This document shows, piece by piece, positions 1 to 55,526 of a stretch of 55,526 nt of DNA. The stretch is taken from positions 1-55,526 of the forward strand of contig DATGZA010000077.1 of the NCBI GenBank assembly GCA_035297365.1, read 5' to 3'. The translations under genes were made by a program, and so were the position numbers. Each line of letters opens with the position of its first letter. The stretch's first letter is position 1. Below the pieces are notes generated by a model. It was not told the DNA's origin and made no database searches. It worked only from the letters and a program-made list of their open reading frames with translations. The DNA is from Nitrososphaeraceae archaeon (lineage in GTDB: Archaea; Thermoproteota; Nitrososphaeria; Nitrososphaerales; Nitrososphaeraceae).

Positions 1-48
<48 letters not shown>

Positions 49-198
49 AATCCGCCATCCTTTATTTTGAAATATTTTGTATACTCTGTTGTTATAAATA
101 ATAGATTCGTTTCTTGTTTGCATTTCCTTAGCTATTTTGAAAATGTTTTAAATTTTCTTTGTAGATTTTTCTATTACATAAAAATCAAACAAAATATT

Positions 199-1320
199 TT
201 ATTGAATAAATTTTTGAAGGATCATTTCTGTCCACCTTCTTCCGCTGCTCTTCAGTACGTGACACTCGATACCTAACAATAATTCTCTCATCATCTTCTT
301 TTCATCCTCTAATAAATCGTAAGCTGTTTTACCTTCGAACCTAACATATTTTATTAAATCGCTATATGGAGGAAACAGAAAAGCGTCATCACTATTCTCT
401 ATTGCTCTTTTTAAAGCATCATCAGTTGATATCTTCTCCATTTTCTCGACGTTCTGTCCTTCTTCCCCTTTCTCCAAGAAAAAAAGGAAGTTTATCATTG
501 TCTTGTCTTGAATCTTAGCTTCTTTTATGATATCCCTTATATGATATTTTGGAGGTTTTATTTTTGTCTGTCCTATTGTATTTATTGTAAAAATTGGGAC
601 ATTATGGTCAGCTAGCTTGTGCATCAAACTCCTACCTGTTTTTGAATGAATTAGACTTCTAATCCTCATTCCTTTTTTATCATTACTTTCATTTACTTCA
701 TCTTGCTTCTGTTCTACAGACTGTGCATCTATAGCCGTTTTGTAAGTGTGTGAACTAATAGTCATCGATTTTGGAAAACATAGAGCCTGGTTAGGTAGAT
801 TTATTATAGTCATATCATCCGATAAAAAGGAAAATCCTTTTTTTACACATTTGATGACAGTAGTTGTCTTTCCTGTGTCAGGTGGGGCAGAAAGAAAAAA
901 ACCAATTCCATCAGGCGTTGACATACAAGCAGAGTGTAAAAGGATATAACCTTTAGAAAGAAAGAGAAATCTCAACAGAGGTTCAATCAAATTAACATAG
1001 GTAACATGCTTTGACTTTGAAATTAACTCGTTAATTAAAATCTCTAGTTTATTACAATCAACATTTATCTGAAATTGTGCACCAGACCTCCCAAAATGCT
1101 CGGTATATTTTATCTCATAAGACGTACTTCCAGATTCAAAGTCTTTTACAATTAATTTTCTTTTTGTACGCATTTTTGACATATCTGGATCTCTAGAAAA
1201 GGAATTGACAGACAATGTGATATCCGGTTCACTGAATTCTTTTGATACAAAATATTCCAATTCCTGTAAATTTATCTCAGATTTAAGCTTGATTATGTCA
1301 TGAATATTATAGTAATACAA
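199..1320 (-). CDS. HPr-kinase-like P-loop protein
   Basis: LLHSAC motif, Walker A variant SAPPDTGKTT and FLSDD motif as in HprK-related kinases; TTG start. Confidence 0.7.
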   Translation of the reverse strand: MYYYNIHDIIKLKSEINLQELEYFVSKEFSEPDITLSVNSFSRDPDMSKMRTKRKLIVKDFESGSTSYEIKYTEHFGRSGAQFQINVDCNKLEILINELISKSKHVTYVNLIEPLLRFLFLSKGYILLHSACMSTPDGIGFFLSAPPDTGKTTTVIKCVKKGFSFLSDDMTIINLPNQALCFPKSMTISSHTYKTAIDAQSVEQKQDEVNESNDKKGMRIRSLIHSKTGRSLMHKLADHNVPIFTINTIGQTKIKPPKYHIRDIIKEAKIQDKTMINFLFFLEKGEEGQNVEKMEKISTDDALKRAIENSDDAFLFPPYSDLIKYVRFEGKTAYDLLEDEKKMMRELLLGIECHVLKSSGRRWTEMILQKFIQ

Positions 1321-1648
1321 ATATGCAAAATTAATAATTTTAGATTGAATTTAAATAGTATTACTATATCTTATATAACAATCTTCAATATTCATTAATG
1401 TCATCGTGTATTGTGGTATCTTGTATTTTAGACTAATTTTACAATATTTTAAAATAAAAAGAATTTTCATCCCACCTTTGTAATTATTTTTATATTTTCT
1501 ATAAAAATATATAAAAATAAGTAGGATTTTTTTTATATGATTCGTTTAAAAAATGAGTATAATTTTCTTAGTTAAAAAATATATAAAAAAATGTTATCAA
1601 ATTTACTCACGATAATTTTAATACACCGATTGAAACTATAGAACTAAA

Positions 1649-2452
1649 GTGCAAACTAATCATCATCAAGATACATTTAAAACTAAAAGTATGTTCACTT
1701 TATCGATAATTATTCCTACTTATAATGAATCTGGAAATATTATCAAATTATTAGACAAGATCAAAGAAAATCTTTATCATAATATATTTACCGAAATTAT
1801 TGTAGTTGATGACAGTTCTCCAGACGGTACAGGAAATATTGTTCAAAATTATATAGCCAATGATGATGATTACAAGAAAAAAAACAATTCATTTAAAGAG
1901 AATATTAACTATTCAATACACGTTCTTAATAGAAAAGAAAAGAATGGATTGATTCCTGCTATTCTTGAAGGTGTAAAATTCTCCCAGGGTGATTATATAC
2001 TTGTTATGGATGCAGACTTTTCGCATCCTCCAGAAATTATTCCTCGAATGGTTGAAAAGTTATTAGATGATTCTAATTCAATAGTTATTGCATCAAGATA
2101 TATAAAAAATGGAGCAATAGTTGGCTGGCCATTTAAAAGAAGACTAATCAGCAAAGGTGCTGCGATAATCGCAAAAATTGGGTTACATGTCAATAATGTC
2201 ACAGATCCAATGTCTGGATTCTTTGCTGTGCCACGATCTTTAATGGAAAATTTACAAATTGATACGAAGGGTTACAAGATCCTATTAGAAATTCTCGTTA
2301 AATCAAAACATATGCACATCTACGAAATTCCATATACATTTACTGATAGAAAATCAGGTAAAAGTAAGATGGGTTATAATGTTATTTTTGATTATATTGG
2401 TTCAGTATGGCAGTTATATAATTACGGCAGAAAAAAATACGAAAAGAAATAA
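1649..2452 (+). CDS. Polyprenol/dolichol-phosphate mannose synthase-like GT2
   Basis: IIIPTYNE, VVDDSSPDGT, MDADFSHPP, DPMSGFF, GYKILLEIL, RKSGKSK motifs. Confidence 0.9.
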   Translation: MQTNHHQDTFKTKSMFTLSIIIPTYNESGNIIKLLDKIKENLYHNIFTEIIVVDDSSPDGTGNIVQNYIANDDDYKKKNNSFKENINYSIHVLNRKEKNGLIPAILEGVKFSQGDYILVMDADFSHPPEIIPRMVEKLLDDSNSIVIASRYIKNGAIVGWPFKRRLISKGAAIIAKIGLHVNNVTDPMSGFFAVPRSLMENLQIDTKGYKILLEILVKSKHMHIYEIPYTFTDRKSGKSKMGYNVIFDYIGSVWQLYNYGRKKYEKK

Positions 2453-2524
2453 ATCTGATTACATTTATTCTCACTATGTGACGAATATATCTCATTTTGA
2501 GCATATATAATCATAAAATTATTT

Positions 2525-4075
2525 GTGTTGGGTGATGATGAAATAAGTCAACTGATTGAAAAGAAAGGATATGGTAAGAGCAACAAGATTGCATTACTTC
2601 TTATTCCATTAATATTAAGTGCCTTTACCCACACTTGGAATTTACTTGACTTTCCAAATTTGCATATTGACGAGGGACATTACATGAGAAAAACCATGTC
2701 TACGTTACAGGGCGAAAGTCTTCAACCACAGGATCGTTATTTTGCTCCTTATTTCGGTCAAATACTCATGGCTGGTATTATGGGATTAATCGGATATCCA
2801 GATTCGCTCAATCCTTCACCTACTGAAAATTCTATTCAAACTCTTTATCTAGTTCCACGATTAATTATGAGCCTTTTTGCAGTGATAGATACATTTCTAG
2901 TTTTTAAAATAACAGAAAGAAGATATGGTAGCAAAATTGCATTTATTGCGTCGATTCTTTTTGCAGTTGTACCCTACGGTTGGGCACTAAGACGAATATT
3001 TCTGGAATCGATACAATTACCATTACTGTTGACTTCGATTCTCCTAGTACTTTATTTGAAACAGAATTCTGACCAGGCGAAAAATACATTGGGATTCAGA
3101 AATATCTCTTTAATTCTTCTTTCAGGTGCATTTTTAGGTCTATCTATATTTACCAAGATTCCGGTTTTTACAATGATTCCACTGATAGGTTATCTTGTAT
3201 ATACAAATAGTCCTAACAAAAAACTAAAAAGCCTTGGACTTTGGTTTATTCCAGTTTTTCTTATTCCCTTGTTATGGCCAGCACATGCATATTCCATAGG
3301 TGAATTAAATATCTGGATTGATGATGTATTACACCAAACTCAAAGAGAAAGCAAGCCTCTAGTCAATTCCTTCACGTCTTTTGCAGAATCGGACCCAGTT
3401 TTATTCATATTGGCAATTGGCGGTCTTATCTACGCCGCTATTAGGAAAGACCTTTTCATCTTGTTATTTACTATCCCCTTTTTGCTATTTCTATACTGGA
3501 TTGATTTTGTGTCTTCCTTTCATTTTATTCCTTTGATGCCGGCATTTTCAATAGCAGGAGCAAAACTAATAGTAGAATTATCCGATCGTATTCCAAATAT
3601 AAAAATAAGGAAAATAACACCATATGCTGTAACATCTGCAATTACTATATTTGGATTGGCTACTACCATAATTCTTCTCTCTATCGATGCTAATTCTTCA
3701 ATCATAAAATCGCAGGCCGTGGTCATAGACTATATGCTAAAAAGCAATGGTACTGTAACTTTAGTAAGCAGTCCATTATTTGTCTGGATTCCTGAGCAAA
3801 TATTTCATATAGATATGGATGAGAGGAGCTATTTCTCCGCCAAACCGCTGAAAACTGGTGATTATGTAATAATTTCTGATAATGGATATAAAAAGATCAT
3901 GAAAGAAACAAGTAAAAGAGGTACATTCCATAAAACATTATTTGCAGAGACCCATTTAATAGAAACAATCAAACCAGATAATTCCATAAAAAAATATAAC
4001 ATAAACATTTATCCCTACACGAATCTAAAAGCATCTCCTGTATCAAAAGAGATAGATATTAGAGGAAACTACTGA
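2525..4075 (+). CDS. GT-C fold membrane glycosyltransferase (GT39/PMT/ArnT-like)
   Basis: DEGHY motif after first TM helix, many TM helices, GLSIFTK motif; follows Dol-P-sugar synthase. Confidence 0.8.
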   Translation: MLGDDEISQLIEKKGYGKSNKIALLLIPLILSAFTHTWNLLDFPNLHIDEGHYMRKTMSTLQGESLQPQDRYFAPYFGQILMAGIMGLIGYPDSLNPSPTENSIQTLYLVPRLIMSLFAVIDTFLVFKITERRYGSKIAFIASILFAVVPYGWALRRIFLESIQLPLLLTSILLVLYLKQNSDQAKNTLGFRNISLILLSGAFLGLSIFTKIPVFTMIPLIGYLVYTNSPNKKLKSLGLWFIPVFLIPLLWPAHAYSIGELNIWIDDVLHQTQRESKPLVNSFTSFAESDPVLFILAIGGLIYAAIRKDLFILLFTIPFLLFLYWIDFVSSFHFIPLMPAFSIAGAKLIVELSDRIPNIKIRKITPYAVTSAITIFGLATTIILLSIDANSSIIKSQAVVIDYMLKSNGTVTLVSSPLFVWIPEQIFHIDMDERSYFSAKPLKTGDYVIISDNGYKKIMKETSKRGTFHKTLFAETHLIETIKPDNSIKKYNINIYPYTNLKASPVSKEIDIRGNY

Positions 4076-4233
4076 ACTATCGCACAATAAATAAAAAATA
4101 TTTAATTTTTATAATACAACGTACTATGAAGTTGTTGGGGAATTTTATTCTGCAGATTCAAAAAAGATCGTCTGCATCATCTTCATTAATGTCTTAGAAT
4201 AGATTCAAATATACTTGACAATATTTTGACCAT

Positions 4234-5565
4234 ATGACTCTTTTAAATAATAATATTGAAAAAATTTCTTTTACTATTTTCATATTTGCTGGTATGCTTC
4301 TTTTATCAATATCTCTTGATGATATTGATGCTCAATCCAAAAAGAAATCAAAAAAAGATATCAATCCCATTTTAACTGATCCGAATTTAAAAGCTGAATT
4401 GATTATAGATGATCTGAATTTTCCAATAGGTATGGAAATTATTGGAAATGATGACTTTTTAATAATAGAAAAGAATACAGGTATAGTAAAAAGAATAGCT
4501 AATGGACAAGTAACTCAACTATTGGATCTGAATGTTGCATCAGAGAGTGAAAGAGGTCTTTTAGGAATTGCTTATTTGAATTTATCTAAATCGGGAAAAT
4601 TTTCAGAAGATGATGCTTCTTTAATTCCTTCTTATGTTTTTCTTTATGCTACTGAAACAGAAGGTCAGGACAATGGTAATATTTTAGGAAATAAACTTTA
4701 TAGATATGACTTTATTGATGGAAAGCTAGTAAATCCGGTACTGCTTTTGGATTTACCATTCACTCCAGGACCATCTCATAATGGCGGGGTATTGAGAATT
4801 GGACCAGATGGAAATTTGTATCTTGTTATGGGTGATCTTAATAGAATCAAAGATCCCAGCGGAGATACTATTGCCCAAAATCTTGAAGGAACATCTCTTC
4901 CAGATGGTAGAGGAGGTGTATTAAGAATTACACCCGATGGGGATACTGTCAACGATGGCTTCAGTTTGGGTAATTTAGGTCTACTAGACAAATATTATGG
5001 ATATGGTATTCGAAACAGTTTTGGTATTGGATTTGATAGTATTACAGGATATTTATGGGACACAGAAAATGGTTCTCATTATGGTGATGAAATTAACATT
5101 ATTAAGCCTGGCTTTAATAGCGGATGGAGACAAGTATTAGGAACTCCTAGTTTGTATAAGAGTATGACTGGTCAAGATTTTGATAGAAACAAGCTAATTA
5201 CATTTAATAATAAAGGCAAATATTACGATCCAGCTTTAACATGGAATCAAACCATCGCTCCCACCACAATTGCTTTTATTCATACAGACACATTAGGCGA
5301 TGAATATAAAGATGACGTGTTAGTAGGCGGTGTAAAAAACGGCACATTGCTTCATTTTGATCTTAATTCTACTAGAACCGGATTACAATTGACTGGACCA
5401 TTGGCTGATGGAATAGTTAATACTCCCTCAGAAATTAATGATGCGGTATTGGGTACGGGATTTGGTATTATTACAGACATAAAGATAGATCCAACAGATG
5501 GAGATTTATTTGTGATCGCCTCCAATACAAAAAATGGAAAAGTATTCAAAATTTCTCAATCATAA
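4234..5565 (+). CDS. Secreted PQQ-dependent sugar dehydrogenase (sGDH/Asd beta-propeller)
   Basis: Signal peptide; ERGLLGIA, HNGGVLRIGPDGNLY, YGIRNSFG, TENG..DEIN, GFNSGW motifs. Confidence 0.85.
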   Translation: MTLLNNNIEKISFTIFIFAGMLLLSISLDDIDAQSKKKSKKDINPILTDPNLKAELIIDDLNFPIGMEIIGNDDFLIIEKNTGIVKRIANGQVTQLLDLNVASESERGLLGIAYLNLSKSGKFSEDDASLIPSYVFLYATETEGQDNGNILGNKLYRYDFIDGKLVNPVLLLDLPFTPGPSHNGGVLRIGPDGNLYLVMGDLNRIKDPSGDTIAQNLEGTSLPDGRGGVLRITPDGDTVNDGFSLGNLGLLDKYYGYGIRNSFGIGFDSITGYLWDTENGSHYGDEINIIKPGFNSGWRQVLGTPSLYKSMTGQDFDRNKLITFNNKGKYYDPALTWNQTIAPTTIAFIHTDTLGDEYKDDVLVGGVKNGTLLHFDLNSTRTGLQLTGPLADGIVNTPSEINDAVLGTGFGIITDIKIDPTDGDLFVIASNTKNGKVFKISQS

Positions 5566-5881
5566 GGTATTTGATATAATATTGAGTTAAATCAAAAGAT
5601 AATTAAGTCACAATATTAAATCTATCGTTTTTTGGCTCTGATAGTTATAATATATTGCTGGAATAGTATTATTTCGTTTGTATTTAAATTATATATGTAT
5701 CATCAATGACACATTCTTTTATATACATTCTTTATCGTGGTAGTATTGTATTTTGTTTTTATTATCAATAGCTATAGTTACTTCTGGATGTTGAAATTAC
5801 ATATACTTTATCCAAAATTCAATACGTAATATAAGCGACGGATAAGATTAATCTTTTACTACAAAATTAGGAGTGATCTTA

Positions 5882-7759
5882 TTATCTTTTTATATTGTTA
5901 TCCTTAATCATCCTTTTTCGTCTCAAGAAAAAGAAAATTCCAGCTGAAACGCCAATTAGGATTGACAAAATTAATATCGTGATTAACATAGGAGTTTTGG
6001 TCGCTTCAATTTTGAAAATATATGATAATCCGTCATTAATAAAAGAAAATTGTATATTATTTCTTTTGTCAACCGAAACCAGTTCAGAAACTGTTTCATT
6101 TGTTTTTAAAAAAAATTGACTGCCAGAATCGAACCCCTCTACAATAAATTTTGTCTGCATTTTTGGCTCCGCAAAGACAGCATTCCATTTTTTATAATCC
6201 TTATTTTTGGAAAAATCATTATTAATTGATGAAATATTTACATGAGATAAATTAGGAACAACATACATACCAATAGTTGTCAGTTTGGTAAAGTTTTTAA
6301 TGGGTAGTATAATGACTGTATTGTTATTTGGAGATGCAATGTTGGTAACATTATTACCGTCTAACAATTTATTATCCATATTAACTATCTTGAGATTACT
6401 CTTCTTGTCAAAGAATAAAATAGAAGTATTATTAAAGTACGTATTCATTAGGATACTGTTCTTTGATAATTTTATATAATAGTCAACATTCTTATTTTTA
6501 TCTACTACGTTGGATTCAAAATTGTTCTTGAAAGTTCTATCCAATCTAATACCATGATTTAATCCACCTTCAATCACATTTCCAACAAATTTGTTATTTT
6601 TTGTTGCATAATCTGCTATATTTATTCCACTGTTCATTGATTTTCGGATGATGTTATTTTCAATCGTATTTAGAGAAGAATTCGAATATATATTTATACC
6701 ATAGTTATTACTTCCCGTAATGTTATTTTTTGTTATTAAATTACGACCAGTTTTTTTTAGAAAAATACCATTTCCGTTTTTGTCAATGATATTGTTATTG
6801 ATACTATTATCTTCTGACTCTGCTATCATTATACCCATGGTATTGGATTTTATCTTGTTACTTTCAATAATTACCTTCTTTGCTTGTTTGTCTACCAGTA
6901 TTCCAATACCAATATTATTTTCTAAAACATTATTTTTGATATCCACTGAATTGCAACCTCTTAGACATGCGATTGCATGTAAATTATTTTCATGTATCGT
7001 GTTATCAAAAACTTTAATATTGTTTGTTTTGGTGTCTAATTTAATACCTTCAAAATTGCTTTTTGATATGTCATTATTCTCAATTGTAATATCAGAAACA
7101 TTATTCACCAAATGTAAACCCAAATAATTTCCAGATATTGTATTATTGCTAATTAAACTCCCTTTACCAGAAAAATATGTTATTCCTTCTGTTCCAAGGT
7201 AACCCTTATATCCTAAATTCTCTAGGTAGGAATTTGTAATATTTGTCTTTCCAGAAGAATCCCAAAAGGTTAAGATATAAGGTCTAACGGTTTCAGGAGA
7301 GCTAACAACAGGTTGGGAATCACTTGTAGAATTCCACGAAGTTATTCTAGTATTATCTATTATTAAATTTCCTCTTGATGTGATGGAATAAGGTATATTG
7401 CTTGAATAATTGGAAGCTATTTTTATAACTTTAGATTTCGAACCATCAATAATTAATGTACCATTTTCTAATACTAGAATATTAGATCTTAACAACCATT
7501 CTTTATTTCCAATGCTTTCTAGGATATTTGAATTATTAAAAAAAGAAAATATCGTAGGAATCTCTACATTGTCATCACAAACTATTATTGTTTTTGTGAT
7601 GTTGTCATATTTCAAACAAATATTATCTCTGCCACTTTGTTCATTCACTTCATTTTGGTTGACTGCCATCGCTTCCAAAAATAAAAAATTAAATGCTAAA
7701 ACTAGTACAGAAAAAAACAAGGAAAAATGTACTAGTCTAACAATTAGTTGATAACGCAA
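5882..7759 (-). CDS. Membrane-anchored right-handed parallel beta-helix protein, AlgG-like
   Basis: Signal peptide; GNLIIDNTRITSWN...RPYIL...NITNSYLENLGY resembles AlgG; many NNxI..GI repeats; C-terminal TM helix with RRKR tail. Confidence 0.75.
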   Translation of the reverse strand: MRYQLIVRLVHFSLFFSVLVLAFNFLFLEAMAVNQNEVNEQSGRDNICLKYDNITKTIIVCDDNVEIPTIFSFFNNSNILESIGNKEWLLRSNILVLENGTLIIDGSKSKVIKIASNYSSNIPYSITSRGNLIIDNTRITSWNSTSDSQPVVSSPETVRPYILTFWDSSGKTNITNSYLENLGYKGYLGTEGITYFSGKGSLISNNTISGNYLGLHLVNNVSDITIENNDISKSNFEGIKLDTKTNNIKVFDNTIHENNLHAIACLRGCNSVDIKNNVLENNIGIGILVDKQAKKVIIESNKIKSNTMGIMIAESEDNSINNNIIDKNGNGIFLKKTGRNLITKNNITGSNNYGINIYSNSSLNTIENNIIRKSMNSGINIADYATKNNKFVGNVIEGGLNHGIRLDRTFKNNFESNVVDKNKNVDYYIKLSKNSILMNTYFNNTSILFFDKKSNLKIVNMDNKLLDGNNVTNIASPNNNTVIILPIKNFTKLTTIGMYVVPNLSHVNISSINNDFSKNKDYKKWNAVFAEPKMQTKFIVEGFDSGSQFFLKTNETVSELVSVDKRNNIQFSFINDGLSYIFKIEATKTPMLITILILSILIGVSAGIFFFLRRKRMIKDNNIKR

Positions 7760-7916
7760 TTGTGTTACTAATTTAAAAGTAGTCTGCTATATAAATGACG
7801 TTACAATTGTTAATCAGGTTTTCGCTATTTTTTTGCCATAAAATATTTATAGAAAAAAATGTAATTGTAGGGATACATATATAAAAAAAGTCTTCTAAGT
7901 ATACTCTGAAATATTA

Positions 7917-9212
7917 TTGTCAGTAAATAAATGTAAATATGTGTTTCTTCTGGTATCTTTTTCTATTCTACTTGTATTTAATATATGTATTTTTCAAACA
8001 AAGCCATTGCCGATAGAAGCTCAGCAACCATTATATAAAGAAAATAACGGACCTCCTTTCAATGGTGTAGATATGCATGGATACTATACACGTACCTCGC
8101 AAGCACGTGATGTAGACAACGATTTACCCCCAAATTACTTTGAAGAAAGTTTCAAGATTTTATCTTCATCAGGTATGAATCATGTTCGTTTTTTGGTTTT
8201 TTGGGAGGCGTACGCTAAAAATCCAGTACAATTTATCGAAGAGTTAAAAACAGTTGCGACCACAGCAGACAAATATAACATACATGTATTATATGATAAT
8301 CACCAATTTCATACCTCTTCATATCTGAATCCCCAAAGAGGAACTGGTTTTCCTTTTTCATTATTTGAAGGAGATTTTGCATTTTTTTATGGTAGTGGAG
8401 GAGGAACTAAATATCCTACTGCTAAAGTATGGTGGTCAAATTGGTGGGACAGAAACGTTCATGATAAGGATGGAAAGGATGGATGGACTTTACAAACAGA
8501 ATATTTTAAAAAGATAGTTGATACCGTTGACAATCATAAAAGTACAATTGGATATGAAATTTTAAGTGAACCACAAGTACATGATAAAACTCAATGGTCA
8601 AAGATAGGTAAATACAATACCTTCATGACAGATTTTCTAAGAAAGAGTACCACTAAAACTTTAGCATATAGTATGAGTATTCCTGTCTCTTTACAAAGTG
8701 CTATAGAACTTAATCCGATTAACTTGGCAAAAATGGCACCTGCAAATACCACAAACGTAATATTCAAAATAAGTGTTTATGGATTGCCACAGGGAAATAC
8801 TTATCAGGAATCTAGACTAGGTAATTTCGTTCAAGCTGCCGGTCTTGCAAACGTTCCGCTTTACATTGGTGAATGGAACAATGTAAAACGAGATAAAATA
8901 ATTGATGAAGAAGGAGAGATTATTACATTTATCAATGAAACATTCAGTAGTATTAACCAGACCGAGGCGGATCTTATGGTTGCAACTTTTAAAAATCTGG
9001 ACGTTTGGGGTTCTGCATTTTGGCAATGGCGAGTAGATTCTCACCAGGTCCAAAACTTTAACCTAATTAACGTTACTGATGGCAAAATATATACTACAGA
9101 ATTTTTTGATATAGTTAGAAACGCGTATCAATCTGTCTATGGTAATGCCACACACTCGACCAATACCACCAAGGTTCCAGTTACTGAAAGTCAATTGATG
9201 CTATCTGGATAG
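7917..9212 (+). CDS. Secreted glycoside hydrolase, GH5/clan GH-A
   Basis: Signal peptide; NHVRF..W, DNHQ, GYEILSEP (acid/base), VPLYIGEW (nucleophile), FWQW. Confidence 0.75.
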   Translation: MSVNKCKYVFLLVSFSILLVFNICIFQTKPLPIEAQQPLYKENNGPPFNGVDMHGYYTRTSQARDVDNDLPPNYFEESFKILSSSGMNHVRFLVFWEAYAKNPVQFIEELKTVATTADKYNIHVLYDNHQFHTSSYLNPQRGTGFPFSLFEGDFAFFYGSGGGTKYPTAKVWWSNWWDRNVHDKDGKDGWTLQTEYFKKIVDTVDNHKSTIGYEILSEPQVHDKTQWSKIGKYNTFMTDFLRKSTTKTLAYSMSIPVSLQSAIELNPINLAKMAPANTTNVIFKISVYGLPQGNTYQESRLGNFVQAAGLANVPLYIGEWNNVKRDKIIDEEGEIITFINETFSSINQTEADLMVATFKNLDVWGSAFWQWRVDSHQVQNFNLINVTDGKIYTTEFFDIVRNAYQSVYGNATHSTNTTKVPVTESQLMLSG

Positions 9213-9298
9213 ATTTTCATGGTCACATAAATCTATTTTTATTATTTGTTTCCCTAGTTGGATAATAAATAAATAAAATTCAAAAATTCAAAAAATAT

Positions 9299-11203
9299 TT
9301 ATGTCATAATTTGAGGTCTCTTTGATAGATATTTCGGTAAGTTCAATGGCATAAATGGCTTATCTTGTATCTCTATCTTGATTTTATTTATCAATAAGTC
9401 TAGGTTGGATTCATATTGATTGCTGCTGGTACGATCCCTTACAATCACCATAGTAGTTTCGACTTCCCTATCTCCTATCACTATGATAAATGGAATCCAC
9501 TCAGTTTCTGCTTCCCTTATTCTTTTTCCAACAGATTCTTCCCTATCGTCTATATCGGCCCTTATCTGATTTTTGGCAAAAATCTGTTCGATCTCCTCCG
9601 ATTTTTCAACATGATTTTTTTTTATGGGAATAATTCTTACTTGAGTATGCGTTAACCATAATGGAAATGATGGTCTTTCTCCTTTGTCCATAATTTTTGC
9701 AGCTTTTTCTAATAGAGCATATAATACTCTTTCAACAGCTCCACTCGGAGAATTATGTAAAATTATGGGATTCTTCTTTACTCCACTTTCGTCAACGAAT
9801 TCAATATTGTATCTTTTGCCATTTTCAACATCAATTTGATCAGTAGATAAGGCCGCTGCCTTTCCCAAATTATCAATGTAATTAAATTCCCACTTTAAAA
9901 CAAAATAGAAGAATCTTTCCTTCCACATTTCTACAAGTATTGGTTTTCCAAATTTTTTTAGGATTTGTAAAATAAAATCTCTATTCTCAATATAAAAGGG
10001 TTCTGTGAATCTGATTGCCATCTCTATGTCTTCCTCTATTTTCAAGTTGAAAGCAGATATTACATCTATAGACAAGTCCAATCTTTTTAGGAATTCTTCC
10101 TTTGATTGTTCCATATCTTTACATAATGCATGACAATCTGGCATACTAAATGCCCTGAGTCTCCTTAATCCTACTAATTCCCCGCTTTTTTCTCTTCTAA
10201 AACTATATCTAGTTAATTCATAAAGTTTTAGTGGAAGATTTTTATAAGTAATATGAAAATCCTTTGCCATTAAAAATTGACCAAAACATGCTGCAAATCG
10301 AAGAAATAATGTTTTATTATCCGATGATATATTATATTGTCTCGCAGGAAAGCGGTTAAAATAACTCTCCATAGATGGATGTTTTGTATCATACATGATT
10401 GGAGTTTCTACCTCAATTCCTCCATATTCAAGGACTTTTTTGGTTACATATTGTTCAATCAAAGATTTCATCAGTCTACCTTTTGGATAGAATCTAATAT
10501 TTCCTGGATCAGATGCAGGTTCGTAATCTGCTATACCCATTTTTCTCATTAATCTAACATGAGGAGGTTGTTCATCCACAATTCTTCTTTTGGCGGTTTC
10601 ATAATCTATAAGTTTCTTAAAGTTACCATCATTATTATAGTTGAACTTCTCCAAAGGAATCAAATTTCCATCCATATCTAGTATGAACCATGCTGATTCT
10701 TGTTTTTCTTCAAATTTTAAAGCTGACGATACAACCTCTATTTCATGCACATGGGAACGATCAGAAACCTCTCTCCCTATATTGTCTTGACTTTTGTTAA
10801 TGATTTTAAAATTTTCTGCAAGTGGATGTCCTTTTACACTTATGTTCAACGATTTTGTCCAACCAAAAGGAGCTCTTTCTACATTGTTAATGATCTTTTT
10901 CGCTAATTTCTCAAGTTCTATGATGAATTCAAAAGCATTTTTTGGTGAAGCTAAATCGGAACTTAAATGTGCATACGGATATATTAATAATTTATTGACT
11001 TTAATATTTTCTAAATAATTTTTTATCTCATTCAGGGCCTTGTCAATGATCTGTCTATCATCATATTTTTCTATGCAGACAAAGGCTACGACTAAATTAT
11101 CTAATCTCTTTGTTTCTAGTTTTATTTCATCTTCTGCATCTTTAAGTTCCTTTGAAATAGGTCTGTATTCAATAAAGTCAGCATGTAATTGCAGTAAACG
11201 CAT
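9299..11203 (-). CDS. thrS: Threonine--tRNA ligase (archaeal type)
   Basis: MRLLQLHADF editing domain, YPYAHLS, LRFAACFG, LRRLRAFSMPDCH, anticodon-binding C-terminus. Confidence 0.97.
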   Translation of the reverse strand: MRLLQLHADFIEYRPISKELKDAEDEIKLETKRLDNLVVAFVCIEKYDDRQIIDKALNEIKNYLENIKVNKLLIYPYAHLSSDLASPKNAFEFIIELEKLAKKIINNVERAPFGWTKSLNISVKGHPLAENFKIINKSQDNIGREVSDRSHVHEIEVVSSALKFEEKQESAWFILDMDGNLIPLEKFNYNNDGNFKKLIDYETAKRRIVDEQPPHVRLMRKMGIADYEPASDPGNIRFYPKGRLMKSLIEQYVTKKVLEYGGIEVETPIMYDTKHPSMESYFNRFPARQYNISSDNKTLFLRFAACFGQFLMAKDFHITYKNLPLKLYELTRYSFRREKSGELVGLRRLRAFSMPDCHALCKDMEQSKEEFLKRLDLSIDVISAFNLKIEEDIEMAIRFTEPFYIENRDFILQILKKFGKPILVEMWKERFFYFVLKWEFNYIDNLGKAAALSTDQIDVENGKRYNIEFVDESGVKKNPIILHNSPSGAVERVLYALLEKAAKIMDKGERPSFPLWLTHTQVRIIPIKKNHVEKSEEIEQIFAKNQIRADIDDREESVGKRIREAETEWIPFIIVIGDREVETTMVIVRDRTSSNQYESNLDLLINKIKIEIQDKPFMPLNLPKYLSKRPQIMT

Positions 11204-11233
11204 ATTCTAGAAACCTTCTAAATCTCTATCTTT

Positions 11234-11443
11234 TTATCCCCATCTGGCCCTTTCATTTTCTCGATCTTCTTTGGTAGCCTTTTTCCATTCCTTATAGTGA
11301 TTTCTGCATAGGTATGCTCTCTTGCTCGAAGAAATAATATTTAAATCTGAAGCCATCATACCTTTGCTTTCACTCATCGACCTTTCGGCATTTTCTTCAC
11401 ACCCTTGAACACTGCATTTTATACCCTTGTTTATCCTGCCCAT
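11234..11443 (-). CDS. Small Zn-finger-like protein upstream of thrS
   Basis: CSVQGC...YLCRNH; ends 30 nt before thrS; TATA-like element about 23 nt upstream of ATG. Confidence 0.75.
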   Translation of the reverse strand: MGRINKGIKCSVQGCEENAERSMSESKGMMASDLNIISSSKRAYLCRNHYKEWKKATKEDRENERARWG

Positions 11444-11541
11444 TCTATATTAAATTATTTTTGAAATATAAAAGCTATACCGAATTGTAATGACATTCTC
11501 TTATTCCTGCTTTTTAAACTCGTTAGCGGGTCTTTTGAAAT

Positions 11542-13029
11542 TTATTTTATAATGTAAATTACTACAAAAATTAAACAACTAATTATTTCAGAGGTCAATA
11601 TTAAATTTTTTATATTTTTTAACTGTGACGTTCCAATTTTTCTATTCTTAGATCTTATCCATTTTTGATCTCTGATTGTTACAAGTGCATATAGCTTGAC
11701 GAACGCACTGATAAAGTTAATCACAACGTATATTGGTAAAAGTGTTATATCCTTGGGATAGCGTTTAAGATGCGGTATTATTTTTATTGCTCTTCCTATC
11801 ATCCATAATGCCAATATTGAAAGTGCTAATATGTATTGGTTCATGACAAGTGCTACTCCGAAGAAGATAGGACCAAAAAATAGAGTAAAAATAGATATAA
11901 ATCTATCAATAATATGAAATGCCAAAAATGGATGTTTCCATGCCCAACCGTCCCATAAACTAACTAAATCTGAATTGTGACTATTTCTTGACCATCTTAG
12001 TCTTTGACTCCAAAATGTCTTGAAATCAGGAGCAGCGTAAGAATATATTACTGCATTGCTCTGGTAATATGTTTTCCAACCCTTGCTATGAACTATTCTT
12101 GTAAGACATTTATCTTCTCCAGACTCTTTCTTTCTTTCTAGCACTATCTCATTCAGAAATTCATCCAAACTTCCTTCAATGATATCCTTTCTATATAGTG
12201 AAGTTCTTCCAGATAAACAAGATAATGCTTGACCCATTGCAGTCTGCGCTGGTAAATCATAATAATTTCTCATATCCCAAAAGATATCAGTTATCTTTTG
12301 CCAGATTGTTCGTCTTTCAATAGGGTGTTGCCTTGTGGTTACGCCTCCTATTGTGGGATCTTTAAACGGGGATAATATTGAATTTCTTATATCTTTTTCC
12401 CATATGGTATCACTGTCTACTAGAGCAACTATCTTGTTTCTTGCTTCTCTAATACCCTCTGCTAAAGCAGGTCTTTTGCCAGGTTTATCGATAACAATGA
12501 GTTTCATGAATGACCTATCTATTGATATTCTTTGAAAGACCTCGATACAATTCTTGTCATTATGATCTATAACACCAATGATCTCATCAGGTTTATTTTG
12601 AATCCATGATTCTATCGCATCTTGAAAAATAGTGGGGTCTTCATTGTATACAGGAGTTATTATGCTATATTTATGGAGATGTTCATCATTACAGTTACTA
12701 ATGGGATAATAAAGTAGTGAAGATGATTTTTTGAATATCCATATACTCCATCTCCATAACCCTATTAGTCCTAATGGTATGTATATCCATATGATCTGAT
12801 AATAAGTGATAGCGGCAAAACCTACACCTTCAGATACCTTGAGAATAAATGTTTCAATTGGTTTTACAACTGAAACGTGATTAAATAATCCAGGAGAAAA
12901 AGTAAGAAGTATTGAAAATATGAGAAGTACAGATAAAGCTACAATTACCGTAATAATCGTAATTTCTTCTGGTAATCTACTATCTACTAGCCTGTACATC
13001 TCTTGTTTCTTACTTCTTATTATAGCCAA
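11542..13029 (-). CDS. Processive GT2, hyaluronan-synthase/NodC-like polysaccharide synthase
   Basis: TPVYNED, VDSDT, CLSGRTSLYR, GEDKCLT, QRLRW (D,D,D,QxxRW) with N- and C-terminal TM helices. Confidence 0.85.
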   Translation of the reverse strand: MAIIRSKKQEMYRLVDSRLPEEITIITVIVALSVLLIFSILLTFSPGLFNHVSVVKPIETFILKVSEGVGFAAITYYQIIWIYIPLGLIGLWRWSIWIFKKSSSLLYYPISNCNDEHLHKYSIITPVYNEDPTIFQDAIESWIQNKPDEIIGVIDHNDKNCIEVFQRISIDRSFMKLIVIDKPGKRPALAEGIREARNKIVALVDSDTIWEKDIRNSILSPFKDPTIGGVTTRQHPIERRTIWQKITDIFWDMRNYYDLPAQTAMGQALSCLSGRTSLYRKDIIEGSLDEFLNEIVLERKKESGEDKCLTRIVHSKGWKTYYQSNAVIYSYAAPDFKTFWSQRLRWSRNSHNSDLVSLWDGWAWKHPFLAFHIIDRFISIFTLFFGPIFFGVALVMNQYILALSILALWMIGRAIKIIPHLKRYPKDITLLPIYVVINFISAFVKLYALVTIRDQKWIRSKNRKIGTSQLKNIKNLILTSEIISCLIFVVIYIIK

Positions 13030-13254
13030 TTCTAATTTATATGTAGATCGAAAAATTTTTCATGATAGAATTATGAAAAAAATGTATTCGTATCTTTTTT
13101 TTCATATTTGTTATATCGATATTTATATTAGTATTTTATAGAACAATATATAAAAGAATTCCTTCTAACTATCTAGAATAAAAAGAGATCGTAGTACTTA
13201 TATATCCAGATTATTTAAATGGATTTTTGTATATAGAGGGTTGCGAAATTAATA

Positions 13255-14133
13255 ATGGTAAAAATTTCAATAATCGGTTCCGGTGTTGTGGGATCTGCAA
13301 CTGGCAAGGGATTTAGTAAGTTAGGCCATGACGTATTATTTTATGATATTTCTAAAACGAGGTTGGATACATTAAAGAAAGAAGGATATCAGATTGCAAA
13401 GAATGTTAAAGAGGCATTAGGACATGGTGTAATTACTTTTGTGTGTGTGAATACCCCAACAGGAGAAGATGATGAGCAGGATTTATCACAAGTAAAATCT
13501 GCTTTATTTTCTATAACAGATGCATTAAATTATAAAGAAAATGGAAAAGAGACTTTGATAGTATTTAGAAGTACAATGTTACCAGGAACAATGAAAGAGG
13601 TTGTTGTTGATTATATGGATAAAAACTGTAAATTACAACGAGGGAAAAACTATAATATATGTTATAATCCTGAATTTCTAAGACAGGATACTGCCTATGA
13701 GGATTTTTTTGTTCCCGACCGAGTCATTATTGGAGAAGAGTTTGCAGGTAGTTCAAAGTTATTACAAGAAATTTACAAGCCTTTAACTGAAAAGATTATC
13801 GTAACGAGCTTTGCGGCAGCTGAAATGATAAAATATACTTCCAATTGTTTCTTGTCATTGAAGATTTCATTCTTTAACGAAATCGGCATGCTCTGCAAAG
13901 AATTAGCGATTGATGATAAGGCTGTTAGCCTTGGAGTGTCATTAGATAAGCGTATAGGTAAATACGGAACAATGGCAGGAAAGCCATTTGAAGGTGCATG
14001 TCTGCCAAAAGATACAAAGGCATTGTCCACATTTATTAAAAAACGTGGGTGGACGCCTGATTTATTGAAGGTTACATTGGATATTAACAAAAAAATAGAA
14101 GAATTGGTGACAAAAACAGCATTTTCGAAATAA
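13255..14133 (+). CDS. UDP-glucose/GDP-mannose dehydrogenase family protein (short form)
   Basis: GSGVVG Rossmann motif, CVNTP, RSTM.PGT, NPEFLR, AEMIKY..N.FL..KISFFNE, GACLPKD. Confidence 0.88.
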   Translation: MVKISIIGSGVVGSATGKGFSKLGHDVLFYDISKTRLDTLKKEGYQIAKNVKEALGHGVITFVCVNTPTGEDDEQDLSQVKSALFSITDALNYKENGKETLIVFRSTMLPGTMKEVVVDYMDKNCKLQRGKNYNICYNPEFLRQDTAYEDFFVPDRVIIGEEFAGSSKLLQEIYKPLTEKIIVTSFAAAEMIKYTSNCFLSLKISFFNEIGMLCKELAIDDKAVSLGVSLDKRIGKYGTMAGKPFEGACLPKDTKALSTFIKKRGWTPDLLKVTLDINKKIEELVTKTAFSK

Positions 14134-14257
14134 CTTCACTATTTTTGTGAAATACTTTTATATTTAATGTTATGTATAAACTTTTCAGGCTTTAAATATA
14201 TTTAAACATTTGTAACCATATCATAGACGACAGCAAATATTTGTGAACAATTATAAT

Positions 14258-15340
14258 TCATGAACTATTTTTATACATCTTATTATAAAATTGAATAACA
14301 TTAGCAAATGTTATTGATTGTCTATCTTTTTGGGATATATATAAAGCAGCAAAAATATTAGCAAAAAATAATCGTTCGTTTGGATTAAGACCTGATAGAT
14401 GTCCTAGAATATCCGCTGCATCCCATGAATCTCCGGCTCCGGTCAAACTTTTTATAATTATATCTCTCGATGACTCTACAAAAAAAATATCTTTTCCATC
14501 AGAAAAAACCGATCCATTTTTAGTATGCAAGTCAACAGATATTTTTAGGGTCTTTGCAAGTGTTTTTGCTGCCAATTTAATTTCTTTACTGTCATAATGG
14601 TTTTTTAATATTAGATCTCCATAATTTAATTCTAAAAGCAATGAATTACATTCATTTTCATTTATACTCAAGATATCAATTATGTCCCCACGTTCTCGTA
14701 ATAATGAACAAAATTCCTTCCTTCTGCTGTTTATATCTGCAGGATCAATAAAATGAAAGGCATTAGGCGAATTTTTAAAAACATATTCTAAGAGCGAAGT
14801 ACCTTTTAAATTGGATGCCCAATTCAAGACAATTACTGCATCAGCAGCTTCCAAAATATTTTTTTCTGTAGATCTGGAAAATCTATCGGGTCCAAAATCA
14901 CTATTGTCTCCAACATCGCTAATCATGATATTAGCTTCCAATTCGTTACTTGATGAATTGAAAATTTCCAATGAAGTAGTATATCCAGGCCTGCCAGAAA
15001 ATAAACGTAATTTTACATTCTTTAAATCTTTAAATAAATTTGATAAGATCTTCTTTCCTATATTGTCCGCTATTGTGAACAAATATACATCAAGCCCTAA
15101 TTTGGCCAGACAAAAAGCTACATTCACAGCATTTCCTCCTTCAATTTCTAAGGTCTGAACTCCCCTAATACTTCCACCGCCAGACCTTGATTTTTCGACT
15201 ATCAATGATAAGAATTCTTCTTGATTTTTGATTTTTATTATCCTGTCAATAAAAAAATCATGCATTACAACAATAGATCTTTTCTCTCCTTGGTAATCTT
15301 TTATCTTTTTAAAAAGAATTTTAGGATCACAAATTCTTAT
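14258..15340 (-). CDS. PfkB-family carbohydrate kinase; start probably upstream of the ATG at 15265
   Basis: GGNAVNVAFCLAKLG, NENE, TGAGDSWDA; frame open upstream with IVV strand before MHDFF. Confidence 0.85.
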   Translation of the reverse strand: MRICDPKILFKKIKDYQGEKRSIVVMHDFFIDRIIKIKNQEEFLSLIVEKSRSGGGSIRGVQTLEIEGGNAVNVAFCLAKLGLDVYLFTIADNIGKKILSNLFKDLKNVKLRLFSGRPGYTTSLEIFNSSSNELEANIMISDVGDNSDFGPDRFSRSTEKNILEAADAVIVLNWASNLKGTSLLEYVFKNSPNAFHFIDPADINSRRKEFCSLLRERGDIIDILSINENECNSLLLELNYGDLILKNHYDSKEIKLAAKTLAKTLKISVDLHTKNGSVFSDGKDIFFVESSRDIIIKSLTGAGDSWDAADILGHLSGLNPNERLFFANIFAALYISQKDRQSITFANVIQFYNKMYKNSS

Positions 15341-15407
15341 GTTTAAACCCCCTTTTTTCCTGTTTATCTATTGTACCAAACGACATTATTTTTAGATAGT
15401 ACTAATT

Positions 15408-15551
15408 CTATCTCCAAAATACGGATATTATTCCTAATCCCATGATAGCTAGTCCTCCATACACCAAAGAGATAACATTTAGAGTACTAGCACCGATAGT
15501 CAAACCAATTCCGGAAGCTATCATTAAAATTTCAGCTACTCTTCTTTTCAT
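15408..15551 (-). CDS. 47-aa two-TM membrane protein (below ORF-track cutoff)
   Basis: MKRRVAEILMIASGIGLTIGASTLNVISLVYGGLAIMGLGIISVFWR*; ATG start; lies between DpsL and PfkB on the same strand. Confidence 0.7.
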   Translation of the reverse strand: MKRRVAEILMIASGIGLTIGASTLNVISLVYGGLAIMGLGIISVFWR

Positions 15552-15637
15552 TTGATTCTAATCATAAACACGGATAATAAAAGTATTATATTTATTTAAC
15601 AGTTAAAAATTTTTAAATTTTCGAGTAAAATAAAAAG

Positions 15638-16234
15638 TTATGTGTGAATTAATCCACCTTGTGATCCCGTGTGAGGTGATTGTCCCACATATTTTCTTCT
15701 AAAGTGACCTGAAGGCCTCTTTGAAAGAAGTTCAATAAACCAGGCCTCGTGTTCAACCTCTTCTTGCATGATTCTCTGAGCAATGTCATATGTTCTGGGA
15801 TCTTTTCCAGCGGTCATATCACATACTTCACCCCAAGATCTGATAGCGCATTGTTCTGCTTCTAAGAGTACCTTGATAATTGATTCTAGATTTTGCCAGT
15901 TTTCTGGTAAATACGCATCTGGACAACCGGCTTGGTCTGCAAAGTCTCTTATATCTCTTGGAAGACTTCCACCTAATTCATAAAGTCGCGGAGTCATGGC
16001 CTCAAAATGATTTCTATCTTCTATTCTTGCATCTTCTACGATCTCCTTGATTCCTTCTCCATCTAAACCTGTACAATGCATTCGCAAAATTGTATAGTAA
16101 TAATAGGTTGTAAATTCTGCTCCTACACCTTTAGTTATCAATTCTTTCAATCTCTCAACATTAACTCCATTTTTTTCAAGTACTTCGAGAGCAACAATTT
16201 TTGGAACAGTTCCTTTTTGATTATCTGCTGACAT
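15638..16234 (-). CDS. dps: Dps-like (DpsL, thioferritin) ferritin-family protein
   Basis: [40 protein letters not shown] diiron ligands plus the Cys pair. Confidence 0.92.
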
Positions 16235-16525
16235 AGTATTCGGATTTGAATGGTATTATTTAAAGGTTATAGACTACAATCAGTTCCAATATATTCTACT
16301 TTTTTCAAGCAGTATTGCTACACTACTTACGCTGCATTAAATATACCACCAGAATATATATATTAAATAACAATTGGATTAAAAGTATATGATTGCTAAA
16401 ATTATTTTTGATCGATTTCATGTCGATTATTGCTTTTTTCAATTTTATCAAGCAACTATAATAGAATCCCATCTGGATCTTGTGCAAAATAAAAAATCAT
16501 TTAATATGCAAATTGTAGAAAATAA

Positions 16526-17542
16526 TTGATATTTAGTTTTTCAAAAATGTCTATCACTATTTGTTTATCTCATAAAGAGGATGTTGATGGAATATCTTCT
16601 GCTGTATTAATTAATTCGGCTTTTAAAAAAGTATCTACGATCCTAGTAGACTATGCCAACCTAATAAATAAGTTAGATAAACTTTCTAATGAATTAGGTC
16701 AAGTAACAAAAGGATATAATAGAATATTCATATGCGATTTAGGATTAAATAAAAAAATTCATAAAAAATTTGTAAATATATTGAATAAACTTGTATCTTT
16801 AGGCTACAAAGTTACCTATATAGATCATCATGATCTGGATGCTGATATCAAAAATGAAATAAAGGATATTGGAGTCAACCTTGTTCATTCTACCGAAGAA
16901 TCCACCAGCGTTCAGGTATATACCAAATATAAAAAAAGATTAAAACAGCATTATGCTTTTTTTGCCGCAGCTGGAGCTTTAACCGATTATCTTGATGCTA
17001 AACCTTTAGCCTCTTCCCTATTATCAAGGTATGATAGACAATTCTTGATGCTGGAGTCTACTGTGTTATCCTACATGATATCTTCCCATCAAAATGATGA
17101 CGAGTATTTGCACAGAATAGTTAGAACTCTATCTGAAATGAAATTTCCACACGATATCGACGGTGGATTTCTTGAGGCAGAGAAGTATGCTCAAAAAATA
17201 TCGCGTGCCTTGGTATCTCTCTCTGATGAAATAAGAACTTCTAATAACCTTGTGTTTGTTCAAAATACTCTAGACCTTGCATCAAGTACAGTAGTCAATT
17301 TTATCCTAGGCGCATCTGAAAAAAAAGTTGCGTTGGTGTATAAATTTAAAGAAGAGAAAAGTTCATTCATAATTTCTATCAGAGGATCAAAAGATTGTAA
17401 TACACATCTTGGAAGAGTCGTTAACGAAATAGCATCACGCCTTGGAGGTAGTGGAGGTGGTCACGACAAGGCATGTGGTGCAGTAATACCTGAAAACAAC
17501 TTTCAAGATTTTGTAAATTTGTTAGACAAAAATATTCTATGA
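16526..17542 (+). CDS. DHH/DHHA1 phosphoesterase (RecJ-like); likely start ATG at 16547
   Basis: SHKEDVDG, CDLG, IDHH, SIRG, GGGGH motifs. Confidence 0.88.
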   Translation: MIFSFSKMSITICLSHKEDVDGISSAVLINSAFKKVSTILVDYANLINKLDKLSNELGQVTKGYNRIFICDLGLNKKIHKKFVNILNKLVSLGYKVTYIDHHDLDADIKNEIKDIGVNLVHSTEESTSVQVYTKYKKRLKQHYAFFAAAGALTDYLDAKPLASSLLSRYDRQFLMLESTVLSYMISSHQNDDEYLHRIVRTLSEMKFPHDIDGGFLEAEKYAQKISRALVSLSDEIRTSNNLVFVQNTLDLASSTVVNFILGASEKKVALVYKFKEEKSSFIISIRGSKDCNTHLGRVVNEIASRLGGSGGGHDKACGAVIPENNFQDFVNLLDKNIL

Positions 17543-17596
17543 CATTAAACTCATTTAAACTTTAAAAAAATATGAAATTTTGAAATTTTATGAGAA

Positions 17597-17962
17597 TTAA
17601 ATCGTTATAACATCATCTACTGGAGAAACAACTATTATTCCACCAGCTCCGGATTTACTTATCTGGGCAGCTTCTTTTATGAGTGAAACTACTTCATCTA
17701 CGTTATCTTCATCCACGACGGTTTCAACTGTACGTCTATTAGAGTAAGCCATTGTAGTAAGATCACCATGTCGACCATATCTGATTTGATATTTTTCTCC
17801 TTTTCCTATTCCTTTTGAATCATGAAATGTAGCGGGCTGACCAATCTTATTTAAAGCCAATAGAACATCATGAACCTTCTCTTCTCGAATGAAAGCCTCA
17901 ATTCTTTTTCTTGTAGGGCTAGTAGCTGCTTCTTTTTTTGCATTTGCTTTTTTCTCCGACAA
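17597..17962 (-). CDS. P-II family signal protein (non-canonical)
   Basis: RIEAFIREEK, SKGIGKG, VETVVDE..V..V...I, GIIVVSPVDD. Confidence 0.8.
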   Translation of the reverse strand: MSEKKANAKKEAATSPTRKRIEAFIREEKVHDVLLALNKIGQPATFHDSKGIGKGEKYQIRYGRHGDLTTMAYSNRRTVETVVDEDNVDEVVSLIKEAAQISKSGAGGIIVVSPVDDVITI

Positions 17963-18274
17963 TCTAATATCAGTTAATAAAGAAAATACCTTTTTTTAAA
18001 GTTATGTTTTATTATTAGAAATAAATTCGACCGTTACTTTAATAAAAATAAAAAATTATAATTTCTCTATCTGATCGTATAAAAAGTAACATTTTTTTTA
18101 AAATTCTTTGGATTTTATATTTATATCTAAGCAAAGTTGATCACCATGAATATTTTTTTTATTTTTATATAATAAATCATTATTATTTCGTTCCAGTCAT
18201 CAGATGTGAAGAATTCGTACAATAGATTTGTATAGACTAAAAAGCATCATTGATTTCAATTATTTTTTAAAGAT

Positions 18275-18307
18275 TGACCCAGGATATCTGCTCAATATCC
18301 TGAGTCA
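18275..18307 (-). other. 13-bp stem-loop in intergenic region
   Basis: TGACTCAGGATAT-7nt-ATATCCTGGGTCA on the minus strand, fully paired with one G-U. Confidence 0.55.
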
Positions 18308-18454
18308 GGGTAATGTTCCCCTTCGGTTTGGTCGATGTATTTTTAAGTTAAACCTAGGAATATTTAAATGTGATGTAAAGTCTTCGTTCGAATCTTTTAA
18401 TGAAAATATTCTAGTATCAAAATAATTTATAAATACCAGAATGATATAATTAAA

Positions 18455-18760
18455 TTGATGAGCGATTTTAATAATAAAAGTTTTCTCATAAATCAATTTC
18501 TTTGGATAGGTGTTTCATTAGCGATAAGTCTGGCAATATCTATTATTGTCCCATTTCCTTATTCATTGCCAATAATAATCGGTGTTTTCATTCTATTAAG
18601 TTTTTACATGAGACAGAGAACAATGAGAAAGTTAGGAATGTCAGGCGCTACAATGTTTGGAAATAATTCAGTAAGTTATTACTGTATGAATTGCGGAGTA
18701 AAACATAATCAGCTATCATGTCCTAGATGTGGCTCAAAGATGAAAAGAGTTGGGACCTAA
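18455..18760 (+). CDS. Small membrane protein with C-terminal zinc ribbon
   Basis: Two TM helices followed by CMNCG...CPRCG. Confidence 0.8.
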   Translation: MMSDFNNKSFLINQFLWIGVSLAISLAISIIVPFPYSLPIIIGVFILLSFYMRQRTMRKLGMSGATMFGNNSVSYYCMNCGVKHNQLSCPRCGSKMKRVGT

Positions 18761-18797
18761 ACCAATCTATTATTAATAATTTTTTATTTTTATTCAT

Positions 18798-19463
18798 TTA
18801 TCTGAATGCTTGAACAAGTTCTGATAATTTTTCTTTCCACGATCGTGCCTTTATTATACCGCTTGCTATCAGGATTCCTTGTGAACCTAATTTAATAGCA
18901 CTAATAACATCACTCTTGTCTACAATGCCCGCCCCGCAAATAACTTTTAATTCTGAATATTTCTTGGCTTCTGTTACTGAATCTCTAATAATAGCCGGAT
19001 TAACTTTACTCACTGCTTGTCCAGTACCGATCAGTTCTGGGGGCTCGATTGCAATCATATCTGGATTAAATTTGGATAACATACCAACCTCAAGTGCATC
19101 AGAAGCACAGACGATAGAAAGCATATCCAGCTTTCTTAATCTATCAACTAGTTGCTTAATGATTTTATGATCCAATCTGTGTTCGCTATGATTAATCAAA
19201 GATCCCACAACTCCATAAGACTTTGCTAATTCTGGAATAAAAAATCCTGTAGTTGAACCTACTTTCTCATTATCAACATGTTGGCTTATGACGGGAATTT
19301 TAACAGATTTCGTTATATGGAACAATGATGCTTGAGGAGGCGCCAATATTATTTCAACTTTAAAGCTTTTTGATATTGTTTCTGCTATTTTAGCTAATTC
19401 TAATGTTTTTCCCCCAGAAATCTCCATATAATTCTTAAAATTAATAATAATACATCCTTTCAA
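18798..19463 (-). CDS. tpiA: Triosephosphate isomerase (archaeal)
   Basis: INFKNY, NHSEHR, AIEPPELIGTG, GAGI, ASG. Confidence 0.97.
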   Translation of the reverse strand: MKGCIIINFKNYMEISGGKTLELAKIAETISKSFKVEIILAPPQASLFHITKSVKIPVISQHVDNEKVGSTTGFFIPELAKSYGVVGSLINHSEHRLDHKIIKQLVDRLRKLDMLSIVCASDALEVGMLSKFNPDMIAIEPPELIGTGQAVSKVNPAIIRDSVTEAKKYSELKVICGAGIVDKSDVISAIKLGSQGILIASGIIKARSWKEKLSELVQAFR

Positions 19464-19496
19464 ATTAACGATCTATTCTGGAAAATATTTGCAGAT

Positions 19497-20630
19497 TTAA
19501 TCTTTTACCCTTTTTTTCTTCTCTGTACCATTTTTAGATTTATCCTCTGGCACAAATTTTTCATTTAGTTTAGCCAATCTTGCCTCATAGCCCTTATTGT
19601 ACTCCAATTCTTCTGGAATTAATGTGGCGGGGTGAATAAATCCTTGATTTCGCATAATCATCGCTCTCTCTGATGCCCACATTCTCTGAAGATCCCAATC
19701 AACAGTTCCAAATCCATCATGAGGTCCTGTCAGCTTTCCATCATGCATACTAAAAACCAGACATGACACTATTGGAATAGAATAATTCAGACTTGCGGCT
19801 GAGTTGAGTTTTACAGGCATCAATGGCATATGATGACTTCCTCTCGTATTTCCAGCCACATAATGAGGATTATTAAATGCACTTCCTGCCTCTTCTGTTG
19901 CAGGAAAGTTCTTTTGTGTTCTCATTATAGCAATCGGATCATCTTTTCCCACATAAGTACCTGCAATATTGTGCAACCTATCTGTAGATGCAGATAAAAT
20001 CTGTTCATTGTCTGCTGAATAAACTGAATGAATTACATATCGTCCAGGGTACATGAGTCCGGCTTCTAACTCTGGTTTATCATTCCATAATTTTAAATCC
20101 GCTATCTTTCCAGTCATTACATCCATTATCCTGAAAGTTACACCAGCCGCTAATTTTTCATTGATTAACAAACCGGTATTACTTCCAGCATCAACAAAAA
20201 CTCTCCAAAATGGAAAATTAAAAGCACCTGGTTCTGTCTTATCAGCTGCAAAAATACTGAACACTTCGCTTGGTCTTTCGTCCATCTCTATCTCAGCTAC
20301 ACCCGGACCCATTCCTTTAACATTACCAGAAAAAGAATCTTTTAGCAAATCTTGTCCCGCTCCATATAAACCCTGTTTTTTTGCTAATTTTGTACCCTCG
20401 GTGAACGCATCCCATGCTAATTTGTGAATTTTTTCATTATCTTTCCCAATTTTATGTGTCATTATGATGTGGATATCGTCTCCAGTATATCCGATATAAT
20501 GATCGATTAGAAGGTCCTTTCCCTTTTTCTCTACAAATTTTTTAACAAGGTCAAGTAATTCATCGCTTGGACGAGTATGACCCCCAATAGCACCAATGTC
20601 TGCTTTTATTGCCGAAACAGTTATACGCAT
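19497..20630 (-). CDS. fbp: Fructose-1,6-bisphosphate aldolase/phosphatase
   Basis: IKADIG..GGH, GDD, GLYGAGQDLL, DKTEPGAFN, YVGKDDP. Confidence 0.97.
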   Translation of the reverse strand: MRITVSAIKADIGAIGGHTRPSDELLDLVKKFVEKKGKDLLIDHYIGYTGDDIHIIMTHKIGKDNEKIHKLAWDAFTEGTKLAKKQGLYGAGQDLLKDSFSGNVKGMGPGVAEIEMDERPSEVFSIFAADKTEPGAFNFPFWRVFVDAGSNTGLLINEKLAAGVTFRIMDVMTGKIADLKLWNDKPELEAGLMYPGRYVIHSVYSADNEQILSASTDRLHNIAGTYVGKDDPIAIMRTQKNFPATEEAGSAFNNPHYVAGNTRGSHHMPLMPVKLNSAASLNYSIPIVSCLVFSMHDGKLTGPHDGFGTVDWDLQRMWASERAMIMRNQGFIHPATLIPEELEYNKGYEARLAKLNEKFVPEDKSKNGTEKKKRVKD

Positions 20631-20771
20631 AATGAAATTTGAATTATTAATTGTTTATATCTTTTCTGATAATATTTCATATTTTTATAATACCGTAAGA
20701 CTTAGTTCCAAAGTTTATTCAATATTAAAAGGGTAATTTTTTATTGTAAATAATATTAAATATCCTTATGA

Positions 20772-22931
20772 ATGAAAGATAATAAAAATAACTTTTCAAA
20801 ATTAATGGTAGATAAAAAAAAATATACCTTGATTATCTGTGAAAAACCTAGTGTAGCAAATAGAATATCCCATGTTTTAGGATCAAAAAAAGCTAACCAA
20901 ATTAGGATTAATAATAATACCGTATATGAAATAAGCTACAATAACTCAAATTACGTAGTTATTTCATCAAAAGGTCATCTGTATACTTTAAATGATTTCT
21001 ACAAAGACAGGAAACTTTTTCCAGTTTTTGATTTAAGTTGGGTTCCATTAACAGCAAATCAAAAAAATCGACAAAACCAAAAGCTAATAGATCTATTAAA
21101 AAGATTTTCTGAGGAGGCTGATAGAATAATACATGCCTGCGATTATGATCAGGAAGGTGAATTAATAGGATACAACATTTTACAGTTAGCCTGTGATAAT
21201 AAATATCATGGCTGTCTGAGAGCTAAATTTTCAACTTTAACTGATCAAGATATTATAAACTCATTTAATAATTTGGAAAAACCCAACACAGGTATGGCAT
21301 ATGCAGGAATGTTGAGACATATGCTAGATTTTATTTATGGCATCAATTTTTCTAGGTCGTTGATGAGTTCCATCAAATTTAAGGAAATTAAAACAAATCT
21401 AACAGTTGGCAGAGTTCAGAGTCCAACTCTTAAATTTGTAATTGATAGGGAATATGAGATCAACTGTCATATTCCTTTGCCTTATTGGAATATAAAAATA
21501 CATTTTGAGAAAGGCAATCATTCTCTATTATTATCTTATATTAAAGCAAGAATGAGCAGTATCGATGAGACAGAAATTGTATTAAAAGACTGCCAAAATA
21601 TTGATGGATTAGTAAGTGAAATTTCACAAACAAATGAATATCTACATGCTCCTTACCCATTTAATCTAGGAGACTTACAAAAGGAATCCTTTAGATTATT
21701 TCGATTTTCTCCTAACTATACTCTTTTCATAGCCGAGAAATTATACTTAAAAACACTAATATCCTATCCTCGTACTAATAGTCAAACTCTTTCAACTTCT
21801 ATCAACAATAAAAAAATATTAGAGGATCTTGCTCAAATATCTGATGAATACAAAATTAATGTCCATAAATTAATGTCACAAAAGAAATTATATCCAAACA
21901 ACGGTAATAAGACTGATCCAGCACACACTGCTATTCATCCCACTGGTAGAAAGCCATCAGGTTTAACATCTCAGGAATTTCGGGTTTATGATCTTATTGT
22001 TAAAAGATATTTTTCAACGTTTGGTGGATCGACAATATATTTGAAAACTACTATTTTTGTAACTCTTAATAAAGACCACGTATTCTATATAACTGATTAC
22101 GTTGTTTCTAAAGACGGTTGGATTGATTTTTATGTTCCTTATTACAATATGCCTAAACAATCTAAGCATTTACCTAAACTAAAAGTTGGAGATATATTGA
22201 AAAATATCGAAATGATTAGAGAAGAAAAATTCACCGAATCTCCTAAACATTTCAATTATTCTTCTTTATTGTCCAAAATGGAAAAGGAAGGAATGGGAAC
22301 CAAATCTACAAGAGGTAATATAATAGATTCACTGATCAAGAGAAATTACATTGAAGTAAAAAAAAATATCCTTTTACCTACTAAGCTTGGAATGATATTG
22401 ATTGACTATTTACAGAAAAAATCTCCAAATATTATTTCAACTGAGCTAACTAGAATGTTAGAAAAATATTTACAAGAGATTGAGCTGGGAGTTAGAAACA
22501 ATTCAAATATTTTAGATGATGTTATAAACGATATTTTAGAATCTATTGATAGTTATAAAAAAGATGATTTAGAAATAGACCTTTCTGCCATCAATATGTT
22601 AAAAAATCAAACTGAGAACTATTATAAAAATAAAAGAAAAAATATTCTAGTAGGACCATGTCCTCTTTGTCGAAAAGGAAATCTGCAAATAATAAGATCA
22701 AGAAAAACGAGAAAAAGATTCATATCATGTTCCAATTACTTTAATGACGGATGTAGTATAACCTTGCCTCTGCCTCAAAAAGGTATAATTAAATCTACTA
22801 CTAAATCTTGTTCGTATTGTAATTGGCCAGTTATCCATATTTTTTATTACACTCTTAGATTAACAAAATCTCTTTGCATAAATATTAATTGTCCAAAGAA
22901 AAAGAAACAGGTATCTAATAAGATTGGCTGA
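20772..22931 (+). CDS. topA: DNA topoisomerase IA
   Basis: CEKPS, GHL, DYDQEGE, GRVQSPTL, catalytic SYPRT, HTAIHPT, C-terminal Cys zinc ribbons. Confidence 0.93.
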   Translation: MKDNKNNFSKLMVDKKKYTLIICEKPSVANRISHVLGSKKANQIRINNNTVYEISYNNSNYVVISSKGHLYTLNDFYKDRKLFPVFDLSWVPLTANQKNRQNQKLIDLLKRFSEEADRIIHACDYDQEGELIGYNILQLACDNKYHGCLRAKFSTLTDQDIINSFNNLEKPNTGMAYAGMLRHMLDFIYGINFSRSLMSSIKFKEIKTNLTVGRVQSPTLKFVIDREYEINCHIPLPYWNIKIHFEKGNHSLLLSYIKARMSSIDETEIVLKDCQNIDGLVSEISQTNEYLHAPYPFNLGDLQKESFRLFRFSPNYTLFIAEKLYLKTLISYPRTNSQTLSTSINNKKILEDLAQISDEYKINVHKLMSQKKLYPNNGNKTDPAHTAIHPTGRKPSGLTSQEFRVYDLIVKRYFSTFGGSTIYLKTTIFVTLNKDHVFYITDYVVSKDGWIDFYVPYYNMPKQSKHLPKLKVGDILKNIEMIREEKFTESPKHFNYSSLLSKMEKEGMGTKSTRGNIIDSLIKRNYIEVKKNILLPTKLGMILIDYLQKKSPNIISTELTRMLEKYLQEIELGVRNNSNILDDVINDILESIDSYKKDDLEIDLSAINMLKNQTENYYKNKRKNILVGPCPLCRKGNLQIIRSRKTRKRFISCSNYFNDGCSITLPLPQKGIIKSTTKSCSYCNWPVIHIFYYTLRLTKSLCININCPKKKKQVSNKIG

Positions 22932-23745
22932 TCCTGTAAACATCTTCTCTCCTATTTCTTAATAATGGCAAAATATCTCTGACTTGATTTATTCTTTGTT
23001 TGTTGATTTCTACTACCTCTAATCCAATTTTATCTCCCATGTCTGTCAATACAGAACCTAATGGATCTACTACCATACTTCTTCCACAAAAAATATTTCC
23101 AACCTGATTTGCTGCAATAATATAGTTACCATTTTCTATAGCACGCGCTTTAAGCATAGTAATCCAATGTTCCTCTTTCATAACACCATTTACCCATCCA
23201 GAAGGAATTGCCATGATATCTGATCCTTCTAACGCCAGTATTCTTGCTAGTTCTGGAAATCTTAAGTCATAGCATATCATTACTCCCATTTTTCCAAAAA
23301 TGGTTTTACAGGGTTTCGTAATTTTGTCACCGTTAATAAATTTAGTAGATTCCTTAAACCCAAAAGCATCATACAGATGTAATTTTCTGTATATTGAGAT
23401 TACTTTTCCATTTTTATTTATTACAAATGCCGTATCAAAAACCCTTTTCTCTATCTTGTTTTTATTTTTTTCAAACATCGTACCGACTATTCCAATATTG
23501 TATCGTTTTGACTCTTGACGAAGCTTCTTTAAAAAATTACTATTAGAAATCGATTCAGCCACTGAAAACAATTCATCTAAATTTTGATTGCTAGGAGTAA
23601 ATGCCATTTGAAATTCTGGGAAGAAAATATAATCAGCATTTTTTCTACCGGCTTCTTCGATAAATCGAACAGAGGTTTCCAAATTTTCATTTTTATCCGT
23701 TGATGATTTCATTTGAACAATTGCAACAATCATTTTCGACTTCAT
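22915..23745 (-). CDS. Carbon-nitrogen hydrolase (Nit1-like amidase)
   Basis: FPE, YRKLHLYD, ICYDLRFPE, RAIEN, GRSMVVDP. Confidence 0.92.
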   Translation of the reverse strand: MKSKMIVAIVQMKSSTDKNENLETSVRFIEEAGRKNADYIFFPEFQMAFTPSNQNLDELFSVAESISNSNFLKKLRQESKRYNIGIVGTMFEKNKNKIEKRVFDTAFVINKNGKVISIYRKLHLYDAFGFKESTKFINGDKITKPCKTIFGKMGVMICYDLRFPELARILALEGSDIMAIPSGWVNGVMKEEHWITMLKARAIENGNYIIAANQVGNIFCGRSMVVDPLGSVLTDMGDKIGLEVVEINKQRINQVRDILPLLRNRREDVYRISQSY

Positions 23746-23989
23746 CTTTGTTATTAACAGGTTTCTACAATATTATTTTTTTTTATTTGGATATTTTTAT
23801 TGCTGTTTAGATCTGTTTTTTAATAAAAATAGGTTTTCCTTTTGAAGGTGACATTCTATTAAATGATTAATTTATCAGAAATAGAACATCCACTATTATT
23901 GCAACGTACTCTACTTTTTTAGTCATATTTCAAAGATAAAATAGCGTTTTGGTTGAAAGTTATTTTATTTGTATACATAGGACTAAAAT

Positions 23990-24310
23990 CTCGTTTGATG
24001 AGATAGATAATCAAGATCCATTTAAGGAAAAACAGTTGTAATAAAGTTCTATTGGTATGAGAAAGTGCTTCATTTGACATAAACAAGATGACATTAGAAT
24101 ATGCAAATGCAAAGAGACTTGCTGACTGTATTATATCTTCCAAGCAGGGCTCAATACCTAAATCCAAATGAAAGCAAGGAAAATCAGTATATAAAATCAG
24201 ATTTATGGGAAAACACATTCTATACCAATATAGAAGAACAAAAAAAAGCAGATCAAAATATCTGGATATGACGTTTGGAATGAGCTATAATCACTTTGAC
24301 ATTTGACTTG
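23990..24310 (+). mobile_element. Degraded IS630-family transposase remnant
   Basis: VLLV*ESASFD (cf. VLVWDNASFH), then after a frameshift LYLPSRAQYLNPNE..IK..FY..IEEQK (cf. YLPxYSPxLNPxE); boundaries approximate. Confidence 0.7.
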
Positions 24311-24424
24311 GACATAAATTTTATTCAATTAAAATTAATTGATACATTGACATACAAATATTATTTTCAAGAATGAGAAAGGAACAATAGTATATATAAT
24401 TAAATTTTGATTTAAAAAATAGCA

Positions 24425-24832
24425 GTGATAAATTCAAAACGAACTTTCTATACTCTTAGTTCAGGAATTTTAATGGTAGTTTTATTATTGCCCTTAACCA
24501 ATATTAAGGCACAAGAGGAAAATCAGAAGAACAATTTCTTTACAATTTTATCCAATATCAGAAATTTACTAGATAAGGCAATAACAGAATTAAATACAGG
24601 AAATTATACAGGCGCATCTGAACTAATCGATATTGCATATATCGACAATTATGAATATATTGAAGATCCATTAAAGGACCTTGATAAAGATCTCATGGAA
24701 GAAACAGAAGTAATGATTAGACAAGATTTTGCAAGTGCTATCCAGGACAAAAAGCCTTTGGACGAAATTATGACATTACATAACAATATAAAATCCAACT
24801 TGGACATGGCAGAAAAATTATTTAAACAGTAA
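24425..24832 (+). CDS. Secreted helical protein homologous to the FTR1 extracellular repeat
   Basis: Signal peptide; AYIDNYEYIEDPL...LMEETE matches repeats in the downstream FTR1. Confidence 0.8.
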   Translation: MINSKRTFYTLSSGILMVVLLLPLTNIKAQEENQKNNFFTILSNIRNLLDKAITELNTGNYTGASELIDIAYIDNYEYIEDPLKDLDKDLMEETEVMIRQDFASAIQDKKPLDEIMTLHNNIKSNLDMAEKLFKQ

Positions 24833-24953
24833 TTTTATTTTTATTGAATCAGTAATACCATGTTTTGAATAAATATTTTTATTTGAGATATAATAAAAAA
24901 TATTTTACTTTCTTTTTCAATCATGAACTTTTCTATATATTTAAATATAGCTA

Positions 24954-24972
24954 ATAAGTTAGGATAACCTAA
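24954..24972. promoter_or_regulatory. DtxR/IdeR-like operator downstream of TATA box (24940-24947)
   Basis: ATAAGTTAGGATAACCTAA, 15/19 identical to DtxR consensus TTAGGTTAGCCTAACCTAA; core TTAGG-N4-CCTAA. Confidence 0.7.
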
Positions 24973-25006
24973 TATCTTAGAAGAATGTCAAAGAAGGATT
25001 CAAAAT

Positions 25007-27442
25007 ATGAATAACAATGAAAAAAAATTGAATTATAAGTTACTATGTCTATCTTTCTTCATATTTATTTTTGTCATTTGTATTTTCTCTCCTTATCATG
25101 CATCTTCTGAAGTAGATGTTGTTAATAACGATTCTAAATCCCTAATATTTTCAGAGGATTTACAAAGAAACTTCACGCTATTTAACAACCTCGAAAGAAT
25201 TCTCACAAAGATAAATTTGGCAGATGATAGTTTTGAGTCTGGTAATATACACGATGCTTTTTCATATGCATATTTTCCCCATCAGGTGATTTTACCATTA
25301 ATAAAAGATGAATTGTTATTAATCGATCCTATGTTGTCTTCAAAATTAGAACATTTGTTGACGGACCTTCCAATATATCTTGTCAATATTAAACCGGAGG
25401 GGGATTTGGTGAGGAAAACCTTTTCAGAAACACGAACTACGATTGAATCAATTGAAAATAATTTAATCAATATAAAAAGTCTTGATTCAAAATATTTTCT
25501 AATTCAAAGTTCTATTGTGATACTGAGAGATGCTAAATCAGTATTAGGAAATATCAAATCAAACCAATCTCAACTGGAGAGTGAGCTATATTATCAAATT
25601 ATCGACGAACTTGTTAATAGATCTGAATATCAAATTAGCCGCATTTCTAATTCAATTCCTAGTCAAGAATTTGATTCTGTTTCGGATCTGTATTTGCAGA
25701 TAGGAAATTATACTGCAAACCATGATTATAATGCTATTTTTAAATCAATGAATATTTTAGAAAAGGAACTAATGAAATTATCTAAAAGTTCTTTATCCAA
25801 AAGTCTTCCTTTAGAGATCCAAAATTATTTCTCTAATATTGATTCTCTATTAAACATTGTAGTAAACGAAATCAAGGACAACAATGACTATAAAAAAGCA
25901 GATAAGGCTGCTATTTCAGCATACTTAGATAATTATGAATATCTTGAAGCCTCAATAGAACAAATTGATCCAGAACTAATGTTGGAAATTGAATTAAATA
26001 TGAGGGAAGGATTAAGACAAATGATAAAAGACAACGCACCATCAGAACAGATTGAATTCTTTGTAAATGAAATTTTACAAAAACTGGGCAAAGCAGAGAA
26101 TGTTTTATTAAATGACGCATCAATCACAACTGTAGTCACCAACAGAGGGATCGTCAATCATTATAATGGCAATCAACAGAGCAATAATTTAGCAGATATA
26201 AATAAACTTAGTAAAGGGTTCGGAATTTTTCAAGGTGAAAAAAAGAATATTGGCGAAGCTTCTGAAGAAGAGAAAAGCGAGGTAAGAAGCGATGTAGATC
26301 AAATTAGATTAAGTTTACAAGAAGTATTAAATTTCTATAAAGAAGACAAATATGAAGAATCTCTAATAACCGCACGCTCTGCATATTTAGATAGTTATGA
26401 AAAGATAGAGTTACCATTGAGACCAATTGATCCTGATTTCACGCTAGAAATGGAAATTAAATTCGCAGAGCTTAGAAACTTGATAGAAAAGCATGCCTCA
26501 TATACAGAAGTCATGAGCAAAACAAGTGAAATTCAATCGGGTCTAGATGAGTCAGAAAGACTCGTATCAGGATTAGGCTCAATAGCACCAGGAATAGCCT
26601 TTTCGTCTTCATTTTCTATAATTTTTAGAGAAGGATTGGAATCTGCTTTGATCATTGGTGCAATAACTACATATCTAGAAGCTTCACGAAACGAAAAATT
26701 CAAAAAACATGTTTATTTTGGAATTATTCTTGCAGCTGGTGCTACAGCTATTACTTGGTTTGTTGCGTCATTTCTTATAGAAATATCTGGAGCAAGTAAA
26801 GAACTTATTGAGGCAATAGCAGGAATATCTGCCGTTGCAGTACTTTTCTGGGTATCATTTTGGATTTTGAATAAAATTGAAACCAAGAAATGGATTGAAT
26901 TCGTGAAATCCAAAGTTTGGAAGGCCACAGCAACCGGAAGCGTGGTGGTCTTTGTGATGCTTTCGTTTTTTACAGTATATAGAGAGGGTTTTGAAACTGT
27001 TCTGTTTTATCAAGCAATGTTTTCTTACGCAAAAAATATGGAATTATTTGTTACGTCTGGATTGATTATTGGACTCATTGTGATAGTCTCGATCGCGTTC
27101 ATAATCAAGAAGTTGGGCAAGAAATTGCCATTAAGGGTTCTTTTTGGATTTACGATGGGGGTTGGTGCTTATATGTCTATTACTTTTTTTGGTAATGCCA
27201 TTCGTGAATTTCAAGAGATTGGATACATCTCTACAACCCATTTATTTGGAATAATTCCTAGATTGGATGTCAATCTCGCAACAATGACCGGAATACATCC
27301 TACTTTGGAGAGTATTTTAGGACAAGTCATTTTGTTATCTGTATATCTTGTTGCCTCTATGTATATTCTCTTTATTCAACCAAGGAAAAAGAAAATGATA
27401 GAGTCATCACGTAAATCAATGTCAGATTTCAAGCAAAAATAA
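25007..27442 (+). CDS. FTR1-family high-affinity iron permease with large extracellular N-terminal region
   Basis: REGLE and REGFE motifs in the C-terminal TM domain; signal peptide; AYLDxYE repeats. Confidence 0.92.
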   Translation: MNNNEKKLNYKLLCLSFFIFIFVICIFSPYHASSEVDVVNNDSKSLIFSEDLQRNFTLFNNLERILTKINLADDSFESGNIHDAFSYAYFPHQVILPLIKDELLLIDPMLSSKLEHLLTDLPIYLVNIKPEGDLVRKTFSETRTTIESIENNLINIKSLDSKYFLIQSSIVILRDAKSVLGNIKSNQSQLESELYYQIIDELVNRSEYQISRISNSIPSQEFDSVSDLYLQIGNYTANHDYNAIFKSMNILEKELMKLSKSSLSKSLPLEIQNYFSNIDSLLNIVVNEIKDNNDYKKADKAAISAYLDNYEYLEASIEQIDPELMLEIELNMREGLRQMIKDNAPSEQIEFFVNEILQKLGKAENVLLNDASITTVVTNRGIVNHYNGNQQSNNLADINKLSKGFGIFQGEKKNIGEASEEEKSEVRSDVDQIRLSLQEVLNFYKEDKYEESLITARSAYLDSYEKIELPLRPIDPDFTLEMEIKFAELRNLIEKHASYTEVMSKTSEIQSGLDESERLVSGLGSIAPGIAFSSSFSIIFREGLESALIIGAITTYLEASRNEKFKKHVYFGIILAAGATAITWFVASFLIEISGASKELIEAIAGISAVAVLFWVSFWILNKIETKKWIEFVKSKVWKATATGSVVVFVMLSFFTVYREGFETVLFYQAMFSYAKNMELFVTSGLIIGLIVIVSIAFIIKKLGKKLPLRVLFGFTMGVGAYMSITFFGNAIREFQEIGYISTTHLFGIIPRLDVNLATMTGIHPTLESILGQVILLSVYLVASMYILFIQPRKKKMIESSRKSMSDFKQK

Positions 27443-27480
27443 TCGTTTTTATTTGATTGGTTTTAATTAACATTTATATA

Positions 27481-27508
27481 TTAGTTCAACCTAATTAGTG
27501 TGGCCTAA
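27481..27508. promoter_or_regulatory. Two tandem TTAG-N6-CTAA operator boxes between TATA box and start codon
   Basis: TTAGTTCAACCTAA and TTAGTGTGGCCTAA directly after TTTATATA (27473-27480). Confidence 0.65.
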
Positions 27509-27510
27509 TT

Positions 27511-27840
27511 ATGTTGAGTCTAACAGCTATAAAAAATAGTTGGGATACTGATAAAAAGACAATTATCTCTTTTTTAAATAGTATCCTTGAAAATGATACA
27601 TATGAGATTATTTTGTTACTGATGAAAAAATCAAAAACCGTTTATCAAATACATGATGAAACAAATTTACCATTGAGTTCTATTTATAAACGAATAAAGA
27701 AATTAGAAAACATGGATATAGTTTCAATTGATAGAATTCATATTACTTCACGAGGCAGAAAAACTATTTTTTACAGAAGTAAATTAAGATCAATAAATTT
27801 TAGACTAAATGAAAATGATATGGATCTCGTAGTTAACTAA
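27511..27840 (+). CDS. Winged-helix (ArsR-like) transcriptional regulator
   Basis: KTVYQIHDETNLPLSSIYKRIKKLE HTH and GRK..FYRS wing. Confidence 0.85.
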   Translation: MLSLTAIKNSWDTDKKTIISFLNSILENDTYEIILLLMKKSKTVYQIHDETNLPLSSIYKRIKKLENMDIVSIDRIHITSRGRKTIFYRSKLRSINFRLNENDMDLVVN

Positions 27841-27974
27841 ATATCGTGAATTTCTGATTCGCTCTTATATTCTTGTATCAATTACTGCTTACTGTTTATA
27901 TCATCTAAAATTCCTCTAAAAATTCTATATGTATTAATATTAAAAAATATGATAGATATTGACTGAACAATATA

Positions 27975-30377
27975 TTGGAGATGATCAGAGGTGCATTAAG
28001 AACTATCAGGATTCAAAATTATTTAACCAGACCCCATCTACAATCACTTAGTTTATATTATTATGATCTAACCAGAATTTTCTTCTTAATACTATTCTTT
28101 TCTGGAATTTTATCTACAGGATGGTTTGGTATTCCATTAGCTCCTCATTATTTTACTGATCATGACATTACTGGTTTTCATATTTTATTTACGATTTTGA
28201 GTTTTCTAAGTACTATATGGGGAATAATGGCTTACAGAGAATTTACCAGATATGTGGACAATATCTTGTTAGCAAGGGATTTATGTAAAAAATTAGATCC
28301 AACAATTGGAGATTATAATTATTCAACATTTAATCCGGCAACAAAAAAATATGTAAACGGTTTTGTGCATTTTGGTCCTACGGATTTTTGGGATCGTGAA
28401 ACATTAGTGCCTGATTGGTTAGATAAAGGAAAATATTGGCATATTTTTCTCAGTCTTCAAACAAGTGATCAAGAAATTATTCTTAAGGTTGATAATGATT
28501 CAGATCTTCTTTTTTTTTCAGGCAAAAAGATAGTGGCGAATACTTCGCGCGAATTTTTAAAAGGCGAAAATTTTCTTAAAAAAAAATATCAATATATCGT
28601 CACTATTCCTCAATGGTTAGTAATGACTACAGATGCTGAATATTTTACAAACAATGAATTGAATATCAACGCTACTGATTTTGGTATATTAATTAATTCT
28701 ATCAATAAACAAATATCTCTCGCAACCAATATTATTACAGAACATGAAAAAAAAAGAATCAAATATTCTTGGATATTGAGTGCGATTACTAACTATCTTT
28801 TTCAGAGTTTGCCTATTAAGATCCTGTATAAAGAAATATATAGAAAAACTCTCAAATATATGCCCACACATGCTAAACAGATTATTGATGAAACTAATCT
28901 AAATCTTTCATATGTTAATCTTGATGAACTAAGCGAGTCATTACTCATATTAGCAAGAATGAAAAATATTAAACCAAACAATATTGAAAAAATTCGATAT
29001 CTTATTTTATTCCTAAAAAATATGTACGAGAAACAAGGTTTGGGCGAGGGCTCAAATCGTTACCATAATTTCCATCATAGTTTAGAGGTTTCTTATGTAA
29101 CTTTACAGATATTACCGAAAGAGTTGCATGGGCATTATTTTATTTGGGAAGATTATGAATTTTTATTGATTGCTGGTTTATTGCACGATTATGATCCATA
29201 TCAACAAAATTATAGGACCAGTATAGGATTATTTAGATTTGATGGACCTAAGGTTGAAAGAACAGTATCGATTCTGAGTGATATGAGAATTATTGATGCA
29301 TACTATAGCATGGATGAAATAGAATTCAAGCATTATTTTCAGCAAAATCAAAACCAACTTCTTCCTCCAATAGATTATGTAACCACTCATGCAGAATATG
29401 TAAAATCGGGTAAACTGATTCAGGCCATCATAGTGGAAGCTATGATTTGGAGAACAGATTATCCTTTCAAACAGAAGCTTACATCTATGAAAAAGTACGT
29501 CTATCTCTTAGGATTGATAAATGATGCAAGTAAGAGAGAAAAATATGATCTTATGTCACAAATTCTGTGGCTGGCTGATTTGTCAGTGACGTATATGGGT
29601 TCGGATCCTATTAGTACTTGGGAACGGGTAACCAATCTGTACAACGAATTATTTCTCCCAAAATTTGAAGCTATCTCTAAAACAGACAAATTCTTTTCTG
29701 AATTTATGGATATAGATATTTTCAAGGAATTAATAAACAATAGAAATTTTCCTGATATCTTTAGACAAAGATGGAACTTAGTATATCAGTTTTATCATGA
29801 AGGTAATTCGTCAAATCAAATCAACAGAATAATTGTAAAGGCCAAAAAATCTTATTCTAAAATAAATTTAGAAATAGGTTTAAAAACTGGAGACCTTTTG
29901 TTTCGTGTATCATCTGATCATCCTGAAGAATACTTCATTGGAATAGATACAGACCAGGAATCGGTAATAAATATAAAAAATAGAATTGCGGTCCTAAAGC
30001 CACAAAATGCAACAATTTTTTGGGGTGATGCAATAAAATTATTACCTAATATTTATAATAATTCAATAGACAATATTTTTTTTAATTTTTCTACACCTGC
30101 TGGCGATCGAATTGATTTAGATTTAGAAATTAATAAATTGCACTTAATTTTTCATGGTGTGTCGACTGCATTAAAAACTACTGGAATATTTCAACTATTA
30201 ATCAAATTACCTCAATCAGATGAATTTGTTATTAAGATAGTTTCAATCGCAGATCGGTATGGATTGCAGATATGTCCTTTGGAAGAACATTATGTTTATT
30301 TTCCGAAATACTCTATTCCCAAAGGATATTTTACAGATAGCACTATTTCGGTACTTCTATTTAAGTTGAAAACATAG
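27975..30377 (+). CDS. Membrane protein with HD/PDEase-like domain and C-terminal SAM-methyltransferase-like fold
   Basis: Two N-terminal TM helices; YHNFHHSLEV, AGLLHDYDP, WLADLS; C-terminal LEIGLKTG...FIGID...GDA...SIDNIFFNF. Confidence 0.75.
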   Translation: MEMIRGALRTIRIQNYLTRPHLQSLSLYYYDLTRIFFLILFFSGILSTGWFGIPLAPHYFTDHDITGFHILFTILSFLSTIWGIMAYREFTRYVDNILLARDLCKKLDPTIGDYNYSTFNPATKKYVNGFVHFGPTDFWDRETLVPDWLDKGKYWHIFLSLQTSDQEIILKVDNDSDLLFFSGKKIVANTSREFLKGENFLKKKYQYIVTIPQWLVMTTDAEYFTNNELNINATDFGILINSINKQISLATNIITEHEKKRIKYSWILSAITNYLFQSLPIKILYKEIYRKTLKYMPTHAKQIIDETNLNLSYVNLDELSESLLILARMKNIKPNNIEKIRYLILFLKNMYEKQGLGEGSNRYHNFHHSLEVSYVTLQILPKELHGHYFIWEDYEFLLIAGLLHDYDPYQQNYRTSIGLFRFDGPKVERTVSILSDMRIIDAYYSMDEIEFKHYFQQNQNQLLPPIDYVTTHAEYVKSGKLIQAIIVEAMIWRTDYPFKQKLTSMKKYVYLLGLINDASKREKYDLMSQILWLADLSVTYMGSDPISTWERVTNLYNELFLPKFEAISKTDKFFSEFMDIDIFKELINNRNFPDIFRQRWNLVYQFYHEGNSSNQINRIIVKAKKSYSKINLEIGLKTGDLLFRVSSDHPEEYFIGIDTDQESVINIKNRIAVLKPQNATIFWGDAIKLLPNIYNNSIDNIFFNFSTPAGDRIDLDLEINKLHLIFHGVSTALKTTGIFQLLIKLPQSDEFVIKIVSIADRYGLQICPLEEHYVYFPKYSIPKGYFTDSTISVLLFKLKT

Positions 30378-30461
30378 GTTGTCTAAGTTCTGGTTTTTCT
30401 TTCTTTTTTGAAATTCTTAAAAAAATATAAATGAATGATCAAATTAGGTTAATAAAAAGGA

Positions 30462-31532
30462 ATGGCAGAAAAAATTAAGGTTGCAATTGCTGGAGTTGGA
30501 AATTGCGCTTCAGCTCTTATCCAGGGGATTCATTATTACAAATCAATGAAAGAAAAGGATCCTACTGGTTTAACCGCATATAATTTGGCAGGTTATACTC
30601 CTGAAGATATTGAGTTTGTAGCAGCTTTTGATGTATCTGACACAAAGGTTGGATTGGATATATCTGAAGCTATTTTTTCTGAACCTAATAATGCCATGAA
30701 AATAATTTCACTGGATAGATTGGATGTAAAGGTAAATAAGGGAGAAGTATTGGATGGAGTAGGAAAACATCTTGCGGAGAAGATTCGTATTTCCGATATT
30801 CCTGTTGCAGACGTTTCTACTATCTTGAAGGATACGAACACCGATATACTTCTGAATTATCTGCCTGTAGGCAGTAGAGAAGCAACAAAGTTTTATGCAC
30901 AACAATGTTTGGATGCAAGAGTCTCATTCATAAATGCAATACCAGTTTTCATAGCATCAGAACCTCATTGGCAAACTGCATTTAAAGATAATAATGTTCT
31001 GTGTGCCGGTGATGATATAATGAGCCAAGTGGGTGCAACAGTTGTTCATAAAACCTTGGTCAAGCTTTTTATTGATAGAGGTGTCAAGGTAGACGATACT
31101 TATCAACTGAATATAGGTGGTGACATGGATTTTTACAACATGCTTGATGATGAACGGTTAGAGGATAAACGTATTAGTAAAACAAGTGCTGTAGAAGCAA
31201 TGTCTCCATATACTATTCCAATGAGAATAGGTCCTTCGGATTATGTTAGTTCTTTAAAGAATGATAAAATATGTTATATCAATATCCGAGGTAAAAAATT
31301 CGGAAATATTCCTATTGAATTAGACTTGAAATTAAGAGTAGCAGATGCCTACAATAGTGCAGGTATAATGATAGATGCAATAAGAGCTACTAAAATTGGC
31401 ATTGACAGAGGTTTATCTGGTTCACTTGAAAGTGTTTCGGCATATTGTTTTAAACATCCACCAATTCAAATGCCATATACAAAAGCAAAAGAAAACTTTC
31501 AAGAGTTTGTTAAAGGAAGAAAAGATATCTAA
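30462..31532 (+). CDS. ino1: myo-inositol-1-phosphate synthase
   Basis: GVGNCASALIQG, NYLPVGS, GDDIMSQVGAT, YQLNIGG, NSAG. Confidence 0.93.
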   Translation: MAEKIKVAIAGVGNCASALIQGIHYYKSMKEKDPTGLTAYNLAGYTPEDIEFVAAFDVSDTKVGLDISEAIFSEPNNAMKIISLDRLDVKVNKGEVLDGVGKHLAEKIRISDIPVADVSTILKDTNTDILLNYLPVGSREATKFYAQQCLDARVSFINAIPVFIASEPHWQTAFKDNNVLCAGDDIMSQVGATVVHKTLVKLFIDRGVKVDDTYQLNIGGDMDFYNMLDDERLEDKRISKTSAVEAMSPYTIPMRIGPSDYVSSLKNDKICYINIRGKKFGNIPIELDLKLRVADAYNSAGIMIDAIRATKIGIDRGLSGSLESVSAYCFKHPPIQMPYTKAKENFQEFVKGRKDI

Positions 31533-31726
31533 CTTAGTGGTATTTACAGTAGACTAAATCAATGATGGATTTGACAAACTCCAAACTCAAGATCTTCATC
31601 ATTTTTATTATCAGTAGGGCTAGTTTAATCATCGTTTGCCAAAATCCACACTATAAAATAAAATAAAAATTTAACTCATAAAACATATTTATTGAAATTA
31701 GTAAATTTTTTCAACTAAATTATTCA

Positions 31727-32506
31727 TTAATTTCGATCCTTATCAGACCTTGCGTCATTCCATAAATATTGAAAATAATCTTTTGCATAGCCAGCTAATC
31801 CAGGATGTTCTGCCCATATTGCTATTGGTTCAAAGTTACCTTTTTCTATTCTTTCTTCACCCAGTAAAATCAAGACATGTTTACCATCTCCAATGACTCC
31901 TCCTCCAAACATATTGTCCTTGATTCTGACATCAGCTATTCTGGAGATTGCCCTTACTATTTCTATATTGGTTCCTTCGGACACCAAGACTATTATTTTA
32001 ATTCCTTTGTCATGTAAGGTTCTAAGAAGTGGTTGTAATGGTTTGGCGATTTCCTGAGCGATCTGCGGTAAGGCTATTAGCAATTCCCTTTGACTGTTTT
32101 GAATTATCTCATTTACTTTACTAGCTATATTATAAAATCCTCTAACTACCCATATTTCTGGTTTTTCCTTAATTCCACTTTTTTCATATACGGGCATCAA
32201 TTCATTGTTAATAATTTCTTCATTGTATCTTATTTCATTCTCTTTCTGCAGTTTTATCGCTTCTAATGCTGTTGAAGGAGATTTAGGAAAAAATTTTTGA
32301 GGCCTAGAACTGTTTGATTCTAGCCAGACCTTATCCTGTAGGGAATTTAGTACTTCGTATATTTTTGAATAAGGCACACCTGATTTTTTAGAAATATCAG
32401 AAGCAGTTAAAGATCCATGTTCCAATAATGATAAATATACTTTAATTTCGTAACTTGTCAAGCCAATAGTCTCCATTGCTTTTCTTGACTTGTCACTTAT
32501 GTTCAT
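31727..32506 (-). CDS. TrmB-family transcriptional regulator
   Basis: GLTSYE.KVYLSLL, SGVPYSKIYEVL, RP HTH region; C-terminal effector domain ending FQYLW. Confidence 0.92.
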   Translation of the reverse strand: MNISDKSRKAMETIGLTSYEIKVYLSLLEHGSLTASDISKKSGVPYSKIYEVLNSLQDKVWLESNSSRPQKFFPKSPSTALEAIKLQKENEIRYNEEIINNELMPVYEKSGIKEKPEIWVVRGFYNIASKVNEIIQNSQRELLIALPQIAQEIAKPLQPLLRTLHDKGIKIIVLVSEGTNIEIVRAISRIADVRIKDNMFGGGVIGDGKHVLILLGEERIEKGNFEPIAIWAEHPGLAGYAKDYFQYLWNDARSDKDRN

Positions 32507-33365
32507 CCGATCAAATTTTTATTCATAGCGAGTAATATAAGTCTGTTCACATGCTAAAAAATGAAGTTACATATAGAAAAATTCGTATAATTATTGAGAT
32601 TAATAAACTGTATCTTTACTGGCTTTTGATACTGTATAACACTCTTTAGAATCTTAATTTCTCAATTTGATTTATAGATATTATTATTTTGTATTTCAAT
32701 AAATAATTGTCTAAAATTGATAATATGCATCATCAACTTTTAATCATATATATCGGCTAACTAAATTTCGTGTATTCAGTAATCATTGAAAGCATCGATT
32801 TTCAAGCATATTAAAAATTTTTATTTGAAACAATTTGTAAATGAATTTTTGCTCGTCAGTATGATTTATCAACTGTTATCTTGATGGGATATCGCATCCT
32901 TTCAGAAATGGAATAGTTTGTAGTGATAATGTTATATGAACAGATAGATATCTTTGTTCTAATTGTATATATATTGTTGATCACAATTTTGTTTATTAAT
33001 ACACTTTAATAAACACCAGATAATTCAGTTCCAGTTTCGAAATAGAGCCTTATTTTTCTATCCGGCTATTTTAGGAGCTAATTCAACTGAAGTTTTCAGT
33101 ATAGAGGGGTACATTCTTATGGGTAATATTTACGACACCGATTGAAAATTGATATCTTCTAGATTCATCAACTAACGAAGGAATAAAATTCTCTGTTATA
33201 AGACCACCTTTGTTCTGAAAATTGGATGCCAACCAGATTTCCAAATTACCGTCAAAATATCCTTCATTATATTAACCATTTCTTACCTGTTTACTCCCAA
33301 CTTGCTGGTAATCTATATAAGGAAAGTTTAATAACCCTGCGCATTTTTTTTTGTTATGTCTAAAT

Positions 33366-35567
33366 ATGCCTAAATTCAAATCAACACAAGATATTTTAAG
33401 GATTATTGATCATAAAGACCAAATCCGAAATTTTGGTGTTATTGCTCACGTCGACCATGGTAAAACGACCATGAGTGATAGTCTCTTAGCTGCATCTGGA
33501 ATAATTTCGCCTTCTATAGCAGGGCAAGCATTAGCTTTAGACTCTATGAAGCTAGAGCAAAATCGACAGATGACAATTAGAGGTGCCAATGTAACTTTAT
33601 TTTATGAGCATGAGGGAAAAGAATATGTCATTAATATGATAGATACTCCAGGACACATAGATTTTACTGGAAGAGTTACAAGAGCTCTTCGTGCCATAGA
33701 TGGTGTAGTTGTAGTGTCCGATTCAGTAGAAGGGATAATGACCCAGACTGAGACTGTAACAAGACAAGCATTAGAGGAAAGAGTTCGCCCCGTTCTATAT
33801 ATTAACAAAATTGATCGATTAGTAAAAGAATTACGTCTTGATCCTCCTGCAATGCAAAAATGGTTATCTAATATCATAGCAGAATTTAATAAGCTTGTAG
33901 ATATATATGCCGAACCTGAGCTGAAAGAAAAATGGAAAGTTAGTATCCAAGGAAATACTGTAGCCTTTGGTTCTGCAAAAGATAGATGGGGTTTTAACTT
34001 CAAAGTAGCACAGAAAAAAGGATTTAGTTTTAAAGATGTGTATGATGCCTATACTTCTGACGATCCCAATAGGATTAAATCTCTTTCTGAACGAGCTCCA
34101 CTTCATGAAGCAGTTCTTGGCATGGTAGTTCAACACCATCCTCCTCCACATGTAGCACAAAAATATAGGATTCCAAAGATTTGGTCAGGGGATCTTAATT
34201 CTGATATTGGAAAAGCATTAATAAATTGTGATGAAAACGGTCCTGCTGTCATGATGGTGACAACTATAAACGTAGATCCTCAGGCCGGTCGAATAGCAAC
34301 AGGCAGACTCTTTTCTGGAACTATTAAAGACGGAGATGAAGTTTACCTTATTGATGCAAAAAGATCAGGAAAAGTACAGTCTGTAAATATCTATATGGGC
34401 AATACTAGGGAAGTAGTAAGTGTATTACCCGCAGGTAATATTCCTGCACTTTTAGGTTTAGATTATGCTGTTGCTGGGGAAACTATTTCAAGTGTAAAAA
34501 ATAATATCGCATTTGAATCGATTAAATATGTTTCTGAGCCTGTAGTAACTATAGCAGTTGAACCAAAACATCCAAAAGATCTACCTAAACTTGTAGAAGC
34601 CCTTCGTAAAATAACTGTTGAGGATCCAAATCTTATAGTTAAGATAAATGAAGAGACAGGAGAAACACTAATGGCAGGAATGGGAGTTTTGCATTTAGAA
34701 ATTGCAACTTCTCTTTTACAAGAAGCAAATCTAGAAATTTCAACATCACAGCCTTTAATCAATTATAGAGAAACAATTCGTTCACCTGCAGGTCCTATAA
34801 TGAGTAAATCTCCAAATAGACATAACAAAATATTTATGCGTGTAGAGCCACTCGAGGAAAATGTAATCGAGATGATTAAAACTGGACAAATACGAGAAGA
34901 CATGGACAAAAAAGAACTTGCTAGGATCCTCAGAGAAAAAGGATGGAGTGCAGATCAAGCTAGGAATGTTAGCGCCATTGATCCATCTGGTAATATGTTG
35001 ATAGATGAAACTAAAGGTGTACAATTTATACAAGAATCTATGGATTCAATTAAATCTGGTTTTGACGATGTCGTACATTCTGGGGGTTTGGCGCATGAAA
35101 CGCTTCGTGGAGTCAAATTCATTCTTCATCACTTTGTTCCTCATGAAGATCCAGCTCATAGGGGTTTAGCTCAATTAATGCCTGCAACGAGGAGAGCAAT
35201 GTTGGGTTCAATGTTAATTGCGGACCCTGTTTTATTGGAACCAATATTGGGGATAGAAGTCAAATGCCCTCAAGAACAGATAGGGACTGTAGCAGGGATT
35301 CTCTCTGGAAGACGAGGAAAATTATTGAATGTTGATCAAAAAGGTGTCATTTCAATTATGCTAGGAGAAGTTCCCGCGTCCGAAACGTTTGATTTATCAG
35401 AAGCAATGCGAGGAGGAACGGCTGGAAAAGCTATGTGGAGTACATATTTCAAAAATTGGCAATCTGTTCCTCAATCAGTATTTAAAAATTTGGTGACCGA
35501 TATTAGGAAAAGAAAAGGTCTTAATCCAGAACCGCCAAATCCAGACGAATTTATAGATAAAGAATAG
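33366..35567 (+). CDS. fusA: Translation elongation factor aEF-2
   Basis: AHVDHGKTT, DTPGH, NKID, diphthamide loop HEDPAHRG; ATG at 33366 preferred over TTG at 33351. Confidence 0.98.
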   Translation: MPKFKSTQDILRIIDHKDQIRNFGVIAHVDHGKTTMSDSLLAASGIISPSIAGQALALDSMKLEQNRQMTIRGANVTLFYEHEGKEYVINMIDTPGHIDFTGRVTRALRAIDGVVVVSDSVEGIMTQTETVTRQALEERVRPVLYINKIDRLVKELRLDPPAMQKWLSNIIAEFNKLVDIYAEPELKEKWKVSIQGNTVAFGSAKDRWGFNFKVAQKKGFSFKDVYDAYTSDDPNRIKSLSERAPLHEAVLGMVVQHHPPPHVAQKYRIPKIWSGDLNSDIGKALINCDENGPAVMMVTTINVDPQAGRIATGRLFSGTIKDGDEVYLIDAKRSGKVQSVNIYMGNTREVVSVLPAGNIPALLGLDYAVAGETISSVKNNIAFESIKYVSEPVVTIAVEPKHPKDLPKLVEALRKITVEDPNLIVKINEETGETLMAGMGVLHLEIATSLLQEANLEISTSQPLINYRETIRSPAGPIMSKSPNRHNKIFMRVEPLEENVIEMIKTGQIREDMDKKELARILREKGWSADQARNVSAIDPSGNMLIDETKGVQFIQESMDSIKSGFDDVVHSGGLAHETLRGVKFILHHFVPHEDPAHRGLAQLMPATRRAMLGSMLIADPVLLEPILGIEVKCPQEQIGTVAGILSGRRGKLLNVDQKGVISIMLGEVPASETFDLSEAMRGGTAGKAMWSTYFKNWQSVPQSVFKNLVTDIRKRKGLNPEPPNPDEFIDKE

Positions 35568-35618
35568 ATCTTTTGAGCAATAGACAAACTTTAATCCATA
35601 TTCCTCTTTTCTTAACAA

Positions 35619-36152
35619 TTGTTATTAGATAGATTTTTTAAATCTCATGTTATAGGAATAACAGCAGTGTTTGGTAAGGTAAATACTAAGAATTGGAAAT
35701 GTGAATATGAAGATACAGTCTACAAAATATATGATTGGAATAATAATTTAGCTGGGTACTATTATCCAAAATATAATACTAATACAAAAAATGAAAGTCA
35801 AGTAGAAGAAATTATCATTAAAATGAAAGAATATAAGATGGAGGTTGAAGGAGGTCATTTAATGGTACCAATGCTTAAATTAGATCTGTTAGATGTTGAA
35901 TATATTCAATTAGATAAAACTATTTTGCAATTAGAAAAAAGTGTCAATAGAGCTATAGAATGGAAATCTTGGATAATAAATAACATGAGCAAATTTTATA
36001 TAAATGACTATTTCGTCTCAACTTCAAGGGAGGATAGAAATATGTTAGCTATAATTTTAGAAATTAATCAAAGAACAATCTTGGAAGAAAAAAAAATATT
36101 ATTAAGTATTACCCCTTTATTAAATCAATTAAATAATGATGGATTTCTCTAG
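35619..36152 (+). CDS. Hypothetical protein
   Basis: 177-aa ORF downstream of EF-2; start uncertain; no recognised motif. Confidence 0.65.
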   Translation: MLLDRFFKSHVIGITAVFGKVNTKNWKCEYEDTVYKIYDWNNNLAGYYYPKYNTNTKNESQVEEIIIKMKEYKMEVEGGHLMVPMLKLDLLDVEYIQLDKTILQLEKSVNRAIEWKSWIINNMSKFYINDYFVSTSREDRNMLAIILEINQRTILEEKKILLSITPLLNQLNNDGFL

Positions 36153-36247
36153 GGATAAAAGTTATCAATCAAGGGTACTATTTCTAAAAGAAGAATTTCG
36201 TGACATTAATAAAGATAATAAATATTTTTTATATCAAAGATAACTAA

Positions 36248-36634
36248 ATGAAAAATTCAATTGTGGTTAATTTTGCAGGAAATTTAGATTTAACAAGACA
36301 AATATATCAAATGTTAATCCTGGAGGTCATCAATATAAGTTCTCTTAAAAGTAAAGATATTGAAATCAGCGAAGATGAAACTAGTATTACAATCAGTACA
36401 GAGCCATCAAACTTGTTATTGATTAAGACCATTATTAAAAATAAACTAAATGAATGGTTTAAAGATCCAAAACTATTAGAATATAAAATAACTGAATTTG
36501 AGAATACAATTATTGTAGGAAAACCTATAAATCTAGAAAAATTAACTGATTTTTTATCGTGTGAGATATGCGGTTATAAGACTCTTTACGAAGAAGATCT
36601 ATTTATTCATAGATATACACATGCAGGATTATGA
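36248..36634 (+). CDS. Protein with C-terminal C2H2 zinc finger
   Basis: CEIC-x12-HRYTH, canonical C2H2 spacing. Confidence 0.75.
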   Translation: MKNSIVVNFAGNLDLTRQIYQMLILEVINISSLKSKDIEISEDETSITISTEPSNLLLIKTIIKNKLNEWFKDPKLLEYKITEFENTIIVGKPINLEKLTDFLSCEICGYKTLYEEDLFIHRYTHAGL

Positions 36635-36695
36635 TTTTTACTTTTGAAAAAAAGAGAATATAGTGAGGCTTATAAATTCTTAAAATATAAAATAA

Positions 36696-37214
36696 TTAAC
36701 TCAAAAGAATAAATTCACATCTCTTAAAAATTGTATTATAAATTAAAACAGAAGGTCCATTATTTGGTTCATCCTTTTGAAGATCCTGATGGGCACTACC
36801 TGGATTTAGCAATTGAGTTTTTCCTATTACCCTGTTATCTTTTTTATGCGTATGACCATAAATAAAAACATCGAATCTATTACCTAAAATTAGAGAATTA
36901 GTTAACTCAGTATTTGTACCATGGTAAATCCCTATTGAAAGATCATCCAAAATAATTTCCCCAAAATCCCATTTTATATTACCTCCGATTCGTTGAAAGT
37001 TATTGGCAAGTCCAATCTTTTCTCCATCATTATTTCCCAATACTCCTAGAAACTTTATATTTTTATTTAAGTTACCAAATTCAAGAACAATGCCAGGAAA
37101 TACATAATCCCCAGCATGGATTACATAGTCTACATTATGCTCGTTGAAAATTTTTATTGCCTTTTTGACATTACTAATATCGTCATGAGTATCAGATATT
37201 ACACCTATATTCAT
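36696..37214 (-). CDS. YfcE/MJ0936-type metallophosphoesterase
   Basis: SDTHD, HAGD, GNND, YHG, GHTH, NPGS. Confidence 0.93.
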   Translation of the reverse strand: MNIGVISDTHDDISNVKKAIKIFNEHNVDYVIHAGDYVFPGIVLEFGNLNKNIKFLGVLGNNDGEKIGLANNFQRIGGNIKWDFGEIILDDLSIGIYHGTNTELTNSLILGNRFDVFIYGHTHKKDNRVIGKTQLLNPGSAHQDLQKDEPNNGPSVLIYNTIFKRCEFILLS

Positions 37215-37335
37215 AATTATTATTGTGTTTTATCATGTTTTATTTGTTTTTTTATAAATATCTTTTAATATGGATAGCAAAAATATTCAATAAAAAAATT
37301 AAATATAATAACGATCAAAATTTCAAATAGGAAGA

Positions 37336-38037
37336 TTGTTTCTTATATTCTGTCTAGGTCAAACATTAATTGACGAATGGCAATTTATTCATTATATCGA
37401 TAAAAAGGTCATGGAACAGATCAATGGTTTTGGAGCTAGGATTGATTTTAGGAATTATCTGACCTTAAAAAACAATGTTATAAAAACTAGAAGAATTTTG
37501 AATGGAGAATTGAGACAAGTTATTATGGAAATATGCAAACTTATTCTGCCCCAAGGTTACGAAAAAATTATTTTAAACAGAATAGAATTAGAAATAACTG
37601 AAGGAGAAAAAAGATATTATCAGATATCTGAAGAGGTAAAGAAAGTTGTAGAAACCCTATCAAAAAATCATACTTTAGCAATGATGTCTAATAATTATTC
37701 AAACTTTTCCATCGAATTACTAAAAAAAGATCATTTGTATAATATATTTAAATTTATTGTTTTCCCGCCTGAATTAAATTCTACAATACCGGATGAAAGG
37801 TTGTTTTTATATATGATGAAAAAAGCTAATGTTACTGCTGCTGAATCTGTTGTAATAGGAGATAGGTTAGATACAGACATTTATCCAGCCAATAAAGTGG
37901 GAATAACAACAATTCGTATAACCGATTCTCTTTTTAATTTACAATCTCCCCAGAACGCTTGTGAAATACCCACCTATTCGGTTGCAAAACTGAAAGATAC
38001 AATAGAAATAATTGACGGCTTATATAAAAAGCTGTAG
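37336..38037 (+). CDS. HAD-superfamily protein with degenerate catalytic motifs
   Basis: FCLGQTL (motif I), MSN, IGDRLDTDI..A..VG. Confidence 0.8.
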   Translation: MFLIFCLGQTLIDEWQFIHYIDKKVMEQINGFGARIDFRNYLTLKNNVIKTRRILNGELRQVIMEICKLILPQGYEKIILNRIELEITEGEKRYYQISEEVKKVVETLSKNHTLAMMSNNYSNFSIELLKKDHLYNIFKFIVFPPELNSTIPDERLFLYMMKKANVTAAESVVIGDRLDTDIYPANKVGITTIRITDSLFNLQSPQNACEIPTYSVAKLKDTIEIIDGLYKKL

Positions 38038-38064
38038 TCTAACAATTTAGAAACTACAAAAAGA

Positions 38065-39165
38065 TTATGTAACTATTTCAGAGATTCTATTTTTTAGAAT
38101 AGCATGTTTTATCTCCATTGCAACCCTGCGTCCTACACCCATCGAGAAACCGTAATAATATTTAGTGTATGGACTTGTTGTTGCTAATATGGGATTTCCT
38201 GGAACTCGAAATGAAACATCATAAACATATATATCCAAATCTTTGGTAACAACACTTTGTAAGGAGAAAGGTCCAATTAAACCTGGAGGATATTCTTCTT
38301 TTAAGGTCCGTGAAAATTTATCTCCTAAATCAAATACCTTTTCTAGCATAGACTCACGTATGCTGGCGGGTGTATGTCCTATCTCTATATTTTGTAATTC
38401 GATGTCCAATTCCAATTGTTGTTTAGCAGTTAATGATGATGTGAAATCATGTAAATTGGTTTGTAATCTTCTTTCGATTCCCAAAAATTCTGTATCGTTA
38501 TTCAGTGGCGAATAGAAGAAATTAAAATTGAAATATGTTCCTATAATATATTCTTCAATTATTGCGTTTTCAACATCATATTTATCGATCAAGCCATTTT
38601 TTATCTTGTTTTCTGTTTTTTCTATATAATCGTCATAAGAGTGCACAAAATAAAATGCTCGCTCCAATTTTCTCTTTGCTTCTTGAACTTTTACAATAGA
38701 TAGACCTGAGATCTCTGAAGGATCTCGAAATATCTTTGGATGTTTAATATTAGATTTATTTAGTAAATAATATTGGTTTTTAGGATATGTTCTTTCTTCA
38801 GCCCTCAAAAGATTTCGATTGCCAAAAATAGGAATTAAAAAATTACCTTCAATGTTATCATATCCCAAATAGACTGAGAATGCCCTATGAGCTACCATTA
38901 TAACATTCAAATCTCGCAATTGTTTCTGGATTTCTTCATTCAATATATCTGCGAATTTATCTAATATCAGAACATCATTGGATATTCTTTTAAATCTCAA
39001 ATATGGTGTCTCTCTTCCTTTTTGACATATACAAACCGTTTTCATCGATTCATCGGTCGCACCATCCATAATTTCTAATGCAGAATGACTTCCAAGAACA
39101 CCTATCTTTATCTTTTTGTGATCATAATTTCCGACAATATCCATTATCCTTTTTCGATCAATCAT
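38065..39165 (-). CDS. purP: PurP-family FAICAR synthetase (ATP-grasp)
   Basis: GSHSALEI.DGA..E, FGNR.LLR.E, GH.P...RES, GPFSLQ, GRRVA.EI. Confidence 0.85.
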   Translation of the reverse strand: MIDRKRIMDIVGNYDHKKIKIGVLGSHSALEIMDGATDESMKTVCICQKGRETPYLRFKRISNDVLILDKFADILNEEIQKQLRDLNVIMVAHRAFSVYLGYDNIEGNFLIPIFGNRNLLRAEERTYPKNQYYLLNKSNIKHPKIFRDPSEISGLSIVKVQEAKRKLERAFYFVHSYDDYIEKTENKIKNGLIDKYDVENAIIEEYIIGTYFNFNFFYSPLNNDTEFLGIERRLQTNLHDFTSSLTAKQQLELDIELQNIEIGHTPASIRESMLEKVFDLGDKFSRTLKEEYPPGLIGPFSLQSVVTKDLDIYVYDVSFRVPGNPILATTSPYTKYYYGFSMGVGRRVAMEIKHAILKNRISEIVT

Positions 39166-39233
39166 TATGATGAAAAATTATTAGTGTTAGTACATTAAAA
39201 TGTTTTTTTAAAATTATAATTTAATTAAAATAA

Positions 39234-39557
39234 TTACGTTGTCTTATTCTTGTTAATTTCTTTCTCAATGGCTTCTTTCAGTTCCTCGTCATTTTTATTG
39301 GTATAATCTATTCCCAATGTTTCTGCTATTGATTCAAGCTTTTCTCTACCAACATTCGGATTTTCGTTTTTATACTTTTCCAGCTCTCTTTTTGCTTCTA
39401 ACTTGGCTTTCTCGAATTCAGCTTTGGCTTTCCCAAAAGATTTTGCTAATTCAGGAATTTTTTTAACTCCAAAGAACAAAACGACTATTATTATTATTAT
39501 AAATATCCATTCAACACCAATTGGAATCTGCATTAAAAAATTATCTGCAATTACCAT
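39234..39557 (-). CDS. tatA: Twin-arginine translocase TatA subunit
   Basis: TM helix followed by FGVKKIPELAKSFGKA..EF. Confidence 0.92.
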   Translation of the reverse strand: MVIADNFLMQIPIGVEWIFIIIIIVVLFFGVKKIPELAKSFGKAKAEFEKAKLEAKRELEKYKNENPNVGREKLESIAETLGIDYTNKNDEELKEAIEKEINKNKTT

Positions 39558-39702
39558 AATTTTTCATTATAGTGTAATATGAATAATAATTTAAGTGTTA
39601 AATTTGAATTAACAACTATTTTAATGATATTTCGATTATTTTATAAAAAAACAAAATCCAGCCAAAAAATAAGTATAAAATCCAGAATAAACAATAAACA
39701 TC

Positions 39703-40020
39703 ATGCAATATCACAAAGCAGCTCATCTAGGGCAAGAAAGATCAAGAAAGGCCCAAATGAAATTGTTTGACTATACTGGTTTTTCAATGCTTACATATAC
39801 CATAAAAACTGGATCATCATCATTTGAGCCGGTAGGAGAGGAGATGTTAGTGGGAGAATTGAATAATGGAGAAGAAATTATCATTTTCATATGTGATGGC
39901 GAAGGATTCGCAAAAGCACAGTCTAAACCAATGAGTCTCAATGAAGGAAAGAAAATTATAAAAAAAATGATTGATGATGGTATACATCCATACAAAGGAG
40001 AAATAAAGACTGTATCTTAA
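39703..40020 (+). CDS. Hypothetical protein
   Basis: 105-aa ORF with ATG start and an AT-rich promoter-like upstream region. Confidence 0.75.
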   Translation: MQYHKAAHLGQERSRKAQMKLFDYTGFSMLTYTIKTGSSSFEPVGEEMLVGELNNGEEIIIFICDGEGFAKAQSKPMSLNEGKKIIKKMIDDGIHPYKGEIKTVS

Positions 40021-40022
40021 AA

Positions 40023-40733
40023 TTATATTACTAGTTCTGTGCCCAAGATTTTTCCTTCAACAGTATTTTTGATATTTTCTGGTGAGGAAAGAATGACTCT
40101 AGTTTTAATTTTAGATCTTTCGATCACCTTTAGAGCTACAATGTCCATCAAATCATATTCGCCAGCCATCGAACTACTATTTAATAGCATATTCACACAA
40201 CTTCCTAAATCGATTTTCTCATAAAGTTTCGCATTTTGATTTTTCCTTGGATCCGAATCATAAATTCCTTCAACATCTGTCGCATTAATGAACTGGTTTG
40301 CTTTTATTTTTTCAGCTATAAGAGCAGATGTTGCGTTAGTACTTTGACCAGGATGCAATCCACCTGAGACTATTATTTTATTACTTTCCATAAAATTGCT
40401 TATATCATCTAATGATTTCGGAACATTTGGATAAACATGGTTTCCCAGCGATGAAATCAGTAATTTAGCATTCAATCGGGATACATCTATACCCATTAGG
40501 TCAAGACTGGATTCATCTAGACCCAATTTCCTGGCGGTATTAATATAAAACCTTGCAATTTGTCCACCACCAGTAACTACCACTGGTTGAACAATACTAC
40601 TAATATCAATAAGCATGGAACTATATTTTTTTAGAACTTCAATTTGGTCTTGATTGTTATCATTGTGAAATACGCTTCCACTTAATTTTATCACAACACG
40701 GTTTCTCTGGTAATTATGCATTGTTCCTTCCAT
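40023..40733 (-). CDS. pyrH: UMP kinase
   Basis: VIKLSGS, VTGGG.IAR.YI, PGQSTNA, TDVEGIYDSDP, GT. Confidence 0.95.
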   Translation of the reverse strand: MEGTMHNYQRNRVVIKLSGSVFHNDNNQDQIEVLKKYSSMLIDISSIVQPVVVTGGGQIARFYINTARKLGLDESSLDLMGIDVSRLNAKLLISSLGNHVYPNVPKSLDDISNFMESNKIIVSGGLHPGQSTNATSALIAEKIKANQFINATDVEGIYDSDPRKNQNAKLYEKIDLGSCVNMLLNSSSMAGEYDLMDIVALKVIERSKIKTRVILSSPENIKNTVEGKILGTELVI

Positions 40734-40736
40734 ATA

Positions 40737-41972
40737 TCATATATCAATATTTTTTAAAGCCTTTTCTAGTTTTTCCCTATTAGCCTGTGTGGTGTATATT
40801 CTAATCATGTCTAGAAATCCAGTTATTGAATCTATTAACGGAATTTCAGATGTACGGGTTTCAAACTCTGAATCTTTATCTACTAACATTATTGAATTCA
40901 GTTCTTCTTTTGACGGTGTCAAAGGCATGGATGGCGCCCTGGAGATATCTATAAAGACGAAATCATTTTCAATTTTAACTGATTTTATTATTCTCTTAAA
41001 AACATCTTTTTGTCTTTTCGTTAATTTTATATTATTTGATGTACCTTTATTTTGAAGAAACTTCTCATAAACACATTTTAATAATCTTCTATTTTTATAA
41101 TCCTTAGCTAATTTTACAGCACGATCGTTATTTTTTAGAGAGAGTATGATATCAATCGTTTTATCATCAGTGTATTCAATATATTCATCCACAGATAAAT
41201 CAGAGAAATTTAGTTGTCTATCTGCGAGTGAAAGTGAATGAAGTAACATGACTTCTGCGGATCTAACCGTTTTATGAAAATAAACTGCTTTAAACATCTG
41301 AAATCTAGAAATTAGCATGGATTCGAGGGAATTTATGGCAGATTTATTTATTCCTAGATGACCATTAGATAAAACCTCAAATGAGCTTATTAACCTATAA
41401 TAATCAATTTTACCATATTCTACCCCAGTAAAAAAGCTGTCTCTAGGCAAGTAATCCATTATATCAGCAGAAAGTCCACCAGCTATTATCTCATTATAAA
41501 ACATGATCGGAGATTCTCCGAAAGATAGATTACATATAGAATCAGAATCATATCCATATTTTTCCAATATATCTTTGATTATTGTTTCTCTTATGATTTT
41601 TTTCCCCATATTTTCATGACTACTAGTCGAGATACCTTTACCGATTAAAACCTCTTCAAAGAGATGCGAAAATGGTCCATGACCAATATCATGAAGAAGT
41701 GCAGCTAAACGTAAACCTTCAAGTTGATCTTTTTTTTCTATGTATCCTTTGTCTAAAAGAGTTTGTCCTGCTAGTCCCGCTAAATGCATAGTTCCCAATG
41801 AGTGTTCAAATCTTGTGTGTTGTGCACTAGGATAAACCAAATGCGCACCAGCAAGCTGTCTAATTTTTCTCAGTCTTTGAAAAACAGGTGTATCGATAAT
41901 TTCTCTTTCTAACTTTGTAAATCGGATATATCTGTGAATGGGATCAGTTATTTCGCCTACAAAATTTAACAT
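40737..41972 (-). CDS. HD-domain dNTP triphosphohydrolase (SAMHD1-like)
   Basis: DPIHRYI, FQRLRKIRQL, HTRFEHSLG, LLHDIGHGPFSH, D.MDYL.RD, VYFHK. Confidence 0.92.
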   Translation of the reverse strand: MLNFVGEITDPIHRYIRFTKLEREIIDTPVFQRLRKIRQLAGAHLVYPSAQHTRFEHSLGTMHLAGLAGQTLLDKGYIEKKDQLEGLRLAALLHDIGHGPFSHLFEEVLIGKGISTSSHENMGKKIIRETIIKDILEKYGYDSDSICNLSFGESPIMFYNEIIAGGLSADIMDYLPRDSFFTGVEYGKIDYYRLISSFEVLSNGHLGINKSAINSLESMLISRFQMFKAVYFHKTVRSAEVMLLHSLSLADRQLNFSDLSVDEYIEYTDDKTIDIILSLKNNDRAVKLAKDYKNRRLLKCVYEKFLQNKGTSNNIKLTKRQKDVFKRIIKSVKIENDFVFIDISRAPSMPLTPSKEELNSIMLVDKDSEFETRTSEIPLIDSITGFLDMIRIYTTQANREKLEKALKNIDI

Positions 41973-42100
41973 AATTAAACATAATAAAAAAAATTATTAA
42001 TTGTTTTTATAATGCAAGATATGTACTATTAATTATTTTTTTAATTGCACATCACTCTGCAAATATAATCTGATTTTTGTTTTAATTGAAGATGGTAAGT

Positions 42101-42529
42101 CTATTGTTGTATTTTTTCTTTGAAAAGGTTTTTTCTCACTTTAATTGGAACTTCATAATATGAAGCTAATGCAATCGCGTCAGATGCACGATAATTTCTC
42201 AATATAAGATTGTCCTTTCTTCCTCGAAAATACAAATTCGCACGCAATACTGAACCACTTAAATAAATTCTAATCTCCATTAGTAAAAGATCCTGGAGTA
42301 CTGCTATTTCCTCCACGAGATTGTAAATTGTGGGAATAGTATTTTTATCACCTTGTCTAAATCTTAAGATATGTTTAGCAACTTCACCAGAAAAAGCATT
42401 AATTGGAAATTCGTCCCCGTCAAGTGATCTTAAAACTAAGAAACCTTCCAGTCCCATACTATCGGCATAACCTATATTCGTAATCTCTACATCAATAAAG
42501 TCATCATCTAAAGTTGGAAAATTATTCAT
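42101..42529 (-). CDS. Bifunctional nuclease (DUF151) family protein
   Basis: PTIYNL, RASDAIALA...VPIKV. Confidence 0.8.
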   Translation of the reverse strand: MNNFPTLDDDFIDVEITNIGYADSMGLEGFLVLRSLDGDEFPINAFSGEVAKHILRFRQGDKNTIPTIYNLVEEIAVLQDLLLMEIRIYLSGSVLRANLYFRGRKDNLILRNYRASDAIALASYYEVPIKVRKNLFKEKIQQ

Positions 42530-42658
42530 GTTACAATTTTTATATATATGAACTAAAAAATAAGTCTTATTTTAATTAATTCAATTAATCCAGTAGTAAT
42601 TGTTTATGTGAAAAAATTTAATTGCGGTTTCTTTTTATCTTATGATTAAATATAAACA

Positions 42659-43489
42659 ATGAAAATACAGAGATTAGTTAGTATACAGGGTTTAAGAGTT
42701 ATTCTTACCAGTGTCATCTCTATTGGTATTACTTTTTTTCTCTACTCAAAACTTACTAATCCAGATTTCAGTGACACTATTATCTTTACAGAGTCATTAT
42801 ATAATCTATCAGTAGCTGTAATATCTATTACTTTTATTTCATCATTGGGAATTTGTTTTGGATTATGGAAACTTTATACTAGTAATAATCGACATAAGGA
42901 AGATCTGGTATCATATATTTCATTACCATTTAAAAAAAATAAGAAATACATTTTGATAATGATCTTCATTGCAATCATATATGGTTTAATTTTTGCTTTT
43001 CTTTCACAGATATTTGTTTATAATTCCACTCAATTGCTACCCGAAACAGCAAGTAAATATCCATATATTAAGATCATTCCCTGTTGTAATACAATAGGTT
43101 ATGTTCCTATGACCTATGTTTATTTAACAACACATTTTTTTATTTTATTGATACCAATCAATATGTTATTAGCTTTAATTGTATCCATGTTAGTAGGATT
43201 TAATGCCTCCTTGAATATTTTTACCTTAAGAAAATTGAAAGAAGAAAAAAAATCACATTTATTAGGTAGTGTAGGTACAACTTGTGGTCTTTTTATTGGG
43301 TGTCCTACATGTGCAGGAAGTATCATAACAACAATATTGGGATTCTCTGCAGGTACTGCATCTGTATCTTTATTGGCTCCTTTCCAAACTTTATTTATAT
43401 TATTAAGCATTCCTGTGCTTCTAATTACTCCCTTTTTAATAGCCAGAAGTTTAAGAATGAATTTCGCTAAGTCTCCCAAAAAAATGTAA
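42659..43489 (+). CDS. Multi-TM membrane protein with CC and CPTC motifs
   Basis: About 6 TM helices; IIPCC loop; GCPTCAG. Confidence 0.8.
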   Translation: MKIQRLVSIQGLRVILTSVISIGITFFLYSKLTNPDFSDTIIFTESLYNLSVAVISITFISSLGICFGLWKLYTSNNRHKEDLVSYISLPFKKNKKYILIMIFIAIIYGLIFAFLSQIFVYNSTQLLPETASKYPYIKIIPCCNTIGYVPMTYVYLTTHFFILLIPINMLLALIVSMLVGFNASLNIFTLRKLKEEKKSHLLGSVGTTCGLFIGCPTCAGSIITTILGFSAGTASVSLLAPFQTLFILLSIPVLLITPFLIARSLRMNFAKSPKKM

Positions 43490-43663
43490 TAAAATGAATT
43501 GTAATTATGAAGATTGAGAATTATTTAAGCCATATTAAACGATGTTTAATAATCATTAAAACATATAACTTTTTTTTGAATTTTTATATTGAAAAAAGTA
43601 TTGAAAAAAGTATTATTATTTGATTGAATACTCGTTAAATAACATATTTCTTGTTAAAATATA

Positions 43664-43834
43664 TTGAACGATAAGGATGTAGAGAGAGTATTAAAATCAT
43701 TAATTGATGAAAGATCTCTAATTAAATTGTTGAAAATTTTAGAAAAAGAAGAATCGATTTATAAATGTAAGAAAATTAAAATCAGAGAAAATAGAAAGAC
43801 TTTCAAAAACAAATTTAATCAATTTTATAATTAG
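43664..43834 (+). CDS. Possible 56-aa ORF or wHTH N-terminal remnant
   Basis: TTG start; MNDKDVERVLKSLIDERSLIKLLKILE... Confidence 0.3.
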   Translation: MNDKDVERVLKSLIDERSLIKLLKILEKEESIYKCKKIKIRENRKTFKNKFNQFYN

Positions 43835-43933
43835 CAAACTATTAAAATGTCTGACTTGTCTAATTGATAGTAATATTATGGTGTTCATTATTTCTTTCTT
43901 AAATTATAAAAATTTTCCTGGGGTTAGAACAAA

Positions 43934-45118
43934 ATGAAATTAGATTTACCACGTTATACTGAAAGATTTGGTTCGATAAGTTTGCACGGTGTTCAGAGAG
44001 TATTTGAACTTGATTCAGGAATGGAAAAAGGAAAAAAAGTTTCTGAGCATATTGTTGCGATAGGAAATGAACAAATATCTGAAATTGAAAGTAAAATGGC
44101 GATTGTTATTCCCATAAGGAATGAGAGATTAAAGTTATTAGAAGGAGTTTTAAGCGGTATTCCGCACGATTGTATGACAATAATTTTATCTAATAGTCCA
44201 AGACAACCAGTAGACAGATACAAATTAGAAAAAGAATCTCTCGAACAATTCAATAGATTCGCAAATAAGAATGCATTGATTCTTCATCAGAGAGACGAAG
44301 GAGTTGCGGAGACATTAAGGGATGTAGGTTATACTGATTTGCTTGGGGATGATAATTTAGTGAGAAATGGGAAGGCAGAAGGCATGGTGTTAGGAATGTT
44401 ACTTGCAAAAATGGCTGAAAAAGATTATGTTGGTTTTATTGATGGTGATAATTATGTTCCAGGAGCTGTTAATGAATATGTGAAGATATTCTCTGCAGGG
44501 ATAGCAATGTCCAATACACCATACAAAATGATAAGAGTGTCTTGGATTTATAAACCAAAAATATCTGAAAGCGGAATTTATTTTTCAAAATGGGGAAGAG
44601 TATCAGAGATCACTAACTATTTTTTAAATTCACTTATTTCCTATTATACCGGATTTGAAACAGAAGTTGTCAGGACAGGAAATTCTGGTGAACATTGTAT
44701 TTCACTCAAGCTTGCAGAATTGATGAGTTTCTCGTCGGGGTTCTCTGTTGAGACTTATGAAATAGTGGATTTATTAGAGGAATTTGGAGGAATTTTACCT
44801 ACTGATTATCAAGATGCAATGGATAAAGGAGTAGAAGTTATGCAAGTCGAAACAAGAAATCCTCATTTTCATGAGGAGAAAGGAGACGCTCATTTGAAAG
44901 AGATGATCAATGGTTCTTTGGGATGTATTTATCATAGCAAGATCTGTCATCCTAAATTGCAGGAAAAAATAATTGAGGAATTGAGGAATAAATCCACAAT
45001 AGAAGAAGGAGGTGAACCACCTGTACTACAAAAAATAAAGCCCTTCAAAGACATTGATATTAAAACATTTGATGAAAAGTTACACGAAAAAGCAAATAGT
45101 CTAGTTCATTGGAATTGA
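43934..45118 (+). CDS. mpgS: Mannosyl-3-phosphoglycerate synthase (GT55)
   Basis: GVLSGIPHDC, RNGKAEGM, YVGFIDGDNY.PG, WGRVS, GNSGEH, TRNPHFHE. Confidence 0.93.
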   Translation: MKLDLPRYTERFGSISLHGVQRVFELDSGMEKGKKVSEHIVAIGNEQISEIESKMAIVIPIRNERLKLLEGVLSGIPHDCMTIILSNSPRQPVDRYKLEKESLEQFNRFANKNALILHQRDEGVAETLRDVGYTDLLGDDNLVRNGKAEGMVLGMLLAKMAEKDYVGFIDGDNYVPGAVNEYVKIFSAGIAMSNTPYKMIRVSWIYKPKISESGIYFSKWGRVSEITNYFLNSLISYYTGFETEVVRTGNSGEHCISLKLAELMSFSSGFSVETYEIVDLLEEFGGILPTDYQDAMDKGVEVMQVETRNPHFHEEKGDAHLKEMINGSLGCIYHSKICHPKLQEKIIEELRNKSTIEEGGEPPVLQKIKPFKDIDIKTFDEKLHEKANSLVHWN

Positions 45119-45575
45119 CAATGGTGACACTTCAATTTTTGAACATAAATACAAATAACGAGTAAAAGATGTTAAATTTCTATATTTCTTTAGTTTAAAA
45201 ACATAACAGACATAGGAATTACTGCTAATTAGATGAATAAGACAGGTAAAAATGATAATTTGGCTCTAATCATTATAGTTTGCATGATTTCTCGTAATTT
45301 TTAATATAAAAATTAAAATTGTTATATTATAAATTTAATATTCATTAATAGTACATGGATCGCAGTCAATTTAAGCGGCTATGACTATTCGCCTGACAGT
45401 TGGTGAGCTGAAGTTGGCTCTTCTCATATACTCCCATCTTATACAAAGAGTAGGGTGAAAATTAGGGCTTAATTTCATAAAACATTTTTATTTAACGATA
45501 TACTATTCCTATATAACATTACTAAATATTACAAAATTCAAATGCAAATGCTACTTTTAGACTTATATAGATAAC

Positions 45576-45713
45576 ATGAGTGTATTTTCATTCAGAACAA
45601 AAATTGGTAAAAACTTTAAAATTAAAATATTATCGTATATAATCTCTATCTTTTCACTTGCATTTATAGGATTTATATTGATCAGTGTTATCAGAGATCA
45701 CTTTGGCTTGTAA
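45576..45713 (+). CDS. Candidate 45-aa single-TM protein
   Basis: MSVFSFRTKIGKNFKIKILSYIISIFSLAFIGFILISVIRDHFGL*. Confidence 0.45.
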   Translation: MSVFSFRTKIGKNFKIKILSYIISIFSLAFIGFILISVIRDHFGL

Positions 45714-46610
45714 ACCGTAACTCTAACTTTTACCATTAAGACGCAATTCTACCATGACTCCATTTAAGTCAATATGCAGATAATATTTCCTGTTATAAAA
45801 AAAGATAAGCTAATTGAAGGCAAGTACATTTTACCATAAACACATTATTCAGACCCACCAACGCATCGAGCTCATGAACGAAGAAAATGAATAATTTATT
45901 TTATTCTTTATTAACTCAGGAATTACTGAAAATTATGATTCCTCCTTTTCCAAACATAAACATACAGATGATAATAGATTTATCCCAAAGATAAGTTCGA
46001 TTTTATATACATTAACATTTTCTTTAATATAGAGTAAATCTATACTACTTCTGTTTGGAAGCACATAATTAGTAAGAGAACGGGTTATGCAACAAGAACG
46101 CTATATCTTTTATAGCTTAAATTCAACATCCATGAAAATACATCAATCACAGATCATCCTTATGTTCCTGTCAAGCGTATATTCTATTATAATTCACAGT
46201 ATTAAAAATTGTCTAAAATAGCATATGCTAGTTTTCTATATTTTACTTATTTTTTGTTTTCTTTTACCTTATTTTTATTTGGGCTTGAAAGTGGCAAAAA
46301 TCCATTGACGTTCTTTATGAGAGGTAATGTTACAGTCGCTCAAATATCGGTTCAGTTAGATCCTCCATCTTATACGAAGTATATTAATTTTGAACTTCGC
46401 CTGAATACAATTGGAATTGTTACCAAGGATTTTCATGTATTCAAAGTCCTGCTCTATTATTAATTACGAAATTACTTATTCTTTATTCCTTAGTTTATTC
46501 TACCAACAAGAAGATAATGTCACATTTTTATGATTAATTTTTCTAGCTTCTGTATCTCAATATTTTTATGACCAACAAACTTATTTCGCTTTATTTTTAG
46601 TTTATTTTGT

Positions 46611-47255
46611 ATGAATGCCGGTGATGACAAAAATGAACACTTCGACAAGAACACGATTGACGATTCACAAAATGATCAACAAAAAATAAGGCAAACTAAA
46701 TTAAAACTCTTAAAAAGAATTATTGTTTTGGCAATTATCTTCACAGCGATATCTCTTACAATCCATTATTACTTAACGGCTATAGTATCCAAAGAATATC
46801 TTACGATATTACAATCTCTCGAAGTAGCGTTAATAGGTTATTTTGTTATAGAGGTAGTTAGTAATGCATTTCGTGATCTCACAATTGATTATTTAAAGGA
46901 TACATCTAATTCCATAAGAATTCTCATGAGAATTTTGGGTGCAGTAATAATAATCGCAATTATAATTACATATTTAAGTCACGATCCTATCATTGCGGCA
47001 TCGATAGGAACTATCTCTGCGTTAGTAGTAGGATTCGCTTCCCAGAATATATTAGGAAATATCATTGCAGGATTATATCTAGCAATAATTAGGCCATTTA
47101 AAATCGGAGAAGAAATTACTGCATTTAACAACACTGGTATAATTTTTGATATTGGATTGATTTCAACAAAATTAATGACTAATGATAATAAAACAGTCCT
47201 TATTCCCAACACTTCAATGCTTACCACAACTATCATCTTAAATAAAAAACCGTAA
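46611..47255 (+). CDS. Small-conductance mechanosensitive channel (short MscS family)
   Basis: VVGFASQNILGNIIAG, RPFKIGE, G...DIGL.ST, IPN; stops after the middle beta domain. Confidence 0.85.
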   Translation: MNAGDDKNEHFDKNTIDDSQNDQQKIRQTKLKLLKRIIVLAIIFTAISLTIHYYLTAIVSKEYLTILQSLEVALIGYFVIEVVSNAFRDLTIDYLKDTSNSIRILMRILGAVIIIAIIITYLSHDPIIAASIGTISALVVGFASQNILGNIIAGLYLAIIRPFKIGEEITAFNNTGIIFDIGLISTKLMTNDNKTVLIPNTSMLTTTIILNKKP

Positions 47256-48194
47256 AAACAAAATTTTAGACAAGGCCAAATAATTATTTTATATACTAAT
47301 GTGAACCTTTATACGTATACATAAGAATCAGAATATCTGGATTAAAAATAATACTTTAGCGTTTATGATTTTTAGGTAGGGACATGGTAGTAACGATTTT
47401 ATAGGTATACTTAAACTAAATTTTTACTCATATATTCTAGAATTTCTTAGCATAACTCTATAATCTTATAAGTATAAAAATTTCAAGAAATAAAGATCTA
47501 TCCAATAACCAAAAATCATAATATTATATTAATACGCAATGTGGAAAATATAGATAATATGTAACTCCACGATGTTGTATATATTTTTCTTTAAAGGAAT
47601 GTACAAACTTTTAGATTTTACATCTCAATTATTCAATAGACATATAAAATATTGAAGCAGGTATCCATATGTCCAGTACAAGAAATCTAGCCAGAAGAGG
47701 CTATAAAGGTAAAATTAATATCTTTTATTAATAATATGAATTGACGACGATAGTATAATATGAGAAAATTTAGAATCCTCAACACAAACAAAATCCAAGA
47801 AAGATTTTCTGTTTATATCAAAATTTGAAACCCTATCTATTTATTTCTCTGTGTCACATTTCATAGTTTTCTCCTAGGAAATACAACATATATTTTCAAA
47901 TAATATTGTTTTCACTTGACCGTAGAAAGTTGTTTCTCATAAAATACTAATTTAATTCCCTTAATCTGCACCTTAATCCACATTATCAATTGGAGAAGAC
48001 ATGCGACTTTATGTCTGATCCTATCCCGCTGTTGGATTAGATACGTGATATATTATTTAATATCAATTTTGCTAAATTAGAAAAAATTTATTTTAAAGGT
48101 ATTCTGACTTTCTTATATTTGTAAAATTTTTTATTGCTATATTTAATAATATGAATTCTCAAAAGAAAAGCGAGGCAGCTATTTTATGCTAGTT

Positions 48195-48878
48195 CTACTT
48201 CTTTGTTTTGAATCTACCTTCCATCACTATTTCTTCCAATGGTTTTCTATCAGTTGGATATTCATTTTTCTGAAGATTGGATGGAAGACTTTCTTTTTGA
48301 CCTCTTTTTCCAATTGCAATCATTGCCATAACATCAAAATTTTCTGGAACTTCTAAATCTACTTTTGCTTTATCGTAATCAAATCCTTGCATTGCATGAG
48401 TAGCTAAGCCACGTGATGTAGCTTCTAAAGCTAGATTTTCCCATGCAGAACCAGCATCAAATTGATAGGTCCTGGCAGGTTTTTCGTTATATTCAAAATC
48501 TTTTCTTGAAACGACAACGACTAACACAGAAGCATTTTTAGCCCAATTTTTATTTCCTCCTACCATTAAAGAATAAATCCTATCCCAGTTTTCGGTATTT
48601 CTCTTCGCGTAAATAAATCTCCATGGTTGATTATTGTATGAGGAAGGAGCCCATCGTGCAGCTTCAAATAGTCCCATAAGATCGTCGTGAGAAATTTCCT
48701 CTCCAGTCATTGATCGTGGAGACCATCTATTTACAAATATTGGATTTATATTGTATCGGAGGTTTCTTTTTTTTATTGATTCGAATTCTTGAGTCATGAA
48801 TTTTAAAGGGTTATCAAACCTAATAAGGATATTATCATTTTTGTTAATACCTGCATCTACACGATTATGCTTTTTCAC
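48195..48878 (-). CDS. Nitroreductase family protein
   Basis: RWSPR, AARWAPSSYNNQPWRF, FDAG.A, GL..HAM.GFD, RKPL. Confidence 0.92.
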   Translation of the reverse strand: MKKHNRVDAGINKNDNILIRFDNPLKFMTQEFESIKKRNLRYNINPIFVNRWSPRSMTGEEISHDDLMGLFEAARWAPSSYNNQPWRFIYAKRNTENWDRIYSLMVGGNKNWAKNASVLVVVVSRKDFEYNEKPARTYQFDAGSAWENLALEATSRGLATHAMQGFDYDKAKVDLEVPENFDVMAMIAIGKRGQKESLPSNLQKNEYPTDRKPLEEIVMEGRFKTKK

Positions 48879-49226
48879 ATTTAAACCTTAGATTAAGTTA
48901 TTTTAGCTATAAACCTCATTTAGATATAATGCTGTATTTTCAAGAAAAGGACAGAAAACCTTATGCATAGTATATCTATAAATAGAACAAAACGGATTAT
49001 TTTCTATAACAAAGATACAATTGAAATAGATTTTTCATCTATTTTTACAAAACCAAAATAAAAAATACAATTTCGTCCAAAATAACAGGCAAATTAATCT
49101 TGAATTTAATGGATCGCAAATGGACAGATTATTCAGATTAAAAAGTAATGTTAATAGAAACAATGAATTGAATTGACTAAAAATAAAAGAAAAACTATTT
49201 GGGATCGTTATACCTAACAATCAAAT

Positions 49227-49523
49227 ATGATTGAAGATATTTCAACTACAAAAGATGTAGTAACAGAAGAACAAGACAATAATTGCGATGTTTGTAATAA
49301 TGAAATTAAAACAGCAGAATATCTTACTGTAACTAGTACTAAAGCCAAAATGATCCCAGGTGACATTAAACAAGATATTGATAACGATGATGCAGGAAAA
49401 TGTTACAACGTATGTTTAGATTGTATAGAGAAAATTAAAGACTTGTTAACTTATAATTATGGATTTGATGGCAGATTAATTCAATTTTTTAAAGAATTGA
49501 TAGAAAGAAAAGATAAAAAATAA
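49227..49523 (+). CDS. Small acidic protein with two CxxC motifs
   Basis: CDVC ... CLDC; ATG start. Confidence 0.65.
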   Translation: MIEDISTTKDVVTEEQDNNCDVCNNEIKTAEYLTVTSTKAKMIPGDIKQDIDNDDAGKCYNVCLDCIEKIKDLLTYNYGFDGRLIQFFKELIERKDKK

Positions 49524-50156
49524 ATTTTTCTTGCACATTAATTCACGGTTTGAAAAACTATCAGGAAAATTCTCTATCTAAATCTTGTTTTGCAATGATT
49601 CCATTATTATGAAATCATTTTATTTATTTCGTTAATTTTTACCTGATTTTTGTAAAAGTATTCGTCTTCATAGTCTTTTACATAATCATCTTTATAATAA
49701 TAATAAGTACCGTCCACAACCTCAGCTATTATTTTTTGCTCTAAAAATAAAGAGATACTCAGGAAGACAATAATACAATGATCACAATAATTGTCATTGT
49801 AAATATTAACAAGTTTTTTTATAACTAAATTCACTTATAATAAAAGATATAGATTGTTATAAATGACTTGCAATATTAATTTATTTTAAAATAGTTGGAA
49901 AAAACTGGATTTCTAAGCCAATTCTTTCTTAAGGATAAAATTGACATTTTTTAATGAATTATAAAATTTCAGATATATTGCGTATTAGTATGATTGTAAC
50001 GATAAAAAACACATCTAGAAATATTAAAAACTAGATAATACTTTACTATAATATCATTTATTTTAGATAATAATTTAATATATTTTGTTTCTTTTTATGT
50101 TTAAAATATAATGTTCTAATATTTAATACAAGAAAAGAGTAAATTGTATTTAAATA

Positions 50157-50414
50157 CTATAACCTTGTAGGAATTCGCAATAGATCGCCAATCTCGTTAT
50201 GCATCTTTAGAAAATTCAATCCCTTTTCTGTTGTCTTGTATGTCTGTGTTCCATCAATATAGTCTAAAAGCTTATTTTCAATCAGAACCGAAAGGTATTC
50301 TTTTAGTTGTGCATAACTTAAAAAAGCTTTATACATAATTTTTGTCTTGGTTGTTCCTCCGTTAGCTGCATCGAGAATCATTCCCACTATTTCTGTTCTA
50401 CTTCTGTATTTCAT
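50157..50414 (-). CDS. Winged-helix DNA-binding protein (archaeal HTH_45-like)
   Basis: MKYRSRTEIV..IL, TKTKIMYKAFLSY.QLKEYL, YKTTEKG. Confidence 0.88.
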   Translation of the reverse strand: MKYRSRTEIVGMILDAANGGTTKTKIMYKAFLSYAQLKEYLSVLIENKLLDYIDGTQTYKTTEKGLNFLKMHNEIGDLLRIPTRL

Positions 50415-50666
50415 ATTTGATAGAAAGATCTTTTAGTTATTTAATTTTTCTATTAAAAATTTCATAAAATAATACTGAAGATTTGTTTCTCTCATTTAAT
50501 AGACAAAGATTACTGTTAAATTCTTCCTTTACTATTGATTTTGTATTAACAATTTCCTTATTTCTTCAAAAGTGATATATAATAATTTAGTAAGATATTA
50601 AAAAATTTAAGGGATCCTTGACTTTAAGTTATTATTGAGTTGTGATTATATGCAGGGTATAATCAA

Positions 50667-51659
50667 ATGGTTAAAATCAGCATTCAAGCATCGCATGAAC
50701 AAAACAGTCCTTCAGATTTACTAGGTCATGTAACGTATATGGATAACAAAGGTATACAAAGATGTTGGACAAGTGACCATTATATGCCATGGTGGCACAG
50801 CAGTGCTTCAGGGGGTGCTGCATGGCCATGGATTGGGGCAGCATTAGCCAAAACTCGCAATATCGCTATAGGGACAGGAGTGACTGCACCTATCCTAAGA
50901 TATCATCCTGCAATTGTTGCACAGGTATTTTCAACGTTAAGTTCCATGTTTCCAAATAGAGTATTTTTGGGTTTGGGAAAAGGAGAAGCCTTAAATGAAA
51001 TCACATCAGGTAATCCGTGGCCATCCAATCAGGAGAGACATAAACGATTGAAGGAAGCCATAAAACTTATCAAAAAATTATGGAAAGAAGACTGGGTGAC
51101 ATTTGATGGTGAATATTATTGGGTAAAAGACTCTAATCTGTATACAAAGCCCAAAGGAGATATCCCCATATATATTGCAGGCAACGGCCCTCGATCGGCC
51201 CAACTTGCAGGAGAAGAAGGTGATGGGTTTATAACTACTTCAGCGGATCCTGAAATTCTAAAAAGTCATTTAATTCCTGCAATAGAAAAAGGATTAAAAA
51301 AATCTGGGAAAGATTATGACAAATTTAGTAGGATATTGTTTATGCATACTTCTTATGATGAAGATAGAAATAAAGCGCTAGAGTCTCTGCGATTTTGGAG
51401 AGGTGTTCTTATCAAAGCATTTTTCGAGTTAGATATTCATGATCCTAGAAAAATCGAGGAAAACTGTCGAATAATTCAAGACGACAGCCTAGAAAAGAAT
51501 TTTTTTGTGATATCTGATGCAGAAGAGGCAATCAAAAAAATAAAACAATACAAGGATCTTGGATTTACGGAAATAGTTCTAACTAATTCAAGTCCATCTA
51601 GATATAAATTGATAGATTTATTATCAGACAAGGTAATTCCTGCAGTGAATTTACAATAA
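50667..51659 (+). CDS. LLM-class F420-dependent oxidoreductase (G6PDH-like family)
   Basis: ASHEQ, SDHYMPW, GTGVTAP..RYHPA.VAQ, GLG.GEALNE. Confidence 0.88.
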   Translation: MVKISIQASHEQNSPSDLLGHVTYMDNKGIQRCWTSDHYMPWWHSSASGGAAWPWIGAALAKTRNIAIGTGVTAPILRYHPAIVAQVFSTLSSMFPNRVFLGLGKGEALNEITSGNPWPSNQERHKRLKEAIKLIKKLWKEDWVTFDGEYYWVKDSNLYTKPKGDIPIYIAGNGPRSAQLAGEEGDGFITTSADPEILKSHLIPAIEKGLKKSGKDYDKFSRILFMHTSYDEDRNKALESLRFWRGVLIKAFFELDIHDPRKIEENCRIIQDDSLEKNFFVISDAEEAIKKIKQYKDLGFTEIVLTNSSPSRYKLIDLLSDKVIPAVNLQ

Positions 51660-52370
51660 AACCACTGGTATAATTATATTCAATTGATCCTTGTCTGTTA
51701 AATTGTATTTCATATAATAACGATAACTGTACTTTCTAAAGTAAAATTAATTAATCATGACTGCAGCATGATGATCTATCCTATAAGAATGATTGCTCAT
51801 TTTAGTAAATGAATATTTGCATACTTTAAAGTACAATGCTTTACAAGAGATTGCTAGACAAAATTTTGAATTATATCAAAAACTATTAGGATGTTTTTCA
51901 CCTTTTATAATTTTGTTTAAGTAAAATCCCTACATTTAGTCTCAAATGTAATACACGTGAGTCATGCAATTACTTTCTCCATTGTCTATTATCTATTGCG
52001 AGTAGTGATAGTATTTGAGAATAATTTCTATAGTAGAGCTTAAGTAACTGATTTTTTGTTATAAAATTATGCTGAGAAAGATATCAATTTAACTCAATGT
52101 GGATTTAATAGTATTATTTACATTGTAGACTTTTGTTTGTAGGATATGTGATTTGTTAGCTTCAATTCATTATCACTGTAGAGACAGATTATATGCGAGT
52201 TGTAAATATTATAGTCTAATCATTGTGCATAATCCAATATTTCTCTATCACATTGGAGGACGAGATCATAATAATTTGTAACTAGTAATTTATAGTAGTA
52301 ATTAAGGAATCTATGAACAGATATGTTTTTCTCTTACAATACCCTAAAGATATGAAAGACAAGGTGAATT

Positions 52371-52823
52371 ATGAGAAATATGAATGTACGAGAATATCTA
52401 ATGGATTCTTGTATTCCAATAAGACTTGCGTGTATTAATGCTGACGGATGGCCAATAACAGTATCTTTGTGGTATATATATCTAGAAGAGAAAATCTTTT
52501 GTGCTAGTCAAAGAAATGCCAAGATCATAGGGTATCTATCTAGAATTCCAAAATGCGGCTTTGAAGTGGCTGCTGATCTACCTCCATATCGTGGGGTAAG
52601 GGGATGGGGATATGCAAAATTAGACAAAGTCAGAGGAGTTGAAATCCTCTACATGCTCATCAAAAAATATTTAAGAGATGAAAAATCGTCGTTATCTAAT
52701 TTTTTGTTGAGAAGAAATGAAAATGAAATGGCAATCGAAATCACACCATTATCTACATTTTCTTACGACTATTCTGACCGGATGAAAGATATTGTAGTTA
52801 ATACGAAAGGAAGTTTGATATGA
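52371..52823 (+). CDS. Pyridoxamine 5'-phosphate oxidase-like (split barrel) protein
   Basis: RLAC...DGWP...SLWY, PYRGV.G.G, SYDY. Confidence 0.82.
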   Translation: MRNMNVREYLMDSCIPIRLACINADGWPITVSLWYIYLEEKIFCASQRNAKIIGYLSRIPKCGFEVAADLPPYRGVRGWGYAKLDKVRGVEILYMLIKKYLRDEKSSLSNFLLRRNENEMAIEITPLSTFSYDYSDRMKDIVVNTKGSLI

Positions 52824-53035
52824 ACAAGCATTAACATCATGATATACAAATTGATCAAATCTTATTCTAGTCTATTGGTTATAATTTTGAATTATTAAGC
52901 TAAAAATTTTATAATTACAAATTAAGTATTCATGATTATTTTAATAAAAACTAATCAATCATAATAAGCATTTTATAGATAAGAATGAATTATATGACCA
53001 CATAACTTTTAACTATATCCTCTCCATTATGTGTC

Positions 53036-53458
53036 TTGTTGTATTTAGTCAACGAAGAAATAATACGATTAATAGTAAAGCAGGAAAATTTGGTTTGGAT
53101 AGCGACTGTTGATTCAAAAGGTATACCAAACATTTCTCCGAGATTTGTTCTAGGTATATTAGAAGGTAATGATTTACTTTTTGCCGATGCATTTGGAAAT
53201 AAGACATTCAACAATATAATATCATGTCCCATAGTGGCAGTCGCAATATTAGATATCGATAACCTAGGGGGATATCAACTAAAGGGAAAAGTAGAGGAGG
53301 TGACAGACCCACAGTTATTTTCTAAAGCTGGAGCTAAACTTAGGGAATTTGGTATTGATGCCAAACCTGCAAAGGTATGGAAGTTTTCTGCCAAAGAAGT
53401 ATATTCTCTTGTCCCAAGCAAGAAATCAAAAAAACCTATTGTATCATTATATTCTTAG
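53036..53458 (+). CDS. PPOX-related FMN-binding split-barrel protein
   Basis: IATVDSKG.PN.SPR, FAD.F..KT..N, GYQLKG, EVYSL.P. Confidence 0.85.
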   Translation: MLYLVNEEIIRLIVKQENLVWIATVDSKGIPNISPRFVLGILEGNDLLFADAFGNKTFNNIISCPIVAVAILDIDNLGGYQLKGKVEEVTDPQLFSKAGAKLREFGIDAKPAKVWKFSAKEVYSLVPSKKSKKPIVSLYS

Positions 53459-54497
53459 ATTTTATATTTTGTGGTCCTTCAGATCGCTTGTCAAATTTGA
53501 ATGTGATTTTATTTTATTAATAGTATCTTTTATTATCATTGATTAATATAGTAGGATACACAGTCGATTTATGAGACCGGCTACTATATTCATAAATTAA
53601 ATTAACTTTTTCTCATTAGCTTCGGAATTTATTATATACTTAAAGGAATCATGTGAAGATTTCTTGTTATCATTTGCTTATAATCATAAATATTCAATAA
53701 TGCTTTGAAATATTTATCTAAATTATACTTGTTTAAAAATACTAACATGTTTATTGATAAACTATATTGGTTATTTCTACATTTACAGTTATTTAGATGC
53801 CAAATTTTATCTATAATTTTAATGAAAACAATACATGTTCGTAGCTGAAATCAGATTATTCAATCTGGTCATATTCTTTAAAACATCTGCTTACAAAGTT
53901 GAATCTTGTTCTACTGGGTTGCAAATTAAACAATTTGTGCATATTTATCAGTGATTACGAGAGAATACAGTACATAAAGGTAAGTTTGCTTTAGGTATGC
54001 TTAATAATCCAAAGCACTGGTAACAAATACAGCATTAACCGCAAATCAAATTTTTTTTGAATAACTGCATAATTAAATTAAACTATTATCTTATTGAAAC
54101 AGATAAGAAGAAACACACCTCTTCTTTATTTTATATCGATTATAAATAGATCGAATATTATAAAAAAATACACTTGAAACTGTATTGATACGGCTCCCAG
54201 AAGTTAAGTTTCAAGCTAAATCCTAGTAACTGTATAGTGCTTGTAGAAATATATTGAATTACACTTAATGCCTAGGAAAGCAACCCAAAAATGATTTATA
54301 AAGTTCCAAGAAGAAGGAATATAAAAAGATTAAGGAGATTAGAGAGTTTATTATAGTAAAATGAGTTGGTATTTTTTATCACGCTTAGTATTTTATAAAA
54401 CTTGAATTTGCCTTTTAATGTGTTGTGTATAGACACATATACAAATTGAAAAAAAGTATTATTGTTATTACTCTTAACGCTAGGAATCAAGTCTGTC

Positions 54498-55472
54498 TTA
54501 AATTATGGGCGGTTGTATCTCTCTTACACTCAAATTTCTAAAATCAACCAAGACATTATCCCATCTAAAAGTTGCAGTGGGGGAACCCCATGTGATTATT
54601 TCATCTTCTTTACCTTGACATTTATTACCATCTTTACCCCATCCTCCTTTATCTTGATATTCTGCAATTTTTATCCAAGTGCTATTTAAAAAAGGATCCA
54701 ACCAGTTTTCGAGCTTTACAGTACCATCTGGAAGATTATACATAATACCTTTAAACCTAAACCAATCTTTGTCAAGTTTACCAAACGGACTTTTATTCAT
54801 CTGTATTTTCCATGGTTTTGGATGTGTTTGTTCTTTGCTAATACTACTTGTTCCGTCAAAATGGATTTTAAGCTTATAACTTGATCCACCACATCCATTA
54901 TTTATAAGAGAATGATGCTCGGATCTAGCATAATGTGTGATACCTGGACCTTCGCCACTTTTATATAAATACTCTCCAGTAATTTCTACATTCTTCCAAT
55001 CTGTAGGTTTATACCAATAGCCTTTTTTTGAGAGCTCTGTAAAGTTATAAGTTTCCATATTTCCTTTTGGATAACCTATTCCGTCTTTGGAATATACTCC
55101 CATTCGGGATCTTTCGCCTATGCTATAACTCCCATCCTCATTCTTTACAATACTCTTATAATTATGCAAGTATGGATCTGATTCTGGATCATAATTATTC
55201 ATAAACCATTCAAAACCATTTTTTTTAGTAGGATAGATTTTCTTTATTCCAAATATATCGATATCCAAATTACTAAAATTTGCTGCCTGACCTTTTATTT
55301 CCACTTTATGAAGAGCAGCATCTTCTTGGTTTACAGATTCTGGATCTTTATATTTATTATTCTGTTGTGAAAATACTAAATTCTCATTTATAAAATAAAA
55401 AGTGGTAGCTATTAACAGAAAAAACGAAAAAAGTATTATAAAGCTAGTTTTTATTATTTTTTCCTTTTTCAT
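54498..55472 (-). CDS. Secreted Trp-rich beta-sandwich protein (carbohydrate-binding or lyase-like)
   Basis: Signal peptide; FGIKKIYPT, WKNVEITG, CGGSSYK, DKGGWG, ITWGSPTATFRWD. Confidence 0.7.
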   Translation of the reverse strand: MKKEKIIKTSFIILFSFFLLIATTFYFINENLVFSQQNNKYKDPESVNQEDAALHKVEIKGQAANFSNLDIDIFGIKKIYPTKKNGFEWFMNNYDPESDPYLHNYKSIVKNEDGSYSIGERSRMGVYSKDGIGYPKGNMETYNFTELSKKGYWYKPTDWKNVEITGEYLYKSGEGPGITHYARSEHHSLINNGCGGSSYKLKIHFDGTSSISKEQTHPKPWKIQMNKSPFGKLDKDWFRFKGIMYNLPDGTVKLENWLDPFLNSTWIKIAEYQDKGGWGKDGNKCQGKEDEIITWGSPTATFRWDNVLVDFRNLSVREIQPPII

Positions 55473-55526
55473 TCATAAATATAATAACAGTATAGATTTG
55501 AAAAAGGTTTTCATGTAATAAATATA

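Follow-up and report, generated by a model that had tools for sequence, protein, structure and literature searches.

A candidate synthase-dependent pathway for a uronate-containing surface polysaccharide in Nitrososphaeraceae archaea

Could four neighboring genes of a Nitrososphaeraceae archaeon encode a synthase-dependent pathway for an acidic exopolysaccharide? Our literature search found no such pathway described in archaea, and the lineages that would possess it include the most abundant soil ammonia oxidizers. The genes lie in a stretch of 55,526 nucleotides (contig DATGZA010000077.1, assembly GCA_035297365.1), which we refer to as the window. A preliminary description had claimed four open reading frames in two divergent pairs, namely, a hyaluronan-synthase-like GT2 with an NDP-sugar dehydrogenase and an anchored AlgG-like beta-helix protein with a secreted GH5, and had read them as one unit making a hyaluronan- or alginate-like product. 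All four are present where they had been placed, and the members of each pair are divergent, with intergenic gaps of 157 and 225 bp. A further gene, thrS, had gone unmentioned and separates the two pairs. The interval contains the following genes:

5882-7759, minus strand: AlgG-like beta-helix protein (625 aa)
7917-9212, plus strand: GH5-fold hydrolase (431 aa)
9299-11203, minus strand: threonine-tRNA ligase thrS (NF003068, 792 bits; cut-off, 484)
11542-13029, minus strand: processive-type GT2 (495 aa from a TTG start)
13255-14133, plus strand: short NDP-hexose 6-dehydrogenase (292 aa)

The thrS gene is a housekeeping gene inside the interval and no pathway member. It lies outside the four-gene block in loci of the genera g5, g10, and g17; in all seven g10 and g17 loci that were fetched, the four genes adjoin one another with no thrS among them.

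We then determined how these genes are linked in 151 genomes of the family, 63 of which carry the GT2; genome G091, included in an initial set of 64, was removed because its match (E 3e-32) is a distant GT2. The dehydrogenase (E <= 1e-50) was found in 58 of the 151 genomes, all of them GT2 positive. Counted over related genomes, which are not independent samples, 57 of the 63 GT2 genomes, from 9 of 10 genera, have the dehydrogenase no farther than 2 kb from the GT2, the GH5 lies within 6.5 kb of the GT2 in 47 genomes and across three different gene orders, and all four genes occur together in 27. In all 13 g5 loci, the GH5 starts 31 to 85 bp 3' of the dehydrogenase on the same strand, and in 21 of 21 g5 genomes the helix gene does not adjoin the GT2. 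The synteny proposed as a check is thus found in several genera of the Nitrososphaeraceae, and the reading of the four genes as one unit is upheld by a linkage that is kept across genera. These data also bear on a reading in which the GT2 and the dehydrogenase are biosynthetic and the GH5, together with the helix, scavenges outside carbohydrate and is nearby by chance. Such an arrangement would fit the position of thrS in the window, the GH5 matches in 79 of the 151 genomes (up to 9 copies in g5), the lack of a GH5 in the cassettes of bacteria and of another archaeal family described below, and a published interpretation of these GH5s as degradative (PMC11131427). However, the proximity to the GT2 in three gene orders, the fixed position after the dehydrogenase in g5, and the helix-GT2 fusions of bacteria argue against it, and we regard it as quite improbable.

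All motifs claimed for the GT2 are present (DSD 205, CLSGR 271, GEDKCLT 304, and QRLRW 342), and the D,D,D,QxxRW set (DSD 205, GED 304, and QRLRW 342) is conserved across 57 aligned rows. The start is probably the ATG at 12999, which yields a protein of 485 aa, as in most orthologues. The AF2 model (pLDDT 91) has Chlorella virus hyaluronan synthase (HAS) as its best Foldseek match (TM 0.68 over 465 columns), and its multi-helix membrane region is predicted to form a channel above the active site. We therefore consider the GT2 a putative polyuronate synthase and exporter of the processive, membrane-channel type. Alternatively, it might load a lipid with a single uronic acid or with a short chain, which the neighboring GT-C would pass to proteins or lipids, so that no free polymer is made. 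Four further genes lie upstream in the window:

199-1320, minus strand: HprK-like P-loop protein (weak TIGR04352 match)
1649-2452, plus strand: polyprenyl-phosphate-sugar synthase-like GT2 (PF00535)
2525-4075, plus strand: GT-C (PMT_2) membrane glycosyltransferase (PF13231)
4234-5565, plus strand: PQQ-type glucose/sorbosone dehydrogenase (PF07995)

The presence of the polyprenyl-phosphate-sugar synthase-like gene, a GT-C immediately following the GH5 in all 13 g5 loci, and the structural kinship of the GT2 with PcManGT (6yv7) and ceramide glucosyltransferase would accord with lipid-linked transfer. Yet polymerases score far higher than these non-processive kin in the profile search (E 1e-50 versus 5e-20) and in Foldseek (2e-20 versus 2.5e-12), and the bacterial orthologues are fused to polymer-acting helices. 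Furthermore, GT-C homologues are more widespread than the GT2 (103 versus 63 of 151 genomes, GT2-negative genera included), and none is labeled in 79 bacterial loci. We consider non-processive transfer improbable. Among 41 mapped loci, the HprK-like gene was found in 7 (genera g1 and g17), the polyprenyl-phosphate-sugar synthase-like gene in 9, and the glucose/sorbosone dehydrogenase, which has many paralogues in its own genome, in 11. The polyprenyl-phosphate-sugar synthase-like protein is GtrA fused in both scanned loci from other genera and possibly supplies a donor to the GT-C, whereas the HprK-like protein, the GT-C, and the glucose/sorbosone dehydrogenase are possible accessories; in each case the link is uncertain, as is the membership of the whole upstream block when weighed as part of the core.

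Which uronate, then, would be polymerized? By sequence as well as by fold, HAS is the best match of the GT2. Compared with Alg8-like references, so called from gene context only, the GT2 is closer to HasA in identity (26% versus 22%) and in hhalign (E 8e-42 versus 1e-22), and its QxxRW is intact as in HasA, unlike in the Alg8-like proteins; 13 conserved columns side with HasA and 12 with Alg8-like proteins only, the latter including R93, R254, R275, K307, and R413. These similarities are in line with a hyaluronan- or type-3-capsule-like copolymer, in which the dehydrogenase would form UDP-glucuronate, the HAS-like GT2 would insert glucuronate and a neutral sugar in turn, and cleavage at the neutral residues would fall to the GH5, an enzyme type suited to a polymer that has them. 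A more distant GT2 of Curtobacterium, whose locus also encodes a glycosyl hydrolase and a UDP-glucose/GDP-mannose dehydrogenase of the long type, points in the same direction. The proposed GT2 phylogeny, which included HasA (a single sequence), NodC, and Alg8-like proteins and in which long branches are flagged, argues against it: a 100/100 branch parts the GT2 family of the window from HasA and NodC, so that it does not group with class I hyaluronan synthases. The Alg8-like sequences fall inside the family on an unresolved branch of length 3.7. A FastTree phylogeny rooted on them was prone to long-branch effects, and we did not rely on it to place the root. The GT2 of G426, the sole match of a phylum search in 350 other genomes, was rejected as an orthologue, as it groups with HasA and NodC.

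The dehydrogenase contains PF03721 and PF00984 (TIGR03026, 238 bits; cut-off, 190) but lacks the C-terminal domain PF03720 that is present in the AlgD-like control. Residues K193, C249, K252, and D253 align with AlgD and UGDH, and the best PDB match is UDP-glucose dehydrogenase (E 1.5e-46), with AlgD at 5.8e-40. A clade supported at 98/97 unites the enzyme with 17 short dehydrogenases from bacteria and leaves out HasB, long UGDHs, and AlgD-like proteins; the exclusion of HasB speaks against the UDP-glucuronate copolymer. Short GDP-mannose dehydrogenases (GMDs) of the brown-algal type have about 300 to 320 aa, a Val in GxGxVG, and a Pro two residues before GGxCLPKD (PMC4782291). Judged by these published motifs only, the window enzyme (292 aa versus 315 to 320 aa in algae; GSGVVG and PFEGACLPKD) appears to fit this type in size, Val, Pro, and the shortened N-terminal fold. 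Among 30 short enzymes, 29 have the Pro, whereas all 4 long controls lack it. Since its size and residues resemble those of the algal enzymes, it is a putative GDP-mannose dehydrogenase and favors an alginate-type product. The bacterial protein nearest to brown-algal GMDs is from Ca. Woesebacteria (PMC11468063); among the 120 matches listed for a Chloroflexota short dehydrogenase (identity at least 63%), none is named algal, and phages and Bathyarchaeia, too, frequently have dehydrogenases of this short form. A ManC query against the genome of the window found nothing.

The helix protein consists of an AlgG-type N-terminal region plus a right-handed beta-helix. Its PDB matches are exclusively AlgG (4 sequences; best E 6e-10; residues 51 to 368), and its NF038177 score is 36 bits against a cut-off of 700. 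Hydrophobic segments at 3-34 and 594-614 suggest an N-terminal hydrophobic segment plus a C-terminal membrane anchor. At the position of AlgG YGIDPHD the window helix reads EGIKLDT, so that the catalytic Tyr and DPHD are missing, and the motif is absent in 13 of 13 loci of this genus. Y-G-x-D-P-H is kept in the g10 cluster helices (2/2) and in G566, a genome of another archaeal family, and stand-alone DPH helices also occur in GT2-negative genera. The dN/dS of the helix gene is 0.14 to 0.30. Mutation of DPHD leaves AlgG able to protect the chain (PMC4436075), and the chain-guiding role claimed earlier agrees with a dead active site; we thus view the protein as a putative chain guide that lost the epimerase motif in the genus of the window.

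The nearest bacterial GT2 relatives are from Patescibacteria and Chloroflexota. The window GT2 is 40 to 47% identical to bacterial GT2-LysM-AlgG-like fusions, 19 of 150 GT2 relatives resemble the window helix in their C-terminal part, and DPHD is kept in 9 of 17 aligned fusion helices. In 79 bacterial loci, ranked by a DPHD-fusion-led query that inflates the fusion counts, we found 68 GT2-helix fusions, a [YF]GxDPH helix in 73, an adjoining short dehydrogenase in 55, and, in 18 loci, a member of a PL7 alginate-lyase cluster whose representative matches PF08787 (E 4e-44). PL7 was found in 0 of the 151 family genomes (control, 4/5). G566, detected by an order-level genome search, has dehydrogenase, GT2, and helix in a row with YGLDPHT intact; neither its cassette nor those of the bacteria contain a GH5. 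A metagenome scan with a Nitrosocaldaceae GT2 retrieved 0 of 85 candidates. The Patescibacteria/Chloroflexota cassette thus shares with the archaeal one an orthologous GT2, the same short-dehydrogenase clade, and a homologous helix, but the archaeal helix is separate, anchored, without LysM, and motif-less in the genus of the window, the archaeal genes are mostly divergent, PL7 was not found, and the archaeal loci additionally contain a GH5 and, in many cases, a GT-C. Because of the fused DPHD helices, the short dehydrogenase, and the PL7 genes beside the GT2 of relatives, the context favors the alginate-type over the hyaluronan-type product of the earlier proposal, with both donor and product deduced from it, and we consider the UDP-glucuronate copolymer unlikely.

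Comparison with known systems provides further contrasts. (i) The Pseudomonas/Azotobacter alginate system (AlgD, Alg8/Alg44, AlgG, and AlgL) likewise combines a dehydrogenase, a GT2, an AlgG-type helix, and a chain-cleaving enzyme, and the window GT2 has WRW, GR, GDDK-type, and QKW features in common with Alg8-like proteins. It differs from them in its low identity (about 22%) and its QxxRW, the dehydrogenase differs from AlgD by the missing C-terminal domain, and the helix differs from AlgG by its membrane anchor and dead motif, with a GH5 standing for the lyase. No Alg44/c-di-GMP co-polymerase, AlgK/AlgE, or acetylation genes were found in the window or among recurrent neighbors of the 41 loci. 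(ii) Class I HAS with HasB (Chlorella virus HAS and Bacillus HasA) shares the single-protein synthase with channel and the adjoining NDP-sugar dehydrogenase, but the GT2 lies on a separate branch at 26% identity, with GEDK and SGR instead of GDDR and SGP, and has operons lack an AlgG-like partner. (iii) Brown-algal mannuronan C5-epimerases have DPH-type helices in common with relatives of the window, whereas the archaeal helices are DPHT/S or dead.

The GH5 assignment of the preliminary description stands on the predicted fold and both catalytic glutamates, but not on a sequence match, as no Pfam match at E 1e-3 (PF00150 included) and no PDB sequence match were obtained. Foldseek matches to GH5 begin at E 5e-12, and the nearest Atlas clusters carry PF00150 in 81 to 95% of members. 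At rank 20 is 6uje (CcsZ), a GH5 within the clostridial cellulose synthase locus of a single-membrane cell; that locus differs in its neutral glucan, the lack of a dehydrogenase, and about 14% identity. All 25 aligned rows have E218 and E319, which are the acid/base and nucleophile of a modeled (beta/alpha)8 barrel. The protein, exported or N-anchored, is a putative chain-trimming or release enzyme. GH5s cut neutral glycans and are not known to cut polymannuronate; a GH5 in place of the lyase suggests that neutral sugars, too, are part of the archaeal chain. The GH5s of NS-delta archaea have been cited as evidence for mixotrophy, in the sense of feeding on plant carbohydrate (PMC11131427). The glutamate motifs are also present in the published Delta1-GH5 sequences, and, in a visual comparison of about 85 N-terminal residues, Delta1-GH5-1 agrees with the cluster copy that comes after the dehydrogenase. 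The cluster therefore offers a testable alternative reading for these enzymes.

Taken together, the cluster quite probably directs the processive synthesis of some uronate-containing polymer. We assign a probability of about 0.5 to a single-membrane, synthase-dependent pathway that makes a mannuronate-based polysaccharide of the cell surface and that stems from a dehydrogenase-GT2-epimerase cassette also present in Patescibacteria and Chloroflexota. In this pathway, (i) the short dehydrogenase would convert GDP-mannose into GDP-mannuronate, (ii) the GT2, according to its predicted fold, would polymerize it and thread the chain through its own channel, (iii) the anchored helix would bind and guide the chain outside the cell, without epimerization in the genus of the window, and (iv) the linked GH5 might trim or release chains, replacing the bacterial lyase. 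Points against this mannuronate version are the overall closeness of the GT2 to HasA, the UDP-glucose dehydrogenase as best PDB match, the occurrence of short dehydrogenases in phages and Bathyarchaeia, the negative PL7 and ManC searches, the GH5 itself, the distance of the helix from the GT2 in g5, and the stand-alone DPH helices of GT2-negative genera. This GT2 family would be a concrete candidate for a non-Alg8 mannuronan synthase, a two-gene version of which would have practical use; in brown algae, the mannuronan synthase is a gap still open (PMC11468063). More doubtful is the broader proposal that the non-Alg8 mannuronate synthase of dominant, uncultured soil ammonia oxidizers shares the lineage from which brown algae obtained their short GMD and could model the missing algal synthase, with the epimerase turned into a scaffold, the lyase replaced by a GH5, and the GH5 cited for mixotrophy acting as a matrix remodeler.

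The suggested link to Nitrosocosmicus aggregates found no support, as no Nitrosocosmicus or Nitrososphaera label occurs among the named GT2 homologues; the GT2 is also absent from six listed single-contig family genomes. The genes on either side of thrS in Ca. N. franklandianus are polB1, arginase, two hypothetical genes, and trpA (PMC12448741). That paper describes no differential expression of CAZymes earlier proposed for biofilm; a tie of its strains to the window cluster is not evident there. A sigma-70 promoter scan, the wrong model for archaea, gave chance-level counts (64 versus 54 ± 7). Contigs of four soil metatranscriptome runs from three studies, runs with small word shares being left out, cover parts of the GT2, dehydrogenase, and GH5 genes, consistent with putative transcription. 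The RNA contigs also give thin cover over the helix gene, which we do not count as a finding.

The cluster is genuine and conserved; we read it as an archaeal form of polyuronate synthesis by a synthase-dependent route and put the probability that its product is a uronate polymer of any kind at about 0.7. The four open reading frames (ORFs) of the preliminary description, with every motif quoted for them, were confirmed in place. A profile search of the window added thrS (9299-11203), absent from that description, between the two divergent gene pairs. The four genes are the following:

5882-7759, minus strand: AlgG-like beta-helix protein; PDB sequence matches are AlgG only
7917-9212, plus strand: GH5 protein; predicted GH5 fold, two glutamates invariant
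11542-13029, minus strand: GT2; DSD, GED, and QRLRW present
13255-14133, plus strand: dehydrogenase, 292 amino acids; catalytic residues kept, stops after the central domain

The model of the GT2 had a pLDDT of 91 (57-row alignment), and its top fold match was Chlorella virus hyaluronan synthase (TM 0.68). The GH5 protein had no sequence match in Pfam or PDB. Going by the labels of its homologues, the window belongs to Nitrososphaeraceae.

Each of the four proteins was searched against one set of 151 Nitrososphaeraceae genomes. The GT2 matched in 64, and leaving out genome G091 (E value, 3e-32) gave 63 genomes with a GT2 orthologue; the dehydrogenase (1e-50) matched in 58, every one among these 63. 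The gene linkage proposed in the preliminary description holds across genera. (i) In at least 57 of the 63 genomes, no more than 2 kb separated the dehydrogenase from the GT2. (ii) GH5 lay within 6.5 kb of the GT2 in at least 47, for which 58 of 205 GH5 matches were entered and 55 were outside the matches listed. (iii) The beta-helix protein lay within 6.5 kb in at least 32. (iv) The complete set was present in at least 27, namely, 19 of 22 genomes of the window's genus (g1), 5 of 7 in genus g17, 2 of 2 in g10, and 1 of 2 in g6; in the remaining genera it was found in 0 of 30 genomes, among the matches listed. These counts are lower bounds, since 38 helix places were entered and some misses fall at contig ends. 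G077, an unpublished genome among the 63, was without linkage and supports no claim. The four genes were contiguous, without thrS, in all seven fetched g10 and g17 loci. In genus g5 the order was GT2, dehydrogenase, GH5, GT-C, and thrS, with no helix and with 31 to 85 bp between dehydrogenase and GH5 (13 of 13 loci). ThrS marks the cluster site in g1, g5, g6, and g10, in differing gene orders (window; L036-L049, L063-L066), and the his operon abuts the GT2 in g5. In G138 the cluster helix is broken into two ORFs (L034:5995-8029).

The proposed tie to Nitrosocosmicus aggregates found no support: the GT2 is missing from six single-contig family genomes, and thrS has other neighbors in "Ca. N. 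franklandianus" (excerpted text of PMC12448741). The flank polB1-arginase-thrS is common to g5 and N. franklandianus.

With respect to the synthase, the GT2 was overall nearer to HasA than to Alg8-like proteins in identity and profile comparisons. We then compared 87 columns conserved across 46 family rows with HasA and five Alg8-like proteins, the latter assigned by gene context. Thirteen columns agreed with HasA and with none of the five, and 12 agreed with the Alg8-like proteins only, including four arginines and one lysine; judging from the alignment, such basic residues would suit an anionic chain. On the tests run, the system appears to lie outside the Alg8/Alg44 and hyaluronan synthase families, though it probably works like an alginate system.

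A mannuronate-based polymer is the most likely version, at roughly even odds. One clade (98/97) took in 13 archaeal and 17 bacterial short dehydrogenases and left out AlgD-like proteins, HasB, and long UDP-glucose dehydrogenases. Brown-algal GDP-mannose dehydrogenases have 315 to 320 amino acids, an incomplete N-terminal fold, Val in GxGxVG, and Pro two residues before GGxCLPKDV (excerpts of PMC4782291). Compared by motifs and literature alone, the window enzyme resembles them in its GSGVVG and PFEGACLPKD, and relative to AlgD it has 15- and 5-residue gaps in the N-terminal domain. The nearest bacterial match of the algal enzymes is a "Ca. Woesebacteria" protein, and the brown-algal synthase is still to be identified, according to excerpts of PMC11468063; a Woesebacteria locus (L078) is among our best 79 of at least 582 bacterial loci. 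Against mannuronate speak the top PDB match of the dehydrogenase, a UDP-glucose dehydrogenase, the abundance of short dehydrogenases in phages, and the lack of a match to the ManC query in the window's own genome. Set against this last result, the window encodes mannosyl-3-phosphoglycerate synthase, an enzyme that consumes GDP-mannose. Three g5 genomes carry extra stand-alone short dehydrogenase copies (L162:7210, L163:7563, L164:7282).

The beta-helix protein of the window has EGIKLDT at the position of AlgG's YGIDPHD. The catalytic motif is gone from the cluster helix in all 13 loci of the window's genus and all five g17 loci and is retained in both g10 loci. The cluster helix is under purifying selection, with a dN/dS of 0.14 to 0.30 versus 0.05 to 0.20 for other genes (three pairs, dS saturated in two). 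AlgG mutated in DPHD loses epimerization and keeps chain protection (PMC4436075; mechanism, PMC4444821; both in excerpt). Stand-alone YGxDPH(T/S) helices occurred in 20 of 20 fetched loci, GT2-negative genera included; within the window's genus, 12 of 25 genomes carried them, and a search of the window's own genome found none. Stand-alone secreted AlgG-like helices are widespread in the family, also without a synthase (L167-L186, L070, L196-L207), at times in tandem with PQQ dehydrogenases and, in L069 and L070, fused to LamG.

The lyase family searched, PF08787, matched none of the 151 family genomes, as against 4 of 5 bacterial controls. Why a GH5 stands where a lyase is expected is the chief puzzle; its presence suggests that the chain includes neutral residues. 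The GC content is 30.5% in the window's own genome and 35.5 to 39.2% in the g5 loci, compared with 29% in NS-epsilon and 35 to 36% in NS-delta (PMC11131427), and Delta1-GH5-1 of that study belongs to the cluster GH5 family; compared by eye, it matches the L038 cluster copy in the N-terminal region. We infer that g5 is NS-delta and that the window is NS-epsilon-like. That study reads GH5s as degradative; its main text, as excerpted, is silent on hyaluronan and alginate, and its supplementary KEGG table lists hasA and algG among its rows. For the cluster copy, a place in a synthesis locus is the better reading; the remaining g5 copies may serve scavenging. Metatranscriptome contigs (4 runs) cover portions of GT2, dehydrogenase, and GH5, such contigs being no proof of transcription. 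The window's own genome has another GH5 of this family (41% identity), located beside a cytochrome P450 (L067:3349-4590, contig C87).

Upstream genes for a kinase-like protein, a lipid-sugar synthase, a GT-C, and a PQQ dehydrogenase often accompany the cluster and may be accessory to it, but GT-C homologues reach 103 of 151 family genomes. The lipid-sugar synthase (window 1649-2452) is without the GtrA domain that other genera have fused, and a separate short match lies on another contig (G000 C81:2221-2712). A 385-amino-acid protein with a weak PF13440 (flippase-like) match sits inside g17 clusters (L050-L054, protein cluster K26); its orthologue in the window's genome is on a different contig (G000 C27:16882-18012). 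Elsewhere in the window are an 800-amino-acid ORF with a C-terminal methyltransferase match only (27975-30377) and an 811-amino-acid FTR1 iron permease whose long N-terminal part has no match (25007-27442).

Beyond the family, the GT2 was found at the order level in 1 of 160 genomes (G566), where dehydrogenase, GT2, and helix are consecutive and the helix keeps YGLDPHT; this GT2 is 71% identical to one labeled "Ca. Nitrosocaldaceae." G566 also has a Pel9A-like helix (L195:17390-18430; E value, 1e-120), a companion of 17 of the best 79 of at least 582 bacterial loci. At the phylum level, 1 of 350 genomes matched (G426), with a GT2 that is HasA-like by tree. The G426 GT2 (L157:2844) is from another family of the phylum, has 36% identity to Bacillus HasA, and has no dehydrogenase on its 5.6-kb contig. 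No description of the archaeal cluster was found in the literature searched, subscription papers being outside its scope.

The nearest GT2 representatives outside the family showed 40 to 47% identity and often had 930 to 1,150 amino acids. In 19 of 150 nonfamily representatives the C-terminal region matched the window helix, with a LysM domain between GT2 and helix (one fusion scanned). A scan of genome contigs gave the best 79 of at least 582 bacterial loci, labeled Patescibacteria lineage (34), Chloroflexota (20), "Gammaproteobacteria"/"Bdellovibrionales" (19), or without assignment (6); L086 and L125, from the third group and from genomes of 0.9 to 1.1 Mb, are probably mislabeled Patescibacteria. 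A fusion protein headed the query, which favors fusions in the counts: among these 79, GT2-helix fusions occurred in 68 and [YF]GxDPH helices in 73. The short dehydrogenase adjoined the GT2 in 55, a PL7 alginate-lyase cluster (one representative domain-scanned) occurred in 18, with QIH in 16 of the 18, and none had a GH5 or GT-C label. The archaeal GT2s form a single clade (100/100, 11 rows), its fork with the bacterial fusions being unresolved. In six Chloroflexota loci (L110, L112, L115, L118, L119, L124) a 3,200-amino-acid protein, TPR-CHAT in the one scanned, follows the fusion gene. Rhizobium and Loktanella replicons (L154, L226) carry alginate-like operons, that of Rhizobium with a 1,248-amino-acid AlgG-containing protein.

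Follow-up and report, generated by a model that had tools for sequence, protein, structure and literature searches.

Class I cyclic-nucleotide phosphodiesterases (PDEs), which in animals terminate cAMP and cGMP signals, are known from eukaryotes as PDE1-11, RhoPDE and the kinetoplastid and yeast enzymes, in which the motifs YHNxxH, HDxD, TD and ADLS follow one another in order and the catalytic domain is accompanied by GAF, PAS, REC or UCR modules. Their substrate pocket contains a base-reading glutamine and a hydrophobic clamp. The catalytic domain is described as compact and all-helical with 16 helices (PMC5617230), and its PROSITE signature PS00126 is given in two papers as H-D-[LIVMFY]-x-H-x-[AG]-x(2)-[NQ]-x-[LIVMFY] (PMC5617230, PMC10865986). 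RhoPDE and the Giardia PDE have an N-terminal membrane anchor and a C-terminal catalytic domain, an arrangement of which the present protein is reminiscent, and a review mentions "a few examples" of the corresponding Pfam family (PF00233) in bacteria and archaea.

Bacterial membrane HD phosphodiesterases of cyclic dinucleotides (HD-GYP) would resemble the protein described here in their HD metal centre, in being anchored to the membrane and in the logic of a second-messenger off-switch. PgpH, a 7TMR-HD protein, is a bacterial membrane-bound HD phosphodiesterase of cyclic dinucleotides. cAMP has been measured in archaea, and a 2023 review states that proteins for its synthesis, breakdown or binding have yet to be characterised in any archaeon (PMC10249747), which agrees with a sequence-only reading of the present locus that had called such signalling little described in these archaea. 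A 2025 comparative study notes class III cyclases among family-specific core clusters (PMC13577086). Our literature search for archaeal class I PDEs or thaumarchaeal PDEs, made outside subscription journals and supplements, returned no description of the present family.

The gene lies in a window of 55,526 nucleotides (contig DATGZA010000077.1), which is the whole stretch of DNA that was analysed. The source is a draft genome in 110 contigs (97% complete), and the host is a soil ammonia-oxidising archaeon of the Nitrososphaeraceae. The features are as follows.

27975..30377, forward strand: the whole gene, a single intact open reading frame, stop codon included (800 aa counted from TTG)
27981, forward strand: the likelier start codon, ATG (798 aa product)
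28074..28142, forward strand: hydrophobic helix 1 (residues ~34-56; hydropathy, conservation), followed by the conserved motif LSTGWFGIPLAP
28173..28235, forward strand: hydrophobic helix 2 (residues ~67-87; hydropathy)
28236..28874, forward strand: juxtamembrane domain (residues ~88-300, ~210 aa), with a small beta-sheet between long helices in the AF2 model
28875..29819, forward strand: class I PDE-like HD domain (residues ~301-615), from the AF2 model, VIA, Foldseek and a profile match to PDE5
29061..29078, forward strand: YHNFHH (Y363 to H368), with H364 as proposed general acid and H368 as proposed metal ligand
29184..29198, forward strand: HDYDP, with H404 and D405 as proposed metal ligands, followed by D407 and P408
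29451..29465, forward strand: RTDYP, with T494 and P497 invariant even in distant relatives
29574..29585, forward strand: ADLS, with D535 as the proposed last metal-binding Asp
29820..30374, forward strand: degenerate TrmB-like (Methyltransf_4) Rossmann domain (residues ~616-800), from Pfam, NCBIfam and profile matches
29877..29891, forward strand: remnant of SAM motif I, G635-L-K-T-G639, from alignment with TrmB and the family survey

The database protein P0002, which is 99% identical, begins at residue 3, and this favours the ATG at 27981 as start codon. From the N- to the C-terminus, the protein consists of a transmembrane hairpin, a domain without a recognisable fold, the PDE-like HD domain and the TrmB-like domain, an architecture that is so far unseen in PDEs. 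Inspection of the frame and its translation bore out the sequence-only reading, which had placed one open reading frame and its YHNFHH, HDYDP and ADLS motifs at these positions. The labels that it bears in the databases are "hypothetical", "HD domain-containing protein" and "tRNA G46 methylase TrmB", none of which flags a PDE; standard annotation thus does not mark the protein as one.

Because the source is a draft genome in so many pieces, an assembly or gene-calling artefact might be suspected behind the fusion of membrane, HD and methyltransferase parts, and an artefact had indeed been named as what would undo the sequence-only reading. The architecture survey leaves this explanation next to no probability and in our view refutes it: a co-linear orthologue in a stop-free frame of 780-850 aa is present in 149 of 151 genomes of the Nitrososphaeraceae, covering 18 of 18 genera and including single-contig genomes, independent database clusters also contain the fused protein, and 85-99% of the sampled words of the stretch are present in DNA runs from several studies. 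The protein is single-copy and conserved in the Nitrososphaeraceae, and the four-part fusion was found nowhere else. Short contigs from four soil RNA libraries (metatranscriptomes) of three studies map to parts of the gene at a depth of 2-10; they are shallow, may include DNA carry-over and are silent on transcript start, strand and level, and the gene stretches that they leave bare carry no meaning.

The AF2 model of residues 290-620 is confident (pLDDT 90.5, pTM 0.90) and has 16 helices by DSSP, so that the predicted domain agrees with the all-helical, 16-helix description of class I catalytic domains. In a VIA search of 48,161 chains, ranks 1-17 were all class I PDEs (RhoPDE, PDE9, 5, 7, 4, 2, 3, 8 and 1, the Leishmania and T. 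cruzi PDEs, and yeast PDE2), with Z of 14.5-18.2, 242-265 of 331 residues aligned and rmsd of 3.8-5.1, while the remaining HD hydrolases reached Z of 11.4 or less. The predicted domain thus matches the helical catalytic architecture of the eukaryotic enzymes over nearly its full length, and their motif order recurs in it. Foldseek returned class I PDEs alone among the matches listed (TM 0.41-0.58, best E 2.7e-4). Sequence profiles of the family also matched PDE5, with E of 3.5e-4 over ~125 residues for one profile and 4.4e-4 for a second. Structures of the HD-GYP type were far behind the class I PDEs (Z 7.1-8.1 vs 14.5-18.2), and the GYP motif is absent here. The H...HD...D motif of the HD superfamily is present and conserved on a helical core, the structure search matched other HD hydrolases at Z 7-11, and the Pfam HD model (PF01966) scored 13.5 bits against a cut-off of 22. 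Judging from the predicted fold and the motifs, the central domain is class I PDE-like and not merely a generic HD domain.

The protein is nevertheless no formal member of class I, because PF00233 stays below its threshold and PS00126 fails. Against a gathering cut-off of 24.8 bits, PF00233 (PDEase_I) scored 15.7 bits with the whole protein, 18.8 with the domain alone and 16.7 in the genome scan, and the match spans only model positions 1-45 of 238. PS00126 matched 0 of 117 full-length and 0 of 7 distant relatives; the window's protein reads HDYDPYQQNYRT at this site, with HDYDP where HDxxHxG is expected. Of the class I assignment made from the sequence, then, the fold and the order of the core motifs stand, and the Pfam cut-off and the PROSITE signature go against it. 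The present protein further differs from the eukaryotic enzymes in its archaeal host, in being known from its sequence and a predicted model, and in its accessory parts, a juxtamembrane domain and a pseudo-methyltransferase in place of GAF, PAS, REC or UCR.

The core residues H-x3-H...H-D...D (H364, H368, H404, D405 and D535) are present in class I order and spacing. YHNFHH aligns without gaps to YHNWRH of PDE5, and the alignment has no gap from YHNxxH to HD. YHN[LF]HH is found in 115 of 117 full-length relatives, and HDYDP in all eight of the commonest HD-motif variants (110 sequences of the full-length set of 117); the order YHNxxH, HD, ADLS that had been read from the one sequence was thereby confirmed, extends to relatives and is not due to chance. 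An alignment that reaches out to relatives of only 20-27% identity shows no variation at H368, H404, D405, T494, P497 or Y540, and H364 is at least 90% conserved across distant relatives. RTDYP may correspond to what we take to be the "ATD" motif of class I PDEs. W532-L-A-D535-L-S begins at nucleotide 29568, and D535, assigned as the last metal ligand from motif order and not from superposition, is invariant in 13 of 13 sequences and keeps a conservation of at least 90% when distant relatives are included.

P408 occupies the position of the second His of HDxxH, which is conserved in class I PDEs, and one accessory domain is already a pseudo-enzyme, so that one could imagine a protein without catalytic activity that serves as scaffold or receptor and does no more than bind a nucleotide. 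We consider this very improbable, because relatives at 20-99% identity keep the four proposed metal ligands and H364 with little or no variation, as would be expected if selection maintains an active site.

The C-terminal domain matches Pfam Methyltransf_4 (PF02390) with E=8.3e-12 and 45.3 bits against a cut-off of 24, over residues 629-708 (model positions 3-83 of 173), and "EIG", "GD" and "ID..NFS.P" of TrmB are recognisable. In contrast to TrmB, the domain forms the C-terminal end of a membrane protein, and its scores with the NCBIfam TrmB equivalog models fall well short of the cut-offs (22-43 bits vs 112-402; for TIGR00091, 42.7 vs 112.65). GxGxG, here G-L-K-T-G, was found in 0 of 117 relatives when the last 200 residues were searched, its middle Gly being replaced by K, Q or R across the family. 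NFSTPA of the window's protein aligns with NFSDPW of the TrmB chain 1yzh, and the PDPW region, lost here, was not conserved among the family members inspected. By sequence, the C-terminal domain has a TrmB-like methyltransferase fold in degenerate form; the resemblance to a tRNA m7G46 methyltransferase with GLKTG and without PDPW, as first read, was upheld. It would still be conceivable that the protein is bifunctional, the C-terminal domain being still active as a SAM methyltransferase, or that it gates the PDE by sensing SAM/SAH, since the Pfam match is above cut-off, the FWGD and SIDN motifs are conserved in the family, and D658 aligns with the ribose-binding Asp of 1yzh. At the position of D658, however, the 10 further full-length members that were inspected carry G or S, and no part of the protein is less conserved than this domain (0.46); together with the loss of GxGxG and of the PDPW region and the low equivalog scores, this makes the bifunctional or sensor explanation improbable, and the SAM/SAH control suggested in the sequence-only reading found no support.

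A Kyte-Doolittle scan gave two hydrophobic segments only, centred at residues 41-47 and 76-77, in agreement with the two transmembrane helices of the sequence-only reading. The hairpin region (residues 25-90) is the best-conserved part of the protein, with a mean pairwise identity of 0.73, so control by a membrane cue, as had been suggested, may occur, although the predicted outward loop is only ~10 residues long. Both ends of the hairpin are probably in the cytoplasm, because of a weak positive-inside bias in the sequence. The juxtamembrane domain, which had been described as of unknown type, has no fold or family that we could name: its AF2 model has pLDDT 76.6 and pTM 0.69, VIA with residues 85-302 reached no more than Z 5.6 among the 48,161 chains, with helical hairpins alone aligned, the lowest E was 0.1 in Foldseek against the PDB and 0.028 in Pfam, and the ESM Atlas gave no usable match. 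A failed search of this kind does not amount to proof of a new fold.

The same PDE-like HD domain occurs in the same genomes in a soluble paralogue of ammonia-oxidising archaea with 505 aa (G000:C7), belonging to the P0182 cluster, which is named "HD domain-containing protein [Candidatus Nitrosotalea sp.]". Its HD domain is ~20-22% identical to that of the window's protein and carries YHNI.H, HDYDP, RT.YP and D..GY. Like the window's protein, the paralogue has a C-terminal domain from a family of cofactor-dependent transferases, but this is GNAT-like (Acetyltransf_1, E 0.0014, below cut-off) and not TrmB-like. It has neither the transmembrane hairpin nor the juxtamembrane domain, and it is more widely spread, in four families of the order.

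Profile searches of the host genome gave 13 class III cyclase domain matches above cut-off (PF00211) and no DAC, GGDEF, RelA_SpoT or CYTH match. Neither a class II PDE nor a PF00027 cNMP-binding domain was found in the genome, and a CpdA-like protein was represented by a single weak match (46 bits vs a cut-off of 225). Among 201 genomes of the order, 99 have both the PDE-like domain and a cyclase, 50 have a cyclase only, 52 have neither, and none has the PDE-like domain without a cyclase. Two cyclase-rich families of the order have no PDE-like domain (0 of 13 and 0 of 40 genomes), so that this domain is not the sole possible off-switch. The four families that have it may form one clade, in which case one or two evolutionary events, and not 99, might lie behind the co-occurrence.

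The gene neighbours bear on another explanation, namely that the domain is an active hydrolase of the HD/PDE fold whose substrate is other than a 3',5'-cyclic mononucleotide, for example 2',3'-cNMPs, linear oligonucleotides, or phosphodiesters close to the membrane, among them inositol-phosphate and glycerophospho head groups. The gene lies directly upstream of, and in the same direction as, that of myo-inositol-1-phosphate synthase in seven of seven same-genus loci (FTR1-like permease, small wHTH, the present gene, the synthase, TrmB-type regulator) and in two of nine loci of other genera. In the other seven of these nine the synthase is not adjacent; across the nine, a nitroreductase is upstream in four and SMC downstream in three. 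Because the neighbours vary between genera, a function based on an operon was dropped. Such another substrate would be in keeping with the membrane anchor, with the absence of the class I signature beyond the metal core, and with the lack of a candidate for the base-reading glutamine (the glutamine switch of class I PDEs) conserved across distant relatives in the alignment of the C-terminal half of the domain; other substrates are indeed known for PDE-related folds, as in the PDE domains of the Legionella SidE family (VIA Z 7.4-7.9). On the other hand, the match to the cNMP PDEs (Z up to 18.2) is well above that to any other HD hydrolase, the soluble paralogue and stand-alone relatives do without a membrane anchor, and the genome yielded no DAC, GGDEF or RelA_SpoT synthase. 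We regard a different substrate as possible but rather unlikely.

Our preferred reading, to which we give about an even chance, is that the gene encodes a metal-dependent phosphodiesterase which is anchored to the membrane, probably acts on 3',5'-cNMPs and carries a pseudo-methyltransferase without catalytic function. In this we infer the topology, the metal use, the substrate and the roles of both accessory domains. The two-helix hairpin would tether the protein to the inner face of the membrane, and three further domains, all presumably cytoplasmic, would follow: the lineage-specific one of ~210 aa, the PDE-like catalytic one and the TrmB-derived Rossmann one. As in class I PDEs, H368, H404, D405 and D535 would hold the metal centre and H364 would donate the proton. 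The likeliest substrate would be cAMP and/or cGMP from the numerous class III cyclases that these archaea possess, and by hydrolysing the cyclase product the protein would act as an off-switch of the signal. The Rossmann domain, having lost its SAM-binding and catalytic motifs, would most likely be a structural or regulatory pseudo-enzyme module.

More tentatively, and with less confidence than in the preferred reading, we propose that the PDE-like domains may be the missing off-switch of the expanded class III cyclase network in ammonia-oxidising archaea, and that the enzyme of the soil family may have become tethered to the membrane and gained two regulatory modules, the juxtamembrane domain and the pseudo-methyltransferase. 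The protein is a testable candidate for an archaeal cyclic-nucleotide off-switch, in hosts that matter for soil nitrification. As it is conserved, present in single copy and modelled with confidence, this candidate phosphodiesterase offers a concrete target for assays. If the off-switch reading is true, the family would also be relevant to the question of prokaryotic roots for the catalytic domain of eukaryotic PDEs.

The gene under study is a single open frame of 800 aa, counted from TTG. ATG at 27981 is the likelier start, because P0002, a database protein of 798 aa that is 99% identical, begins at the third residue of this frame. The frame, motifs and domains described in the sequence-only reading were confirmed, and the three motifs lie exactly where it had placed them:

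The gene and its motifs
27975 to 30377, plus strand: gene under study
from 29061, plus strand: YHNFHH
from 29184, plus strand: HDYDP
from 29568, plus strand: WLADLS

A hydropathy scan gave exactly two hydrophobic segments, centered at residues 41–47 and 76–77, and none in the rest of the protein. There are 4 K/R versus 2 D/E N-terminal of helix 1, 0 K/R versus 2 D/E in the loop of ~10 residues between the helices, and 5 K/R versus 4 D/E C-terminal of helix 2. This weak positive-inside bias suggests that both termini and the three globular domains all lie on the cytoplasmic side.

A word-indexed search returned 683 similar proteins (E ≤ 0.001); among the 120 matches listed, most are 750–830 aa long with a query coverage of 93–100%, and a handful are shorter (576–675 aa, 72–82%). 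Their source names include "hypothetical," "HD domain-containing protein [Nitrososphaeraceae archaeon]," and "tRNA G46 methylase TrmB." An exhaustive HMMER pass with residues 1–620 against 1.84 billion representatives found just 69 proteins at E ≤ 0.001, the strong ones being full-length relatives or their fragments. A co-linear ortholog is present in 149 of 151 whole genomes of the host family (146 of 148 without G130, G073, and G111, which are flagged as unpublished and all matched), in 101 of 102 high-quality genomes and in 18 of 18 genera, which argues against an assembly artifact; no full-length counterpart was found with the same query in 16 other families of the order (one genome each). 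The fusion of membrane hairpin, HD domain and methyltransferase-like domain is real and lineage-specific. In G017, a genome of the same genus (99% complete, 10 contigs), the ortholog lies in four pieces (G017:C10:1023430-1025838), 88–92% identical and separated by TGA, TAG, and TAA stops, which may reflect a pseudogene or assembly errors.

In four soil RNA libraries (three studies), short contigs match parts of the gene at 95–100% identity; they are compatible with its transcription but short of proof, because of low depth and possible DNA carry-over. The order of genes is constant inside the genus and changes beyond it, and the context brings no evidence on function. Within the genus the gene adjoins the following:

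25007 to 27442, plus strand: 811-aa protein with an FTR1-type iron permease in its C-terminal third (residues 536–715, E 3.9e-18); its N-terminal part of ~500 aa has no Pfam match

At nine loci from other genera, a co-directional nitroreductase-family gene lies directly upstream of the ortholog in four (L013, L014, L017, L020), preceded in three of these by an N6/N4 DNA methylase, and an SMC gene adjoins it downstream on the same strand in three (L012, L015, L017).

The AlphaFold2 model of residues 290–620 (31-row alignment) is confident (pLDDT 90.5, pTM 0.90, 16 helices). Foldseek against the PDB returned, among the matches listed, only class I phosphodiesterase (PDE) catalytic domains (best match RhoPDE 5vyd, E 2.7e-4; PDE9 6lzz, TM 0.55/0.57). 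In VIA-align, an independent structure search of 48,161 representative chains, ranks 1–17 were class I PDEs (Z 14.5–18.2; 242–265 residues aligned, rmsd 3.8–5.1); helical arrangement alone can give Z ~13 with this tool, and these matches lie above that value, cover nearly the full domain and belong to one family. After a gap came generic HD hydrolases (2pq7, Z 11.4; YpgQ, 10.6; GppA, 10.1; SpoT, 9.8; HD-GYP, 8.1; SAMHD1, 7.8). The family profile matched PDE5 chains (E 3.5e-4, ~125 residues), and an HD-only profile matched PDE5 (E 4.4e-4) and PDE10 (E ~3e-3), pairing YHNleHsLE with YHNWRHAFN and LLvAaLLHDYDpq with LLIAALSHDLDHR of PDE5, gap-free between both. From these fold rankings and profile matches, the resemblance to class I PDEs is specific and extends past a common HD core. 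Two further motifs, "ATD" and an "xDLS" near the last metal ligand, are common to class I PDEs; their counterparts in the present family would, by order, presumably be RTDYP and ADLS. Where class I PDEs have the second His of HDxxH, this family has Pro. PDEase_I (PF00233) matched at E 0.012, under the cut-off (residues 363–407, model positions 1–45 of 238), and PROSITE PS00126, in the form given by PMC5617230 and PMC10865986, matched none of 117 full-length and none of seven distant relatives. The PDE-like reading is supported for fold and active-site motifs but not for formal class I membership.

Proteins of different architecture contain distantly related HD regions: stand-alone forms of ~280 aa (P0168, P0176, P0180), an HTH-HTH-HD protein (P0175), and P0172 (593 aa, named MAG Elusimicrobiota "HD domain-containing protein"), with the PDE-like domain twice in tandem. 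In P0172 a signal-like N-terminus precedes the tandem domains, and the second copy has YNRYEH, not YHRYEH. Soluble proteins of 440–520 aa with a GNAT-like C-terminus are found in other ammonia-oxidizer lineages too, and four families of the order have orthologs of 440–540 aa; the host has one such protein:

L009:1010-2524 (host contig G000:C7), minus strand: soluble paralog of 505 aa, PDE-like HD domain plus GNAT-like C-terminus

Its motifs are YHNIYH, HDYDP, and RTAYPF, and its C-terminus matches Acetyltransf_1 under the cut-off (E 0.0014). Across distant relatives (20–27% identity to the domain), H368, H404, D405, P425, T494, P497, and Y540 are invariant, and conservation is at least 90% for H364, D407, P408, R493, and D535.

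The juxtamembrane domain (residues 85–302) was modeled with moderate confidence (pLDDT 76.6) as a small sheet between long helices; it has no Pfam or Atlas match and no fold match (best VIA Z 5.6, best Foldseek E 0.1). The degenerate TrmB-like C-terminus seen earlier was borne out: Methyltransf_4 matches residues 629–708 over its cut-off (E 8.3e-12), NCBIfam TrmB equivalogs score 22–43 bits against cut-offs of 112–402, and the domain aligns with the Rossmann folds of TrmB and KsgA. Motif I reads [G/E]-x-[K/Q/R]-x-[G/C], and GxGxG occurs in none of 117 relatives. An Asp aligned to the ribose-binding Asp of TrmB is found only in the protein studied here among the members compared, and the PDPW region is unconserved; the proposed control by SAM/SAH is not supported. 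Averaged over pairs of 11 full-length members (shortened rows P0073 and P0077 left out), identity is 0.73 for the hairpin, 0.59 for the juxtamembrane, 0.62 for the PDE-like and 0.46 for the methyltransferase-like domain; with its lowest identity and these losses, the last looks like a pseudo-enzyme. The hairpin (28074–28235; short loop LSTGWFGIPLAPxYF) is the most conserved part and, with its LSTGWFGIPLAP loop, the most strongly constrained; for a simple anchor such conservation is unusual.

In the host genome (97% complete), 13 matches to the domain of class III nucleotidyl cyclases were counted, all over the Pfam cut-off, in ORFs of 227–540 aa (e.g., loci L021, G000:C25:6567-10037, and L022, G000:C10:5537-8389), and same-genus genomes have 4–34 each. 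The synthases DAC, CYTH, GGDEF, and RelA_SpoT, the cNMP-binding domain PF00027 and class II PDEs were not found in the host genome; the sole CpdA-like match (class III PDE model PRK11148; G000:C75:103548-104108), a distant metallophosphoesterase, scores 46 bits where the cut-off is 225 and contains one TGA. By these domain scans, cNMPs are the only known nucleotide messengers with a synthase found, and a canonical PDE is not apparent.

PDE-like domain (A4 profile, E ≤ 1e-20) and class III cyclase (PF00211, E ≤ 1e-5) in one set of 201 genomes from the order, by coded family
f1: PDE-like domain 40/40; cyclase 40/40
f4: PDE-like domain 8/9; cyclase 8/9
f9: PDE-like domain 11/11; cyclase 11/11
f13: PDE-like domain 39/40; cyclase 40/40
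f7: PDE-like domain 0/13; cyclase 13/13
f10: PDE-like domain 0/40; cyclase 35/40
f15: PDE-like domain 0/15; cyclase 1/15
other 13 families (32 genomes): PDE-like domain 0; cyclase 0

Both occur in 99 genomes, the PDE-like domain alone in 0, the cyclase alone in 50 and neither in 52 (counting the unpublished, cyclase-positive genome G250 of f7), so that the PDE-like domain is confined to cyclase-bearing genomes. This co-occurrence is compatible with a functional link, though the four positive families may be one clade and the independent events perhaps one or two. Two cyclase-rich families (f7, f10) are without the domain. The main rival, that the same enzyme acts on a different phosphodiester, we hold to be a possible but rather doubtful reading. 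From motifs and model, we give about an even chance that the protein is a membrane-anchored metal-dependent phosphodiesterase, probably for 3′,5′-cNMPs, with a pseudo-methyltransferase module.

The family-specific core clusters tabulated in the PMC13577086 supplement may already include this gene. According to PMC10249747, no protein for cyclic-nucleotide turnover has been characterized so far in archaea; the protein merits assay because it is a concrete candidate for such turnover in these organisms.
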